Shown: positions 1 through 64,000 of the stretch, in pieces | How the letters are laid out: each line of letters begins with the position of its first letter | How positions within the stretch are numbered: the first letter of the stretch is position 1 | Assembly: GCF_947623445.1 (NCBI RefSeq) | Contig: NC_135244.1 | Span: 13,142,860 to 13,206,859 of the forward strand | Length of the DNA: 64,000 nucleotides | Direction of reading: 5' to 3' | Source of the DNA: Clavelina lepadiformis | Taxonomy: Eukaryota | Notes under the pieces: generated by a model | Database searches by the model: none | What the model saw: the letters and a program-made list of their open reading frames with translations, nothing else | What the model was told of the DNA's origin: nothing | Position numbers and translations under genes: made by a program

Positions 1-3000
1 CTATGCTGAAATCTCATGGGCACTTCGTTAGTGTGATGATCTAATAACAAACACCAAGATTGAGGGCAGTGGGAAACATCGTAAAAGCAAATCGCTGTAC
101 TGAAGTTAACCAAATAATGCATTGCAAACATTTACGAAATATATTGGTAGAGCTTAATCATACATACTATAACTTTAAAGATCTACAATGTGTGGAGATA
201 TTACGTTTTAGATGAAACAATTCAAAATTCTGCAAAAACCAATTTTAACTGTACTGGGTTCAGTGTGGTTTCCTTTAAACTGTTACTTAACCTTAAAAAA
301 CTTTTATATTCCTATACACATATTTCTGAGTATGCGTATAATGTAAGACATCAATCTCAATTACGTTTTCGTTAATGCTTCCTCCGAGAGCTAGCTCTAG
401 CTCAAGAAAGGATATCTAATTGCCGCTTTGAGCCAGATGCTGCTGCTTGGTGATTGCCAATCAAACCGCAAAGGCAGTCTTGGTGTCAACTGTGAAAATG
501 GGCAGAATCCCCTGATGCGTTTGGACTGTATTGAAAGAAATAGTCCAGCCATTAGAAGTTAGTTTCCGTCATTCATACAGCATTTAAGCTCACTGCTGCT
601 ATGAAATATCTGTTATTCTCTAGCAAAACAACCTGACTACTAAAGTTAATCTCTGTGCTGCTAAAAATAAAGATTGATTATTTTATAAAAGCAGGTTGAT
701 GTGATGTAAACCATTTATCATAAATAATGAGAACAAATGTCTGGTCTAAATCGAAATAAATAAAGACCATAGCTGAGTAATCAATTTCCACAATCGTAAG
801 CTGATTTTGTCCTAGAAAAGTATTAAAACATTTTTTACAAAACATTTATTAAGTTTGAAATTTAACAAAATGTGCAGAAATTCCCCCCAAAAAAATCTTT
901 TGATCCGCCGCTGATGGTAAGCTAGTGATTCAATTCAAAATAAACTCAGTTCATCTAATTAATCTTTCCCAGTTGTCTCACAATATACAAACTGTAGGCA
1001 TTCACAAATCTCTTTAATCGGCTATAGATAAGAGAAAAGGCGCTTGTTTTTTCAAACGTATCAAGTTCTAAATTCCACAATTTGTACACAATTTCGTGGA
1101 AAGATTCTGAATAAAAGCTATCACAAAAACATAGTCATTATACAATAGCCGTGTGTTTCATGTAAACTACAATGTGTTTACATCATAAACTTCAGATTCA
1201 AAAGAACAAAGCAAAACAAATTTATGCGGTCACCGAATGCGGAAGCCAATCTGTGGGATTTTTTCAATATGAAAAGGACGCTTAACCCAACACTTTATGT
1301 GAATAAAAAAGCGTTGAAATTGCTTAGCAGCGTTTAAGCTATTCTTTCATCCACGTTAACTTGCCTCGACATGGCATGTCATACTGGTCAAAAGTGAAAA
1401 CCGTTATGTGTAAGGTATTGCGATGGCCAAAAAACGCCTAATCGCGGGTGTTCACGTGTTAGCAAAAGTGAAGTAATTGGTTGAGATGGAATGTTTGCTA
1501 AATTGGACGGAAAGATTACAAATATTCTACTAGGGATAACAAAGTTCGGCGTGCAATTTTATGAATCTCATGCTTGCATGTGCAACACTTCCCAATATAT
1601 ATAGTAATCTATAGATTATATAGTTACAACCTATAACCTAAACCCAGTCTGCGATTACACTGCAGCCGCCAGCCTTCAAAGACTAAAACGTTCTCGTCTA
1701 CTTTGGCAATCAACGATCCCAAGCCACCATTTTACCCTTTGTTAACGTGTTTGTGTCCACTTAGCCAACCCAGTATATACCGTACAGGTATTGGTTTGCA
1801 CTTTTGTCTAGTAATTGTTACAATGGTTGTATATGAGAAGAGATTGATTCTCTTTAAACTTTGCTAAATTGGACAGCCTTTGAAGTTTTGCAATTTCTTT
1901 GTAAATAGTTTTGTGAACACGTTCAAAACTCCCGCTCCACAGTGATTGGATGCTTTAGGTTTAGGAGGTTGGCCACCTAGCCTGGGCCTGGACGTAGCCC
2001 TGAGGATGGGGCCGCTGACATGATCCTCTGGAAAAAATTGAATTTACAAGGTTTGAAATGCATAAAATTTTGCATTTTCTTTCAAAACCAAAAGGCCGAG
2101 ATATTTTTGTGCATTTCCTCACACTTTTGGTTCATAAAGCTAATTAGCATTAACCAATGAATTACTCATGTACTGAAAAAAGCTATGAATATAGTTAACA
2201 ATAATACTCGTATGCCGTGGGAAAATATAATCTGTTCTCCAAGTCTAAACGACCAACAGATGTACGGCAGAAACTACCTCTTACCTGTAAGTATACTTAA
2301 GGCGCCTATAGGTTGTTCGTTAAGCACAAATTATTTCATCGATTGTAAGTTGGGGTCTTCTATGATAGACTTATATACTCACGTTGGGTTTGGCTTAATT
2401 GGGTCAATATCTTACCAATCGACACACGAATTGTACATATTTCGCAACACCTCTCCACTCTTTCACGAGCAATCAAAAGCCGAATCACACTGTTTTGCTA
2501 GTATGCCGCACTTTATTAGATCCCCCACCCGTCTCGTTTGTGTATACTTGCTCAAGGACAAACTTGATGGGAAGTGAATATTATTGTCACAACCAGCGTT
2601 TGGCATAAAACGCATAACATTTTTCACTCTATACTTCCTATAGCTATGCCACAAACAGCAAGTGCATCGATAATTTCAAATAGGTCTGAAGTACACTATA
2701 GGATCCAAACGTCTGCGTATATTCTAGAACTTGTTTTTAGGTGTGAGTATGGCATATGTCAAAAAATCAACAAGAACAATGTCCTCATACCAACAGGGAC
2801 TGTTAAATATTATAATCAGAGCTCCTGCCCAGGACGACCAGCAGCAAGTGCCTAATAAACCGCTCTAAACAACAAGTTCGGTCGGTACCTTCGAACAACA
2901 ATACAGCAAGGGCATGACTTCGAGCAAGCTCAATGTCATTATGCATTTCGCCCACAGATATCGGGGCCTTGTCATCCTCATCTAAGAAACTCGGCAGACA

Positions 3001-3449
3001 AGCTAGATAGCTACCACTTCTCAACTTCTCGCTTTCTGGTCCACAGTCCACACTAAGCAGAATGACATGGGCCATGGCCTTACCACGTTTCTCATGAGAG
3101 CTTAAGACGGTCTTTCGTCAGACAATCTCTGCCGGCCGCAGAGATTGAGCATGAGTGTATGTAAATGCAGACAATTATGACATCATCAATGTACACAAGC
3201 ACCCGCCATCTTGGATGTCATCATCGTCGCTTCCCTGTTTTTCTCACCCAGTTCATATACTGATGACTTCATCTGCCACCGGAGATACAACTACACCATC
3301 ATCAACCACGGAAAACGTCAGATTTTCTAAGCAACTAACGACAACCTGGCTCTTCACTTCAGCGCAAATGATGAAGCCTTCTTCTCCAGACGCTAGGGAA
3401 TAAGATGAAAATTCGGGCTTAGCGTTTGCAAACATTGATGCTGGCAGCC

Positions 3450-4530
3450 AATTACCGAACAGATGTGTGGTTGGGAAGTTCAGGCTATCCTAGCATCGGC
3501 CTTCACATATCACTGTTTGCGAACTCGCGACATCAGTTCCAAGCACTTTAACATTATTGCTAACGAGTCCGTATTAGTACTATACTGTTATCTGATTTCA
3601 CAAATACAGACTGGAGGCGTAAGAAAACTATTTAATTGCCCTACACTGTCAAAAAAACGTTCCGTGAGGAAGCGGCCATTGTTATAACTACTCGCCATAC
3701 TGGAGTTCTGGAAGTAAGAACTTTTGCCGCTTTTTTGTAGTGCCTATCCAGGCACAACTCCTATCAACGCAACATCCACTCTTTCGGAATAATTCACTGC
3801 TAAAAAGCTAAAATGGACCTAAAATGCCATCCTAAAATGGTGGATGAAACTTGTGAATGTCATCGACTTTCCACACTCCAGCTGCAAGGCATTGTGAAAC
3901 AGCCATACTGGCCGCTAAGTTCACTTTCCTCATACGTGTTCCCTCCTTACAAGTGCTAATATCAACCAACTGGTTAAAAACCGGATGCAGGATAAAGGCA
4001 CCACAAGTCGACTGGACTTTTTGCAAAGGAAGTGTCTGACCTATGGAGGGTAAAATACCTGACGGTGAAAACACCTTGAACAATTTCTTCCCAGATGAGT
4101 TTGCCGTTGCCTTCCAGCAAGCAAGGCCAGACAAAGCCCGGACCCAAACAATGCCTACCGGAAGTGCTTGCTTGCAACACTATATACTCCCTAAAACCTG
4201 ACAAAAAGCTATTTGACAATTCCTATTTGCTATCCGAGATCCTCACAATCTGCTACGGGACCCAAACAGCTATCGTCCAATACCTCTTCCTTGAGTTTCC
4301 TTCAAGATCCTCGAGCGCCTGATCTACGACCGCGTGAAATCCATTGTCGATTCCCGACTACTACTAGAGCGGGTCGGGTACAAGTCAGGAGGGTAGGAAG
4401 TTAACTGAAGACCAGATCACTTTTATGACGCAAGACATCAAGGACAGTTTCAAGGACAGGCTAGGCAAACGTCCAGTGTTCTACTTTTCACCTTACATCC
4501 GCCTGCGATATATTATGGCACCGCGGCATT
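3450..4530 (+). mobile_element. degenerate non-LTR (CR1/RTE-like LINE) reverse-transcriptase fragment
   Basis: Around 4150-4400 the + strand encodes LINE RT domain 0/1 motifs (KPDKKLFDNSYLLSEILTI; FKILERLIYDRVKSIVDSRLLLERVGYKSGG; TEDQITFMTQDIKDSF), interrupted by stops and frameshifts. No intact ORF. Boundaries are approximate. Confidence 0.45.
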
Positions 4531-5871
4531 GGGTAGATTATTACTACTGAAAAATGAGGAAAAACACGCAAACATGCAAGATCGATAAAATATTATACAA
4601 TTAACGGTAGAGTCGAGTAATTAGCGCAAACACAACGTTTAAAACGAAGTGAATGAACCAAGTGAAGTAACCAAGTAGTCACGCCAATGTCACCGCGTGG
4701 TGGCGCCATGCCTGCCCGCTTCTTTATCTTATGCCAGACAGGCACATGGTCCGTATGATTATGGTGTATGTCTAGGGTTGTCATACGTACGGATTTTCCC
4801 GGACATTTCGGTGTTGAAATCTGTGTCAGGGCATAATTCTAAAAATTACTCTAATGTCCGGAATTTTTGCATCTATTAAGTTATGTTTAACTTGAAATAA
4901 TAAACTCGTGTTGTGAAAATGAAAGTTTCAACTTTTTACGGACTTCTAGGCCTATCGGCTAAAAGACCTCGCCCTAGCGCTAATCTAGTGTAATTTTTCA
5001 GCTAACTTTGTTTTGTGACATAGTGATTTTCATTATTTTGTAATTATTTGAATTGGCTTTTTTATTTTTCCAGTCATTCGACTATGCTAGTTTATTTTTT
5101 GTGGAATCAATTTTCCTGTTCGCTTTATGGTGACTAAACCTACCTTTGTATTTCGTAACTTTTAGGTAGTGATTGTGGCAAAATTGGCCTTTTCTACTAT
5201 GGTAACCCTATGTATGTTTAACACCGGAACTTTTCCTTTACCACAAGTCAAGCTTAGCAATATGCTACACGACTCCGCAAGGATTGGTAATGGAAATATT
5301 TTTGTAAAGTCTACACCCAAGATATACCGAACACGATATCGTCCAACTTCACCTACGCGGGAAACGTAGCAATGGTTTACTAGGCAAGAAAATTTGTAGC
5401 AGTGGAGGCTAACACCCTTTACCAGGGGAAGACTATTATAGCTGTTTACTTCCAAAAAGGGAGATTGAAGCTCAACGAAACTAAGTCTGGGCAGTCTTTC
5501 ACCTTAGCTACAAGAAAGCAAATTATTAGCTCAAAGCTAGCATCAACAGCACGGCTGTCCTCTCCCCAAAATACATTGTGGTGACCTTGGACAGAGCGCA
5601 CATGTTTTGCCGATACCTTTAGTAATTATGCAAGGTACATTTCACGTTGGTTGGGCATTAAATTTTTGAAAGTGGCTATTTCGCCGTGCGTACAGGTGCA
5701 TTACGTGGACTGTTATTAAAGATTGGCACTTTAGTGGGGAGAATTGACAACTTATACCAACGATGTTACTTTAATCAACGAAAGGTAACAATGACGCTTT
5801 GGAACACAGCGGATAAACATTCAGCGCGCTGTATTTAGAGTAGCTGGGGCTGGGCATGCGAAGATAAATAA

Positions 5872-6078
5872 CCTTGAGTCTCATAATCTCAAGGTCGTTG
5901 TTCTGCTTTTCTTAATCTTAGAATTAATTGTTCACTTTGACAACTGTATATTCTGATTATATTGAAGCTTCTTTGAACGAATACATCTAGATAAAGCATT
6001 GGTACAGCAACTACAGCATAAAGACGTCCATGTTGCGGCGTTGTTCGTAATAGCAAGAAAAAGAATGAATAACTCAAA
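5872..6078 (-). repeat. truncated solo-LTR fragment of the 16432..17990 LTR element family (inverted orientation)
   Basis: About 207 bp, roughly 90% identical to the reverse complement of LTR positions about 110-320 (ctcaaggtcgttgtt...gcggcgttgttcgtaatagcaagaa...gaataactca). Confidence 0.55.
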
Positions 6079-6299
6079 ATGCACATCAATAACCAGGAAG
6101 CAATCGATTACGTCACCCAGTGTTATGCTTCGCTGATTCGATAGATGAGAATTCTATGTCTTACACAATCTTATATTAATTTATAATATTATCACAATCT
6201 GTTTAATGAGTAGGCTACCCCGCTTCTGACAATTGCAAAAATCATAAAATTTAGGAAATTGAAAATCTGTCAGCGGAATCGGGTAACTTTTTGGGAAGT

Positions 6300-7025
6300 C
6301 ACTGTTTTTCTATCGTGTCGCGCTTGAATTTTGCTCGATTCTTAGGAGTAGGCTAACTTTTAAGACTCAACTCTTAAGAGTACACCTTAATTAACTCAAA
6401 ATTACTAGGCCTATCCTTTTCGATCAATTGGGTCGAGCAAAAAGGATACTATTGTAAAGGTGAGTAAGTTCCTGTTAATGTTAGCAAATAAAAAATTGAG
6501 AATACCGAGTTAGATTTCTCATCAGAACCGATTAAAATTTTTGGTCAAATCAATGCATTTCTATCGCATCATGCTTGGATCAGCTGATCGTTTTTCGGAG
6601 TTGCTTAACGTTAATCAGCTTAAAATTACTAGTTTTACTACCATTTTTGATTAATTGGAACGAGCAAAAAGAATACCATTGTGAAGATGAGAAAATTCCT
6701 CTTAACATTAGCAAATAAGAAAGTGGGTAAATGAAATTAAATTTCTTACCAAAGATGATTAAAATATTTTGCTGAATCACTGCATTTTTATTGTGTCACG
6801 TTTGGATTTTGCTCGGCTCTTAGGAGTAGGCTACAAGTTAGCGTAATTAGCTCTAAATTGCCACTTTTTTGATCAATTGGAGCGAGCAAAAAGGATACCA
6901 TTGTTAATGTGAGTAAATTCCTGTTAATATTAGTAAATAAAAAAGTGGGAACACCAAGTTATATTTGTGAGCAGACAAAATTTTTGGTTTAATCACTGCA
7001 TTTTCCATCGCGCTCGTGGAGAACT
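6300..7025. repeat. tandem satellite, about 235-bp unit x about 3.1
   Basis: Three consecutive units share cactgcattt..tatcg.gtc.cg.ttggattttgctcg..cttaggagtaggcta ... tgatcaattgg.gcgagcaaaaaggata..attgt.aa.gtgagtaa.ttcctgttaat.ttagcaaataaaaaa.tggga, plus a partial fourth unit start. Confidence 0.8.
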
Positions 7026-9195
7026 TATGATGATATTATAATTTAAATTCCTTCACTGCTGTGCAAATCTTGCTTGATCATCTGGTTTGGGTGCCTTGAT
7101 CACGCATGTTGCTTTGCTTTGCATTTGACGCACGGTCGTGCTGTCGCGTTGCCCTTTTGTTGTTATTGGTTCTATGATCTTGCTAGGATTCAGATTCAGT
7201 TATTATAGGCTAGCCTATAATAACTAGGGCGATTCAAAGTCTATAAAGTCAATTTTTCTGATTTTAGCTCGATTTGTGTTTTTGCACGGGTGATGCACAT
7301 TTTTTTGCATAATATATTCTTAAAAATTTTACTTTTCAGTTTTTCTGAAAAGAAGATAAAAACAGGTGACAGAACATAGGACTTTGACTATCAATATCAT
7401 AACTTTATGACGCATTGATGTAAAATGCTATACATATGTGTCAGCATTATAATTTAAGTAGTTAATTAAAGTGAATTTTCTGTTTTTTTTGTTCTTTTAT
7501 ATATTGTGTTGAATAAGGCTAATAATGTCAATTTTTTAAGTTTTTTAGGTCAATAAAGAATCATCCTACTAACAACTATTGTCATTAGTTTTCTATGGTA
7601 AGACAATTGACTTGGCTAATAACATAAAAGCTTGAGTCAATTGATCCACATCCGAAACCAAGGCATCAGAAAGCAAAAGTATTGTTTTTGTTGACAAGAA
7701 ACAGTGTGTTTCGGTGTTTGTAGACAACTAAATTCATTTTTTGTTGCACTGTAATGTGTTCGGAAGAAAGTATAAGAAACTACTGTTCAGTTGACCTAGT
7801 CAAAGGTCTAAATTGTGCGATAGTACATTAGGCTATAAACCTACCGGTACTATAAAAAATCAAAAAACCAAAACAAAAAATGTGTGGCAATCGGAATTTT
7901 CACTAAGGCTAGCTGGGTAATCCGTAACTGGGACTCGATCGATGAAGAATTATCTTCAGTTAACCCAGTTTTAAGTCGTGCAAAGACTTTGCTCAGTCCG
8001 AGGATGAAGATTCGGCTGTTATGCCATACCTCAATACTGAAATATAATTTAAATGAACCGACTGGAGTCAAGTCGAGTCATTTTAATTATATTCTCAAGT
8101 TAAGTCTTAATTTTCTTGAAAGGAACTCCAGACATCTTTAAAAAAGTGACTCTAGTCATTACGACTTTACCCAACTGGAAAATAGGGCAGTTTTCGACGA
8201 GCTTTTCTTAACTTATTAGAACTTGGCGTATCAAGTAAACTATTTAGCATACAAGTTAATAAATCTCGTGCGTCCAGGGGCCACACTTTCTACTATGACT
8301 ACTCTGTCCTACTAGACCCAAAAAATGAACATATAATCAACTGATTAGGTAACCATAATGGAAGATGTGGCGCCTCAAACACACATGAGATTTATTAACA
8401 TGCACACCAAACTTTTTGATTGTCACACTGTTTTGAAACAAATAAACAAAGAAAAAGCCAGTTGTTTGTAAACAAAGAGTTGAGGCTTGAGTGCACGCTA
8501 TCACCCGATGATTTGGCACAATAAAATACAATAGAACAGAAAATGGTGGAACCGAAAACGGCAACACTGGTAAACAACGACATGGAAAATATTGATATAG
8601 GAAATGACAGTACCGAAAAATGACGGCAATTAGTGGTGTTTCTTTTTAAAACTTTAATTTGTCTTTGCTCCGCAAATTTGTGCTTTTTGCTTCATGTACG
8701 CATTTAATTTACTCAAAGAATATAAAAGACTTTTATACTCGATTTGCTAGTCCTCATTAACATTTTATATCATACCGTCAAGCTGTTTCTTTTAGACTTT
8801 GTTAAATTGCTTTTCTCTTATTATATCCCTCCTTGAAACCGACAGTTTGATTAGTTTTGATTTGTTCTCGAAAACTGCTGTAATTTCCAGTAAGATTGAT
8901 TTGTGATTATTATTGGCGATTCCTGAATTTGTACTTATAAAATTTGATTACTGATAAAATTTTATTGATTGACAATCGATTATGATTACCCCAACTTTGC
9001 TTACAACCCCATTAATTTTGGGCCACAAGCTTTGTAACCGCGTTTAGTTACAAGTTTATAGTTAGGCAAGCCTTTTTAAAAATGGAAATATATAAGTTCT
9101 AAATGATTGGTTTGTCCCATAATGATTCTAGGTAGTAGAGGTAAATTAGAGTATAAATTTAATTTCATATATGGTTTGAATATACTCTTATAACA

Positions 9196-9277
9196 ATGGT
9201 AGCTAAGTTATTTTATGTGTTATACTTACTGGTTGCAATTTTCTGCAATATCACCAACATCCTTGCTCAAACTTCAA
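9196..9277 (+). CDS. CTNS: CTNS coding exon 1 (start codon, signal peptide)
   Basis: ATG at 9196. Hydrophobic [27 protein letters not shown]. Donor GTAAGT at 9278. Ends in phase 1. Confidence 0.5.
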
Positions 9278-12200
9278 GTAAGTTATATGTAAGTAGGATA
9301 TTTTTTTGGTAGTTGACATAAAAATACGAATAAGCAACAACGAAACAACAAGTTTAGTTGAGTATTACCTTTGCTGTTACAAAATGTTGCATTTCAGTGC
9401 CTTTTGTTTTATCTTGGGATGAAAGTGTGAAGCTTCTAAAAGGAGAAACAAAAAACATCACTTTCTTTTTGAACGAAGCTTTGGCAGAGCCTGTCAGTCT
9501 TTACTTGAACACATCATATAAGCATCCATCTAGTGGACCTGATCCTCTTAGTTATCCACACCAGGTACTTATGTTATAGTGAAGCAATTTTACATCTTAA
9601 GAGTACAGTGCAAGGTATATAGAGTTATAGACTTAACTTTTATATTTAAAAATGAGTTAAGATCTTTTTGTTGCTAAAATTAAATGGGTGTGTACTGAAA
9701 TTTATTAATCTAGATTTTGTCAGCTGCAAAAAGCCTTTTTGAGTTTTATTTGAGGTCACTTACATTTTAAACATTAAAAGCAAATTTTGCTATGACATTT
9801 CAAATAACTGGTTTATAGTTATGCAAACATTTTGTTGCAAAAAATTTTATACTTTACACCAGCGGTTCTTAATTGGTGCGAAATTTCCCATCTATGGAAA
9901 CTGGCACTGTCGTGTTACCAGCCAAAATAAGAGGTTTCAGACGTGCAGTCAATACCATCCGTAAACCTCTTATTGCTTGGATATGTTACACGTTTTATTC
10001 AAATTCCTGTTAAATTCCCTATAGTAAATGACCTCTACTTATGTTCTATCTATTTAAACTATATATACACATTCTGTTTGGCGTAACCTTTAAATTGATA
10101 CCACACATGATATTTTTATATTAATATAGATTAGATAAGTCATAATTAAGAGGTATGTGAAAAAGGGGCATGGTTTATGACAATAAAAAACATTGCCCAT
10201 GTTGCCAAGGTGGCACCCGTCAGATTCTTGAAGTAGACACCCTATACCAGGGGCCGGGAACTTTTTTGGCTAAGGGAGCCATGTAAGCTACATATTTTTG
10301 ATTGTATTTCCGTGAGAGCCATATAATATTTTTCAACACTTAATGCAACTAACATGTGCGTTTTTAAGTAAAACCAACAATTTTAGACAACGGTAAATGT
10401 CTGAATTACTCTTTAATAACATGCTTCTTACTGCTAATGCGACTTACAATTACAGAAAACATATTATTCGTAATAATTGTGCTAAGAAATGCCAGCTTAG
10501 ATTTATCTGGAAACCAGATGCCATCATCAAAAGAGCCACATCTGGCTCGCGAGCCATAGGTTTCCAACCTCTGCCCTATACTATCATTTTCAGCAAAAAA
10601 TTGCATATGTACCTAAACAACAATCATGTCATAATTTTGTTCAAATCTACCTGACTAATATCATTTTCTTGTGCAATAATGATGTAATAAAATTTTTCAC
10701 CAAAATACCCTTTTTCATCAAAAATTTGAATTTTTATGATTTTATTCACAAAAAAAGTATCAAATCAGATGATAATGAGTAAACAAATATAAGCAATCGC
10801 AGATACATCATAAATAGATACATATCAAACTGAACCATTATTTTAATATGACCAACGATGGCAACTAGTGGAAACTATCCGACCACAAAGGTTTAAATTA
10901 GTTTAAAATTAAAAGAATTTAATCACGGCAGTGTCTATTGCATCGAGTTGGATCCAAAAAAGTGTAGTGTGCTATTTCAGAATGCTGCTATTGCCCGGTT
11001 TCAAAAAAACGGTAGTGTGGGCCAGGAGCCAAGTGCAGATATTGTATGCATTTCAATAAAATATAGTTTTCAATGTTTTGTGGGCATAACATATAACAAA
11101 AAGTAGGTAGCAATTGCATAATAACGTAATATATAATTTAACGTTTCTAACAGCATCTACGTTACATAATTACCTAAATTTCCTAATTATTGTCAATTAC
11201 GTGCAAGACTGTTTGAAAGTGAAGAATTTTGAATTGTTGAATATCGGCATCTACAATTCCAGAAGATTCTTAATACTCTAGTCATCTATTAATCATTTGT
11301 GGCAAGTGTGACTCTGACTCTTCAGCATGGGATTCCATGAAATTTCCGAAAACGTTTGCTCACCCACTTTGCTCTATACTTTTCAACATTTTGCAGCTTA
11401 CTATTTTAGGGGTATCTGAAAGTTTTAAAATATCCTTGTTTCTTAAAATACGGAAGATTTTAACTAAATGTTTTAACGCAAGGCTCAGTTATGCACTGCA
11501 CAACATTTTGGTTGAGTTTGAGCAACTTGACAAAAGGTAAAACTGGAGGTTGTAAAACCCTTGACATGGAATGATGCATGACTTTTTTCTTCTTGACGCT
11601 GGTTATTTGTTTTTGGTAGATTGACTTTGGTACAAATGTTACGAAAAAGTATGTACCCGTCACAGGTGCAGTTGTCGGCCAGATTGTTATTAATGTCACA
11701 TCAACTCAACTAATGTAAGAAACATTTGTGCTAATATTGATAAACGCTATTACTTTGCTTTTCAGTAAAATATGCTTTTGGTAATTACAGCAACTGGTGA
11801 TGTCATTATATTTAATACTTGTTCCCATACAGTGTAGCCTATATAGTTTTAGTGTTATAGTAATTTTAAGTTTAACCATTTTATGTTTATATAGTAATTA
11901 AAGTATTTCCATAACCAAAGTTCTTCTTTTTGTGTTAGACTTCCTGACAAAGAAAATCTAACAAACACTATCCGTGGATATGTTGTACGAAGTTACACAC
12001 TTACTACTATTAACACTGTCATTGGATGGGTGTATTTTGTTGCTTGGTCTGTCTCATTTTACCCACAAGTTGTTTTGAACTTTCAACGTAAAAGGTTTGT
12101 TTGCTTTTGCGTAGTTCTATCATTTGGTTTTTGGCACAAAGATGGCAGAAGAACAAATACAGTATATTTTTATTTCTTGTTTTTATAGCGTTATTGGACT

Positions 12201-14046
12201 AAACTTTGACTTTTTGGCTTATAATGTTACGGGATTCATTGCATATTGTCTTTACAATATTGGGCTTTTTTGGATACCTGTTGTTAAAGTAAGTTATCGA
12301 ACACTTGACATGTTTTCTTCTGTACGGTTATTATGCATTTCTTCAAAAGTGTTTGCTCAATGGTTACCTTTTTTATTTTTCCCAAATGGACTTTACAGAA
12401 ACAATATTTAAAGCAGTTTCCAGAAGGTGTTAACCCAGTGCAGCCCAATGATGTGTTTTTTACAATCCATGCTGTAATTCTGACTGCAATTACTATTGTG
12501 CAATGTTTCATTTACCAAGTAAGTACTTTGCAAATAATAGTAAATGTGAAAAATTACTATAAAAAGATACATTTCTGCTTGGTAAACATACCATTTATTG
12601 TTCTCTGTTTATCTCCAGCATGGTGGTCAAAGAGTTTCTCGTTTTGCAATGGGACTGCTTTCTGCCACAGGACTTGCAGTATTTGTCCTGCTATTTGTTG
12701 CTGTTGGACAAAAAATTTCTTGGTTGGAATTTCTAATGATTTTGTCATATGTTAAACTTGGAGTCACTTTGATTAAATACATACCTCAGGTGGGTTACTG
12801 GGCGTTTTAAGCATTTTTGTCACAGTCTACAACTCTACATTATATTTTAAAGAATAGAATAGGATTCTTATTGCAGGACAAAGCAGCTCTCTCGTAGCTG
12901 CAGTTAGTTTTAAGTTTTAGCAGTTAGTTTTTACGCTTTTAACTTCATATGTCAAGGCTTTGATACTCATGTTCAAGTTATGAATTTTAGTCCATATGAC
13001 TGTCGCTTATCACAAACAACACATTACTAGTCAGTAGTACTACAGTATGCGTTGGTACTATTTAGGATACAAGAAAACATTAGTTTTTTAGATTTAAATG
13101 AGAATTTCACACCAAAATCCAACGTGGTCGTTGTGGAATTAAATTTTAAAGTATTGGTCTCTTTTATGTTATACAAAAATTGTTCTGTAGCTAATTATTT
13201 TATAATACAAAATTGTTTTTCTACTTTTTCATGAAACACAATGTCAGTTATCTTTTCACGTTGTATGGCAGCTGAAAACAGTTCAGCAAAGCTAAATACG
13301 AAGTTGAAATACAGCTTCGCACAAAAAATCACTGCACAAACTAAAATAACAAAATTTGGAAACCAACACTAATGCCGTTATTAAAATCAAGCTTTGATGT
13401 TAGTTACAAAATACAAAACAATACAATATGCAAAACATCACAGTGGCAAATAATTGAAAACATAGTTTTTTTGTTTCAGCTCTACATGAACTATAAGCGC
13501 AAAAGCACGGTTGGCTGGAGTATTGGCAATGTGCTGCTGGATTTTACCGGTGGAAGTTTAAGCATTTTACAAATGATCCTTCAGTCGTACAATAATGGTA
13601 CTGTCAAGCAAGTTTAGTTTAGTGCTTTAGTACTGTGAAAGCTCATTACCTCCACACTCTATAGATCAACTGCACTAACTTCAGCTTCAGATACTTTACA
13701 AACATTCAACTTGGGATATAACGAGTGAATTGAAATCTGTAGGCATATTTGTAGCCGCAAAAGAGTATCATGAACAACTTATGCAAAAATAGTTTTCACT
13801 AATTGAAAGTAATGTCAAAAAGCAATTAATAAATTATCTCAATGTACGATGTTTTTAAAGTTATGCTTACTTTTTCCTCTAGATGAGTGGGACTTGATCT
13901 TTGGAGATCCAACAAAGTTTGGTCTTGGTCTTTTCTCAGTTTTGTTTGATGTACTATTTATCATCCAGCATTATATTTTGTATCGACATAGCAGGAAGCA
14001 AGATTATGTAGGATTGCTATCTGAATCCAATGAAGCTGAGGAGTAA
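9196..14046 (+). CDS. CTNS: cystinosin (lysosomal cystine/H+ symporter, PQ-loop family) gene, 9 coding exons
   Basis: Spliced translation aligns end to end with human cystinosin, for example [152 protein letters not shown]. All junctions are GT-AG with consistent phase. CDS is 1173 nt (390 aa). Stop TAA at 14044-14046. AATAAA at 14186 and 14213. Confidence 0.85.
9398..9564 (+). CDS. CTNS: CTNS exon 2 (lumenal N-glycosylated domain)
   Basis: Acceptor AG 9396-97. In frame with ORF 9358..9579 ([23 protein letters not shown]...YPHQ). Donor GTACTT at 9565. N-x-T/S sites. Confidence 0.7.
10248..10573. mobile_element. hAT-type MITE (326 bp) with 8-bp TSD, inside CTNS intron 2
   Basis: TIRs CAGGGGCCGGGAAC... 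and ...GGTTTCCAACCTCTG (imperfect inverse). Perfect direct repeat CCCTATAC at 10240-47 and 10574-81. No coding capacity. Confidence 0.7.
11620..11714 (+). CDS. CTNS: CTNS exon 3 (lumenal domain)
   Basis: AG 11618-19. [31 protein letters not shown]. Donor GTAAGA at 11715. Phase 0 to 2. Confidence 0.65.
11939..12094 (+). CDS. CTNS: CTNS exon 4 (TM1 and first PQ-loop)
   Basis: AG 11937-38. [51 protein letters not shown]. Donor GTTTGT at 12095. Confidence 0.85.
12189..12288 (+). CDS. CTNS: CTNS exon 5
   Basis: AG 12187-88. [34 protein letters not shown]. Donor GTAAGT at 12289. Anchored on ORF 12124..12411. Confidence 0.85.
12399..12518 (+). CDS. CTNS: CTNS exon 6
   Basis: AG 12397-98. [40 protein letters not shown]. 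Donor GTAAGT at 12519. Confidence 0.85.
12619..12789 (+). CDS. CTNS: CTNS exon 7 (second PQ-loop)
   Basis: AG 12617-18. [57 protein letters not shown]. Donor GTGGGT at 12790. Confidence 0.85.
13480..13597 (+). CDS. CTNS: CTNS exon 8
   Basis: AG 13478-79. [39 protein letters not shown]. Donor GTACTG at 13598. Ends in phase 1. Confidence 0.85.
13883..14046 (+). CDS. CTNS: CTNS exon 9 (terminal)
   Basis: AG 13881-82. [54 protein letters not shown], then stop. YVGL fits a Y-x-x-hydrophobic sorting signal. Confidence 0.85.
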
Positions 14047-14185
14047 TAACCACTTTTCATGGTCACTTCGCCATTAGTCATATTTAGAAACTTTTTTGCA
14101 ACAGCTATTCATTATGGTTAATTTTGACTGGATTTGTTATGTTTTGTGCATCATTTCAGTTGTTTTGTTTGTATAACTGATTTTG

Positions 14186-14218
14186 AATAAAATTTAAAAC
14201 TGAGAAAAGTCAAATAAA
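14186..14218 (+). other. CTNS: candidate CTNS polyadenylation signals (AATAAA x2)
   Basis: AATAAA at 14186-91 and 14213-18, 140-170 nt after the stop. Confidence 0.3.
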
Positions 14219-15662
14219 TTCATAAGTATTCATTCTTCGCTTCCATGCTCGTTGGCGATTTACTGTATTATACAGTTAATGTTTTGAGATTCATTAACAA
14301 TTTTTTGTCATTTTCAATGTTTTGAGGAATATATCATTTGCATAAATATTGCTTTTTATAAACTGTTGATTTAAACGTAACGTATTACTGTAATGTTAAA
14401 AAGTGCAATTAAGCTTTTTTTTAAATATTTTATGTGTATTCATAATCATCTGTAACATTAAATATTGTCAGATAAACAAAAAGCACACTGTGCCTTTCTG
14501 GTGTGACAGTTCGCATTTCCGTATGCAGACTCACGTGTCAAACTGATTTTTGTTGGTTTAAGTTTTGGCTGTCACTATTTTTTTCTGGTCGCATTCTTGG
14601 GTTAGGATGAAATATGACTTTTTGATTTCAATTTGAAGTCATAAGTTTGACGTTGTATTGCAAGAGTTAGAGGTACTAAAGTGCCATGCAAAATTTTAGG
14701 GAGCCCCATGCAGGATTTTTCGATTACAGTAATTTCATTTTATAATAAAAGAAAGAAAGAAATCATGGGTTTTTAGGTCCTGCTATGCAAAATACCGAAA
14801 TAGTCACTTTCGCATAAGCGTACCATTTTTTCATCGCTTAAAAGGAAGACACGTTCCACCACTAAACGCTTGCACAGTTACTTTAGGATTGCGTTGATGG
14901 GATGAGACGAAGTTTTTCAAAAGCATGATCTAAACTTCCCTGGTTAACTACCCTCCCAAAGAGGCGCGTAGGGCAAAGAAATTGAGTTTTGCAATATATC
15001 CGCAATAATAATGTAAGAAACATCTGGGGCGTCATTATGCAACTTTTTCATAAATATGTGTATTACAAAGAGTTTCCAAAAATAATTGCAAAGTATTTGC
15101 GAACGAGGATATGGCAGATTGTTTTGGTATTACGCAACATTTTCGCAAAATGTTTGTAGACATGGAAGAGAGAAAGAAAAACTTAACTTTTTTTGGCACG
15201 CAAAATGGTGTACGAGACCACTGTTGACAATCAATGGATAATGATGTCATAAACCTATACCACAAAACAAAATTCGAATGGATGTTGTTCAACTTACTTG
15301 GTATGTCGAATATGATTAATTGCATTTTGGATAATCGCATGAAGAGCACAAATGCCAAACCATAGTCAATCATTTGTGAAGATAATACAAATGGTTTATT
15401 GCATAAGCCGCTTAATTCAAAGGTAACTTATTCATTATAACCAAAGAGATTTAAACACAGTGTTTAAATCTCTTTGTTATAACCGAATAATTATTGAAAA
15501 GTTTTTGAAAGGTAAAATTGAAAACAACATGCACTGGGAGCGCACACGCAATGCGAAAGCTTTGTTACGGAACAATAAAACAGACAATGCCCATTAAAAG
15601 CATTAACAGGTGGCGGTCATTACGCAGCCACTAACATTCGCAATGTTTTGGTTTCATTTAAA

Positions 15663-16150
15663 CCAAGGGTCGGCAACCTACGGCCCGCGGGCCGGATCCG
15701 GCCCGTCATGCGAAATCGTCCGGCCGGAGACATATTAATTAGATATCACAAGAATACGGCCCGCCCTTTCTTATTGAGTTTCAAACTGCAGTGTTAGCAC
15801 TGTTTGAAAAAATTGTGGTATTGTTACGCCATAAAACTGGTGCGAAGGCGGTAGACTAGTAGCCTATCTCGTACTAAGTACGAGATTGTCTGTAGAGTAG
15901 ACTAGACTAGTCGTTATAGATACAAATAGAGATGCACACGAGCTTTAACCTAAACTTTTTTATAATGCTGTGTTGTTGAAGTGTGAATACATATATTTTG
16001 CTCTTTTTGTGATTGGTATGATTGAGATTGCAACAATGTAGCGTAATATACTGAAGTGAGTTTGAATTATAGTACTGTATTAATGAAAATTCCGACCCGC
16101 CAAAGAGTTGTACACTCGACATTTGGCCCGTGATTAGCAAAAGGTTGCCG
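15663..16150. mobile_element. MITE-like element (about 490 bp), terminal motif (C)AGGGTCGGCAACC
   Basis: 5' end aaccaagggtcggcaacctacggcccgcgggccgg. 3' end ggcccgtgattagcaaaaggttgccg is a partial inverse. The 3' 190 bp (15961-16150) recur at 43061-43250 with an intact terminus ...aacgttgccgaaccctg. Confidence 0.45.
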
Positions 16151-16201
16151 TTAAACGTTACAGTACAATACTGTACACAGTTTGCAAAACACAGTGATTT
16201 C

Positions 16202-16381
16202 AAAATGACTGAAGCAGGAGCAAGCAAGGGGAAAGATTTATCGTTATCTGACAAAATTCTTGTCATTGGCGAACTTGACAAGAAAACATCTCATATCGCA
16301 TTTGCCAAAAAGTCACAACTATCACCAATTTTAAAGTCCAAAGAAAAACTTTTGACTGCACATCGTAAACCCATCGCGTAA
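16202..16381 (+). pseudogene. pogo/Tigger-type transposase N-terminal HTH (CENP-B/psq-like) fragment
   Basis: MTEAGASKGKDLSLSDKILVIGELDKKTSHIAFAKKSQLSPILKSKEKLLTAHRKPIA resembles the KRKxLTLxEKxxIIxxxExGxSxxxIAxxFGxxxSTxSxIxKNKEKI box of pogo-family transposases. Truncated by the LTR element at 16432. Confidence 0.35.
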
Positions 16382-16431
16382 AAGGGCAAGAAAGAGTACT
16401 CATGAAGATGTAGAAGATGTTTTTTTAAATG

Positions 16432-16825
16432 TGTGATGATATTATAAAATTGCTTGCAAATCGAATGCCGCATAGAATACTTGTTTACGGAAACCGCTTT
16501 CATGAAGCGTGACATAACAATTGTGCATGCCTATATTACGTGAGTTATTCATTCTTCTTGCTATTACGATCGACGCCGCAACATGTTCGTGTTTATGCTG
16601 TTGCTGTACCAATGTTCTATCTAAATGTATTCGTTGTAAGAAGCTTCAATATAATCAGAATATAAAGTTGTCGAGGTGAACAATTAATTCTAAGATTAAG
16701 AAAAGCGAAACAACGACCTTGAGGCTCATTTACATCGAGGACATTAAACATTTCTACGGACAAACATTGTAATTGAAGTGGTCGCCCTTACAGGTTAAGC
16801 AGCGATAAACAACCTTTTCATTACA
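16432..16825 (+). repeat. 5' LTR of TRIM-like element
   Basis: First about 320 bp are identical to the 3' LTR; last about 75 bp are only about 75% identical. Confidence 0.65.
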
Positions 16826-17597
16826 ACTGTTTATGGTGCCAACGAGTTCGGTGAGAACTACGCTTTTCTTTTATCGAAGAACCTATGAACAATTAAACTT
16901 GAGGTTGAGAAAAGTCTAGTGATCTCAGACTACAAGTTTCGAAGATATGTCTTATCTACAACCTATGCCACACTCATTGGATCCAGCCGACGGACATCTC
17001 GACAACATGATTTTCGGTCATATCAACCTCAATGACGGTGACGAAGAATCGCCTAGACTAGAACCACCTTTGGATGCAAAAATGACCGACAAACAAAGCA
17101 CGCTGAACCATCCACTAGACGTGGCAGGCCAGTGAAGAAACTTGATCGGTATTTGGACATTCAGTAATGATTTTTTGTTTATTCTATATATATATCGTAG
17201 CGTGTTGTTTATTTGCTGTATGTTTTTGGTCAAGCCTATAAAGCATAACTTGAGTCTTATGCCTAGGATATTGTCCATTTGTAACGCTGTCAATTTGTCG
17301 TGCCTCTCAAGGGTTTAAAAGTACCTGTGGTAGGAATCTCTGACAATGTGATATTACGTTTATAATAGCGTTATTGTACAGATTACGCTTAATTGATGGT
17401 GGCTTAATTGCCATACTCTCTAAACGGTTAAGTCATGCCGTAGAGAAATATTTCTTTGTGTTATTTTGTTATGCTTTAAACATAGCGGTTGTTTTCGGAA
17501 GGTTGAAAAATACCCGAGGCTAACGCCGATATACACTATGTTGATCATAAAATTGCTTTAAAATTGCATTTTTAAGCAATTTTCTGGGGGGAGGTTA

Positions 17598-17990
17598 TGT
17601 GATGATATTATAAAATTGCTTGCAAATCGAATGCCGCATAGAATACTTGTTTACGGAAACCGCTTTCATGAAGCGTGACATAACAATTGTGCATGCCTAT
17701 ATTACGTGAGTTATTCATTCTTCTTGCTATTACGATCGACGCCGCAACATGTTCGTGTTTATGCTGTTGCTGTACCAATGTTCTATCTAAATGTATTCGT
17801 TGTAAGAAGCTTCAATATAATCAGAATATAAAGTTGTCGAGGTGAACAATTAATTCTAAGATTAAGAAAAGCGAAACAACGACCTTGAGGCTCATTTACA
17901 TCGAGGACATTAAACAATTTAACAGACAAACATTGTAGTGATTTGGTCGCACTTACAGGTTAAGGTACTACAAACAACCATTTCATTACA
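17598..17990 (+). repeat. 3' LTR of TRIM-like element
   Basis: See the 5' LTR. Confidence 0.65.
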
Positions 17991-19063
17991 AATGGTTTAA
18001 GCAAGCTAAAGGTGGAGGTCTTGTGATCAGTGGCCCAATGTTATGTGAAAAAGCAAAAAACTTGGGAAAATAATTAATAGATGTAAATTATGATCTATCA
18101 ATGAGCAGGGTTATTCGTTGGTGAGATCGCAATTTAATCGTGAGCATGATGAGAAACAAGACCACGACATAATATAATTGAAATCGGTATACGGAGTAAA
18201 ACTAATTCAATATGAATAGTAAACCGTTGGTGTTAGTTCACCAGAAGAAAAATAATTTTTTATCACTTTTTTTATTTTTGTACTTTTGTTGTGGTCCCCC
18301 GCAATATGTACACAGATTTCCGCCACTACACATACATATGAAAATACATTTCGTTCAAGGCATTTTAAAGCGATATTTGAAGCGCAAAAACACTTGGCGC
18401 ATTTAGGGCGGGGTAGTCAAGCTCGAATTTTAAAACCAATTTTTAAATCTTTTTGGCTCCTGTCAACGCAACCCCAAATACGCATGCATGCTAACAATAC
18501 AGTTTTACTTGCTGACGTATCATACTATTCTCAGTAGTCATCGGTATTTTAATATTTTAAGTATAGGGTAATTGTGCAATTGTTTATCGAACAATAACAA
18601 TGGCTGGCTTATCTAATTAGACCTACGAAAAGGTGTTGGAGTGTATGAAGCTAAACTTGGCACGCATGCGCATAAATTATAATTTTACAAATTAAAGATT
18701 CCTCACCAATGCTGGGCCCCAGGTCACTCCACCATGAATCCAGGACTGTTTGGTCCCCATGCGGTTGTCATGTGGTCCCACTCGGTATAATTCACTACTC
18801 ATTCGGCATTTAGTGCAACCCCAAGTCCCCAATCGAGCCTGTACATTGTGTAAGCACTAGGAATTACCTTGCTTTATTCCTTACGGTGTATTGAGTGAAC
18901 TGGATAGGATAAAGAATTCATCATGGTATTTCTTTAAACGAAACAGACAGGAAAAAACAAGTTTTCATTCGCTTTATATTGTGCGCAGCTCTGTATGAAG
19001 ACTTTTCATTATAAACGTTCTCTGTGAACAGTTTTTGTATTTAAGTGGATTATGAGTAAATAA

Positions 19064-19108
19064 ATGAAATCTTTACCAACAGATGCTGATTCAAATAGTA
19101 AAACAAAG
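19064..19108 (+). CDS. ADD: candidate adducin 5' coding exon (MKSLPTDADSNSKTK)
   Basis: ATG at 19064 preceded by an in-frame TAA. Exon-like 45 nt followed by consensus donor GTAAGT at 19109. Phase 0, compatible with the next exon at 20984. No homology support. Confidence 0.25.
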
Positions 19109-20983
19109 GTAAGTAGCCTTGCTTTTGCATAATTTATATATTAGACGGTAACAGTACCTTATAAAAAAATGGCAACCAAAGAATGTTACTCTACCATTCC
19201 CGTTACTGCGTAGAATTAGGCCATACAGCTTTCTCATAGGCTAGTATTGCAGATTCAATATTGGAATGAAACGGGCATGTGATACTTTCTGCAGCCAAGT
19301 AAATTAAAATTTTTAACACCTAACTTGTCCCAGGAGCAAGTAAGCAAAAACCTTTTAAAGAGTTTTCCCTTTCAGTTAACCCATCGTTTGATAAGTAACA
19401 ATTGTGACATCTTAATACAATTGTGCCATTTGAATGCTAACGTGGTGTGAAAATGTTATTGGGAAAGATATAATCAATCAAGCAGACTTCCCTATAGTTC
19501 ACACCTTCTGCGTTCATTTTTCCCATTTATTTTGACAAGTGAAGACGCAAAAATGTACTCTGTCCCTGTGCGCTGAAAATCCGAGTTACGCCTCTGGTTT
19601 GACAACCACTGGCGATACAGTTGTAATCCTGTTAGGAAAAACATTAATGACATTTGCTCCTGTTCAGTGGCGGTGGTGAACTGTTACAATTTCGGGCAAT
19701 ACATCATCATAGGTGCTGACTTAAATGGTTACAGAGTGGCCACGCCACCCCATAACCACTGCTACATGGTGGCGACGGCGGTTGCTCAGAAGAATAAAAA
19801 TTATACTCTTTGCTACAGGACAACATAAAGTGTAGGTAAAGGCAGTGCACCAATTTTACCACAAACCTACCATTAGTTAACTGCTTTCCCGTGAGGATTA
19901 CGCAACACTACACTGCAAGTACTGCAAGTACAAGTGCAAGTACACATAATTTTTGGCCGGTGAGCAATGGATCACCCTCTTCGTTGAGGCCAGTCAGATG
20001 GTTGTGTCAATTGTGTTTTTTAGAACCACTTCGCAAAATTTGCACATAACATTGCTTTTTTGTACTGTTTTTGTGTTTTCGCTAAACATTTTATGAAGAA
20101 GGTTTTATGATTCAATCTTCAAGATTTACTACAAAGTAAACAAAAGCATTGACTGTCACATGTGAAAAAAAAATCCAAAATTAGGTTTCTAAAATCTTCT
20201 CTTAAGTTTCAAGCGTCAAAGCACACCAAACCGCCTGTAAAGAGATTATAGGTGAACCTGACCTGAAGTAACTCAAATCCAATATATACGATAAACAGTG
20301 CTCAGGTCATTATCTTCAATGCAACGAAATTTATAGGCGAGTTGTTGAAAATCTTTAACCATCGATTGAAATGTTTGCAAAAGAACTAAGGAAAGAAGAC
20401 AAAATGCAATGCACAACGGTAATGGAAAACTACGCACTTGTGACCCAAACAAGTAAAAGTGTATCTGACTTGTTCGACGTCATTGTGCAACATAACAATT
20501 TGAAACTAGGCCAAATTAATACATCATTAAAAGCAAAGTAAATATGTGCAATGCAAGAAGTCGCATTTTACCACATGGTAATCCAGTTAATTATAGTTCT
20601 ACACACGCCAGGGCAATGTATTTGACTTACCACCTACAATTAATTGATAGGTGGTGGTGGTAGGTACACATGCAAAAGTTATTTCTCTTTTTCGACTACT
20701 AACTTCGATCAACATTGTCAGCACTAATATCAACCACTTGCGATATAAAGCTGTTGTGTCTTTAGTTTCATAAGGTATTACCAAAGAAAAAAGATTATAT
20801 AATTAGTAAAATTAAATGCTTTTTGAGCATTTGTTTTTCCACAATTCTTTTAAATGTATTCACTATCACATAGAATGTTTTAGTAGCGCTAACAAACGTG
20901 AAATATGCATAAATTTAAATGATGTTCAAATAGTGGAAAACAATGTCTTTTTATAGTAATAGGTAGTACTACTGTACTTACAG

Positions 20984-21121
20984 ATGTGTAGTTTAAGAAA
21001 AAGTGAGAGTGACGTGGAAGTAGAACTTGGCTTACATCCAGCGAGGCGTCCTGTTAACATTGAAAAGGATGTGAGTTCTTTAGGACAATCAAAAAGAGTC
21101 TCAAGCATTCTAAGAAGCCCA
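20984..21121 (+). CDS. ADD: ADD exon (N-terminal; ATG at 20984 directly after an AG)
   Basis: [46 protein letters not shown], like human ...MMEQKKRVSMILQSP. Donor GTAAGT at 21122. Confidence 0.75.
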
Positions 21122-24100
21122 GTAAGTTGCATTGATCATCAAATATGTGGTATGATGCACCGTAAGTATAGCTACTTGCCTGAACATTGCGTGGAGATAC
21201 TAGTCTCTAACTTCAAAATCTGCTGTACATCCAGCTTCTCTAATTGAAATTGTTAAAGGCATGTAAAGCTTGTTACTGTACTGTTGGCTACATTTTGTTT
21301 GTTGAGTAGTCCAGTGGTTCTCAATCTTTTTCACCATCGGGCCGGTAACATGAAATTGTTTGTAATGAATGCAACAGATTATCAAAATCCTTTTTGTAAG
21401 ACGTTATTTTCATAAACATATATTTGAAATTACAAACAACAAAATGCCAATCAATGTGCAAAAAGAATTGAAAGTGATTTATCAAAGTTAGTGGAAAATC
21501 TGCGGTTTCACTGCTTTCGTATTTTAGTATGCTTCTATTGATAGCATGAAAATTGTCTAAACATTTTAATTACTATTATAGTATTTCAGGTGCATGTCGT
21601 CAATTTTCACACTTAAAATAAATCAAACATGGTAAAACATTCCTCCTTTGAACTGTGTTTAAAATTGTATGCCTAAGATCAATGTGGTACTAAAGTTTTT
21701 GTTGTTTTGGCTTTTTTTTACAAGTAAATTACTTTCCAAGTCCCAACACTGTGCTTCCAATCTCATTTATATAATATTAAAAAATGTGTTATAATGAATG
21801 TTGTGATTATGCATTTTCATAAGAGCAGCCACGGATAAGAAAGCATTGTTAATGAAAGCATGACTTCATTGAGTATCATAAAGCACTAATAACTTGCATT
21901 GGTTGTTTAAGTATATAGTGTCCAGCATTACGTTTTTATGTGAGTGATTTGTATGAAATGTCATCATAAAAACATGGTAGAGTTTTATTTTTTTCTCAAT
22001 GTTGCTTATGCTCTGTTTTCAGTTCTTTCTTCAAAAATGAAACCTATTATAAATCATTTCCCCTCAAACAATGTAGTTTTTGTTTAACTCAAAAGTAATT
22101 TTTGGCACTTCTATGATAATTGCCAAATATGTTTAGAAGTCTTTCTTACTCAAGGTGTCTCCATTGTCGTAATTATATGTAGGGCTACTCTTGTTGTACA
22201 AACTGCTTATTTCTTTGCTTAGTTTTACTTCACCCACAGAAGTGGCAAATTGCTTTAACCTGTGGTGGTTAAGGCAACATGGTTGTGCCATTTGTACATA
22301 CTGCTAATTGCCTAATTTTGTGTAGGCCTATAATATAAACGTGTGCCTCTTGTGAACCGATTAATTCAATTCGTTTTACTTCAGTTAAGTACAAATTTTA
22401 TCTATGTTTTTCGTTTCATTGGTAACGTTGATCTACATACAGCCCAAGTGGAGAAGTATACGGAACTTTGGCAGAAGTCAGAGAATCTCAGACTCATAAC
22501 GCGTTTTTCTAAGTTCGCTTTTTTCCTGTTGCCTGTTAAGTGTCTGTCTATCAGTTTGCTTCTCAGTGAGTTCCCTAAGCTTTTCCTGAGGATGCCTCGC
22601 AACAATGATATCCATCGTTTACCACAAACCTATTTAATGTACCTAAATGAATTAACCTAGTTCAATTGGTTTGATACATTTAAATGCCAACATAATATAA
22701 TAATGATACCTAGCTAAAGAAAAGTGCATTTTTTGGATAGGATTTAGGCCACGAGCCATCCCATTTTGATTTTCAAAAAAGTGATCCTAAGCCTTCAGGC
22801 TGCTGATTTTGTGAGATCACGTTGGAAAAGCACACCACTTTATCGCCAGTGTTTTCTTTCTAACCTTGTTATTTTTGTTGTGGGAAGATCTGAATGTAAT
22901 ACATGATCGTCTGTCATTACTATTACAGTTTGGTTAAGTGTATAACCATAATATCACAACAAAACTTTTCTGTTTTCACTTCTGCATTTTGTTTTGTAAA
23001 GGATTTTAAAGAAGAGCTTGAGACAGTGGTGACGGATTTACTGAGATCTGATAAAGCAGGAAATCATGTTTTTGCCAATGCAATCGCAAATGTGATTTCT
23101 CCATTTGGTCAAGCTGGATATGCAGGTAAATGCTAATGTATTTAAGTAGTACTGTAACATGACTCATAGATGTATGTATAAAACCTACAGTGGAATCAGA
23201 ATATGCGCTAGTCACCAAATTAGTTACACTAGCGTTAATATTGCATCAACATAGTTCATTAAAAAAAAAAAACGCTGAACTATAAACTATGCACGTGCAT
23301 TGAAAATTTACATTTAACAAAATGTGCTGGTGTAAAAAATGCATTTGATTCTCCACCACAGATCGTGGAAAGATTCCAGTCCGCTATCACCGCCACAATA
23401 GCACAGCTATACAGATATAGGTGGCTTCATTTCATTGTCATACATGACAGCAACCCACTCTGCCAATTTAGTGTCGGTAGTACCTAAAACTTGAAGTGTT
23501 GCACATTCATTTTTATACAAATCAATGATATTTTTCCGTATAACAATACTTTTTTCAAAAAAAATGCAATGAAGTTTTGTAACATTTGCTAATGGTGGTG
23601 ATACTTCAAGTGACTGAGATATAACTGTGACTTCTGTTTTTATCTGGGACTCTGCAATTGAGAGAAGTGTAATAGCTGATGAGCTAAGTGCAAAAGCTTA
23701 TTCAAAGGATTTCATATCATTGACAAATCTTCTACGAGTCTGAACTCAATTGTAAACAGTTCTCTTCACCGTTCCTCCATCTACAGCCCTTTACCATGCC
23801 CACCTTTCCATACTTTCCTACTTTTTTCAACTTTTCATACTTTCCAACTTTTTCCATAGCCTTACCTCTTGTAGAAGCAGAACCAAACATGCTTTCTGAT
23901 AAGGTTGCCTTTGCTAATTTTGCTTTGCATTTTCACGCTGTTTTCTTTTTTGTAATTTTTGTGTTTCTCTCCCTTTATCCTGCATGGTTTTAAGCTGTTT
24001 TGGTGTAAATCTTTCTTCCCTTTTTTCTGCCTTTTCTCTGTATTTCCTTATTTCCACCCTATATTTTTCTATGTTTGCAACTTTTGGCTTTTTTCTTGAT

Positions 24101-27100
24101 TTCTTTTTGCTTTCTGCTGCATATCATTTTTAGCAGGTTAGTTCTACCAACTCTTTAAAAACAGAATGCTATCTGTATTATTTTTCAAAAGTAATATAGT
24201 AACCACAAGCAGTAATTGCCAATTATCAAGTACATAGTTCCATTTTTTATGTAACAATTGCCTTTTTACAACCTGCACCTTTTTAACTTACTGAATTTAT
24301 TGCGTGACGCTACAAGACAATTATGCTTGTGTGACACTATAAGACAAAATTATCCTGACAACTACTCCATAAGTTCATGTCAGAAACAAACAAAAAACTC
24401 AAAAATAAATGCCACCATATATAAAAGAAACTGGTAAAATTTATTTTATTAGAATCATTTATTTTGTCAGTGGTGCTAAAAAACATACAATTTTGTGACA
24501 CTACAAGACATGTGATTGCTACTACTTTTTTGTTGAATAATTTTAAATTTTGTCAAATAACAACAGCGGCATTTCAAGTTGAGGTATGACAAGACATGTT
24601 AAAACCTATTATACTCATACAAAATTGCATGGAATTTCAATGCCTTAAAGCAGTGATTCCCAAACTGTGTGCCGCCACAGATTCTCAGGTGTGCCGCGAA
24701 TCTTTTTGGAATTTTGGAAAAGAACTGTATAAATATTTAAAATAAGGCATGCAGACAAGCATATGCGACTTAAAAGCTTTCTAGCTGCTTCAATAGCTGA
24801 GAAATAAGCACATGTGACGATGAAACCAATTATGGCATTGTCGATAGAGTAGGGTAATTTTTTAAAGCAACATTTCTTCTCTTGTAAGTGTGCCGCGAGC
24901 GTTTTCTAATTTTTCTAGTGTGCCACAAGCTGAAAAAGTTTGGGAACCACTGCCTTAAAGGAAAATACGATATGAAAATACAATAAAAAATTTTATTAAA
25001 ATTTTTTAATTTTTGGGTTTATTGAAAAGCAGTCTAATAATATAATTAGTCAAAATGTTTCAAGAATTCTGTACTTTAGCTTATGTTTAGTCCATTGGTG
25101 CAACATAAATTTAATTTAAATTTAAATTCTTGACTTATTTCCTAGTTGATATTTTGTGAAATTTTTCCCTTCTGGTCTTGCCTGATGGAGCTTTGTTTTA
25201 CTTACTGTATATATTATATACATTCATTATTTTATAATATATTATAAATAGTTATGTTGTTTTTATTGAATTTAATGCTGGTTACACTAGTATTTTGTTT
25301 TTGATTTTAATAGTAGTATGATATGTTACCAGGAAATGCTTTACATCCCATGAAAACAGGTGATATCTATAACTCTGGCACAAATTATTATCATAAATTT
25401 GTTGCCATGCATGTTGTAATTAACGTTATAATTTTGATTTTGGTATCATCTCAATGTAGGTTTCTGCAAAGTACACACTAATAAAACATCACAAACTTGC
25501 TTGATCATGTTGGTAAACGGCATTTTGATTGCAGTTTTTTCATGGTGTGTGGATGCATGTATGCCCATCTGCCCCATCATCCATAAACATTGACTTGTGC
25601 TAAAATAGTCATAGGCTTGATATTCACTCAGTTGCTATGAGAATTTCAAGTCTTAAAATGCACCTTTAGTTTGTATGTTTTCTGTCTGCATTATTATAAG
25701 TATATGAGCCTTATTAATTGCAATGAAAGCTTTGTTTTGAATTAGTATTGAATTACTTTTATTTATTTAAAATCTGCACATATATAATATAGATAAATTT
25801 CTTAATCAACTTTAAAGATGGTTGTTTGCAATATAAACATGAACAGTCTTATTGCTATTAGTAAATGGCTGATTGAACTGGCAGTAAACTTTGATATATA
25901 TGCGGTATGAATTTTTGCAAAGGTTTGCACAATGCGTGTTTCATATAGGAAATTGTTTCATGTTTATGGAAATTTATTATGTTAGAGCTGTAATTTTATT
26001 CTTTTACACTATCAAGTTACATGAAGTAATTTGTTTGGACAGTAAATCATAGCCTAACACATGAATTATCTTTACAACTTGGAGGGTAGAAATTTGTTAT
26101 GTAACTTCAAAATTAAATCCAAATTAGATTTTGTTTTTAAAAGTTCTGTATTTCAATTTGATTAATATGATATAATTTCACAGATACGGTATTATTATAA
26201 CATAATTCTTGAGTATATGCTTGCAGTATGCATAGTATTTGAATGTGACATATCACATATACATATATAATTCATGTACTGGATACGTATACATATTTGG
26301 GCATAGCTACAGTTGGCGTCAACATAGGTCACTTGCATTGGTGAGAAATTTGTTTGTGCAATACAATAAAGCATATTTTGCTTTTACAGGCATAGGCTGT
26401 GTATCACCTATCAATGATCTTACTGGTGCAGACACATCCATGTGCTCTAAAGGAGAGAAGTTGCTTCGTTGCAAACTAGCTGCCCTCTATCGCATTGTTG
26501 ACCTTTTTGGCTGGTCATCCACTATATACAACCACATTACTGTATGATTTATGCTACGACAACTGACTGAATTTATCTTGATAGCAAACTTTGTACTTTA
26601 CCAACCATTTAGCTTTAGTGGTGAAGAAATTCTTTTTTCTAAAAGCATATTAAAAGAAGTTACTTTGGTTTGACATAAATTATATCAATGATGCTTATTT
26701 TATCAAATTTAGTTTACGGAGCTATAACATGTAATATGTGTGTAAGTGTAATATTATACAGTTAAATTGTTAACTGCCCGATTGAAATCCACTTAAAACT
26801 AATGTGTTTACCCTTAATTTATGCTGTTACCTATCTGCTCTAAATCAATCATTAACTTTGTAAATAGGTCCGAGTGAATCAAGAACAAGAACATTTCCTC
26901 ATCCACCCCTTTGGTTTACTTTACCATGAGGTGTCAGCGTCAAAATTGTTGAAAGTGAGAATGTGCTTAATGTAATATGATTTTTAATGACTTTCCAAGT
27001 AAAATCATTAAATTCCCTATGCATTTTAAGTATTTGGTCATGCTTTTCACATATATTCAATATATAATCTTTATGCTTATCATTTTCCTAAAGTTGCAAA

Positions 27101-30100
27101 CCAGCAAACATTTTTACTATTATTGAAAGTCAATGTATAGGGATGAAAATAAAACAATATTCCTTGAAATAGGAAATAACTATTTCCTTTCACATAGGTC
27201 AACATGCAGGGAGAGGTTGTAGACTCTGGTTCAACAACTCTTGGCTTTAACTTGTCAGGTTATACTCTTCACTCTGCTATTCATGCTGCTCGACCTGATG
27301 TGCATTGTGTTATTCATGTGCATACAACTGATGCTATAGCTGTACGTAAAATTTGAAATTTTGGAAAAAAGTTTGGGACATGCATTTTTCAGAAAACATG
27401 TAACACTTTATCGTATTCTTGTCAAACAGATATCTTGCATGGAAGGTGGCCTGTTGCCAATATCACAAGAAGCGCTTATTGTTGGAGATGTTTCGTATCA
27501 TAATTACCATGGTATCCTTGTTGACCAGAAGGAGAAGAAAGCTATTCAGAAACATCTTGGGCCTACCAACAAGGTTCTAATGAATTGCCTTGCCTGATTA
27601 GGCTTCCACTTCCCTTTTGCTCATTTTAGATACTTCATCCCTTGATTATTTAATTGATTTTGCCTGAATAAAAATGTTTCTTCAACAACCACAAGATCTT
27701 GCAATAGATCACACTTAATGGAATGGTTACTTATCTACTTCATATTTATTGCATTGTTATATTACCATAGTGTGTTAAATTATGGTCTTTGCAATGTATC
27801 TATGAGTTTGATTTGTTGTTAAAAATGCTTTCTCAATGTCAATTTGGTGTACAATCATTTGGTAAATAAAAGTAATAATGCAGCTTAAGTACACATTAAT
27901 TGGTAATTTTCTTCAAAGTACATAGGCATTGGTTGTAAATTATTAAGGACTAAGGAGGCCGTTTATCATATGTTATAGGTAATGATTCTTCAAAACCATG
28001 GACTGGTTGCTTGTGGAGAAACCGTAGAAGAAGCATTCCACTACCTCTATTTTACCATGATGGCATGCAGTATTCAGGTAAATTTGCTTTTTGTTTTATT
28101 GCTGAATAGTTAATTTTTACATTTAATGGATAATGGTTGTTGTTGCTTTTTATTTTATTGCTAACGTTTAATCTGTACATTTAGTGGAAATGGTTGTTGC
28201 TTATGTTTTTTTACATTGCTATACTTTTATTTAAAGATGAAAGCAATGTCTTGTGTGAAACCTGACAAGCTAATCCATTTGAATCGATCTTTGCTTAAGT
28301 CTCGCACAGAGGAGGTTGGCAGAAAAGATGTTACTGCTGGCGTTGAAAGTTCAATTAAATGGGGTCCTGGTGAAATGATGTTTGAAGCTTTAGTTCGCAT
28401 GTTAGATGACATGGTATGATTGTCATATATCATTTGTAATTTACTTTTGCGTTTGTGGAGCTTGTCATGTTCACCGTGCAGCATTTTGTTCTCAGTCATA
28501 TCTTAGTTTTTTCAGTTTTTTTCCCTCAATCAGAAAGGTATAAAATATAGATATTTAACTAAATTATTTATGATTGAAGCAAACTTTTATAGTCTGTCAA
28601 AAATAATATGGCAGTTTTAGATGTAATAACTGTTGTAAAATTGTAAACTGGCTCAAGAAAAAATATTTTGCCAAAACTAATTGATGTAGAGTATTTTTGT
28701 AAGAACAGGTATTTGAGCATGGGGTCCGTTATTTGCGGAGTGCTCATAAAGTTGGGGGGCATGGTCAATATGTTGTATGTAAACCATTTCTTTAACTATT
28801 AAAAAAACTATGGAATGAAAATGTTGGTGCCAGGCAGCATTAAATTGAATTTTGAACCATATTACTTTTGTCTACCAAAGTCTGTTGGAGGCTATTTGTG
28901 GTTTCTAATGAAGGTTGTAAACTTGTTATGTTAACTGCAGTGTAACACTTTGTGTAAAACGTTTCATTATACAGGTATATTTCTCCAAGAAATGTTTGAT
29001 TGAAAGGTTTAGAAATTTATTTAAAACAATTGTTGTGTATCATCTCATTCATGTATATGTATAACATTGTATATTATAAATAGTGTTTATAGTTTTTTTG
29101 GGCTACAGTAAAATATGAAAAACAATTTTCATCATCGTGGATAAGTTTGACAGACAACTGTAATCAAATATACTTACCTTAAGCTATGAGTTAGCAAGAA
29201 ACAGCTTAAATGAAGTGCAATATTACCTTATTTTTGCTTACTTACTAGTACATGCAGATTTTTTGGAATGTTTTATTTATCATTCTCCTTTTGCTTGATA
29301 TATACTTTTTTATCACGTATTATTTTGTGCAATAAGGGTTATCGCTCTGGGTATGTGTATCGCAATCCCATTCTAATGAAGCAGAAGCCAAAGCCTAAGA
29401 GTGGTGTTGAAGTACCTGCAACTGCTGTGGGCCATACAGCTGTACTACCTGAAGACCTGGAAGGTTTGTTCATAACTATAGCTGACTTACTTGCATCACC
29501 ATTCTCTGTATGTCCACAGCTATTTTATCATGATTAGTTAATATTCAATGTACTAAAGAAAATGAATCTACATAATTTTGAAGTTATGACACAAATTAAA
29601 TTTTCTCTAAATTTTGTGGCACACTTGCTTCATTGTGGTTTTTATGTTAGTATAGGTCACTTGTCACTTTTTAGCATCTCCTGTCATTACAAAAGAGATT
29701 CTTTGTGGAACAGACTTCAAATAAATGTGCTCATGATCACAAATTTAATTAATACCTCAAACTATATTATGAAAGGATAGGTTCTCCTAGAAAAATGCAC
29801 CCTTTTATTTTCAAAATTTCTTTATCTTATAGACATAATCGCATATGTCCAATGGCCATGCACTTCATAATATCACCATAATGGGTGTAGCTTCAACCAT
29901 ACACTTGAATAGTTTGTTTGCCAATAAAACTGATACTCTATCTTTCTTTGACTGATTGCACACAATTTGCTATGCTAATGCTACACTATATTACACACAA
30001 ACTGTACTTTCAAGTACCTTTTTTATAGATAAGTTTGAAGATACGTTCAACTCAAACTGATTTATTCCAGATGCCCATGATTCTCTTAAACCCACGACAA

Positions 30101-33100
30101 AGGCGCACTGGGTGAACTCACCTAACCAATACACTCGTGTTGTTCAAGCTGTTGATGAGGAACCAGTTTCAGGAGCTTCATCGCAGAATGGTGATGCTAG
30201 CCCACGAGTGAAAGCAAAGGTAAAATGGAATTTTCTTGGTTCACTAATAAGCTAAGATTTCACTGGTTTTTATAGGTTAAAGTAGGATGAGATATTAACA
30301 CAAATGTGTTTCAGTGGAAGAAAAGTGAAGACCCCGGTGCACCCCAAACCACTTCAGTTCGTATTGCGGGCCCTAACCAATTTGTTCCTACTAACACTGA
30401 CCCACGGGAAGTTCTAGCATTAAGACGAAGTGTAAGCATCAATCCTACTTATTATTGTGACAATTGATTAGTGATTATTTTATTACTGTTACTCTTGACA
30501 GAACATCATAGTGCTTATTATTAAGTATATACAAGTATAAATTTTTAATTACTACTGTATCTATGTTGTATATCTGTATGTTGTTGTATGTCTTTATGTG
30601 CACTTACTCTTATCATGGACGAGTTACGGATTGTTTTATTTAGATTCGTGGCCAAGGCAAGAACAGAGCTGGGCCGCAGTCACAATTGCTTTACAATGTT
30701 TCACCAGACAGAAGTCAATCTGTAAGTTTTTAGAGTTAATCTTTGTTATGCCAGGCCAGTGGTTTTGGGTTAAAATGGTTCTTAACCACTTGTGAACTAA
30801 GTTACGTGTGTTTTTGTTTGTTAGCTGTTACTGATAAAATTCTTTCAGGTATATTCAACCATTGCAGTTTAGAAGTTGTTCGTTCCACTTGTGATATTTT
30901 TCATGGTAAAGAAAATTGCATAGAAGTGGACATTGTTTCTTATAATTTGATGTGATCCTCATTTTTCATTTCTTTGATTCCATTGCTATCCAAAAAGTTT
31001 TGTGTGGCTTGTAGAAAACCAAAATCTTTGTTAACATGAAATTCAGGTTTTAGGTTCACAGGCACATTTTATTCATATGCTATCAATACTGTAAATGCAA
31101 AGCGGCTTGTTGGCTAGAATGGTATTATAGTTGATTGCATGGTTTCTATCGCATGTATCTTTCTACTTGATCAGCTTGTAATAAGCTCATTAGCACTGAA
31201 CCCCTTATTACTATGTTAAATGTGGCATGTCAGGATAAGGTTGTCGTGCCGTCGGGGGTTTGGAAGCTTTTGACAGAACACTTTACCAAACGGTTTTCAT
31301 ACGGAGGTTCATTTTTTTAGAGGTTTCACCACACGTACAACTTAGATTTTAGTTTGTGCCCAAGAAAACACACCTTACAACATATAAATGTGTGGTATAT
31401 ATAAATGTGTGTAACACAGGGATGGCCAACAAGTTGATGGCATTTGATTTTGTGTTGACTTAAAAATATTTCTAAAAAATTTTTTCCGTCAAAAAGTTAT
31501 TCTTGTAGGCCTATGGCAGTGATTCCCAAAGCATGAGTCGCAATAGGTCAAAAAATGGGTCGCATCGAGGCGATGCAAACCTGGATCTCAAAGGTCAAAA
31601 ATGAGTTGTGTTGTATACTTCCAATGTTCCTTTTTTCTTCTTTTCAAGTTCTTTGATGATAGAATAAAATGTGTATGATGCAATAATTCAGTCTATTAGA
31701 AAGAACTATTGCATCATATACATTTTATCCAGAGTTTTACAGCTGCATGGTAAAAGATAATGTGGCTGTAAATTCACAGCAAAGATTAGTTGATTATGGT
31801 GCTATTTTGGAGTAAAGTTATTAGCTTACTGTTTTTACCGTGTTTTGTTAAAGGCTTACTTAAGTTAAAAGGTTAATAGTTGTGATGCAATGCTGAATAG
31901 TTTAATGTTGGTAAAAATGTTGATTTAACGGACACAACGGGTAGGTAAATAGGTCAGTGGAGTCAAAATACAGTAGCCTACATTGTTTCATAGTGAGTGG
32001 ACCACACTAAAACTGCTTGTCTGTGTCTGTAGTGTACATACTTGAGAAAAGAGTATATTGCTGACATTGTGTTTTATTTTCAAGTACAAAATTAACTCTG
32101 AAATATCAAAATACCGCTTACTATGGTAATTTGTTGTAAATATAAATCCATCTGCACTAAAACAGTCACAAAAATTTGCATTATGACTTTTGTTCTTTGA
32201 CTTCAGTGCCGGCTGGTGTCAGTGGTCGATCGCAAGTTATCAGGAAATTTTCTAGTCGATCCAAATCAAAGAAATGTTGGCCACTCCTGCTTTAACATAA
32301 TGTTTTTTTTTAAGTTCTAGCACTTATTTGAGATTTATTTTTCTTTTCATGCATGTAATTGAGGGCTACAATGAGCAAGTCAACTTAAGCATTGATGAGC
32401 TCTTATATTTATGGCTGCATAGTGATTGTTACTCATTTGATTGGGTTAAATACCATTGCTTGCTTTTGTTAAGCTTTAAGTTCAGTTATTCATAATTATC
32501 AACCTCTTTGTCTTCACAGAGTAATCAAGTTGTTTCATCAAGCAAAGCCATTATTCAGAAAGGCCAGGAAGTGGAAATTGTGTCCCCAATGGGCCCACCC
32601 AATCCATTTAATGAAATGTCAAGCAATGGCCTAAAAAAATATGAAAAGGAAGTGTGTGGAGGTATCATGAATTTTTAATATACATAATTACAATTTATGT
32701 TTGTTTGTGCGAATTCTGTTATTTTGTGATTATTTTTTTTGTTGCGGTATATTTGATTCATTTGTTGTTTCGCCTCATACCATAGAAAGTCATGTCAAGA
32801 AGGATCACAGCCAGGGTGATGCTGAAGTGACAGAAGAAAAGTGTGCGCAGGTTGAATCAACCACAAAACTCAATGCTTCTGAACCTGCTCTTGCAGCAAT
32901 CCTGAAAGTAGAAGGTTTGTTACTTTTCTAAAGTTTTCTGCATTGCGTTACAAGCTGTTCAATTTAGATTGTGTAGTTGCATGTTATTATATCATGACTC
33001 TTGTAGACGCACATCACGCTGACAAAAACACAAAAGGTGCTACGGCAGAAGCAAAGAACGTTACAACTCAAAAACCGAAGTTGGACAGTGACGAAACTCA

Positions 33101-33287
33101 GAATATTGTTATCCCGGAAAAGTCAGCAAATTTCAACTCAAGCAACAACGCAAGGAGCAGTGATGATGCTCACCAAAGCCCTGACGAAGAAGAAGTTAGG
33201 AGACGGGAGACAGATTCTCCTGGAGGAAAGAAATCTGAGAAGAAAAAGAGGCGTCCACTGAGCTTTCTGAAAAAGAAGAAAAATTAA
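20984..33287 (+). CDS. ADD: adducin gene (aldolase-II-like head, neck, and MARCKS-related basic tail), 15 confident coding exons
   Basis: Spliced translation aligns with vertebrate alpha/beta/gamma-adducins throughout. Examples: [10 protein letters not shown] / DFKEELE..., [120 protein letters not shown]-terminus is [22 protein letters not shown] is 2088 nt (695 aa). All junctions GT-AG. Confidence 0.85.
23002..23125 (+). CDS. ADD: ADD exon
   Basis: AG 23000-01 (weak polypyrimidine tract). [41 protein letters not shown]. Donor GTAAAT at 23126. Anchored on ORF 22903..23136. Confidence 0.75.
24651..24952. mobile_element. hAT-type MITE (302 bp) with 8-bp TSD, in adducin intron
   Basis: TIRs CAGTGATTCCCAAACT... 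and ...AGTTTGGGAACCACTG. Perfect TSD CCTTAAAG at 24643-50 and 24953-60. Confidence 0.8.
26390..26541 (+). CDS. ADD: ADD exon (head domain)
   Basis: AG 26388-89. [51 protein letters not shown]. Donor GTATGA at 26542. Confidence 0.9.
26868..26954 (+). CDS. ADD: ADD exon
   Basis: AG 26866-67. [29 protein letters not shown]. Donor GTGAGA at 26955. Confidence 0.85.
27198..27341 (+). CDS. ADD: ADD exon
   Basis: AG 27196-97. [48 protein letters not shown]. Donor GTACGT at 27342. Confidence 0.9.
27430..27573 (+). CDS. ADD: ADD exon
   Basis: AG 27428-29. [48 protein letters not shown]. Donor GTTCTA at 27574. Confidence 0.9.
27979..28077 (+). CDS. ADD: ADD exon
   Basis: AG 27977-78. [33 protein letters not shown]. 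Donor GTAAAT at 28078. Confidence 0.9.
28237..28413 (+). CDS. ADD: ADD exon
   Basis: AG 28235-36. [59 protein letters not shown]. Donor GTATGA at 28414. Confidence 0.85.
29337..29463 (+). CDS. ADD: ADD exon
   Basis: AG 29335-36. [42 protein letters not shown]. Donor GTTTGT at 29464. Ends in phase 1. Confidence 0.85.
30071..30219 (+). CDS. ADD: ADD exon (neck)
   Basis: AG 30069-70. [50 protein letters not shown]. Donor GTAAAA at 30220. Confidence 0.85.
30315..30431 (+). CDS. ADD: ADD exon
   Basis: AG 30313-14. [39 protein letters not shown]. Donor GTAAGC at 30432. Confidence 0.8.
30644..30721 (+). CDS. ADD: ADD exon
   Basis: AG 30642-43. [26 protein letters not shown]. Donor GTAAGT at 30722. 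Confidence 0.85.
32520..32661 (+). CDS. ADD: ADD exon (tail)
   Basis: AG 32518-19. [47 protein letters not shown]. Donor GTATCA at 32662. Ends in phase 1. Confidence 0.75.
32786..32914 (+). CDS. ADD: ADD exon (tail)
   Basis: AG 32784-85. [43 protein letters not shown]. Donor GTTTGT at 32915. Phase 1 to 1. Confidence 0.7.
33007..33287 (+). CDS. ADD: ADD terminal exon (MARCKS-related basic domain)
   Basis: AG 33005-06. [19 protein letters not shown]...[36 protein letters not shown]. Stop TAA at 33285-87. The lysine-rich FLKKKK tail is the adducin hallmark. Confidence 0.85.
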
Positions 33288-35375
33288 CTGCGAGCCATAG
33301 TAGTTACTTATGCACTACATTTACACTGCTTCACTTGTGCTTATGGATTCTGTGATTTCATTGATACATGCAGCTAAGTTTTATTTGTATTGACGGTAAT
33401 GGTAGTTTCTTGCAAATATAACTGTTTCATTTGAAAACATGCTAATTTTTGCATTATAACGTAGTTTGAAGGCAGTTTCGATGCTAACAAAGCAATGAAC
33501 TTAATTTCTTAGTAATTGAAGGCAGATAGTCGAATGTGAAATTACAAATCCTGTAATTTCATTTTAGAGTTTCGTTTTGCCTAGAAAGTTATGTACATTT
33601 GGCCGTACCTTCACTTAGTGTATGACACTGTTGCTGAAACAATAATGTGATATTTTTGCTCCACTATATGTGGTTAACGTGTTATTTTTAATGACAGTGA
33701 TACAGGTCATGTTGATTTTAACGGGATATTATTGTGTATGTTCATAGTTTCAGTTTTAAAAAAATAACTTGTGATTATGCCTGGTGTTACTCTTATTCTC
33801 TGCAAAACGGTTTGAACTGAATTCACTGCAATGCAATTGTTACTGAGTTTTTACCCGATTTTCCATTGTGGCCAGCTGCTCCTGAATATGTAATCATAGT
33901 TCAGACTGCGTTGTCGTTAGCTTCATTGTATTTAGACGCGTGTGTCGAAATTTACTTTTGTGTAACTCATCCTTGTAATTACTTCATTGTTATTTCGTAA
34001 TTCAGAAGTACTAATTGTGATGCATTTAGTCACTATTATGTTTGGTTGATAGATTTAAGTTTTTGTACCCGTTCTTTTGCTGGTGTTAAGCTGCGCTCTC
34101 TTCAAGCGATAATTTTTATCTCAACTGTACAGTGTCTTCATTTTATTTCAAGTATGCTAGACATGTTTGTCAAACACGAACCTACACCTTACTATCTTAC
34201 CTGGCGCACCTGAAAATCGTCTGCACTATTATCACGCAGCACACGTACTAATCGTAATATTTGTTATATCTGTTTTCTAATTTTTCACTGAAAATTAATT
34301 CTGAAAGCCTTGGCTCACCGATATTTTTCGACGAATTGGTGGAGTATTTTTGTAGTTGTACCAAAGCCTGCCTATGTAGTTTTGCATCCTATAATAAAGC
34401 TGCTTCTTGTTGAAAGGTATGTTTCTTTATAATGGTCGGTATGAAATAGCTGAAATTGGTAAGGTTAAAGTTTCTATTTTTGAGAAAAAATTTATCGGGT
34501 CGATGGTGCCCACTGGTGTTTCTTAACCTGAGCACAAGCACAACCCTGTGGGCGTTTTCACAATTTAAAAAAATAATTTTGTGTGAAAACTAGTTAATCA
34601 TCATTACTGTAAAAAGCAATCTAAAGAAACACAACGCAGTTTATTATACGTAGTCCATACTTATGCCGCAAAAACAGTAGCACAATGACTTTAACAAATA
34701 GGGTTCCTTTATGTTTGATTAAAAAATAACCATAGTGTGAGTTAATTTCGCCAACCATTTGCTACCCTGGTGAACTTTAAACCTCAAATCCCTTTTAATG
34801 CTGTGGACCAGCGTTATTGTTTGTCGGTAAAATCTCTTAATATAGTCCTATTTACTTCTTATCTTAAACATGTTTTAAATAGGCCGCTTAAAAGCCTGCA
34901 GACTATATCTACGTTAATAATGATGTCGAACATTCAGAAGACTATGGTTAGCCATATGTGTCAGAATGCGCTTTATTTAGCGTATACGCGAATTGCGAAC
35001 GCATGCACAATTTAGCGTAAGTATGGTATTTTGGCTGGCGGAAAAGCTCATAACAACATGTTCATAAATTGCATGCACGCTAAACTGGAGTATAAAAAAA
35101 CATAGAGGACAGGCCTGCAACAAAGCGAGTACAACGAAGTCCACTTAGGCTCAGTGGTGAAAGTAAGCCGATACGGCGTATCGGTAGAAAAATAATATTT
35201 ATTTTTAGGTTTGACTAAATCAAAGATAAAAAACTTAATCTTTAAGATTATAAATAAGAAAAGGTTAATAAAACGCTAAGAAAAATGAATTAGTATCGGA
35301 AAGGAAAAGAGAACAACAAAGAAACATTGAGTCTAAGAGCAGATAAAGCAAGTTCAAAAAACGGTGAGGTGAGCG

Positions 35376-36032
35376 ATGTTAGCGCCAAAAAATAGCACAA
35401 TCAGTGACCACCAATCAACGTATCAAGATCAAGGTGATTCCATTTTAGTTCAAAAAACTAGTTTAACTGTTTATCCATTAATATGGAACGATCAACAATA
35501 CGAGGAATTTACACGCAAAAACAGTTGGATGTACGCTATAAATGGAAAAATAGGATGTACTCCGTGTCGTGAAGTAAATAATTTGGGAGTATGAACAACC
35601 CGTGGTGTCAATATTTCTACTCAATGGGCAGTGTCACTTCTTATGGTAGCACAAGAGAGATTCAGCTCTCATCACTGCTCAAAAAGATCTACGAACACAA
35701 AAACTCCCAAGCACATAAATAAGCTATCACTCTACTTAACGGCGAAGAAAGGCGTATTGATTAATTTGAATGCACAAACTGAACAAACTGCCTTTCAATC
35801 CACTGCTCAAGTTTTCAGAATAGGGTATTATGTGTCAAAAAATAACAAACCTTTCACAGACTTTGAAAGTTTGATTGACCTTCAGCAAGCTATTTCCATA
35901 GACATGGGACGTGTATTACACAGTAAAACTATTGCCCTTGAAATAAATGGTCATGTATCTTCACAGATGAGGGAAAAACTTTTATCTGAAATTATCGAGA
36001 GGAGGAGCAAGATAAAAGTTCTAGCCGACTAA
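35376..36032 (+). pseudogene. hAT-derived transposase fragment (TTF-type zinc finger plus DUF4371-like region), stop-interrupted
   Basis: One frame reads YPLIWNDQQYEEFTRKNSWMYAINGKIGCTPCREV (TTF-zinc-finger-like), then a stop, then ...YYVSKNNKPFTDFESLIDLQQAISIDMGRVLHSKTIALEINGHVSSQ (DUF4371-like, as in ZMYM1/THAP0-type domesticated hATs). No DDE/hATC part and no TIRs seen. Confidence 0.45.
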
Positions 36033-37164
36033 TCTACCTGCGTTGGTCACAAATCAACTTTAACTGTGTTTCTAAAAGCTAAGGGGAAAGTGGGAGTCCG
36101 AAAATACTTTTTGGCGTAACCCTTAAAAAATAGTTCTTAATTCTCGCTACCTAAGCATTTTGTGAGCATATAATTTTGTGGAAAACACTATGTAATTAAA
36201 TATCGATGTTAAGACTACTATTGACAGTAGTTATTTTCTTGCACAGAATTGTGTGAAACTTAGCACATAAAACAGTAAATAAATGAATGCATTTATTCTA
36301 CCTAATGAGAACTATGGGCTTTGTGTTGAAAACAATAAATACTAAATAAGTTAAAGTATTTCGCGACCCAGACTGGAAGGTCTCGCGTTGGGTCGCGACC
36401 CACTATTTGCGGACCCACTCTTGAGACGCAGACTCGCTGCAGTCAGATACTTTAGATTGCAGTTAAGGTATTAGCGGCAGATAGGCCTACTTAGCTTAAA
36501 TATTTTTTAAGGTTTTTTTGAACATTTTTCCAGCAACATTTGATTCATATTTCTGTTCCTGCACATGTCTTCTTTGGGGTGAATAAATGTTATCAAATAC
36601 TGTACACTTGATAGTTGATATCTGATATCTTTGCATAGTTTTGGCGTCGAGACAACGATTGTGATCTTCATCGTATGACATTTAATAATTCGCTTGTGCA
36701 CTACTCGTGTGAAGTATTACACAACGAACATATCTGTCATAAAGACCGCATATGCTGGCGGTATTTGTTTGAATATGAGCGAGGACGATAGATGGTTGAT
36801 AACTTGTTTTACTTCTGCTTCGATGGATGAGTTCTCATTTCTCAAATTTGCGTGACTATGCTGTTAGTTGCTTGATTCTGTCTATACAAATTACTAACTT
36901 ATAAAGTTCCCATTTTTATTTATTATAACACAAAGGCTTTTGCCTTCGGGCAAAGCTTACTGAATGTTACATAGCGCTGTAGTAACCAGTGAAATCGATC
37001 ACACGAAAAGGAAAGATTGAAAACATTACATCAGTATTTATATGTGACACACCAGTTCAAGCGAGGAAATTATCTGACGTCATTAAGGAAAACTCAAGTC
37101 TGGTAAACACTGAATTCCAAGATCCCAAATTAAATTCCAAACATCTCAAAAACAACTCGTGACT

Positions 37165-37268
37165 CGTGACGTAATCGTCACAATCGTACTGTATTTTGCG
37201 TTGTATATCATACGATGACGTCATAACCACATCACGGTAAAAGTTCTACATGATAATGATTACGTCAT
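37165..37268. promoter_or_regulatory. cluster of three palindromic CRE/ATF-like sites about 1 kb upstream of the FANCI ATG
   Basis: GTGACGTAATCGTCAC at 37165-80, GATGACGTCATAA (perfect TGACGTCA) at 37214-26, ATTACGTCAT at 37259-68, spaced about 45 bp apart. Function not demonstrable from sequence. Confidence 0.3.
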
Positions 37269-38235
37269 AAAGCAAGTTGCCTCCATATGAAATTGTGAAG
37301 CCAATGTCCAATTCAACAAAAGGAACAGATCATCATTCATGAACGAATACATTAATTTTCTAGTCTAGATACAGACATGCGAGACAGTTGTATCCAAATA
37401 ATTATGTCATCTTTTCCCAAATCCACTAGAAGCCTCATTCGCTAAAGTGCGAAATTTAATCAACCAACACCAACCGAACGCGTGTCGCACTTGCATCTTT
37501 TAGGGTTGGAGTACGATCTACTCAGTCTATTTGTCAAGTGCACGTTGCTCCGCTGACAACGTCGTTTTGGTCTGATTGTGTTGGAATAATTGAATGTTGT
37601 CTTCCATTGTGCTTTAACTTGGCATAAGTTTATCACTGAATCGCCTGCAATAACTGGTACTTTAATGTTTCACAAAACTGTAACATTGCAACATGGATTC
37701 AGAGCATCAACTTCTCAAGTTCGCTTGTTGCAAAAGTATAAGCCTAAATTATCAAACATTTTGCAATTTCTGCTTTCATGTGTTTTTTACCTATTGTAAA
37801 AGCCTAGTAACCTAAAGCTAACCTCAATCTCCCCTGTATTCTAAATCTAACTGAAATTAAGCAGTAAACAGTTTAAATCGACCTTTTGCCTACCTAGCTT
37901 ATTCTCCCAACCTAGCCGCCTATGGCTTACCTGGTGTAACTATGAAATAACTACGAAATAAAATTCCCTTTCTATATAGGCTGCGCGACCTACTTAACAT
38001 GAAATAGTCAATCTGTTTTTACATTTTAAACTTATCGGTGCATGGCCTATATGGCCATGGGCCATGGCAGTATATACTATTTACTGTTATCATGTAGCCA
38101 ATAGCCTTATACGGATTTACACTAGTAGCTTAATTGCTTCCATATTAACCTATCGGATATTCAGATATTTAGGCTTGCCTAACTACTTTAAAATAGTGGA
38201 TTAATTATATAGGTTGGTTTACTGCTGGTAGAAAC

Positions 38236-38407
38236 ATGCAAACAAATCCAAGTGATTTACTGCGTTTTTATCAAAGCAAGGATAATGAAAGTTTGGAAAA
38301 AGCAATGTCAAAGTTATCTAAAGAATCCCTTAAACAGCTTTTAAGTACATGGGTTCCTGCCAATGTAAATGAAGATGGGATAAACCTGTTGAAAGCTTTG
38401 TTTTTAG
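38236..38407 (+). CDS. FANCI: FANCI exon 1
   Basis: ATG at 38236 (an alternative in-frame Met lies in ...KAMSKLS...). MQTNPSDLLRFYQSKDNESLEKAMSKLSKESLKQLLSTWVPANVNEDGINLLKALFL. Donor GTCAGT at 38408. Confidence 0.65.
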
Positions 38408-41400
38408 GTCAGTACCTTTTTTGGTTAATTGGCAGTTGGTATGGCATGGTATGATATTTTATATTGTAGTATAATTACAAAATTTGTTAAATTATCGTAT
38501 ATGTTTTTACTTTAACCGCAACTTTCCACAGGTTGGACAAATTGGTGGTGGCATGGTTTCTTTTTGGTGTTTTCAATTTTCTCTTCCATGAGATCATATT
38601 GGTTACTGAGCTTTGTAAATTTCCCGTGTAATTAAAAAGGGTGTGACAAAATGTTGCCATAGCGTAGTAACGGGGCATGTTGATATTACATAACTAGGTA
38701 ATGGCTTATCTCATTGCTTTATATTTTATTGAAGAGTAGTTTGGTGCAATTGTGGAAGCAAGAATGTGCGCTTTTCTTGTATCCGCTATCAAGTGGATGT
38801 TATGAGTGGGTGAATTGAGTGTAATAAAATTTGTTAAAGTATTTTTTCATTGGTTTTGCACGATTCGACCATTAACTTTGTACTGTCTTGAAAAAAATTT
38901 ACTTTAAGTTGTTTCTTCCATATTTTTAAATGTATAGGCCTATGTTTAACTTTACTGCCAAGTTCCAGCTATCGATGTTTCTTTTTTGTACTCACATCAC
39001 TAATGAAATCTTAGAGAGCAATGTTACTGGCGCATGGAATTGTTTGATCTGGAGTAACCTGTAGGCTATAGCCTACATATGCTTAGTCGCACCGTTGCGA
39101 GGTGGATAAGATTGAAAAAAAAATGTTTGGTATTTTTAACTATATTAGCTATGTAATACTCCATTCGCTTGTATAGGGAGCATTGCACAAACCCATGAAA
39201 TCGACAAAGAAGCCTTTAACTAGGCTAAGCCTAACTACGGATAAGTGAATGACATTAAAAAGTTGCCCGACAGAGTAGTATGATATGATATCACAAACTT
39301 TATTCTCAGACTGAGGAAATCTTTCCACAAATTAAACTCGGTGATGATTCTCATCGCTCGAGCCTCGGCTACCATTCTAATAACAGAGTTGATGTCAAAA
39401 ATGTGTAAACTTTAATTACGCAGACCGTCGCTAAATTTCTTGCGCAAATCGCCAGACTTATATTCATTCATTCCAAGTACGGTAGTATGTAACAATTTTG
39501 CACGATAGAAATTGGTACAGCATATAAGCTGACTGTTGCTTTAGTGGGCTTATAGGTCTACAGTACTTTTGGGTTTTTCAAAGAACGAAGTTAAACAAAT
39601 CTGCTGCTGAATGCTGGGTTATTTAGGACTTAGGATTGTTATAGTTACATTGAATTGCGTTTTGTTGATATTGTTGCAACTCACTAGATATGAAATCTTT
39701 AGATTCGAAATTCTACATTTGCTATCTCTACTCTAGAAACCATTAGGATTCTACTTTTGCTATCCCTAGACTGACATAACAAAGTGACCTTGTCCGTTGT
39801 CACTCTGAAAAGCTGTGTATGAACTCATGATCCCTTCTGGTCTGTTGTTGTAGTTTTCTTTTGTGTTACATATTATATGTTGGCAATTTTATAACATTGT
39901 ACTGATGTCATATAGGCTATATTGTATTTTTGTGCAAATATTTTATTTAGGTCAAAAAGGACTTCCTGACACGATTAATGTGGTAGATGTGTATAAAGAG
40001 TGCTTTCTTCTCTTGCAAATCCTGGGTTTCAACAAAAGTTTTATTACTGAAGTTATTTGCATATTAAACAATGAGGTATACATTTTAGAAATTCAATGCA
40101 TTGTTGGTAGTTTTATAGGTTTTGCTTATAATTATTATTGTTAAAAACAGGAAATAAAGCACTGATAACGTTATAATATCATCAGATCTGCACGAGGATT
40201 CCGTAGGAATAAGGGCTATTTCTGACAACTAGCACAATAATATATAAATAAATATAATAATAATAAATCAATTTTATAATAATTAGTTGATGTTCGAAAG
40301 TTCGTGTAGAAAAATATAAATGAAGTTAACCTTTAGAGTGCCAGACTATGTCTTGTTTTTTATTTAATTATAATCATTAGTGATATATATTTAATTTATT
40401 CAATATATATATATCTGTAATTTATAATTGTTTTTTTTTTTTTTTTTTGGCAAGATAGATCAGGAATGTTGCTAAAAAAATTAAGTCGACCCAAATTTTC
40501 AAAACCTTGTCTTGCAATTTGACAGAGAGTTGATGAAAAATGAAACAGAATGAACTATTGCTGTTGGAAATTGATATATACCATAGTCATTATCAAGACA
40601 TTTTCATGCATTTCTGATCTTTTACCCAGATCTCAAATTGTTTTATTGGTTGTTTCGAGAACGTAGTAAAAACTGTATGATGTGGTGTGACAGGGCAATA
40701 CTAAAGTCATGTAAAGACTTTCTTCAGTTTTAGTAAATCTAATTAAATCAAATTGCACGCATAAATTTTACTCGTAATTCAATATAAATACCAGATGTGT
40801 ACGCAAACAATAACCATGAAATTACATACGGCCAAACTAACGTGCGGATCTAATACAGGTATCAAAAGGGCTTAGTGACGATCCCAAAAGCAAGAATTTC
40901 ATTGATTATTATAAATGTAGTTATTATTTTGTCAGCAGTCGGATTGTTACATTTTAATGGCAACATGGCATGACAATGTGTCCTTGTTAATAGACAAGAG
41001 TTTGGCTAATAAATATTACACTTATCATTACAGTAAACATCAAACCGATTTCTAAAAATTGAAAGGGAACTGTTTTGCAGTGTTAAAAGTGTTTTAACCG
41101 CCGCAATCAATAAAATGTTAGTTCATTAATTGAGAAATTGCAGCAGTTTTTGTTGGTGGTTATGTCAGTGCTGCTGTTGCACATTTTTTTCTGTTTTTTG
41201 AACTGTTGCCATTTTACCCATTTTCCTACCTATCCTCTAATAAAAGTTAGTTCTTGTTCGAGAGCATTAAGTTCTGGTCTTTGTTTGTTCTTGATCAGCG
41301 TCAGTGAAGAAAATGCCGATTCACACGAGTAAGTTATGGCAAATGGTAATATGATGCGGCACATCGGAGACCCTCTGCCGGCACAGTTTGAGAAACCCTG

Positions 41401-44400
41401 GGCTAGATTACTGTACTGCATGTGGAAAACTTTTCACACAAACTTAAACCTTAATTTGGCGTTAAGGAAAACTTCCTTTGAGTTAGACACCCTTAATATA
41501 GGTATTATTATTTTACTTAAAATAATAATCTTTTCTAGATCAATGACATTTCTTTGATTGATCTGGTTGAGTTATGTTTCATTGTTATAAATATGGTTCA
41601 AAATGATGATATTGGTGATGGAAAACTACTTGCTGTATTTCAAAAGGTTCGATGACTTATTTATGATACTCCAAAATGGTACACTACATTTATACTAAAC
41701 ATAAGTAATCAATTATGTTTGTGTTGTGCAATTTGTACCACACAATCTGACTTTATATGTGCGTTTGTAACTAAATGTTTTTATTATTAGATACTGGTTA
41801 CTGTGCAACAATGTGGAAGTGTCAAGCACTACAAGTTTGATGGCAGCATGAGTGGAGCTGAATTCAAACAACAACTTACAAAAGACTTGTGTTCATTTCG
41901 CTGGCCTTGTGGTTCTGTCATCCACTTGACAAGCATGTTCAGGTTTGTTCTTAAATGTGAATATGTTGCTTTTTGACATATGTCAAGGTATTTGACAGGT
42001 TTGGTGACACTTAATCACGCGACACTTAATCACGCGACGCTTAATCACCGACACATAATCACTAGGACATTTAATCACGCGACACTTAATCACGCGACAC
42101 ATAATCACTAGGACATTTAATCACGCGACATTTAATCACACATTTACAGTATCGAAAATTGCATGTCTACACACGAAAAAACAAATATAAACCTGAAAAG
42201 AAATTGTTAAAATGATTAAACATTGCTTGCGCAGATAAGGCTACCGTACACACTAGGTAACAATGTCATGCATAGGAAATGTAAGCAACTGCACGAAGAT
42301 AAACTAAAATCTCGCTTGACAGATAACGGTCAACTGTGTTTTGCACGCGCAGTTTCAGTGCCTTGTACCGCATTGGAATAGAAGGTTGAGTACCAGGAAT
42401 TCCTTTGCAGAAACGTTGCACGTTGCATTTGAATGTCTTTTTCAATTCCCTGTATGAAAGTCCACAATGTCGGGTGGTGGCATTGAAAAAGCACTTGGGG
42501 ACCAAAATGCCAACCTTCGACTGCATTTGTGGTTCTTGCAATGCAACCTGCCCCGGCTTCGTAATGATTCCAACTTTCGATTGGAAAGATGGCTGAGCCG
42601 TAATTTTCACCACGTCCCGGACGTCGTCTGCCTCTGATATATGTGTGTTCGAAATACGAAAGCAGCTCAGGCATCTTCTCGTGATCGGGCATGCTATCAG
42701 CTAAGATCAGAAATGACTCGACTACGTCAGAGGAAGGGACCATGGCTAAGGCTGGTAAACACCGAACAGCTGTTCTTAATTCGTCATTAGACTCGTAGTC
42801 ACATTTCATGCCAATTTCATTAACTTTGCGCAGGACGCTTTGCGTTAGGTGAAAATAACAACTCCTAACATTTGCTGTAGGAAATGCAGTGCGGAAAGCA
42901 CTTACTGCGGCAGTCTCAAAATCGAGCAAAACGCATTCCGAGCTTGAATTACTGAATTTTCCTCACGCTTTTCCGACATTCGTTCTCTACAAAATAAATT
43001 CAGGCTATTCAGTACTCTGTTTGATGTGGATGCCAATACCATTCCCGAAAAATTTCAAATGGACCTTATTCAAGTGTGAATACATATATTTTGTTCTTTT
43101 TGTGATTGGTATGATTGAGATTGCAGCAATGTAGCGTAATATACTGAAGTGAGTGTGAATTATAGTATTAATGAAAATTCCGGCCCGCCAAAGAGTTGTA
43201 CAGTCGACATTTGGCCTGTGACTAGCAAAACGTTGCCGAACCCTGCTATAGACAAAGGCGCTGTCCAAGTGCTGTCGCATCCAAGTGATTATGTGTCGCG
43301 TGATTAAATGTCGCGTGTATAAGTATCCAAGTCGCGTGATTAAATGTCCTAGTGATTATGTGTCGCGTGATTAAATGTCCTAGTGATTATGCGTCGCGTG
43401 ATTAAGTGTCGGTACACCATTTGACATTCACGCAAAAAAGTGCCCACCTGTAGATACAGGTTTAATAATATTTCATTTAGAAGAAACAAGGGATGGGCCA
43501 GTTGCTTGTCGGCCATATCTAGAATTTTTTTAGAAAATTCGGCGAGTTTAGCAGTTTTTTTAAGATGAAATTACCATCAGCTGTTTACATTGCACATAAA
43601 ACATGTGGCTGATTGGGAATATTGTATTACACCAAGTGGTAACCTTTTAAAGTAATTTGTTTTAATGTAGTAACTGTCACTTGTCACTGTCAGTCATGTG
43701 TGGAGTCAATCTTGCAAGACAATTAGATTTCGGTAATGCATTTTATGCATGTATGTGTGAAATGGGTGTAGGTCTTTGTTTGGTTTGTGGCGTTAGAAAA
43801 GTGTTAAACGTTTGTTTCCTGGAAAACTTGTTGTATGAGCTTGACCATGAAGCTAGTGTAGGCAATTACTGTGTCATTGTCCATTTCAACCAAGTTTTTT
43901 CTTCTGCCGAGTGATGCCATACTGTTTTTTGCCTACATTGAATAAATTGATGCTTCATACTGAAAACATTAACCACCTTCTCATCGAGGAATTGATGTAA
44001 AAAATAGTGATCCTATTTAGGAGGAGGTCGTTAGTCCGATTAAAAGTGTCGTAACTCAGAACAGGCAAGAGAAGGTCTTGTGTAAGCAAACAAGTTGTTT
44101 GTCAACTAAAAAAATAGAACATTACAGTTGCTTTCATCATCAATTTTACCAACTTGGAACTTGCCCTCTCTACACATAAGTAATTGAGGGGGCAAAGAAG
44201 AAGATTTCTTCAGATAATTCCTTCGTGCTTCCTGTTACAAGCTTTGTTTCAGCGTGACAAATGTCTAAGTTTTACAATATCTGTACAAAATTCATCTCCT
44301 ATTTGCAAATAATTAATCTAATGGCCAAAAAAATCTGTCCGATCTGGTACACGCGACGCGTGAAAAAAGCGTAGCAAACAATTGGTACGCTGCCTTATAA

Positions 44401-47400
44401 TTAAGATGAATGATTTTATCCAAGAAAGAAAAAATTGTTTAACCTCAAAATCATCTTCTTAATTCTGTGAAAGATCAAGAAATATTGCCAGATTTTGCAG
44501 ACTTTATTTCATAATTTAGTACAAACCAGACTCCAAAAAGAGTTCAAAATCTTGCCAGATTGTATTTTTTCAAGTTCAGGCCCATCCCTAGAATGAACCC
44601 CATCAAATTCTTGGTTATCCCAACCTCTTACTACTAACTGTTACTACCTCTTACTACCTACTGTTTTTTGTATTTGATATTATTTTGCAGGGAAATTTAT
44701 CTTAATCCATCTGAGGCAGATATAGTCACTGCAAAATTGCTCGAAGAACTTAACGGCATCAACGCCCAGGATATTCCTCCTTTTATATTTCAGCTTGTAG
44801 GTTTTGCTAGCGCTTACAACAAATTTCAAACAGTACTTTGGGGAATTTTAAGCCACTTTAATGCTTTAGAATTACAAGCAAATACAGGATCACACACAGG
44901 TATCAAAGCAGTTCAAGTGATTGTAATCTCATCCTTTGTTTAAACTTTTCAGCAATAAAACAACATAAATACTTTTTAAAGACCCAATTGAAATGGACTC
45001 TGGACTCAACAAGGTTATTAACCATCTTGAATTAAAAAGCATGGAAGGCACTGTTCTCATTTATTTTGGAAATGCTATTCGACAGAATCAGTTAATTGGA
45101 AAAGGGTTTTTGAAGATTATGAAAGTTAGTAAAATTCAAATACAGTAAAGCTTGTTAACCTGATTTGCATAGTTAGAATTTTGAATAATTCAAAAGTGAT
45201 TTAACCAGTTGCAAGAAATCTATTACAATGCATGTAATTTGTAAACACTTACCAATAACTTGAACTCCAAGTGTCTGTATGGTTATTTCAAAATTAATTG
45301 AAAAATCTTTCACTGTAAACACAAGCACTGAATTAATTTCATTGATGGATTCTTATAGACTAAAAACATTAAAAAGGTTGTTCTGTGTTATGTACTTTAA
45401 TGCCTCTTGACCTTAAAACTCTCCACTGGACTCGAGCGTTTAACATTTAAGGAGGTGTATGAATTTCAAAAAAGGGTAAATTTCTTTGTTTATTTTTTAT
45501 GTAGTAAAATGCAATTACTTGAAAACTGCACCATGGGGATCCTGAATGTTTGCGTGTCAACTAGGCTTGCCTGATACCAACTTCTACTAAAATATGACGA
45601 AAATCACTATCTCTAGTTTACGTTATGTAGGCCCAAAGCCAAAAGTGTATTTATTAGTCTAAGAACACACATTTTCCTCTTTTTCATGCCCTTTTTTAAC
45701 TAACTTATGCATTTGACCTGGAACTTTGAAACACGCCAACTGCTAGGGGAATTTCCAGGCTAAAAAACAACACCAACCATGCTGAGAGCTTAACAGAATC
45801 AGAGAAATCTTATATAGAAACCTAATAGCACCCTGGCAATGCTTTTTTCAAAAACATAACTCATTAATTTGACCTACCACATGAGTAAAAAGCCAAAAAT
45901 TCCAAAGCGACAGACATTTTTACATCACAATGAAATTATCTCTTGCAATACTCTAATGTAGCATGCCAAAAATTTCCGATTTAACCCATTTACCAGCAGA
46001 TAGAAATCATAGTTCTGTCATCAAATGCATTTATTGCAGTACCAAAGCAAAAATTGATTACTGAAAAACGTGATTCGTGAGTGAAAACAATTGAGGAAGC
46101 CTTTACAACTAGCCCCATGTTGACTATGGTTTATTTTGCTTTGCTGATATTGAGACTTGGTAGTTGTTAGATGAACCTTGGTTGGTTTCAGTTATGCTCA
46201 CGATTCCTTGTCCTGCACACAAATAATAAATGAATGAATGAATGAATGAATTAATAGATAAACTAACTAACATGCCCTAATACAAAGCATTTTGCTACAT
46301 AACAATCAGCAGATAAAAACAAATAAAAAATTGCCCATGTTCTGCAACCTACATTTATTAAATTTATCCTTATCATTTGATGTGCAACACCAGAAATAGT
46401 TTGCACTCAGCTATATGAGCTAGGTATGGCCGGAACACCAAAGAAGTTGACCTTTGGATGAAAGTGAATGCTATGTTCAAGCCATCCATTCATTCAATCC
46501 ACAAGTTCTATTAATAATAACATGAAAACACCTGACTTGAACAGGTTTTGCATGGAAGCACCACGAAACCAATCAAGCAGTGCAAACCTCAGACCTCTGT
46601 GCAAACACAGATTACAACAACCAAAATACTCCAAACTCTACAGCAGGGGTGTTCAAATGATTTCTGCCATGATCCACCACAACCAAACCTGACAACATGA
46701 TGATCCACTAAATACGAATAGTAAATATATTGGACATGCTTTAATTTTTATGGTGCTTTATTCATGAAAATGTACCCTACAACATAATAATAACTTTGTA
46801 AAAGTCAAAAGTCTCCTTGACTTCAATCAACACCTGGTCATGCAAATCCTCAGCGATATCAGTGCATCTCCGTGTACATGTCAATCTGGAGAGCGGAAGA
46901 GTTGTCATGCTAGTGATCACTTCTTTCTTACTTGGATGCATGATTTTTACTGCTTCAACAATGCATTCTTTAACGACTTCAGCATGACTGTATGTCATCA
47001 TCCGCTTGCCCAGAATGTGATTGATGCTGAGTGTTGCTTCTGTGGCTTTTGATTGCTCAGACACAAATGTTGAGAGACATTGTCTCTGTGAGCTGGCAGA
47101 CTCATCTAAACAAGCAACTTTCTGTTTTCTGGCCCATGAGCCAGGCTTGTATTTCTTATTAAAATGTTTATGATGAGTAAAGAAATGTCGTTTGATGTTT
47201 TGACTCTTTATCATGCTTAGAGTGCAGTCACACAACAAACATTTGGGTTTATTGCCTGGGTTGAGCACAAACAAGTACTCTTCAGTCCATTCACTATTGA
47301 ATTGTCTGTTTTCTGAATCAATTCTGCGCTTCTTACTGGCCATGTTAATAATACCTCTAATGATGCGAGAAAGGGAACAGAATGGCAGCCTCAAACTTTT

Positions 47401-50400
47401 TTTTCTGTTCAATATTCAATGCTTTCTTGCCTTTGTGTTTCTAATTGAACAAATGTCTGCGTATCGACCAACAAACAATGTCTGCGTATTGACAGCCACG
47501 TGTTAACCCTATCCTAACCGGGCTCGCGACTTTACTATTTTAACTAGGTTGTGGCCGACCCTGCACACACATTTTCAATCGTTAATTACTTGAAAACTAT
47601 ACGTCGTAAACTGATCGGATTTTTACATGTTAGTCGCAAAAACATCTGGCTTCCTGTATATATCATAATTGTAAAATTAAAGAAAGAACATTTAGTGTAA
47701 ATTAAGTATTTCTACAAGTGATACATTTCTAGAAGTTTTTCTTGTTTCGCCGCGGCCCCCCGCTGTGCAGAAAACCAGCTGACCGCGCGAAGAGAAGACA
47801 AGAGAATAGTTAGTTAGTCGAGTTAGTGGTGCGTAAATGAGTAAACGAAAACAATACGCTTCAATGCTGAGAGGGAGCAAAATTATGCTATAATAAATTC
47901 AAAAAATTAATTTCAACACTGACAATTAGTATCCACATGAAAATACTGTAAAAAGTTTTTTTTTCAAGGCTACATTTGAAGATCCACACAAAAAGTTGAA
48001 AAGATCCGGATCCGGATCGCGATCCGCCATTTGAACAACCCCGCTCTACAGTATACATATTTTAAGACTAGAACCATCCTTGCATGCAATATTTCTGGGT
48101 TTAATAGGACAGTAGTTATGTTTATTGTGGCTCAGTTGTTTACTCCACCTCTTGCAAAGTTTAGCATAGATGAAGTATGGATAATAAAAGTAAAATATCT
48201 GCAAATATTTTCCATAAGCTTTCAATAGTTTGAATTTGAAATAAATCAAACTTACTGAGTTGATTTATTAAATGGTATTTTCAAACCAATAGATGTTGAA
48301 ATGAAAGAAATGACTGACCTGACTAGTGGTGGAATTGAAAAAATTTAACTTCTGCATCCAACGCACAGAATTAGTGCCACTGATTCCAAAATGGCCTGCA
48401 TCGGATGCGATAATGGTTTTCAAGGAAATTGAGGCATCACCGTGAGTCAGTTGCTGCGTCTCACCAGTGATGTCTGCTTTCAAGCAGGAATCATACGTAT
48501 CGTCATCATACAAGCTCTACAAGCAAAACACAACAAACCCAAGGAGAAAAGCACTAAACCTTTAGGTTACGACGGCTGTGCTGGGTAATAGTGTAAGAAT
48601 CATGCAGGTGATTCTCAATTTTATGGATTTGCCCAGCCCATGCACATTATCTTTAACAAATCTCTCCAAAGAAACAGTGAGCGTTTACGAATACTACAAT
48701 GAAATGTCAATGTCTGGAATAGAGGAAGGGCTACAAAGCCGAAAAAAGCATGTGGGAGAAAAGCCTTCTGTACTTAATTCACTGCAAGCAGAAAGTCAAT
48801 ACAACACCTCAGCATCGATCATCAACAAACCTGGACAACTTGCATCTCAATTAACCGGTGCAGTGGCTGGGAATATGACTCCTTGCCGAAGGGCATCCTT
48901 TGTGGCAAATCAAACAAAGGAGTGGAAATATTGCAAACACCATGAGCATCCCAGTAAAGTGTACATCCCAGAACTTGCGCCTATTGGAAATAAAGAAGAC
49001 ATTGGCAAGGAAGGGAGTGGTCAAACTCATCCATTAAAAAAAGATGACTGCACAACTCACCGGTTCAAAGTACTTTCCAAAGCCATGAAGAAACTTGCAC
49101 TAAGTGTCAAAAGGTTCTGCCATGAAACCAGCTCTAAGCAATGAGATAGAAATGCGACTTCTCTTGCACGTGAATCAAATCTTATACTCCAAAAAGAGTT
49201 TTGTGCTGCACTCAAAAAATATCCAAACATTGCAGAAAACTTATTCTGACAAATGAACGTTGTTACTGAAACCTGTCTCTTGTGCTTGCATGGTGATCAC
49301 ACCCAAAGCCACTTGAGTTTGGTCTGTAACAGTCCAAAGGTGACATACAAGCCGGCATGCTTTCAGCCTTCAACTTTGTTGCGTCTAAACAGCAATGATA
49401 AACAGTTGTGGAAAGCTATCATTAACAATTTATCTCCAAGAACAACATTGTTACAATGGTACATAATAAAACCACCAATAAAGTCGAATTGCTAAATTTT
49501 TTCTTGAGACAGGTGATACCTAAAGGAAAAAATTACTGAAGTTCTGCAACGGGCAGAGCGTCTAGAGCCATATTTTAAAGGAATGAAGGTCTTGTGTTTG
49601 CATTTATGGCAGTATCAGAATTTCCTGAGCCGAGCCATGACAATGGGTAAGAACACTACAGAATCTGGCAAAAGATAGAGCAGTGAACATAAGCGATGGA
49701 GTTCATATCATATAAGGCAACATAGATCAGCAAGAAAACGGCTGTTGTCGTATACGAAGGAAAACCAGCCAGAAATTTATGCCAGCAACTCGAACATCAA
49801 GAACTATAAAGGTATGAAGATGCTGGTGTATTAAGCAGTGATATTTTTGACTAATGTACTGAAGTTTTAAATCTGTATGGCTAACAAACACAATTACTGT
49901 ACGAGTTCTGCCCATTACAACTTCTACTCTCTTGCTTGACTGATCTTGGCTCAAGTGAGAAGGTTCGACACACAACTTTTGTGGTGAGTATCTTATTATT
50001 CGAATTCTGACCTCACCAAACTTTCTTGCACAAACACCATGTATGATACAACATGAACGCCGAGAACTTTTTTGTGTACTCTCAAAGCACCCTACCCATT
50101 CCTCCCTGTCACACAGAAAATAATCAACTGTCTTACACTTACCCATTATTCTATGTTGCAGTACTGCAACAGTCGTTGTAACTATGATTTTTACAACGTG
50201 TACCACTGTGTACAATGAAAATTGATCTGCTCTCATTGTGCTACAGTATTATTGGTCTATCTATCTGCCCGATTGGAAAGTTTGCTAAGTGCTTGGGGGC
50301 TTAAAGTTATTTGCACGTATAATTGCTAGTGTATCATTTTTACACAGTTCATTTCTCACCAAAACAACAAACTTTCCAGTCTGGGTTATCTTTTACAACA

Positions 50401-53400
50401 GTTCATCCTGGCATCCAAGCAGACTATTGGATCCTAGATGAAGCTAAACTAAACAAAAATACAGAATTTTCATCAAATACATTATACTAAGTAATCACAT
50501 CTAGAACCCATACGCCTCCTTAAGAAGCCGTGTTGAGATTGTCCCGCATATTTAGTTAAAAGATTGCAGAGACTTAATTAACATTAGAATCAAGAATACA
50601 TTATTACTAAACTTTGTGAGGTAAAAGCAATTTGACTAGTAAGATTATTTCAGAAGTGTTTCAGTATTTTATGATTCTAGTATGCTGGCCTAAGTGAGTT
50701 CTAGGATACCGGTACCTGGTTTAGATGGCTATACCATTTCAAGATTACCAGAGTTACATTTAATGCCATTATCTCACTGTAATCTTGCTTTTAGATCAAA
50801 CAAATTTTAATCTTTTTATGAAAAGCGTATATCTTAGAAGGAAAAATGTACTTATTATTATATGTATTATTATGTACAGTCATATTTTCATCATTTTTTC
50901 CACCAATTTAACAAACTTCAGATAACTTTAGACACTGTAGTAAGTCAATATGAGACGTTACTGTACTTCATTTTACATTTAACCCTGCTAATAATTGAAT
51001 GTTTTGTGAAATGGATTTTCCAACGTCAATATCTATGTTGTTATTTATCTCTTTTTGTGACCATTTGACATTGAAAGCTTTCCGTAATTTTTACTTTGTA
51101 GGATGCCAAGCAAAGTCTTTCGCCCAAAGTCATAACACCATTTTTTGTTGCACTTGGCTTGGTGGTTGCTCAAGATAACAGGTTTAGTGAAGAAGCACAT
51201 AGCATTCTTCGTCTTTTGATTTACAGGTAGTAGAATATTTCATTCCCCACTTTGAAGGTGCTGTTTATTTGTTCAAGAATTTGTGCTGTGGTGTTTTTTC
51301 TTTATTTTATTACTGTAGTTTAGTATATTTTATTGTCTCACTGATAGATATTCTGACAGTAGAAGCTAGTTTGCAATTCTTAATCTTGGTGTATTAGTTA
51401 CATTAAATTTTTGCAAACATGTATGCAAACGTATATAGCCTATACAGAGATATTAAGAAGCTACCAACGCAAAACTACATCTACTACCTGAATTTTGGCT
51501 TGCATCAAGATCTAGGTTATGACTGCCTACAGTCCTAATTTGGACAAAATCCATGTACTCAGTTTTCTATAACAACTGCCTAAACTTTACAACAAGTTTT
51601 TAGCTTAAAATTTTTGGACAAAAACTCCAAAATACCAAAAATTCAAACCCACACAAAACTTACAACTTAGCCTAGACCTGGAACCAGCTGTCGCCAAAAC
51701 AACAACAAATTACTCCGCATCGACGTCACATGCGCATTGGACCGGAAAATTTCTTACTTTTTTTAATATGACGCATTGAGTGCGAACACGCAACAATCAC
51801 TGGGTTGCCGGCTCAAAATTGTCTTTCTATTGGGAAGTGACCCCTTAATAAATTGTCGTTCTTTTAACAGTCGATTCGATCAACTGTCGGTTTGATCAAC
51901 TGTCGGTTCGATCAGCTGTCGTTCGATTAATTGTCGTTCGATAAACTGTCGTTCGATTAATTGTCTTTAGATTAACTGTCGCGTCACGGGGACAAGTATT
52001 ACAAGATCTGAGGCCAAGTATTCGGCCAGATACTGGCCTACTTTTTCTCATGCCAAGAGTAGTTGGGTGCATATTTGACAATAGTTATTTAGGTGATTGT
52101 GATATGAAGCATGTCTTAAAACATAATATTAAATGTAGAAAAAGTGCAAAAGGTTACTGCAATTTGTAGAGTAAGGCTGAGCCAATATGGCGGAACAATA
52201 ATTTGTAGTCAAAGCGACACCTAAAATATCCATACATTTTAGGTATTGATTTAGGCCTTTATTAGTATGCATAAAAATCATTTTACCATATATGTATTGT
52301 TTTTCATCCCAAAAGCACTATTAATAGTTTGTGTTTCCTAACAAAATCTTTTGTTGTCACTTCACACTTCAGCATGAAAAAGTGGCTGACCTGCTTGCGG
52401 CACTTTTTGCATCTCCAAAAAATGGTTCAAGCTTCAAAGCACTTTAATGACAGTTGAGACTTTTGTTTTACATAAGCATTCTTTACTTATCCAGGCCCTT
52501 TTGTTTGGAATGGACTACCATGCGTGTTTAAGTTGCGTGTTTAATTAAATGACACGAGTTTTTAAAAAATCGTCTATTTAGTTACTCACTTTCTCGTTTG
52601 CTTATTTGTATGTACATGGAAACTGAGGAAACTTCTAAATCCATTTTATCTTGGTACGAAATTTTTCGATTTAAATTATGTTATAAAATACCAGTCTCCA
52701 CTTTGTAATTCCATTTTAAATTTTTGTGTACTAAAATATACTATAAAAAAGGCTTATTCTCAAGTAACTAACTATCAAAATATCACGTTTTTGCTCAGCT
52801 TTATCTTGTTTTATCGCTTAGCTATAAAATGTTGGTTTTTGGGTCAAAAATTTAGTCATTGCCGCAGTGGTGGGTATTACGTGGATTGTGGCCGTGAAAA
52901 CCAAAATAGATGATCATCTAAGAAAGGCATTTCCCCGTTAACCAATTATGTTGCTGCAATCTTTCTGTCTTGAATAATGATAAATTATGGAATTTTTACC
53001 TTCCTCGTTATTTTACTGCTGGTTTAGGTGGGCTGGTTGAAAATGCTATGCCGCCTATTAAATGCAAAATTGGCTGGCACCAAGGAAAATTTTTAGCAGC
53101 ATCTACTGTAGCAAGTAACCAAAAATACTGGCATAGGAATTTTTTTATTTATGAAGAAAAACAAAAATAGAAATTTCAAGACTGCAATCTTTATACCTGT
53201 TTTAAATTGTTTGCATTTTCATGACATTTTAAACTGATTGTGTTTGTTCGGAATTCTTCTTAGATGTTTTCAAGATTCGCATAAAATCAAGGGCTGCAAG
53301 TTTTTGAAAGACCATTCATGTAACCCACCAGACATCAACCAGATTCTGCAGACTGTTGTAAGTAAATGTTCTTAGTAATGCTTGCATTTGTTTGACGAAA

Positions 53401-56400
53401 ATTTTTAGTACGCAAATAATTTATTACATTGTAGTCTAATAAAATGTGGTGGTTGCCCAGTGTACCATGCACTTTTATTCGATGTGTGCAGCGCATCGAT
53501 TGTCTGAAGTTTATTTATTTTGTAAAAACAAAACAGGTAAAAAATTGTCAACAGTGCTGGGATCACATTTTACAGGGCCTAGTGAACCTATGTTTTAATC
53601 TAATGGAACACTTTGGTCCTAAGCAAGGTAAGGAAACTAGGAATTTTTCATTAACCAAAAATAAAATTTTGCATTAGTTGTATTGTGCTTTTTCGTATGC
53701 AAAGATAAAAGTATACAAAAGACATATGTAAAATAAAAAGAAATATTAAAAAAGATGTTAATAGAAATATTACTATAATAAACCTGAATGTCACTGGCCA
53801 AGGTTAAAAATGGACAAGAACTTTTGCTTTGCAGTTATTCCTTTCTTGTTCGCATGTAAAGAGGCCATTCGTTTCTCCTGAGTAATGTATTTACATGCTC
53901 TGTCTAAACTAATTTTTTTTTTCAAATAGCACCTGGAGTGAAAACAATTAAGAGGATGATGAAGAAAATTGACTGTCCCAACCAAGATGCTTGCAATGCT
54001 GGGATAACAATACTTTCTGTGACATTTAAAAAAAATGAAGTATCTCGCAATGAAATCATATCTCAATTGCTCAACAGAATTCAAATCAATCTGAATGTTC
54101 CTTCTTATCATTATATTCGTATGTTTGTGTATTCATGCTTCTTTGTCTGTTAATGTTAAGTTAATAGATTAAGGTTTATTTGTTTACCATGACTTTAAGT
54201 TTTCACCAAATTCTTTCGGTTATCCTGAAGTTTCAGTTTGGTCTTTAGGTTTGTTGAAAGCCATTGTTAAGTGTTTTCCACAAGCTGTGCTACAGTGTAT
54301 AAGCCAGGTAAAAATGAAGGAATGTAACTCACTGAAATAGAGTTTTTATGGCAAAGCTTACATAACTACCTATTTTGTTTTGTGTTTAAAACATGAACTT
54401 TATGAAGCAAATAAAAGAATTATCTCACTGATAACTTAACTTTGTTTTTCTGTGATGATTGTTTCTTCTAGAATCAAACATATGAAGTGGTTATTAAATA
54501 ACTGCAAGAACGACTGTTGCTAAAATACTTTTGATTTGCATTCAGGTAAAATATTTGTTCGAAGATCTTGCCATGCTACATCCCTACAATGTTCAAAAAC
54601 TTTTGTCTGCTCTTCCTCCAATTTTGAAAATAAATCCTGCTTTGAGAAATAGCCTCATTTTAGTGCTTCGAAAGTCGTTGTCCTCAAGGTAATTGTTTTA
54701 TAATTTATAACAACATTGCCTTCGTTTCTGTGCTTGGTAGTGATGTATGACATCACAGTTGAAGTTTATTTGTTAAATTTTTAAATATAAACTTTTAATC
54801 ATATTTGTAGACATCTTAATTCACGATTGTCTGCACTTTATGGCTTTCTTTTGATGTTGAAACATTTCCCTTTATCAACTTCAACAACCCTTAGCCAAGT
54901 TTCCAGTCAGTCTTCACAATCAATATTTTCTACTGCAAGTCTGGCAAGTACTGTTGCATGAAACATTCAAACTATATAATTACCCTATTATAGTAATAAA
55001 ATAACTCTGCTTTTGTTTGGCTGCAGCATGTTGAAGCTGATGTACACAGACCATCATGTGCAGGGAATAACAACGAAATGTTGTGTACTGAGATATTGCA
55101 AGCACTTAGAAGGTGTCTCTCACAGCAGTCTTCTGTCAGAAGTGAATTGTATCTTGGAACATACGAAGTAATCTGTAAAAATCCACGACTTGCAAACATG
55201 ATCATAGAGGGGATGCTTGCCCATTTAAAGTGAACTTTGTTGCACAAACTTATACACTACTTTGTATCATCAAAATCTTTTCAAATTGTTAGTTATTGGA
55301 TTGTTGTGAAACCTTAGATCCGGTGATGAAGCCTGCTGGTTTCATGTAAACAGATCTTAGCTAGAGCAGTTTTGGAATAAACATTATATGTTATAATTAG
55401 TATGATTTGGTGCTTGATGGTTTTTCACAGAAGTTCTAAATACCTACTGGATTTTAATAAAGTTGCTTTGAAACACTTTTTTGCAGAAAGTGCTATCAAG
55501 AAGACTCTGATATTATTCCCCCATTAGACTTAACCAGTTGTTTTGTCGGAAATGCTGAAAATCTTTCCATACAAGATCCTCTACCTATTATGCTTGCATC
55601 CCTACAGTATTGTTTGCATTATGTAAGTTAATTGATAGACTTTTGGTTTGTACTATTAATGTTCTTTGTACCGAGTATAAAGCATCATACTGGGCTCTCT
55701 TGTCATATTGATATTTTTTTGTTTTTCTAAGGTTACTCACAATACTACTCTTGATGGCAACGGTGATGAAATTCTTGAGACTTTTGTTATTAACCACATT
55801 CACAAGATTTTTAAGTCACTCACTGCACGGATGTGCAAATGTGATTTGCAGGACTTTCAATTTGTAAGTTAGCCTAGCACTTACAGTAGCTGGATTGGTG
55901 CACCAGCGTTTTTAGGGGTTGCATAAACATTATGGGTTGTACGTTACAGGTGTACGGTATTCATCACATGCCACTTTTTGACAGTTTCACCGTTCATATA
56001 ATTTGTATAATGATTAATTATTTATTAAGTTAGCTCACAAAATTTGCATACCCACCAATTTCTCAATAAAAAAACAGTTTTGACAAAGGTTTTGAAATAC
56101 GAGAGAATCTACTAATCGCTTTTGGCCACATGAGTCCTGTAAAATTACTGAACTTGCGTTTATGTCATTATTCAGTGCTTTCCAACTTTTTCCTGGGCGA
56201 TGGTCTGTTTTATCGTCATTAAGAGAAAATATTTTATTCTGATATGGTACATCTTTGTCAAATAGAATTTGTTTACACCATGCTTGTCTGCTGCAGCAGA
56301 ATGAGCGGTATATGGCACAAAGTATGATAGTTTTAGGCAAAACCATGTCATCATCAGAATAACATCTATCTATCCCGTTTAGAAACACTGCTATACCATG

Positions 56401-59400
56401 AAATTGGGTAAGCAACATTTACATGGTTAGTATTTAAGGTGAGAAAAGATAGGGGTATAAATGCTTTTTGAGCAAATTCAAAATGTTGCACTATTTCAAC
56501 CAAGGTTGACAAGCACTGAGAACTTGGTAATTATCGGTCTACAGGCTTTTAGTATCTCACATTTCATGTTTGTTAAAATAATTAATCACACTACTGTAGA
56601 TAACTTTTTTGTAAAATGTAGGATCAAAGTTCAACTCCCTTATCATCTTCAAGGTCCGTTACAAGAAATCCTCTCACAATCGGAGTTGTAATGGCTTTAT
56701 ATGAAGTTCTAATAGAATATCAATTCTTGCATAACAATTTATCGTGGGTATTTTATCAACATGTTTGACATCTTTTGTTAAAGGTTATTCCTTGTTTTAA
56801 GAAGCTCTTTATATCATTATTTTAGGGATGAGAATGCTCAGCAGATATTGTGCCTTTTCCAATCTTATAAAAAGGTTCAAGATTTACTCCAGGGCAATAA
56901 GTTAACTTCAAGCAATGAAAAATCTTTGTTAGAGATGATGCTTAACACAACTTCGCTCATGTTTTTAGCAAATTTGGTTCATGGTAAGTACAGGTTAGTT
57001 GTTAGTTACCAGAAAATTTTTATAATTAATTTCGAGCGTTTTGATATTTCAGCATTGTTTTGTGAAAATGATGATCCAGCACGGAACGTTTTGCTGTCAA
57101 ATGATAACTTTATGAAGCATGTCATGTTTTTGCTTCATTCCGTTCTATCATTTGCTAATAATCATGGCTTCTTTCCGGGGTTTTCAGGTTTGTATGTGGC
57201 AGTTTAGTTGTTCACAATAACCAACATAATTATAACACATAAACATATTAACATAACAGAATAATTTTCTTAATAACCAACATAGGTAATATAAGGCAAT
57301 ACTTTTTATTCCGTAGATGAAAATGATAGGACACTGCATATAGAGCGAGCATTACATGCTTGTCTCCACAAATTTATGCTGGAAAAAAATAACCCTGACA
57401 GATCGCCTATCACTTTATCCTGTTTGGAATGTGTTCATCTTGGAGTAAAATACCACAATCAATGGTAAAATAATCTAGCCGCAATTATAAAATAACTATG
57501 TTTGATGTTTTAGGAGTGTTTTATTTAGTTTAGAGTTAGAGGATATGTTGTCAGGAAACAATTTCCCTATTTTCTGTAGGTCTAGCAAAAGCCTCAGGAA
57601 ATTCATCGCTACTATGTCTGGAGAAGAAACAGATGAAAGTTCAACACAAAAGGAATGTGTTTCCAAAGTTCTTAAACAGTACGTTAAATACAATTGTTTA
57701 ATTTATTGTGTTGCTCTACATTTAAAGATATGAAAATCATTAATCATATTTCCCATTTTTGCAGATTACAGCGTGTGATCATTTCATTTATCACAAAGAG
57801 TGATTCTTCATTAACAGCTGTAGAGAAAAAAGTTTTATCACAACTTATTTCTACCTTGGAGACGTTGGTTGAGTCTGCTATACTTCTATCTGACTCTGAT
57901 GCTGTCAAGCAGTGCACTGAATGGTGGTCCAAATTTTGTATGGAACACAAACTTGGTAATTTCTTTTGTTAAAAATTTAGAAATACAAAACATTTTTGCT
58001 ACATCATGGTTGTCAAGATCCTGATATTTTCTAGAGGACACTTTATCCACAAAGCATCTGGTCCAGTCCTACCTCCATACTTCATGCGTTATATCCTCAC
58101 ACTCTGAAGAGCCTTTCCAGGACTTTTCTACAGACATCCGATTGACAGTGGGATCTATTGAAAATTTTGAAGAAACCCATCCATCGGCCTCCTACCGTAT
58201 TGTATCCAACGAAAGTGCACAACATTTGATAGTAAGGCATCTTATGCCAAGCGCTTTTGTAATATACAACTCTGTAATATTTAATACTATAGAATAGTGT
58301 CAACAAAATCAATTAAAATGCTTTATTTATATTTAACCTTGTTTGTTGTAGCCCATTGTTGTAAAGCATATGGAAAATATAGTTACTGATTGTGAATGGC
58401 TGGTGCAACACTTGAAAGGAACAATGATGTTTTCAAAGAGAGCCAACCAGAATGAGGAATCTGATGTTATTTATGAAAAGCGGAGAAAATCGGAAGGTGA
58501 GTAAGAAATTACAAAAAAAGCCATTTCTCCTTAAAACACAACTGTACGCTTCGACTTTAAAATATTATTTGCTCACTATAATTGTTTACAAAAGTTTTTT
58601 TGTTTGTTATTATGATAAACTCTACTTAATCTTTCGCTTGTGGTTAAATTGTCATTGGTATTTTCATGCACAGGTGCAATTTGCAGTCGATTGAGCGAAC
58701 TTGCATCAGGTTTAATTGAACTAGCTCTCACTGCTGCAGGCAATACCACAAGCATCGAAAATATCATACGAGGATGTACTTCGTTCTTTGCTTTGTTGAC
58801 AAATTTCTCAAAATATGTAAGGTTTTATTTAAACTTTGTTGACAAACTATTGTATTACCTTGGTAAACAAGTTTCTTCCTCATGTGGTGCATTAACTGTT
58901 GGTTTAGTACCTGTGGTTGTATGGACAAGGAATTGGACACATTCCGTCCAAGTTTGAAAAGTTAAATCATTTCATTGGCTCGGAATTAATGCGTCCAATA
59001 TACGGCTTTATAATGCATGCTGAAAACGTACAAACTGAACGTTTGCAAGCCCCAAAAGCACAAGCTGCTCGTACGAAAAAAGCAACAAAAGAAGTTGTTA
59101 AAAATATGTCTAATGCTGGAAAGGTATTACGCAAACTTCTAATCCAAATTGAAATTGCTGGTTGGGTTGAGTTCGGTGTTTATTTAATATTGATATGTCA
59201 ATTCGTCATCAGGCTAAGGTTTTGCGTGAGAGCAAGGGCATCGCTCGGCTTGTGTACACCATAGAGCAACATGAGCACAACCTGATACTCCTGGGGAGAA
59301 AGTCGAAACTTGATTTCATGAAGTCACATCACTTGCCTACATCACGCGATTTCAGAATACGCAGCGACGTGCTGCGAGTCAATTTGTTAGAACAAGAAGC

Positions 59401-59940
59401 CTCAAAGGTACCATGACATGCTATTCAACCTTGTGTTTAAGTTTATAATAATCTTGCTTTGGTGATGACGTTCAGCATAGTAGCTCTTTAGAAACTGTAT
59501 CACTTCTTCTGCTACAGTTATGTAAAGATGCAAACTATGCTTATTAATAATTTTTTCATTTTTATGGGTACTTTTCATTAACTTTCTATTGATCCTGCTG
59601 ATTGACCAACTTTATTCGGCTGAAGTTCTCATTGTGTTTGAATGCTCTGTGGGTACCACTAGCTACCTGTTCACATAGTTGTAATAAGCGTTTGTATCGT
59701 CCACTTCTTACATGGTGCTGTTTGGAATTAGCATTCAAAACTACGCCTTCACTTTGAATGATGTCGATTATTTTGGAAAGGGCTTTATTAGTGCTATTCA
59801 TGTTAGATTTATGACCAAAATTGGTATGATGCAGTATGTTGTTACGCATGCAGGATAAAGACGGAGATAATCGAAGTGATGAGGAGGAAGATAATCAGGA
59901 AAATGAACAACCAAATAAAAGGCCACGTTTACAGACTTGA
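38236..59940 (+). CDS. FANCI: Fanconi anemia complementation group I protein gene, 28 coding exons, about 1352 aa
   Basis: Spliced translation aligns with human FANCI (1328 aa) from the N-terminus (SKESLKQLLSTW...LLKALFLG) to the C-terminus. Examples: DLCSFRWPCGSVIHLTSMF, DIPPFIFQLV, RNSLILVLRKSL, GVVMALYEVLIEYQF, CTEWWSKFCMEHK, DCEWLVQHLKG, AKVLRESKGIARLVYTIEQHEHNLILLGRKSKLDFMKSHHLPTSRDFRIRSDVL. Ends at the KRPRLQT NLS and stop TGA at 59938-40. Phases are consistent across all 27 introns, one of which is probably GC-AG. Confidence 0.85.
39951..40075 (+). CDS. FANCI: FANCI exon 2
   Basis: AG 39949-50. GQKGLPDTINVVDVYKECFLLLQILGFNKSFITEVICILNNE. Donor GTATAC at 40076. Confidence 0.75.
41539..41646 (+). 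CDS. FANCI: FANCI exon 3
   Basis: AG 41537-38. INDISLIDLVELCFIVINMVQNDDIGDGKLLAVFQK. Donor GTTCGA at 41647. Confidence 0.7.
41791..41942 (+). CDS. FANCI: FANCI exon 4
   Basis: AG 41789-90. ILVTVQQCGSVKHYKFDGSMSGAEFKQQLTKDLCSFRWPCGSVIHLTSMF. Donor GTTTGT at 41943. Confidence 0.85.
42330..42929 (-). pseudogene. N-terminally truncated MULE transposase (C-terminal 199 aa)
   Basis: AAVSAFRTAFPTANVRSCYFHLTQSVLRKV matches the MULE-domain core (..FP.a.hrlC.wHi.rN.), followed by SWNHYEAGAGCIARTTNAVEGWH (the RTNN.(E)..H box of MuDR/FAR1-type transposases). The N-terminal catalytic part is missing. Confidence 0.7.
43061..43250. repeat. nested fragment of the 15663-16150 MITE family inside the MULE
   Basis: About 90% identity to 15961-16150, ending in the family terminus gttgccgaaccctg. 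Confidence 0.5.
44691..44899 (+). CDS. FANCI: FANCI exon 5
   Basis: AG 44689-90. REIYLNPSEADIVTAKLLEELNGINAQDIPPFIFQLVGFASAYNKFQTVLWGILSHFNALELQANTGSHT. Donor GTATCA at 44900. Confidence 0.85.
44982..45124 (+). CDS. FANCI: FANCI exon 6
   Basis: AG 44980-81. DPIEMDSGLNKVINHLELKSMEGTVLIYFGNAIRQNQLIGKGFLKIMK. Donor GTTAGT at 45125. Confidence 0.8.
46644..48043 (-). mobile_element. internally deleted hAT (Buster/Charlie-like) transposon, 1400 bp, 8-bp TSD, in FANCI intron 6
   Basis: TIRs CAGGGGTGTTCAAATG (46644-59) and CATTTGAACAACCCCG (48028-43). Perfect TSD CTCTACAG at 46636-43 and 48044-51. Minus-strand ORF encodes the N-terminal zinc-finger region of hAT transposases. Confidence 0.75.
46777..47412 (-). 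pseudogene. hAT transposase N-terminal fragment (ZBED5/FAM200/Buster-like)
   Basis: FNSEWTEEYLFVLNPGNKPKCLLCDCTLSMIKSQNIKRHFFTHH matches the YLKxGF....P.CxxCxxxLSNxxMKPSKLxRHLxTKH box of Buster-type hAT and derived proteins. 211 aa, with no dimerisation/DDE part. Confidence 0.6.
51102..51226 (+). CDS. FANCI: FANCI exon 7
   Basis: AG 51100-01. DAKQSLSPKVITPFFVALGLVVAQDNRFSEEAHSILRLLIY. Donor GTAGTA at 51227. Confidence 0.8.
51846..51975. repeat. minisatellite, about 14-bp unit (ACTGTCGTTCGATY) x about 9
   Basis: cagtcgattcgatcaactgtcggtttgatcaactgtcggttcgatcagctgtcgttcgattaattgtcgttcgataaactgtcgttcgattaattgtc... Confidence 0.7.
53264..53357 (+). CDS. FANCI: FANCI exon 8
   Basis: AG 53262-63. 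RCFQDSHKIKGCKFLKDHSCNPPDINQILQTV. Donor GTAAGT at 53358. Confidence 0.8.
53537..53627 (+). CDS. FANCI: FANCI exon 9
   Basis: AG 53535-36. VKNCQQCWDHILQGLVNLCFNLMEHFGPKQ, like human [29 protein letters not shown]. Donor GTAAGG at 53628. Confidence 0.8.
53939..54118 (+). CDS. FANCI: FANCI exon 10 (3' end uncertain; alternative weak donor at 54097)
   Basis: AG 53937-38. VKTIKRMMKKIDCPNQDACNAGITILSVTFKKNEVSRNEIISQLLNRIQINLN(VPSYHYI). Strong donor GTATGT at 54119 in phase 1. The alternative GTTCCT at 54097 is phase 0. Confidence 0.6.
54231..54307 (+). CDS. FANCI: FANCI exon 11 (5' end uncertain; alternative acceptor gives 54200)
   Basis: AG 54229-30, pairing with the 54119 donor. Alternatively AG 54198-99 pairs with the 54097 donor. 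(L)SVWSLGLLKAIVKCFPQAVLQCISQ, like human ...YAPLVLQSCSSK. Donor GTAAAA at 54308. Confidence 0.6.
54546..54688 (+). CDS. FANCI: FANCI exon 12
   Basis: AG 54544-45. VKYLFEDLAMLHPYNVQKLLSALPPILKINPALRNSLILVLRKSLSS. Donor GTAATT at 54689. Confidence 0.85.
54811..54943 (+). CDS. FANCI: FANCI exon 13 (conserved Lys and S/TQ cluster; probable GC donor)
   Basis: AG 54809-10. RHLNSRLSALYGFLLMLKHFPLSTSTTLSQVSSQSSQSIFST(ASL). No phase-compatible GT donor exists; GCAAGT at 54944 (or 54935) restores the frame into exon 14. Confidence 0.6.
55027..55229 (+). CDS. FANCI: FANCI exon 14
   Basis: AG 55025-26. HVEADVHRPSCAGNNNEMLCTEILQALRRCLSQQSSVRSELYLGTYEVICKNPRLANMIIEGMLAHL. Donor GTGAAC at 55230. Confidence 0.85.
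55487..55622 (+). CDS. FANCI: FANCI exon 15
   Basis: AG 55485-86. KKCYQEDSDIIPPLDLTSCFVGNAENLSIQDPLPIMLASLQYCLHY. Donor GTAAGT at 55623. Confidence 0.85.
55732..55863 (+). CDS. FANCI: FANCI exon 16
   Basis: AG 55730-31. VTHNTTLDGNGDEILETFVINHIHKIFKSLTARMCKCDLQDFQF. Donor GTAAGT at 55864. Confidence 0.85.
56622..56743 (+). CDS. FANCI: FANCI exon 17
   Basis: AG 56620-21. DQSSTPLSSSRSVTRNPLTIGVVMALYEVLIEYQFLHNNL. Donor GTGGGT at 56744. Confidence 0.8.
56826..56983 (+). CDS. FANCI: FANCI exon 18
   Basis: AG 56824-25. SDENAQQILCLFQSYKKVQDLLQGNKLTSSNEKSLLEMMLNTTSLMFLANLVH. Donor GTAAGT at 56984. Confidence 0.85.
57053..57187 (+). CDS. FANCI: FANCI exon 19
   Basis: AG 57051-52. ALFCENDDPARNVLLSNDNFMKHVMFLLHSVLSFANNHGFFPGFS. 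Donor GTTTGT at 57188. Confidence 0.8.
57317..57464 (+). CDS. FANCI: FANCI exon 20
   Basis: AG 57315-16. DENDRTLHIERALHACLHKFMLEKNNPDRSPITLSCLECVHLGVKYHNQ. Donor GTAAAA at 57465. Confidence 0.8.
57580..57678 (+). CDS. FANCI: FANCI exon 21
   Basis: AG 57578-79. WSSKSLRKFIATMSGEETDESSTQKECVSKVLK. Donor GTACGT at 57679. Confidence 0.75.
57765..57955 (+). CDS. FANCI: FANCI exon 22
   Basis: AG 57763-64. QLQRVIISFITKSDSSLTAVEKKVLSQLISTLETLVESAILLSDSDAVKQCTEWWSKFCMEHKL. Donor GTAATT at 57956. Confidence 0.85.
58035..58231 (+). CDS. FANCI: FANCI exon 23
   Basis: AG 58033-34. EDTLSTKHLVQSYLHTSCVISSHSEEPFQDFSTDIRLTVGSIENFEETHPSASYRIVSNESAQHLI. Donor GTAAGG at 58232. Confidence 0.75.
58352..58496 (+). 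CDS. FANCI: FANCI exon 24
   Basis: AG 58350-51. PIVVKHMENIVTDCEWLVQHLKGTMMFSKRANQNEESDVIYEKRRKSE. Donor GTGAGT at 58497. Confidence 0.8.
58674..58816 (+). CDS. FANCI: FANCI exon 25
   Basis: AG 58672-73. GAICSRLSELASGLIELALTAAGNTTSIENIIRGCTSFFALLTNFSKY. Donor GTAAGG at 58817. Next intron is only 91 nt. Confidence 0.75.
58908..59123 (+). CDS. FANCI: FANCI exon 26
   Basis: AG 58906-07. YLWLYGQGIGHIPSKFEKLNHFIGSELMRPIYGFIMHAENVQTERLQAPKAQAARTKKATKEVVKNMSNAGK, like human [41 protein letters not shown]. Donor GTATTA at 59124. Confidence 0.75.
59213..59407 (+). CDS. FANCI: FANCI exon 27
   Basis: AG 59211-12. AKVLRESKGIARLVYTIEQHEHNLILLGRKSKLDFMKSHHLPTSRDFRIRSDVLRVNLLEQEASK. Donor GTACCA at 59408. 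Confidence 0.9.
59854..59940 (+). CDS. FANCI: FANCI exon 28 (terminal; acidic stretch and KRPR NLS)
   Basis: AG 59852-53. DKDGDNRSDEEEDNQENEQPNKRPRLQT. Stop TGA at 59938-40. Confidence 0.85.
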   Translation, partial: DKDGDNRSDEEEDNQENEQPNKRPRLQT

Positions 59941-62460
59941 TATTCATGTTCAAATTTGTATCTTTTGTATCGTTTTATTAATGTTTAAATTTTCTTCTTG
60001 CCAATATACAGTATTTTTAGTGTTGTTAATTATTTTAGTCAGCAAAGAGCGGTGGTGATATATAACTGTTATCGTTTGTAGTCAATCATAATTTTTTTTA
60101 AATCGGAGGCACATTGGCATTGTTTAAGTCGACTGAAATTATGTTGGCAACGTACTAGGCTACTATGGTATAGTTGGGTTCCTCGTTACTGAGAGCATTG
60201 GAATCGTCCAACAAACACCAACTATGATAAATTCACCGTGAGCGTTCCTCAAAGCAAGCAAACCGGTCCCTGATGTTGCTAGTCTAACATGTGCGTTTCC
60301 AATGAATGTCATCGCTCGAAATTCGAAACTTATATTACTCATGGTTTTGCTTATTTTGTTTTGTACGGCTCTAGTAAATAAGAGTATACCGTAATTTCTG
60401 AGGTTTGGGCACAATAAAAAGTGAAGTATTGTTCAGAAATGTCTGAAGTATCAAACAGTAGTTTTGCTTTTTGAAAAAAAAAAACAGAATCACTCGTTTT
60501 CATATAAGGAAATGAAGCTACTGTAACTACGGAGAATTTCAATAAAATCCCATCGTTAATGTTGAATACGATGCCAGTATAGCGTAAAAAAGACTGTGAA
60601 GTTGCAACGGGAGAGAGATACAGAGTGAATGATAAATCGTTAAAATGCTTGTTTTTTTGCTGAGAACTAATGAAATAATATACATTCACTCACTAAGTCG
60701 TACATTCACTTTTGGAAGATAAAATTACTACTACATTTTCATCTCAAGCATGCAGTTTTATTTCAACGTTGTAGCAACATATGAAAGGCAAAGTACGACT
60801 CAGGCCTACAATCCTACTTTGCGTCGTAGTCATGAAGGCTACTTTTCAAATTCTTCGAGTGACGAAATAAGAGTAGAAAATATCTCCGAGCACTTTGATG
60901 CTACTTCAGCAGCATGGGGACATTCGGGAACCATCAGGCTAATGTTGTTGCCAATGCTGCTTCTGCATTTGGAGACTTTATCTTACTTGCTGTTGTATGA
61001 AGTAGGCCTATGTGTTTGTCTACCAAAGCTAATCATGGTTATGTTTTAGTTGCAGCATGCTATGCGTTTGCAACATTTATGTTAGTTCATGAACCTTGTT
61101 TTATATGTTCCGTGTGTTGTATTGTTTGTGCAATGATCTCAATAAAAGCCAACCAATTACACTAGAACGGAGTCTTGGAAATTGCGGGTCAAAGTTAACC
61201 GCAAATTCGTCAAAGATTTTATTTGCATTTTAGGCTACATCGCCTGGTAGTGGCCAAAACTGGATATAGGGAATTCTTTCTTTTTACAAAGTGAAACTGA
61301 CCAATTCATGCATAAATTCCACCGAAGGAAAGATTTAACGAAATACTTTCTAGCTATGTGCCGAATGAAATTATTTAACCTGAACCCTATATCGATAACC
61401 AGACTTTTCCAAAAAATTTGACCGGATAGTTTGACATAGCCTATTTTAGTTTCCCATTTCTTGCGCTACTATCAGCCTCGCATTCCATGTGGTGCGTAGT
61501 AATGACGTCAACACTCTCCATCTACAATCCATGTCAACTTTCGGTTTTCCGCAGACCGTCTTTATCACAGTGACTGTTTACCAGAATACGGAGGTACTAA
61601 CCATAACCTGGTTCTATATATTGACACAATGACTTTGTGTGATGAGAAAATGATGAATATATGTATTAGGCCTATTCTTTATGCATATAAGCCTACCTTT
61701 AACACAACGTGCTTAAATCTTTGTCTTGAGGGTAAGAAAGCTTAAGTTTGACAACAATCAATTCCCAAGACGATTTCGTTCCGACGGTGGAAGAAGCAAT
61801 AATGAAACAAATCTTTGAGCACATTATTACACGGAGCCAAGATATCTGCCCAGTCCATACCAGAAGAGCAGGTTGAAAGAAAGGCAAACCAAAAGGTTCT
61901 CGTATCGATGGTGTTGCTTTGCTAAAAATGCTGAATCAAAATACCAAGCGTCCTATGCAGTGCTTCAAGCTGCCATAAATGGGTTAAGTTTTTCAACATG
62001 CAAATCCATGACTAAACCATCCAGCATGGAAATAAAATATTTCAACTACCATCTCTCAACAACTTGCTATCACTCAAGAGTTTGAAGTGCTTCTATTGTA
62101 GGGTTACCATATTTGATAATGTGCAATCCCTGACAAATTTACCTCAGTTGCATTGACTAACTTTAGAATATTACCAAAGTACATTGCCGCAATTGCTTTT
62201 TTGTGATAAACACGAAACAATACAAAAACAGCAAAGAAATGTTGCACTGCAATACACGAATGCAAGTTTTCTTTTAAACAGTAACATTTATGAAAACGAA
62301 AATTAGCACAGAATTTTACAAAATACGCTCCAAAGTAATTACAAGAAATGAACGTATAGCAGTTTAAAAACAATACTCTACTCTCCCTCATACCAATCGT
62401 TCTTTTCCGTAGATTTTCTTTTTTTCAACAAGCTCTTGTTGGACTTCAAAAACACGGTTC

Positions 62461-62605
62461 TAGGTCGATTCAACCCACGGACGATTCAACCAAGGACCAT
62501 TCAACCTAGGACGATTCAACCAAGCACCATTCAACCTAGGACGATTCAACCAAGGACCATTCAATCCACGGACGATTCAACCCACGGACGATTCAACCAC
62601 CGGAG
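62461..62605. repeat. minisatellite, 15-bp unit (CGATTCAACCAAGGA) x about 9.5
   Basis: Gives the PRTIQ-repeat artefact ORF 62436..62687. Confidence 0.8.
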
Positions 62606-63371
62606 GATTTACTACTACGAGCTACGCAGTTCGTTATCAGGCACGGATGCCGTTTTTACTACTATACCAATACACATCTTGTGTTGAAATAAAAACAAGT
62701 TTATGTATCGTGTTGTAACCAGTTGGCCTGTTTAGCGAAAAATAAATAAAGCCTACACGTCGATTAAAAGTCAAACCTTAGAAAGAACTGTTTGTTGATG
62801 GGAATGAAGATTTCCCGCAAAAAAGTTTGAATCGGGAGATCGCGAACATTTTGAAAGTACAGTAGTATAAGTTGCTTGTCTCCAGTCAATTTATTATTTT
62901 GAAAATAAACGAATAGCCTTTCCTATAGCAGAGAGAGGGATTCTGTGTGCTATAATTCTGCTTATTTCGTTGTGATTAGTTTGAAGTTTGTACCTGAACA
63001 AAATACGGTACGATTGCAATGATATCATAACCGTTAACCACGACGTACAGGCCTATTCAGGATGGCCTAACTTTAGACTCTAGACCAGTGCTTCTCAAAC
63101 CGGGCCACTTGGCTCACTAAAGGAGGAATTTTGAGTTCCAGGGAGGAAATTTGCACGAGGGGGGAATTGGGGAGGAAAAACTGAAGATGAAAAAAAACTT
63201 AATTTTTTAATTTTATTTGTAACAGAAAAATCCGCTCGAAGAGGTTGTTTAGATAGATGTCTGCAATAGTGCGTGAGGACAAGCTCCTTACCTGCAGTGA
63301 CTGACGTTATAAACGTGTCTGTTTGGTTCATAATGGCTATTGTTTTCTCTTTATTGTTAGTAAGGTACGTA

Positions 63372-63560
63372 TAGAACTAGCTAGTAAGTAAGGTACAGTA
63401 GATTAGATAGATTAGATTAGGATTAGGAGGTTTATTAGATTAGTTACATATTAAATTGCTTAGCTTTCTTAGTTTAGAACTAGCTAGTAAGTAAGATACA
63501 GTAGATTAGATAGATTAGATTAGGAGGTTTATTAGATTAGTTACATATTAAATTGCTTAG
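63372..63560. repeat. tandem duplication about 105 bp x 2 rich in GATTAGAT microrepeats
   Basis: gaactagctagtaagtaag.tacagtagattagatagattagattagga...ggtttattagattagttacatattaaattgcttagct appears twice. Confidence 0.6.
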
Positions 63561-63776
63561 CTAATGGCTGCAGCATTCAAAAAGGGGAAGAAATAGACTG
63601 CTAGCTAATTTTTTCTAATGGACAGTAATTTTTAACAAAACTCAACAGTAACGAGTAATAATTGCTGTCCTAATGTTAAGTACTTAGTTATTACAGATAC
63701 TTCACTTTTACTTTTCAGTAGTGCGAAAGCAATACTCAAATATATACGTAGACTGTAGAGTATTTTAAGCTCGAAA

Positions 63777-64000
63777 TGCCAAGAAAGATAATTTCAGATA
63801 ACGTGTTTTCATCGAATAACAGCGAGAGAAAGAGGACTCGTGTATACTCTGGAAGCTATCTAAAGCTAGGATTTGTTCCAGATTCTACTGACGAAACAAA
63901 ACCGTACTGCTTGTTGTGCTGTAAATCTCTTTGTAATGATTCGATGAGAAACCAAAAACTGAAAGATCATCTCAAAAATGTTCACTCAGAGCATGCAGGG
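63777..64000 (+). CDS. hAT (Buster/ZBED5-like) transposase, N-terminal 74 aa, open at window end
   Basis: MPRKIISDNVFSSNNSERKRTRVYSGSYLKLGFVPDSTDETKPYCLLCCKSLCNDSMRNQKLKDHLKNVHSEH. Same YLKxGF...P.CLLC..L.N.SM....LK.HL...H box as the 46777..47412 copy, but a different sequence. No stop before the end of the window. Confidence 0.55.

Follow-up and report, generated by a model that had tools for sequence, protein, structure and literature searches.

A young non-autonomous LTR retrotransposon of Clavelina lepadiformis with identical LTR bodies and mismatched LTR tails

The locus and the structure of the element

The stretch of DNA analysed here, referred to as the window, comprises 64,000 nucleotides of the tunicate Clavelina lepadiformis (RefSeq assembly GCF_947623445.1, contig NC_135244.1, positions 13,142,860 to 13,206,859 of the forward strand). 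Its G+C content is 35.2%, and the published figure is 35.6%. The element that is the subject of this work lies within a defunct transposon that has a cystinosin-like gene on one side and an adducin gene on the other, and it shows no sign of a host function. The best protein match of the neighbouring cystinosin exons is only 82% identical. Unambiguous adducin exons are seen from 26392 onwards, with a possible N-terminal exon at about 20984-21247. An earlier note on this DNA had placed the element about 1 kb upstream of the first adducin exon, but at least 3 kb separates it from any adducin coding sequence that can be recognised. The features of the element and its surroundings are listed below in window coordinates.

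5887-6196, minus strand: truncated LTR of the same family but another subtype, lacking roughly the last 90 bp
16205-16431, plus strand: left half of an interrupted pogo/CENP-B-like helix-turn-helix (HTH) relic, a decayed pseudogene
16428-16431, plus strand: target-site duplication AATG, left copy, 4 bp (from the sequence and family comparison)
16432-16825, plus strand: 5' LTR, 394 bp, TGTGAT...TTTCATTACA, with termini that are the same in all family copies
16432-16750, plus strand: part of the 5' LTR, 319 bp, matching the 3' LTR at every position (alignment)
16650-16667, plus strand: TATA-like TATAATCAGAATATAAAG, kept in every LTR subtype, presumed promoter element
16743-16748, plus strand: ATTAAA, presumed poly(A) signal whose end lies 2 nt upstream of the mosaic breakpoint
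16751-16825, plus strand: divergent tail of the 5' LTR, presumed to be the end of R plus U5 (alignment)
16834-16840, plus strand: TGGTGCC, vestige of the family's primer-binding site, separated from the 5' LTR by 8 nt
16947-17135, plus strand: 62-aa ORF remnant common to the family, without sign of purifying selection
17111-17167, plus strand: frameshifted tail of the ancestral ORF, STRRGRPVKKLDRYLDIQ followed by a stop, in frame in the distant copy L006 (P0130)
17586-17594, plus strand: polypurine tract GGGGGGAGG, separated from the 3' LTR by TTA
17598-17990, plus strand: 3' LTR, 393 bp (direct-repeat alignment)
17917-17990, plus strand: divergent tail of the 3' LTR (alignment)
17991-17994, plus strand: target-site duplication AATG, right copy (from the sequence)
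17995-18170, plus strand: right half of the interrupted pogo/CENP-B-like HTH relic

The element occupies 16432-17990 and is 1,559 bp long, with LTRs of 394 and 393 bp, an interior of 772 bp and TG...CA ends. Two of the hallmarks described in the earlier note, the 4-bp AATG duplication and a polypurine tract, were recovered at the positions listed, the tract ending 3 nt before the 3' LTR; a purine-rich stretch is found at the same place in all copies of the family described below. A third hallmark, a TGG-initiated stretch resembling a primer-binding site, was recovered only in part: TGGTGCC is present, but it is a 7-nt remnant of an 18-nt family site. The full site, TGGTGCCCCGAGTGAGGA, lies 3 nt after the LTR in the two best-preserved copies, L003 and L009, and a deletion common to the window element and L002 left only TGGTGCC. 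By the human sequence, TGGTGCCCCGAGTGAGGA would be complementary to the 3' end of elongator tRNA-Met. A search for tRNA genes found none in the window or in the family loci, and no Rfam family was matched. The hairpin before the polypurine tract was not significant (z = -1.5), and RNAalifold gave no support for a shared structure. At the site of the presumed poly(A) signal, where the window LTR has ATTAAA, one LTR of L002 has AATAAA.

An alternative boundary was considered and rejected, in which the LTR would end at position 319 (...TTAAACA) and the tails would be non-LTR sequence. Every LTR of the family continues to TTTCATTACA, and it is at the TTTCATTACA end that the target-site duplications sit.

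Evidence for the mode of insertion came from reconstruction of the empty site. The earlier note had suggested that the element interrupts a pogo-like HTH fragment, and the reconstruction restores a continuous CENP-B-like HTH alignment. Removing 16432-17994 brings ...GAAGATGTTTTTTTAAATG up against GTTTAAGCAAGC..., and the reading frame of the rejoined relic needed one added nucleotide in the T/A run at the junction, a correction that is hardly surprising in a host relic that has decayed into a pseudogene carrying stops. The frame-corrected translation reads ...KRARKSTHEDVEDVFLKWFKQAKGGGLVISGPMLCEKAKNLGK..., and the DNA-binding domain of human CENP-B (1HLV) aligns to it without gaps across the junction (E = 8.3e-6). 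Against Pfam, the rejoined peptide matched CENP-B_N (E = 0.044) and then HTH_Tnp_Tc5 (E = 0.004), in the order seen in pogo transposases, with both matches below the curated cut-offs. Since the flanks rejoin into a continuous HTH, the element, including its divergent 3' LTR tail, is a single insertion into a pogo-like relic and not a segmental duplication. No tandem repeat is present at the element.

A dispersed family of small non-autonomous elements

Family loci were gathered through annotated ORFs, using a protein search with the 62-aa ORF and then a profile search. The protein search returned four proteins, three from C. lepadiformis and one from a marine metagenome, and the profile search with the ORF added further family proteins. 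One match of the profile search, P0129, was rejected as an unrelated chitin-binding protein. The search for further copies that the earlier note had proposed, conducted here via the ORF, yielded seven further complete copies from C. lepadiformis (L001, L002, L003, L005, L007, L008 and L009) and one more distant, partial copy (L006), with shared termini; L004 is a 621-bp metagenome contig. The copies are 75-92% identical to the window element, and those from C. lepadiformis (L001-L003 and L005-L009) lie on eight different contigs with unrelated flanks.

All eight complete copies, the window element included, start with TGTGAT, end with (T/C)(C/T)ATTACA, and carry a purine tract followed by TTA or TTG before the 3' LTR. 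Perfect 4-bp duplications flank seven of the eight; in the other copies these are AATC, AAAG, AATT (twice) and AACT (twice), and the AGCT duplication of L007 is imperfect. The shared termini and 4-bp duplications identify a dispersed family of 1.5-2.1-kb non-autonomous elements, with lengths that range from 1,465 to 2,058 bp. No JGI metagenome contig was matched in exact-pattern scans that used the LTR end and the ORF core, and no match came from exact look-ups of two LTR-borne ORFs or from a protein search with seven concatenated element ORFs.

The window holds a further trace of the family. A truncated LTR piece in inverse orientation had been reported at 5872-6078, and a related piece does lie on the minus strand, but its true extent is longer, 5887-6196. 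This piece, with 80-89% identity, keeps the TGTGAT start and stops near LTR position 300.

Comparison of whole elements showed that the copies are patchworks: the U3 heads are of two kinds that cannot be aligned to each other, the R/U5 parts are of two types, and blocks of the interior change their affinity. This patchwork of modules is as expected if family RNAs were co-packaged and reverse transcription switched between templates. Recombinant LTR retrotransposon “clans” show a similar arrangement, in which U3 heads, R/U5 tails and interior blocks have been swapped between lineages (PMC6894440). One important difference is that the model for the “clans” ends in identical LTRs, whereas several Clavelina copies have unlike LTRs.

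No copy encodes gag or pol. Pfam searches found no domain in the interior peptide or in the family ORFs, the ORF searches matched only family ORFs, and no pol sequence was found in any copy. Because gag and pol are lacking, family members must presumably be copied in trans by the proteins of an autonomous element. The one shared ORF continues in frame in L006 to ...FTRRGKPVTKPARYLDTP and a stop, and the equivalent STRRGRPVKKLDRYLDIQ of the window copy lies in another frame. Pairwise pN/pS for the family ORF ranges from 0.44 to 2.3, about 1, and the ORF is conserved no better than the surrounding non-coding DNA. Selection on the shared ORF was rejected on these values, and the ORF, with its frameshifted tail, is therefore a decaying remnant.

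These data identify the element as a young, small non-autonomous LTR retrotransposon of a Clavelina family. The earlier note had called it TRIM-like, a label that holds for its non-coding nature and its want of gag and pol, but with 1,559 bp and 394-bp LTRs the element exceeds the strict limits of the class. TRIMs are defined as elements of less than 1000 bp in total with repeats of 100-250 bp (PMC6934838). The element resembles TRIMs, as described in 2001, in being non-autonomous, in having two terminal direct repeats and target duplications but no gag or pol, and in occurring as many dispersed copies; it differs in its length (1,559 bp, and 1,465-2,058 bp across the family, against less than 1,000 bp), in its repeats (394 bp against 100-250 bp), and in keeping a decaying ORF remnant. 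Plant TRIMs give a 5-bp target duplication, and that of the element is 4 bp. In the Wicker classification, LARDs are non-autonomous LTR elements of more than about 4 kb, a size that the element (1.56 kb) does not reach, and its size falls between TRIM and LARD. A 4-bp duplication would fit gypsy or BEL elements better than copia elements, as a tentative lead to the superfamily.

Two haplotypes in the LTR tails

Global alignment of the two LTRs of the window element gave 319 identical positions (16432-16750 = 17598-17916), after which only 60 of 75 positions (80%) are identical. This agrees with the earlier description of LTRs with identical bodies and divergent 3' ends. The differences comprise 14 substitutions and one 1-nt indel, all of them within LTR positions 320-384, and the probability of finding all 15 within the final 75 of 394 columns by chance is 1.6e-11. 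The earlier note had taken the identical bodies as a mark of recent insertion. The insertion is indeed young: all 319 body positions match, and private change in the interior is limited to 12 of 476 positions (2.5%), with 10 private substitutions in L002 and 17 in L003. The LTR pairs of L002 and L003 are 3.4% and 1.9% divergent, respectively.

The states of the tails point to other members of the family. When the 3' ends of the LTRs were aligned among copies, as the earlier note had proposed, both states were found in other family LTRs at eight of the 15 differing sites. The CATTTCTAC of the window 5' tail also occurs in L006. The GTAG-TGA of the 3' tail is found in L006 and in the 3' LTR of L001, and its AAGGTAC in L003-type LTRs. 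Private states number only two in the 5' tail and five in the 3' tail. Because the tail states are shared with other copies, the alignment shows the two tails to be two different family haplotypes and not products of decay. The conclusion of the earlier note, which attributed the divergent tails to exchange between family members and not to gradual decay, is upheld both by these shared polymorphisms and by the low private count of the interior. As to which tail is native to the element, distance to the L002 type gives a divided answer, with eight sites for one and seven for the other.

Similar tail mismatches recur in other copies. The LTRs of L008 differ at six sites, every one of which falls within the last 75 columns, and the first 297 are free of differences (p = 7e-5); of its two tails, that of the 5' LTR, and not that of the 3' LTR, seems out of place in the element as a whole. 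L007 has a six-site tail patch in which the 5' LTR matches L003 at four sites and the 3' LTR matches L008/L009 at three; the patch stops short of the LTR end and is flanked by identity on both sides. The LTRs of L001 belong to different subtypes (46% identity) and lie within an AATC/AATC duplication, a 4-bp match that could be due to chance (about 0.1) because all duplications of the family start with A. In L005, all LTR differences fall in the first third of U3. The differences of L002 (13) and L003 (seven) are scattered, and L009 has none, its LTRs being identical at 372 of 372 positions.

Of the four haplotype-type clusters, three are located in the final fifth of the LTR. Clusters occur in copies without other LTR differences (the window element, L008 and L005), and they are absent from the older L002 and L003. 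The rough chance of finding three of four clusters in 12% or less of the summed age is about 0.006, a figure that carries weak statistics, with eight copies sampled through their ORF. The presence of clusters in new-looking copies is the opposite of what is expected of a process that accumulates with time.

Origin of the mismatched tails

In the standard model of reverse transcription, both LTRs derive from one minus-strand template and hence are identical at integration (PMC6894440). The explanation slightly favoured here over later conversion, with a confidence that comes close to even but stays below it, is that the LTRs of the window element were born non-identical by reverse transcription of two co-packaged RNAs. 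Two non-identical family RNAs would have been packaged together, and the two LTR tails would have been copied from different templates. The LTRs would already have differed at integration, which is the step held with the least certainty. The U3 parts would nonetheless be identical because both would derive from one U3 template.

Two routes could lead to this outcome. The first is an intermolecular plus-strand (second) strong-stop transfer. For HIV-1, an intermolecular second transfer has been proposed to generate a provirus with two different LTRs (PMC5651808). The parallel with these recombinants is that the 5' and 3' LTRs would come from different templates, as we infer for the window element, L001, L007 and L008. 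The HIV-1 case differs in that it concerns a retrovirus, and in that it was deduced from recombinant patterns in the next generation rather than from two-LTR proviruses. Moreover, the second transfer of retroviruses is generally intramolecular, which counts against a mismatch at birth. The second route begins with an intermolecular first transfer, an event that joins the R/U5 of one RNA to the U3 of another (PMC6894440). After such a jump, the minus strand may run into the intact R-U5 of the acceptor RNA. The 5' LTR would then contain a mismatched R-U5 duplex, which could later be resolved to the second haplotype.

Some of the data fit poorly with a mismatch at birth. Transcription would be expected to start about 30 nt after the TATA-like sequence, near LTR position 258, and the breakpoint at 319/320 does not match this site. 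Because the breakpoint lies off the start site, the version in which the minus strand reads through into R-U5 would need parents identical over about 60 nt of R, or else patchy mismatch repair. This version also does not explain the L005 cluster in the first third of U3. The L007 patch, which does not reach the LTR end, and the location of the foreign-looking tail of L008 in the 5' LTR likewise speak against a mismatch at birth.

The principal alternative is that the LTRs were identical at integration and that inter-element gene conversion or recombinational repair subsequently replaced a short tract, with another family copy or free cDNA as the template and the 5' LTR tail as the most feasible target. 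We regard later conversion as a serious possibility, if a less probable one than birth from two RNAs. Clustered LTR differences are usually put down to conversion, between elements as well as within them, and possible converted regions have been predicted in 25% of plant LTR pairs (PMC7251063). Homology beside the 5' U5 is available, as the leader and interior are 89-98% identical between copies. The L005 cluster in U3 and the internal patch of L007 resemble conversion tracts, one mechanism would cover every cluster, and the failure of the breakpoint, just past the presumed ATTAAA, to coincide with the start site predicted from the TATA-like sequence is also in line with conversion. Against this stand the confinement of clusters mainly to copies without other LTR differences, rather than to older pairs, and the position of most haplotype-type clusters at the far end of the LTR. 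If it was the 3' tail of the window element that was converted, only 10 bp of distal homology would be left, and no donor was identified among the sampled copies. Comparison with plants is instructive: in both cases differences or identities are clustered along LTR pairs and distort dating by divergence. The plant tracts, however, are mostly 100-1000 bp long and were detected as unexpected identity (PMC7251063), whereas in Clavelina otherwise new-looking copies show unexpected difference, confined to a block of 65-75 bp at the end of the LTR.

An assembly or consensus artefact, in which reads from other copies were merged into one LTR tail, appears very unlikely. Repeats are the usual site of such errors, but a 1.56-kb element would be spanned by single long reads, and the sharp 75-bp block of mismatch adjoins the unique flank, where reads anchor. 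The assembly that yielded the analogous cases of L007, L008 and L001 was built from PacBio HiFi reads with hifiasm, and polishing is not mentioned for it.

It is more improbable still that the insertion is old, with LTRs that diverged in place by about 20% and a first 319 bp that was later homogenised by intra-element LTR-LTR conversion. Conversion of this kind is common in LTR elements, but drift of 20% in the tails corresponds to about 10% per lineage and thus to about 48 private substitutions in 476 interior positions, against the 12 observed. The eight shared family polymorphisms among the tail differences also argue against decay in place, and the converted tract would have to extend as far as the very first base of the LTR, where the adjoining sequences outside the two LTRs are not homologous. 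This explanation is already largely refuted. Least of all can the structure be ascribed to a segmental duplication, which the earlier note had named as the case that would speak against it, or to two neighbouring elements joined by recombination: copies with unlike LTRs such as L001 could arise in this way, a lone 4-bp match being weak evidence, but for the window element the empty-site reconstruction has refuted it, LTR hallmarks are found in all copies and with independent flanks at eight loci, and homology stops exactly at TG/CA.

Birth from two RNAs, if correct for the window element, may extend to its relatives. It is conceivable, although we hold this to be somewhat less than an even prospect, that a sizeable share of insertions in this tunicate family were born with non-identical LTRs from two co-packaged RNAs, by way of an intermolecular second-strand transfer or a mismatched R-U5 duplex. 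If true, naturally occurring genomic copies would attest to a pathway of reverse transcription that until now has been inferred only indirectly, for HIV-1, and LTR divergence would not be zero at time zero.

For the locus itself, the element matters little. It is an ordinary mobile element, and the recurrence of mismatched tails offers a modest lead for the biology of retroelements. If tails are often mismatched, whether from birth or by early exchange, a possibility raised by three to four of the eight copies, dating by LTR divergence would be biased in this genome, and the family would then constitute a natural system for determining how often the LTRs of a new insertion come from different RNAs. 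The window element illustrates the size of the effect: its LTR pair as a whole is 3.8% divergent, a value that would date it as old, and without the tail the divergence is 0%.

Target sites and recent activity

The target preference of the family is orientation-biased. When the flanks of the eight complete copies (the window element, L001-L003, L005 and L007-L009) are read in element orientation, the 4-bp target duplications are AATG, AATC, AAAG, AATT (twice), AACT (twice) and AGCT, so that the first base is A in 8/8 copies and the duplication begins with AA in seven of them. One of these copies, L009 (6080-8001), has an AACT duplication, an intact 18-nt primer-binding site and LTRs that are identical at 372/372 positions, so the activity of the family is very recent.

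Leader and polypurine-tract region

In most copies the leader carries, about 55 nt past the true "LTR end + primer-binding site", a degenerate second version of it (TTTCCATTACAAGTGTGGTGGAGCCGA).

L003 3838-3920: degenerate second "LTR end + primer-binding site"; equivalents in L001, L005 and L007-L009
Window 17549-17584: hairpin with a 10-bp stem (AAAATTGCTT/AAGCAATTTT), immediately upstream of the polypurine tract

The leaders of the window element (16826-16855) and L002 look like the product of a deletion between the true and degenerate primer-binding-site copies; both lineages nevertheless transposed. The hairpin at 17549-17584 is without statistical significance (z = -1.5). Different hairpins occupy the same place, before the polypurine tract, in other family subtypes.

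Further copies

L006 (8850-10353) is more distantly related; its 3' LTR measures 553 bp, and its ORF, of about 100 aa, is uninterrupted and ends ...RRGKPVTKPARYLDTP*. Rearrangement appears to have affected its 5' part. This copy offers the best lead to the ancestral or autonomous element. L004, a 621-bp marine metagenome contig (ENA ERZ23493314), holds this tunicate repeat with 92% identity to the window copy and a 173-bp deletion, and is animal DNA inside a metagenome assembly.

Surroundings of the window element

5887-6196, - strand: truncated LTR of the same family, TGTGAT start kept
12124-14046, + strand: exons of a cystinosin-like PQ-loop gene
15428-15490: near-perfect palindrome whose 31-nt arms are separated by 1 nt and show 81% complementarity
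20984-21247: possible adducin N-terminal exon, holding an 11-residue stretch
26392-32654, + strand: adducin exons, found by tblastn with human ADD1

The truncated LTR breaks off around LTR position 300, not far from the 319/320 breakpoint past which the LTRs of the main element diverge, and a small palindrome (CCTTGAG...CTCAAGG) lies at its end. The larger palindrome is about 1 kb upstream of the window element. The cystinosin-like exons, also upstream, end 2.4 kb from the element; because the top database protein match is only 82% identical, this gene is absent from the annotated Clavelina protein set.

Follow-up and report, generated by a model that had tools for sequence, protein, structure and literature searches.

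A probable non-autonomous FLYWCH/Phantom-Muta-type MULE with subrepeat-built termini at the FANCI locus of Clavelina lepadiformis

The locus

The sequence analysed here is a 64-kb stretch of the Clavelina lepadiformis genome, referred to as the window. At 41998-43418 it holds a transposon whose bounds were defined independently, from the termini of three other C. lepadiformis copies (Table 1). A putative exon matching the Pfam profile FANCI_S1 lies before the element and the next FANCI_S1-matching ORF (44668-44943, match at approximately 44690-44880) lies after it, from which we infer that the element is intronic in FANCI, in antisense orientation to the gene. The two profile matches (E=8e-9 and 4e-9) fall at consecutive positions, 86-120 and 120-181.

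An 8-bp direct repeat, ATTTGACA, adjoins both termini, and a composition-based estimate puts the chance of such a flank match at ~4e-5. A 9-bp duplication was considered for this copy and rejected, as the two candidate 9-mers are one base out of register and share only the 8-mer. The initial annotation had recognized a MULE remnant with long terminal inverted repeats (TIRs) of tandem subrepeats, flanked by a target-site duplication (TSD), and this description is borne out by sister copies that share its ends. Its details needed adjustment: an element is indeed present at 41990-43425, but its measured span is shorter and excludes the TSDs, and the flanking direct ATTTGAC is a real duplication abutting the termini, with a length of 8 bp rather than 7.

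Outermost at each end of the window copy is a terminal motif of 8 nt (GGTGTACC / GGTTTGGT, consensus GGTKT...); inside it come subrepeats of 15-16 bp, arranged in phase, whose core is TAATCAC. The array unit comprises a 13-nt core, GACAYTTAATCAC, and a 2-3-nt spacer; repeat finding (TRF and a repeat finder) gave a period of 15-16 bp, with higher-order periods of 31 and 46 bp, and did not recover the 19-bp unit proposed earlier. With at most one mismatch allowed, GACAYTTAATCAC occurs 15 times in the window, always within 42006-42139 (+) or 43285-43410 (-), compared with 0.24 occurrences expected in shuffled sequence. The first unit of the 3′-side array begins 8 nt inside the terminus, and successive units are spaced by 15,15,14,16,15,15,16,15. 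The inverted arms extend for up to 60 nt at 95% complementarity. The TIRs of ~140 bp and the 8-bp TSD agree with the long TIRs plus the TSDs of 8-10 bp by which MULEs are recognized. The 18-mer originally reported from these arrays corresponds to one unit plus the beginning of the next.

Between the TIRs lies part of a transposase gene. The remnant retains the second aspartate (D254), the CxxH motif and E388, and is without the FLYWCH finger and the first aspartate. A window-specific +1 frameshift results from a 1-bp insertion near 42406, beyond which reading goes on in another frame to a stop at 42266. Because the finger and the first catalytic aspartate are gone and the frame is shifted, the window copy cannot make transposase. 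Its coding capacity had been described as the C-terminal 199 aa of a MULE transposase; the uninterrupted ORF does have 199 codons (42330-42929, -) and is MULE transposase, with homologues up to E=2e-88, but the homologous remnant is longer and frameshifted. The Pfam MULE match of the 199-aa ORF is weak (E=0.006, below cut-off) and covers its first 30 aa only, at the C-terminal edge of the domain. On the 3′ side, ~97 bp (42174-42270) have no BLAST match in the autonomous copy described below.

Table 1. Positions of the element's parts and of associated features in the window
Feature	Position	Strand	Basis or remarks
Putative host exon (FANCI solenoid 1)	41791..41942	+	Pfam FANCI_S1; AG/GT boundaries inferred from sequence; ends 55 bp upstream of element
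TSD, left copy, ATTTGACA	41990..41997		Same 8-mer at both termini; sister copies with different perfect 9-bp TSDs
Terminal motif, transposase-3′ end: GGTTTGGT on + strand, ...ACCAAACC in transposase sense	41998..42005	-	Identical in L001, L007, L012 and L008; also at L015 5′ end
3′-side TIR array: 9 phased units of 14-16 bp (GACAYTTAATCAC + GCG/TAG)	42006..42142	-	Repeat finding, motif search, unit spacing
Non-coding 3′ region	42143..42265	-	BLAST against L007; sequence comparison
Transposase remnant, aa 249-469 of 470-aa FLYWCH-MULE transposase	42266..42940	-	94% aa identity to P0121; 96.7-97% nt identity to L007
Foreign internal DNA, ~333 bp, in place of autonomous element's 5′ UTR and codons 1-248	42941..43273		No match to L007 4877-5742
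Repeat X block 2 (unrelated dispersed repeat)	43066..43238		91.6% identity over 178 aligned positions to 15973-16150
5′-side TIR: inner boundary GTCGCATCCAAGTG (common to L012) and 8-unit array, one unit degenerate	43274..43410	-	Repeat finding, motif search, copy comparison
Terminal motif, transposase-5′ end: GGTACACC on + strand, GGTGTACC in transposase sense	43411..43418	-	Same in L001, L012 and L008
TSD, right copy, ATTTGACA	43419..43426		Same 8-mer at both termini
Repeat X second copy: block 1 AGAGATGCACACGAGCTT (15928-15945) and block 2 (15973-16150)	15928..16150	+	Sequence matching

Sister copies and an autonomous partner

Three other Clavelina copies (L001, L007 and L012) carry the same termini, GGTGTACM... 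/ ...CACCAAACC, and each is bordered by a perfect 9-bp TSD of its own (GCGTCCATT, AAAATTTAG and AATTTTAAA, respectively). At the transposase-5′ end of L007, as in L002, the terminal motif is GGTGTACA. The window copy, with 8 bp, thus differs from the three others, with 9 bp; its value is inside the published 8-9 range, or may alternatively reflect the loss of 1 bp. Deletion derivatives with the same ends occupy different sites, at three loci, with their TSDs intact.

The initial annotation had asked for complete copies that share these termini and encode an intact transposase, and L007, from the same genome, is one. This element, at 4756-6507 of its locus, is 1752 bp long, has TIRs of ~70-125 bp, and contains an uninterrupted 470-aa ORF (P0121) with Pfam matches to FLYWCH (residues 9-69, E=8.6e-12) and MULE (188-281, E=4.2e-10, above cut-off). 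We take its motifs LADGT, LLDFE, CYFH and NAVEGWH to represent the DDE/CxxH positions. The window remnant matches P0121 over aa 249-469 with 94% identity and is tied through it to a protein with a significant MULE domain. P0121, the sole intact Clavelina ORF found, is one residue short four residues before the presumed catalytic E (IARTNAVEG, compared with IARTTNAVEG in relatives), and this leaves present-day activity of the element, which is possible from its sequence, in doubt.

We read 41998-43418, with a probability of about 0.88, as a non-autonomous internal-deletion derivative of a ~1.75-kb cut-and-paste MULE of the FLYWCH/Phantom-Muta type, situated inside a host FANCI intron.

Foreign internal DNA

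The ~333 bp that stand in place of the 5′ UTR and codons 1-248 share 39 bp (42941-42979) with the sister copy L001, and the foreign segments of the two copies each have parts that are absent from the other. A 173-bp stretch of the window segment matches a second locus in the window, and we refer to the sequence common to them as repeat X (Table 1). This second copy had been placed at 15961-16150 by the initial annotation; it is real, but the measured match runs from 15973 to 16150. The 18-mer of block 1, located 28 bp upstream of the second-copy block 2, also occurs inside the L001 derivative. The 173-bp match and the 18-mer in L001 together indicate, at the level of sequence matching, that one dispersed repeat gave at least two blocks to MULE derivatives. 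At neither copy of repeat X were TIRs or a TSD detected, ~100 kb of Clavelina sequence contained no copies other than these two, and a search of the window, L001 and L007 yielded nothing further of the repeat beyond these copies, the 18-mer and the 39 bp shared with L001. L012 and L013 contain no foreign DNA of the window type, apart from one marginal 19-nt match in L013. Just downstream of the second copy lies a degenerate ORF which, when tested for a pogo/Tigger-like origin, gave a weak, sub-threshold CENP-B_N match (Pfam, E=0.041), so this copy may be part of a larger transposon.

The same segment had been read as a piece of a MITE that had landed in the N-terminal region of the transposase gene. 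Comparison with L007 instead reveals that this region is absent and replaced, with no TSD visible at the junctions. A nested MITE insertion followed by deletions is a possible history, and one favoured by the 91.6% identity of the 173-bp stretch to another window locus and by recurrence inside L001 of the 18-mer found near the other copy, but we consider it the less probable one. Neither the 173-bp nor the ~333-bp segment shows a TSD or TIRs at its edges, ~866 bp of the MULE are missing at the same place, and the ~100 kb of Clavelina sequence yielded just two copies of the supposed MITE, one of which perhaps belongs to a larger transposon. In addition, heterogeneous replaced internal DNA is typical of non-autonomous derivatives of the mosquito element Muta1 (PMC5225508). 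Loss and replacement of internal sequence, as in other non-autonomous MULEs, would most likely explain the segment, rather than a simple nested insertion. The window copy resembles Pack-MULEs and other non-autonomous MULEs in keeping its TIRs and TSD while DNA of other genomic origin has taken the place of part of its interior. It may differ from them in the kind of DNA acquired, which matches another dispersed repeat in the window and no recognizable host gene, and it still has half of its transposase gene.

Terminal arrays in related elements

All four Clavelina copies, and seven further elements of other origin, have the composite TIR: a terminal motif of 8 nt and then 4-15 units spaced by 14-16 bp. 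Relatives from other hosts, with 51-77% amino acid identity, keep arrays with a 14-16-bp period and the GGT terminus, while unit cores differ between lineages (TAATCAC, TTCACCGC, CACTTGGTAGG and ATTCATCC). The first unit lies 8 nt from the end in nine elements, and spacing follows the series 15,15,14,15/16 in most arrays. Units were picked by pattern matching (≤3 mismatches), which inflates per-position conservation and affects the spacing result less. For the TSDs of these further elements, L011 has a perfect 9-bp repeat and L010 scores 8/9.

The FLYWCH domain is also found in the conceptual protein of L004 (Pfam, E=9.5e-11). When compared with P0121, three elements of the TAATCAC type are 60-68% identical in the FLYWCH region and 69-72% in the transposase core, whereas the corresponding values for the element with the TTCACCGC core are 33% and 57%, a contrast with n=1. 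The terminal motif and the phased plan are kept while the unit core differs between lineages, and this suggests that the subterminal units are transposase-binding sites, a role already proposed for the tandem units in the initial annotation and one that fits the comparative data. Conservation of architecture, the single domain-divergence contrast and analogy with described elements point to FLYWCH as the domain that would bind them.

Alternatively, transposition could depend on just the 8-nt motif at the terminus, and possibly the unit next to it, the remainder of each array being minisatellite without specific function that expands and contracts neutrally and gives a foldback-like structure lacking multiple binding sites. 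Unit number among the Clavelina copies varies from 4 to 15 per end, with only 4 at the 3′ end of the autonomous copy; the Clavelina arrays were recently homogenized at the 31- and 46-bp higher-order level; and Muta1 derivatives with truncated TIRs are still mobilized in yeast (PMC5225508). These observations accord with dispensable arrays, but the array plan, the 14-16-bp period and the 8-nt start persist across lineages despite complete turnover of the core. Moreover, units within the arrays of L008, L010 and L002 have diverged from each other, yet their TCAC core and phasing are kept, which argues for selection rather than recent slippage. We therefore regard dispensable arrays as unlikely and favour a role of the units as binding sites.

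A more tentative proposal, which we rate as doubtful, is that the geometry of the end is fixed (GGT terminus, first unit 8 nt in, spacing 15,15,14,15/16) and that the sequence read by FLYWCH has been replaced several times. If this were true, the transpososome would need a fixed-pitch multimer of FLYWCH domains at each end, and the family as it stands would allow the DNA-recognition code of FLYWCH fingers to be read.

Relationship to known transposons

The closest described parallels are Muta1 and Muta5 of Aedes aegypti (Liu & Wessler 2017, PMC5225508). Both, like the Clavelina element, have 8- or 9-bp TSDs and TIRs of ~145-151 bp in which an imperfect 8-10-bp terminal motif precedes ~9 subterminal repeats with a 15-16-bp period: in Muta1 (8-9-bp TSDs), the 145-bp TIRs comprise a 10-bp terminal motif and a 12-bp repeat present 9 times, with spacers of 3-4 bp, and in Muta5 an 8-bp motif is followed by 9 copies of a 15-bp repeat. 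Their transposases combine an N-terminal FLYWCH finger with a DDE core, the finger being predicted in 13/14 Aedes Muta families with transposases of 416-554 aa. They have numerous non-autonomous derivatives, whose repeat numbers vary and whose internal DNA is unrelated, and in yeast the Muta1 transposase mobilizes derivatives that vary in both respects. Genic regions are preferred by these elements, as is matched by the position of the window copy in a FANCI intron. The differences lie in size and gene structure (3.2-3.5 kb and 504-554 aa from 2-3 exons, compared with 1.75 kb and one uninterrupted 470-aa ORF in Clavelina), in unit sequence and in the host, a tunicate.

Tm1 of Meloidogyne, described as 'Mutator/Foldback' (Gross & Williamson 2011, PMC3169594), likewise has composite TIRs with a variable number of 13-15-bp tandem repeats, and TIR length differs from copy to copy and from one end of an element to the other. 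Outside the arrays stand short terminal motifs, of 7 bp in Tm1, which differ between the two ends; TSDs are 8-10 bp, mostly 9; and MITE-like and deleted derivatives exist. The 496-aa Tm1 protein has FLYWCH at 5-66 and MULE at 197-294, compared with 9-69 and 188-281 in P0121. The likeness is drawn from described architecture, and terminal and unit sequences differ; derivatives with a histone-hairpin motif and a purine-rich inner TIR motif are features of Tm1 that were not seen here.

Phantom elements (Marquez & Pritham 2010), as they are summarized in PMC6446971, share with the Clavelina element a FLYWCH + MULE transposase, 8-10-bp TSDs, TIRs within the range of 18-613 bp and a tunicate host. 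According to the same summary, Phantom Cs of Ciona savignyi differs in being 4006 bp long with 613-bp TIRs, compared with 1.75 kb and ~70-125 bp in Clavelina. An N-terminal FLYWCH finger, which characterizes the Phantom/Muta group, is present in P0121 and in the L004 protein and is lost in the window copy. Membership of this group (group 20 of PMC6446971) fits by domain content, TSD length, end plan and published descriptions. Of the two affinities first suggested for the element, that to Phantom is accordingly upheld, with a FLYWCH + MULE partner, 8-9-bp TSDs and a previous report of Phantom from a tunicate (PMC6446971).

The other suggested affinity, to Rehavkus, fares poorly. The characters recorded for Rehavkus elements (Repbase; an outgroup in PMC6446971) are a TSD of 9 bp, TIRs of 26-400 bp and a minisatellite, and the Clavelina copies do have 9-bp TSDs, long TIRs and minisatellite-like repeats. 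Rehavkus does not fit, however, because a PHD finger is absent from both P0121 and the L004 conceptual protein (Pfam, E≤0.1), whose matches are limited to FLYWCH, MULE and, weakly, ZSWIM1-3 RNaseH-like. Nor does the autonomous element, at 1.75 kb, approach the 5-18 kb of that group (4.9-18.5 kb for the elements listed in PMC6446971), and its repeats form both TIRs instead of a single minisatellite before the 3′ TIR. We consider assignment to Rehavkus very improbable and retain Phantom/Muta.

Finally, that ordinary minisatellites should lie by coincidence beside a transposase pseudogene, with ATTTGAC(A) a chance repeat, has nothing in its favour except that the initial annotation named it as an a priori possibility, and is refuted by the three further copies with identical termini and different perfect 9-bp TSDs, by the same architecture in the seven elements from other sources and by the excess of motif matches over the shuffled expectation.

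Proposed mobilization and significance

We propose that the window copy was mobilized in trans by the transposase of the autonomous element; the deletion derivatives at three loci, with their intact TSDs, are indirect evidence that non-autonomous copies are mobilized in this way. Several transposase molecules per end would bind the repeated units through the FLYWCH domain; after pairing of the ends, cleavage by the DDE core would take place at the conserved GGT termini, and the element would reinsert through an 8-9-bp staggered cut. Unit number would change by slippage or unequal exchange.

The element represents no new kind of transposon or mechanism, and ends made of 15-16-bp repeats are the normal design of its group. 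To the Phantom/Muta group it would add a family from a tunicate, one of whose copies is autonomous with an intact 470-aa ORF, and the comparison across lineages lends support to the view that subterminal repeats may be functional binding sites co-evolving with the FLYWCH domain. Only one convincing MULE was found in chordates in PMC6446971, and the Clavelina family may, judging from its sequence, be an apparently young and possibly active MULE in a chordate host.

For annotation, the stretch in the FANCI intron is a defective DNA transposon and is to be read neither as a gene nor as a regulatory minisatellite. P0035 and P0240, short Clavelina entries annotated as 'unnamed protein products', are fragments of the same transposon family.

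Termini and target-site duplications in Clavelina copies

A second C. lepadiformis copy of the element, L001, was found via protein P0035, which shares 97% identity with a portion of the window ORF. In alignment, L001 matches the window element at 96-98%; read in the same orientation, it starts with GGTTTGGTGACAC and ends with GTGTCGGTACACC, exactly the ends of the window copy, and has a perfect 9-bp repeat, GCGTCCATT, on its flanks. Two further copies, L007 and L012, have the same termini, with AAAATTTAG and AATTTTAAA, respectively, on both flanks. The bounds of the window element were fixed by the termini of these other copies, and its target-site duplication (TSD) is ATTTGACA, the 9-mers on either side being out of register by one base. 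The initial annotation had proposed a MULE remnant with terminal repeat arrays and a flanking 7-bp duplication, and we checked whether the flanking match might be fortuitous and the arrays ordinary minisatellites. With the same termini and separate duplications in L001, L007 and L012, every copy carries its arrays at the ends, and the flanking repeat of the window copy is not coincidental; its length is 8 bp.

Features of the window
Feature	Position	Strand	Details
18-mer AGAGATGCACACGAGCTT	15928-15945		28 bp upstream of the 16-kb X copy
Repeat X, 16-kb copy	15973-16150		91.6% identical to the copy inside the element
Degenerate ORF	16205-16380	+	Just downstream of the 16-kb X copy
133-aa ORF	35631-36032	+	hAT-family transposase fragment by eye; no Pfam match
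Putative FANCI exon upstream of element	41791-41942	+	AG/GT boundaries read from sequence
TSD, 8 bp	41990-41997 and 43419-43426
Element	41998-43418
First array	42006-42139		8.9 copies of a 15-bp unit; 46-bp higher-order period scores better (TRF)
Mechanical 199-codon ORF	42330-42929
Repeat X, copy inside element	43066-43238
Second array	43280-43411		Periods of 15, 16 and 31 bp (TRF)
Second FANCI_S1-matching ORF	44668-44943	+	Pfam
211-aa ORF	46777-47412	-	Spin-doc-type zinc finger, zf-C2H2_12, E=2e-7

Reading of the sequence (window 41700-43700) revealed two short-repeat blocks in opposite orientation, and a repeat finder reported inverted arms reaching 60 nt at 95% complementarity. A 13-nt core, GACAYTTAATCAC, occurs 15 times in the window with at most one mismatch, always within the two arrays, compared with 0.24 matches expected in dinucleotide-preserving shuffles. 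From these periods and the core count, the unit is 15-16 bp long (the core plus a GC(G) or TAG spacer) and not 19 bp as first described; the 18-mer originally taken as the unit is one unit plus the start of the next.

An autonomous partner and the coding remnant

Using the conceptual full-length protein of a metagenomic relative, L004, as a query, we retrieved P0121, an intact C. lepadiformis protein of 470 aa. A Pfam scan identified FLYWCH (residues 9-69, E=8.6e-12) and MULE (188-281, E=4.2e-10) domains and no PHD finger. The corresponding element, L007, is 1752 bp long, with 7 units at its 5′ end and 4 at its 3′ end. The window remnant corresponds to P0121 aa 249-469, with 94% amino acid and 96.7-97% nucleotide identity. 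The 199 C-terminal residues reported initially, a mechanical ORF, are indeed part of a MULE transposase and make up most of the remnant, but the remnant is longer: an extra base near 42406, peculiar to the window copy, causes a frameshift, beyond which the true C-terminus runs on to a stop at 42266. The LLDFE aspartate (D254), CYFH and the NAVEGWH glutamate (E388) are kept, while the FLYWCH finger and the LADGT aspartate are lost. We take the LADGT, LLDFE and NAVEGWH motifs to be the DDE triad, in line with MULE transposases in general and with the positions given for Muta1. Because the finger and the LADGT aspartate are gone and the frame is shifted, the window copy is non-autonomous.

P0121 (L007 5001-6413), the sole intact Clavelina transposase ORF found, is one residue short, reading IARTNAVEG where the window copy and relatives read IARTTNAVEG, and the gap lies four positions N-terminal to the presumed catalytic glutamate. 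Because a 471-aa variant, P0241, is present in a Logan assembly (locus L013), the active form may be a copy other than this 470-aa one. Within the L007 5′ UTR, moreover, 39 bp (AACTCTACCAGAAAAGTCGGTGCCAGGCTCGTATAACAA) exactly duplicate part of the FLYWCH-coding region (about 4900-4945 and about 5130-5175); L013 is without it, the L007 UTR segment aligning there to the coding copy only.

Probable replacement of internal DNA

Homology to the autonomous element ends at 42940 and restarts at ~43274, where the 5′ terminal inverted repeat (TIR) has its inner boundary and the window copy reads GTCGCATCCAAGTG, in common with L012. In between, ~333 bp of foreign DNA takes the place of an 866-bp stretch of the autonomous element that holds the 5′ UTR and codons 1-248. 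It includes a copy of the dispersed repeat X. The 18-mer AGAGATGCACACGAGCTT upstream of the 16-kb X copy also lies within the L001 derivative, adjoining 39 bp common to L001 and window 42941-42979, and since it recurs beside this shared stretch, X gave more than 173 bp. The foreign DNA of L001 and that of the window copy each have parts absent from the other. The interior had been interpreted as a MITE fragment inserted into the N-terminal region. A piece of repeat is present, but neither TIRs nor a TSD were found at either X copy, which leaves its MITE identity unsupported, a search of some 100 kb of Clavelina DNA gave no more X copies, and the N-terminal region is missing rather than interrupted. 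Replaced internal DNA is the more economical reading, ahead of nested insertion; internal DNA is likewise replaced in non-autonomous Muta1 derivatives (PMC5225508).

All three Clavelina deletion derivatives (L001, L012 and the window copy) retain the C-terminal half of the transposase and have lost the N-terminal half. The window (42940/42941) and L012 breakpoints are at most about 20 bp apart and their filler DNA is unlike, which suggests either common ancestry followed by replacement or a site prone to deletion. The degenerate ORF next to the 16-kb X copy (MTEAGASKGKDLSLSDKILVIGELD...) is followed by RKRARKSTHEDVEDVF in another frame, in a region that extends to about 18400 and seems to contain internal duplications as well. 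The ORF resembles the HTH part at the N-terminus of pogo/Tigger-type transposases, with a Pfam CENP-B_N match (E=0.041) below the cut-off.

End architecture across relatives

Eleven more loci with transposase relatives (51-77% amino acid identity) came from metagenome, ENA and Logan assemblies with animal hosts. The same end plan was observed in 7/7 distinct elements examined among them.

Ends of related elements
Locus	Termini	Flanking repeat	Unit core
L004	GATTTGGT... / ...GTACACC	7/8	TAATCAC
L008	GGTGTACC... / ...CACCAAACC	7/9	TAATCAC / TAAACAC
L010	GGTTTGGC... / ...ATACACC	8/9	TAATCAC / TCATCAC
L002	GGTGTACA... / ...GGTAAACC	4/9, degenerate	TAATCAC / TCATCAC
L011	GGTGTCCG... / ...CTAGAACC	perfect 9-bp CTAACTTAC	TTCACCGC
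L014	GGTATCCA...		CACTTGGTAGG, about 11 units per end
L015	GGTTTGGTGAC...		ATTCATCC, about 15 units

The first unit lies 7-8 nt from the terminus in all nine elements scored (four Clavelina copies and five relatives), and most of their arrays have a spacing of 15,15,14,15/16; as units were found by pattern matching, per-position information is inflated. In L008, L010 and L002, units have diverged within one array with the TCAC core and phasing kept, a pattern unlike that of a recently expanded neutral minisatellite. Clavelina units are more homogeneous and number 4 to 15 per end, so slippage or unequal exchange is probably at work too. Relative to P0121, the TTCACCGC-type protein P0208 is 33% identical in the FLYWCH region and 57% in the catalytic part, versus 60-68% and 69-72% for three TAATCAC-type elements. 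This single contrast fits co-evolution of finger and unit.

In L014, a distant family member, a 99-bp tandem repeat in 5.5 copies (2290-2824) separates the transposase stop codon from the 3′ TIR. The L004 MULE, whose transposase has three in-frame stop codons, lies, as judged by eye, inside a LINE-like retroelement, within its reverse-transcriptase ORF (1746-2237 and 4034-4624; L003 is alike), and the reverse-transcriptase frame runs on at both sides. Close transposase relatives are annotated in animals as remote as Thelohanellus kitauei (a myxozoan), Gordionus (a horsehair worm) and Latimeria (coelacanth), and many more are on marine metagenome contigs; this patchy host distribution is compatible with horizontal transfer.

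Comparison with known MULE groups

In Aedes aegypti Muta elements, TSDs are 8-9 bp in 14/14 families, TIRs exceed 100 bp in 12/14, 10 of these 12 long-TIR families have 9-15-bp subterminal tandem repeats, and 13/14 families encode an N-terminal FLYWCH finger (PMC5225508). The Muta1 TIR (145 bp) consists of a 10-bp imperfect terminal motif and nine 12-bp repeats with 3-4-bp spacers, and that of Muta5 (151 bp) of an 8-bp terminal motif and nine 15-bp repeats; the Muta1 DDE residues are D214/D283/E419 (PMC5225508). Non-autonomous Muta1 derivatives, with variable repeat number and heterogeneous internal DNA, are moved by Muta1 transposase in yeast (PMC5225508). Tm1 of root-knot nematodes shares the composite TIR plan of the Clavelina family, with 13-15-bp repeats whose number varies, 7-bp terminal motifs unlike between ends, TSDs of 8-10 bp and a 496-aa FLYWCH+MULE protein, and was assigned by its authors to the Phantom subclass (PMC3169594). 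Muta and Phantom form one clade, group 20, which already includes a Ciona savignyi element (PMC6446971). Rehavkus elements, in contrast, measure 5-18 kb and have a PHD finger and a minisatellite that precedes the 3′ TIR (PMC6446971), none of which applies to the Clavelina element.

Of the two likenesses first suggested, Rehavkus is therefore dropped and Phantom retained, on the FLYWCH + MULE partner, subrepeat TIRs and 8-9-bp TSDs as in Muta and Tm1. By all features tested, and on these rather than on phylogeny, the window element belongs with the Phantom/Muta/Tm1 type and presumably works like it. The main initial reading, a Phantom-like MULE remnant with subrepeat TIRs, was largely correct, and the element adds to a well-described kind.

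Genomic context

The two ORFs that flank the element match successive stretches of the FANCI_S1 (solenoid-1) Pfam profile, positions 86-120 (E=8e-9) and 120-181 (E=4e-9), which places the element in a FANCI intron, antisense to the gene. It lies 55 bp from the inferred donor site and fills about half of the ~2.7-kb intron, in agreement with the reported preference of Muta1 for genic regions (PMC5225508). The 211-aa and 133-aa ORFs elsewhere in the window are probably further transposon remnants.

Follow-up and report, generated by a model that had tools for sequence, protein, structure and literature searches.

About 98.3% (~98.3%) of animal introns are of the GT-AG type, and GC-AG introns account for less than 1% (PMC7072748). 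An exchange of T for C at position +2 is tolerated at donor sites which are otherwise close to the consensus (PMC2490688). In human FANCI, K523 is the ubiquitinated residue, while S556, S559 and S565 are ATR sites (PMC7010609). The present analysis deals with a window (the whole stretch of DNA analysed, 64,000 nucleotides in length and numbered from its first letter) which contains the complete coding region of a FANCI gene, whose intron 13 combines a GC donor with an AG acceptor. The organism, Clavelina lepadiformis, is a colonial ascidian (tunicate).

Intron 13 closely resembles known U2-type GC-AG introns. It carries GC at 54944-45 (positions +1/+2) and AG at 55025-26, it has G at position -1 and AAGT at positions +3 to +6, so that the donor positions other than the GC are near the U1-complementary consensus (ctg/GCAAGTac; slashes denote exon/intron boundaries throughout), and, being short and pyrimidine-rich at its 3' end, it resides in a gene whose introns are otherwise GT-AG. 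Compared to this class, position -2 is occupied by T instead of A and a second in-phase GCAAGT is present 9 nt upstream; neither difference is of substance. The donor consensus of U12-type introns is RTATCCTT. This motif is missing in the donor GCAAGTAC and the intron is not U12-type. Its removal restores both the reading frame and the conserved protein, at a position and in a phase which are the same in Ciona and in a ray. From these features we consider it highly probable that intron 13 (54944-55026) is an ordinary intron of the U2-type major spliceosome with the GC donor CTG/GCAAGTAC.

The FANCI gene and its exons 12 to 14

The identity of the gene as FANCI, proposed in a preliminary description of this DNA, is fully supported. 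In an exhaustive HMMER search XP_076812409.1 of Clavelina lepadiformis ("Fanconi anemia group I protein-like isoform X1", 1349 aa) proved to be 100% identical to the exons of the window, and a phmmer search matched the peptide encoded by exons 12 to 14 with the FANCI chains of chicken, human and mouse deposited in the PDB (E=1e-29 to 1e-25). Six FANCI domains of XP_076812409.1 (S1, HD1, S2, HD2, S3 and S4) pass the Pfam cut-offs; the S1-cap domain was not detected by the Pfam scan of this protein. A word-index protein search with a 160-aa peptide spanning the junction gave zero matches; queried with the full protein, it yielded XP_076812409.1 and otherwise just distant FANCI proteins, fragments derived from transcripts being absent. 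The features relevant to the junction are:

38236-59940, plus strand: complete coding region of FANCI, 28 coding exons and 27 introns, to which XP_076812409.1 maps exactly
54546-54688, plus strand: coding exon 12, ending in phase 2 (AG/GTAATT) and holding K532
54689-54810, plus strand: intron 12, GT-AG, 122 nt, phase 2 (aag/GTAATT ... tttgtag/A)
54811-54943, plus strand: coding exon 13, 133 nt, with the S/TQ cluster, ending in ...SIFSTASL
54944-55026, plus strand: intron 13, GC-AG, 83 nt, phase 0 (ctg/GCAAGT ... ggctgcag/CAT)
54959-54961, plus strand: in-frame TGA which closes the reading frame of exon 13 if intron 13 stays in
55002-55026, plus strand: 3' end of intron 13 with pyrimidine-rich tract and acceptor (...tttgtttggctgcag/)
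55027-55229, plus strand: coding exon 14 (HVEADVH...MLAHLK), followed by the donor aaa/GTGAAC at 55230

Exon 13 begins at 54811 in phase 2 (AG/A) and its translation, ...GFLLMLKHFPLSTSTTLSQVSSQSSQSIFSTASLASTVA up to the stop, contains three SQ motifs; read from 54812, the frame is HLNSRLSALYGFLLMLKHFPLSTSTTLSQVSSQSSQSIFSTASLASTVA and terminates at the TGA. Exon 14 starts in phase 0 at 55027, directly behind ...tttgtttggctgcag, and reads HVEADVHRPSCAGNNNEMLCTEILQALRRCLSQQSSVR.... The translation, phases and coordinates given in the preliminary description for the entry into exon 13 and for the start of exon 14 (HVEADVHR) are thereby borne out and, according to the mapping of all 28 exons, 13 and 14 are indeed the correct coding-exon numbers. 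Judged by its motif, TAAC at 55002-55005, with its A at 55004 located 22 nt upstream of the junction, is a possible candidate for the branch site.

The monoubiquitinated lysine and the SQ cluster

The preliminary description had placed the equivalent of human K523 in exon 13. The phmmer alignment, however, pairs human K523 (LILVLRK in chain 6vaa_A, whose 1328 residues correspond to the native length such that its numbering can be read directly) with the lysine of LILVLRKSLSS, i.e. with Clavelina K532, which is encoded in exon 12 (AAG, 54672-54674). A lysine is present in exon 13 along with three SQ motifs, as had been described, yet this residue (MLKHF) aligns with human K545. The SQ motifs of exon 13 comprise S565-Q (54893), S569-Q (54905) and S572-Q (54914), of which S569 and S572 align with human S556 and S559 in the phmmer alignment. 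Hence, an S/TQ cluster about 30-45 residues (~30-45) downstream of the lysine equivalent to K523 is present in Clavelina. On the basis of this alignment K532 is the predicted equivalent of the monoubiquitination site and the SQ residues are predicted ATR sites.

The situation is different at the very end of the exon. While its last residues form an SQ site in vertebrates (human S565), they read ASL in Clavelina; at the same position AST/Q is found in Ciona and ASI-Q in an intronless homologue described below. The vertebrate SQ just before the intron is accordingly not conserved as such in the tunicates, the Clavelina sequence being ASL/H (54941-54943). As a separate observation, Ciona acquires a TQ motif at this place only through splicing, which brings the T encoded at the end of the exon next to the Q with which the following exon begins (locus L002, 7386-7388 and 7776-7778).

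Gene models support the junction at 54944

All junctions of the gene were solved against XP_076812409.1. Introns with GT-AG termini make up 26 of the 27, intron 13 being the sole GC-AG intron, and the junction 54944-55026 alone reproduces the annotated protein between exons 13 and 14. Across the junction XP_076812409.1 reads SIFSTASLHVEADV. The same SIFSTASL/HVEADV is found in all four public proteins, namely in the RefSeq isoforms X1, X2 and X3 and in CAK8689703.1, which belongs to a separately annotated assembly. According to the Clavelina genome paper, assembly and annotation were deposited in ENA, the latter having been generated by funannotate with RNA-seq, Trinity, StringTie, PASA and EVidenceModeler (PMC10950049). 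CAK8689703.1 most likely originates from that project, and the GC donor in models built on RNA-seq presumably reflects transcript alignments. The junction as given here is based on gene models and on the comparison between species.

The locus in the second assembly, GCA_961645235.1, shows 93-99.7% identity with the window, depending on the alignment block, and differs from it by many SNPs and indels. At the junction it carries exactly ACTGCAAGTCTGGCAAGTACTGTTGCATGA, the bases being identical at both GCAAGT motifs. Inside intron 13, just after the TGA, it differs by a 1-nt indel (AAAA versus AAA); such a frame-breaking polymorphism fits intronic sequence. Its protein, CAK8689703.1, deviates from XP_076812409.1 by eight residues and one 2-aa indel at identical exon structure and thus represents an independent allele. 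That a sequencing error, named as a refutation in the preliminary description, or an assembly error (C called in place of T, or an error of frame) mimics a GC donor, or that the locus is a pseudogene, is ruled out by this matching assembly from another project together with the intact full reading frame, all 28 exons giving an uninterrupted protein of 1349 aa with six FANCI domains; nothing was found in favour of it, and we regard it as practically inconceivable.

Strength of the donor and of its competitors

To score donors, a weight matrix for positions -3 to +8, with +1/+2 left out of account, was built from nothing but the 26 GT donors of the gene itself; in addition, a duplex energy was calculated for each site paired with the 5' end of U1. 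Four candidate donors within the region of exon 13 leave the exon in phase 0:

54944-54949, plus strand: GC donor ctg/GCAAGTac (ctg/GCAAGTAC); flanks 6.28 bits, U1 duplex -5.8 kcal/mol
54935-54940, plus strand: upstream in-phase GCAAGT (act/GCAAGTCT); 1.0 bits, -1.4 kcal/mol
54953-54958, plus strand: weak in-phase GT, a rival donor (act/GTTGCA, act/GTTGCATG); -5.6 bits, +0.7 kcal/mol
54899, plus strand: in-phase GT (caa/GTTTCC, caa/GTTTCCAG); -3.4 bits, -1.4 kcal/mol

The flank score of 54944 exceeds that of 23 of the 26 real GT donors, a figure which rises to 25 of 26 with leave-one-out scoring, and the energy of its duplex with U1 is in the range typical of real donors in this gene. By score it ranks first among the 828 GC dinucleotides located on the plus strand between the ends of the gene, and only 4 of the 2,482 GC dinucleotides of the window reach its score. 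The site is more than a chance match. As a bare hexamer, GCAAGT shows no enrichment in the window (40 occurrences versus 40.6 expected), so its frequency alone proves nothing; what counts for the argument is the phase and the position of the site together with the full donor context. Both GTs, in turn, score below all 26 real donors.

The existence of these two GTs corrects one point of the preliminary description, which had stated that every GT of the region gives the wrong phase. Both are in phase 0, although they are very poor donors, and the argument of exclusion by phase therefore fails; as far as can be judged from scores and alignments, it is their weakness and the cross-species comparison which would exclude them. 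The description was right about the two GCAAGT motifs: with either donor, 54935 or 54944, exon 13 ends in phase 0. Of these two candidates, between which it had not decided, 54944 is favoured by the SIFSTASL/HVEADV junction, while 54935 is disfavoured by its low score and by the fact that Ala-Ser is coding in other tunicates. Its central proposal, that the FANCI exon with the S/TQ cluster is immediately followed by a GC-AG intron, has gained support from the four gene models, the second assembly, the strength of the donor and the conservation of the intron position.

In vivo, 54944 would be used by U1 and the major spliceosome. On the general knowledge of GC donors, C at +2 would cost one base pair with U1, for which G at -1 and the perfect AAGT at +3 to +6 would compensate. 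Splicing would then join ...SIFSTASL to HVEADVH... with the frame kept, right after the ATR-type SQ cluster.

The orthologous intron in other species

The corresponding exon ends were compared in three further sequences:

Ciona intestinalis: ...TCA ACT GCT AGC ACT/GTGAGT ... ttttacag/CAA ACT CAA (SIFSTAST/QTQSQL), GT donor
Hemitrygon akajei (ray): ...GCC AGT CAG/GTAAAT ... ccag/GTG CAA GTG GAT GTG CAC (LSASQ/VQVDVH), GT donor
Tunicate-like homologue in an ENA assembly: uninterrupted 3918-nt ORF with ...TCT TCA GCT AGT ATA CAA... (SIFSSASI-Q), no intron

The intron of Ciona intestinalis (XP_078484803.1; L002, ~7389-7775) resembles intron 13 of Clavelina in being located after SIFSTAS plus one residue, in phase 0 and between the same flanking protein motifs. 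It differs from the latter in its canonical donor (ACT/GTGAGT as opposed to CTG/GCAAGT) and in its length of about 390 nt (~390), compared to 83 nt. From SIFST to NNE[LM]LC, the Clavelina protein spliced at 54944 has exactly the length of the Ciona protein. In Hemitrygon akajei (XP_072889339.1; L004, ~39585-41079) the intron is likewise in phase 0 and situated between ...SASQ and VQVDVH, but possesses the GT donor CAG/GTAAAT and is 1.5 kb in length. The preceding phase-2 intron, following LVLRK plus five residues, is also common to Clavelina and the ray (LVLRKAMFSS/GTGAGA in the latter). By this comparison, position and phase of the intron are common to tunicates and vertebrates, which makes the position an old one, and the change to GC is confined to the Clavelina lineage. 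The preliminary description had suggested looking at orthologues for a GC donor: position and phase are shared by Ciona and ray, the GC is not, both having GT.

The intronless homologue reads SIFSSASI-QSSAQH as one continuous ORF, which implies that Ala-Ser and one more residue belong to the coding sequence. It was found in ENA ERZ22157276 on contig ctg13818l (2.98 Mb; L001, 2001-5918) and constitutes a full-length FANCI homologue of 1305 aa with all six FANCI Pfam domains, about 52-54% (~52-54%) identical to Clavelina in the region of exons 12 to 14. Its single 3918-nt ORF without introns, facing 27 introns in Clavelina, could indicate that it is a retrogene or that its lineage has lost introns wholesale.

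Alternative readings of the junction

The donor at 54944 lies within a 9-nt tandem repeat of 2.4 copies (ACTGCAAGT, CTGGCAAGT, ACTG). Removing one 9-nt copy yields SIFSTAST/GT, which is exactly the exon end of Ciona, and makes a small duplication with a donor shift of 9 nt conceivable. Slippage may thus have duplicated the Thr-Ala-Ser codons and thereby created the near-perfect GC donor, splicing having moved 9 nt upstream from an ancestral GT, of which GTTGCA at 54953 would be the decayed remnant, with the length of the protein kept; additionally or instead, the two in-phase GC donors might be used alternatively, giving isoforms with and without Ala-Ser-Leu beside the SQ cluster. We regard this scenario as speculative and rather unlikely.

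Even less probable is a reading in which the first GCAAGT, at 54935 (act/GCAAGT), serves as the main donor (SIFST/HVEADV) or as a regulated alternative donor giving rise to an isoform devoid of Ala-Ser-Leu. Besides being in phase 0, this site would lead to a product whose length equals that of chicken FANCI in the phmmer alignment (SQAIGAT-QVQADVH), and an enrichment of GC donors among alternatively spliced sites has been reported (PMC2490688). Nevertheless, it reaches 1.0 bit where 54944 reaches 6.28, and a U1 duplex energy of -1.4 compared to -5.8 kcal/mol; none of the four public proteins makes use of it, both Ciona (GCT AGC) and the homologue without introns (GCT AGT) have Ala-Ser plus one residue as coding sequence, and the Ciona length matches the 54944 junction exactly. 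The alignments suggest that GCAAGT at 54935 is most likely not the main donor but coding sequence for Ala-Ser; 9 nt upstream of 54944, it could be a minor alternative donor.

That the weak canonical GT at 54953 is the true donor (SIFSTASLAST/HVEADV), the gene models being wrong in their choice of GC, seems slightly more improbable again. It is in phase 0 and, as the repeat reduced by one copy ends at this GT like the exon of Ciona, it may be the ancestral donor. With -5.6 bits, however, it falls below every one of the 26 real donors, its pairing with U1 (+0.7 kcal/mol) is not usable, its use would lengthen the protein by three residues relative to Ciona, and two annotation efforts chose 54944 over it. 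Minor use of this GT, or a different history of the donor, is possible. Finally, use of the GT at 54899, which would turn the SQ-rich tail of the exon into intron, is virtually dismissed since this site, albeit in phase 0, scores below all real donors (-3.4 bits) and would remove VSSQSSQSIFSTASL, a segment conserved in Ciona and in the intronless homologue which includes two of the three SQ sites. The junction at 54944 is accordingly retained as by far the most probable one.

Other features of the window

The 9-mer ACTGCAAGT of the donor repeat occurs four times in the window (0.8 expected), and at 19912-19941 on the plus strand it is tandemly arranged (ACTGCAAGT ACTGCAAGT ACAAGTGCAAGT). Three other GC dinucleotides, at 5384, 21259 and 30657 (plus strand), show donor flanks scoring as high as the GC donor of FANCI (6.3-7.0 bits); they may match by chance or serve other genes on this strand as additional GC donors.

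Within intron 4 of FANCI, the segment 42006-43411 contains two arrays of a 15-nt unit in inverted orientation, GACACTTAATCACGC being present in nine copies at 42006-42139 and its reverse complement in eight copies at 43285-43411. These arrays flank a minus-strand ORF of 199 aa (42330-42929) whose match to a MULE transposase is weak (E=0.006, below cut-off). This organisation resembles that of a Mutator-like DNA transposon which carries subterminal repeats and has decayed. Two further arrays with the same period and copy number, the units of which differ from that of intron 4, are located at 51854-51981 in FANCI intron 7 (TGTCGTTCGATCAAC, 15-nt unit, eight copies) and at 62462-62599 downstream of FANCI (AGGACGATTCAACCA, 15-nt unit, nine copies). 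The 6-kb intron 6 of FANCI harbours a minus-strand ORF of 211 aa (46777-47412) with a Spin-doc zinc finger (PF18658, E=2e-7), which is probably transposon-derived. A similar CxxC-rich ORF at 63752-64000 (plus strand), for which no Pfam match was found, runs off the end of the window.

The Pfam survey beyond FANCI covered selected segments of the window. Upstream of FANCI and on the same strand, there are exon-like segments of two genes: those at ~11900-14040 (plus) encode a PQ-loop protein (cystinosin-like, PF04193, E=6.5e-28), and those at ~27200-28110 (plus) a protein with the N-terminal domain of class II aldolase/adducin (PF00596, E=1.9e-26). Rfam and tRNA scans of the window revealed no structural RNAs or tRNAs.

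Meaning of the GC-AG intron

The GC-AG intron 13 of Clavelina FANCI is real and ordinary, and it is already contained in the RefSeq and ENA/GenBank gene models. At a rate of 1%, the chance of finding at least one GC-AG intron among 27 amounts to about one in five (~ one-in-five), and a single one is unremarkable. It matters little beyond annotation quality: gene finders restricted to GT donors would truncate or mis-splice FANCI at this point, beside functionally important residues. Of relevance to comparative work on the regulation of FANCI are the location of the K523 equivalent in exon 12 and the missing SQ at the position equivalent to S565.
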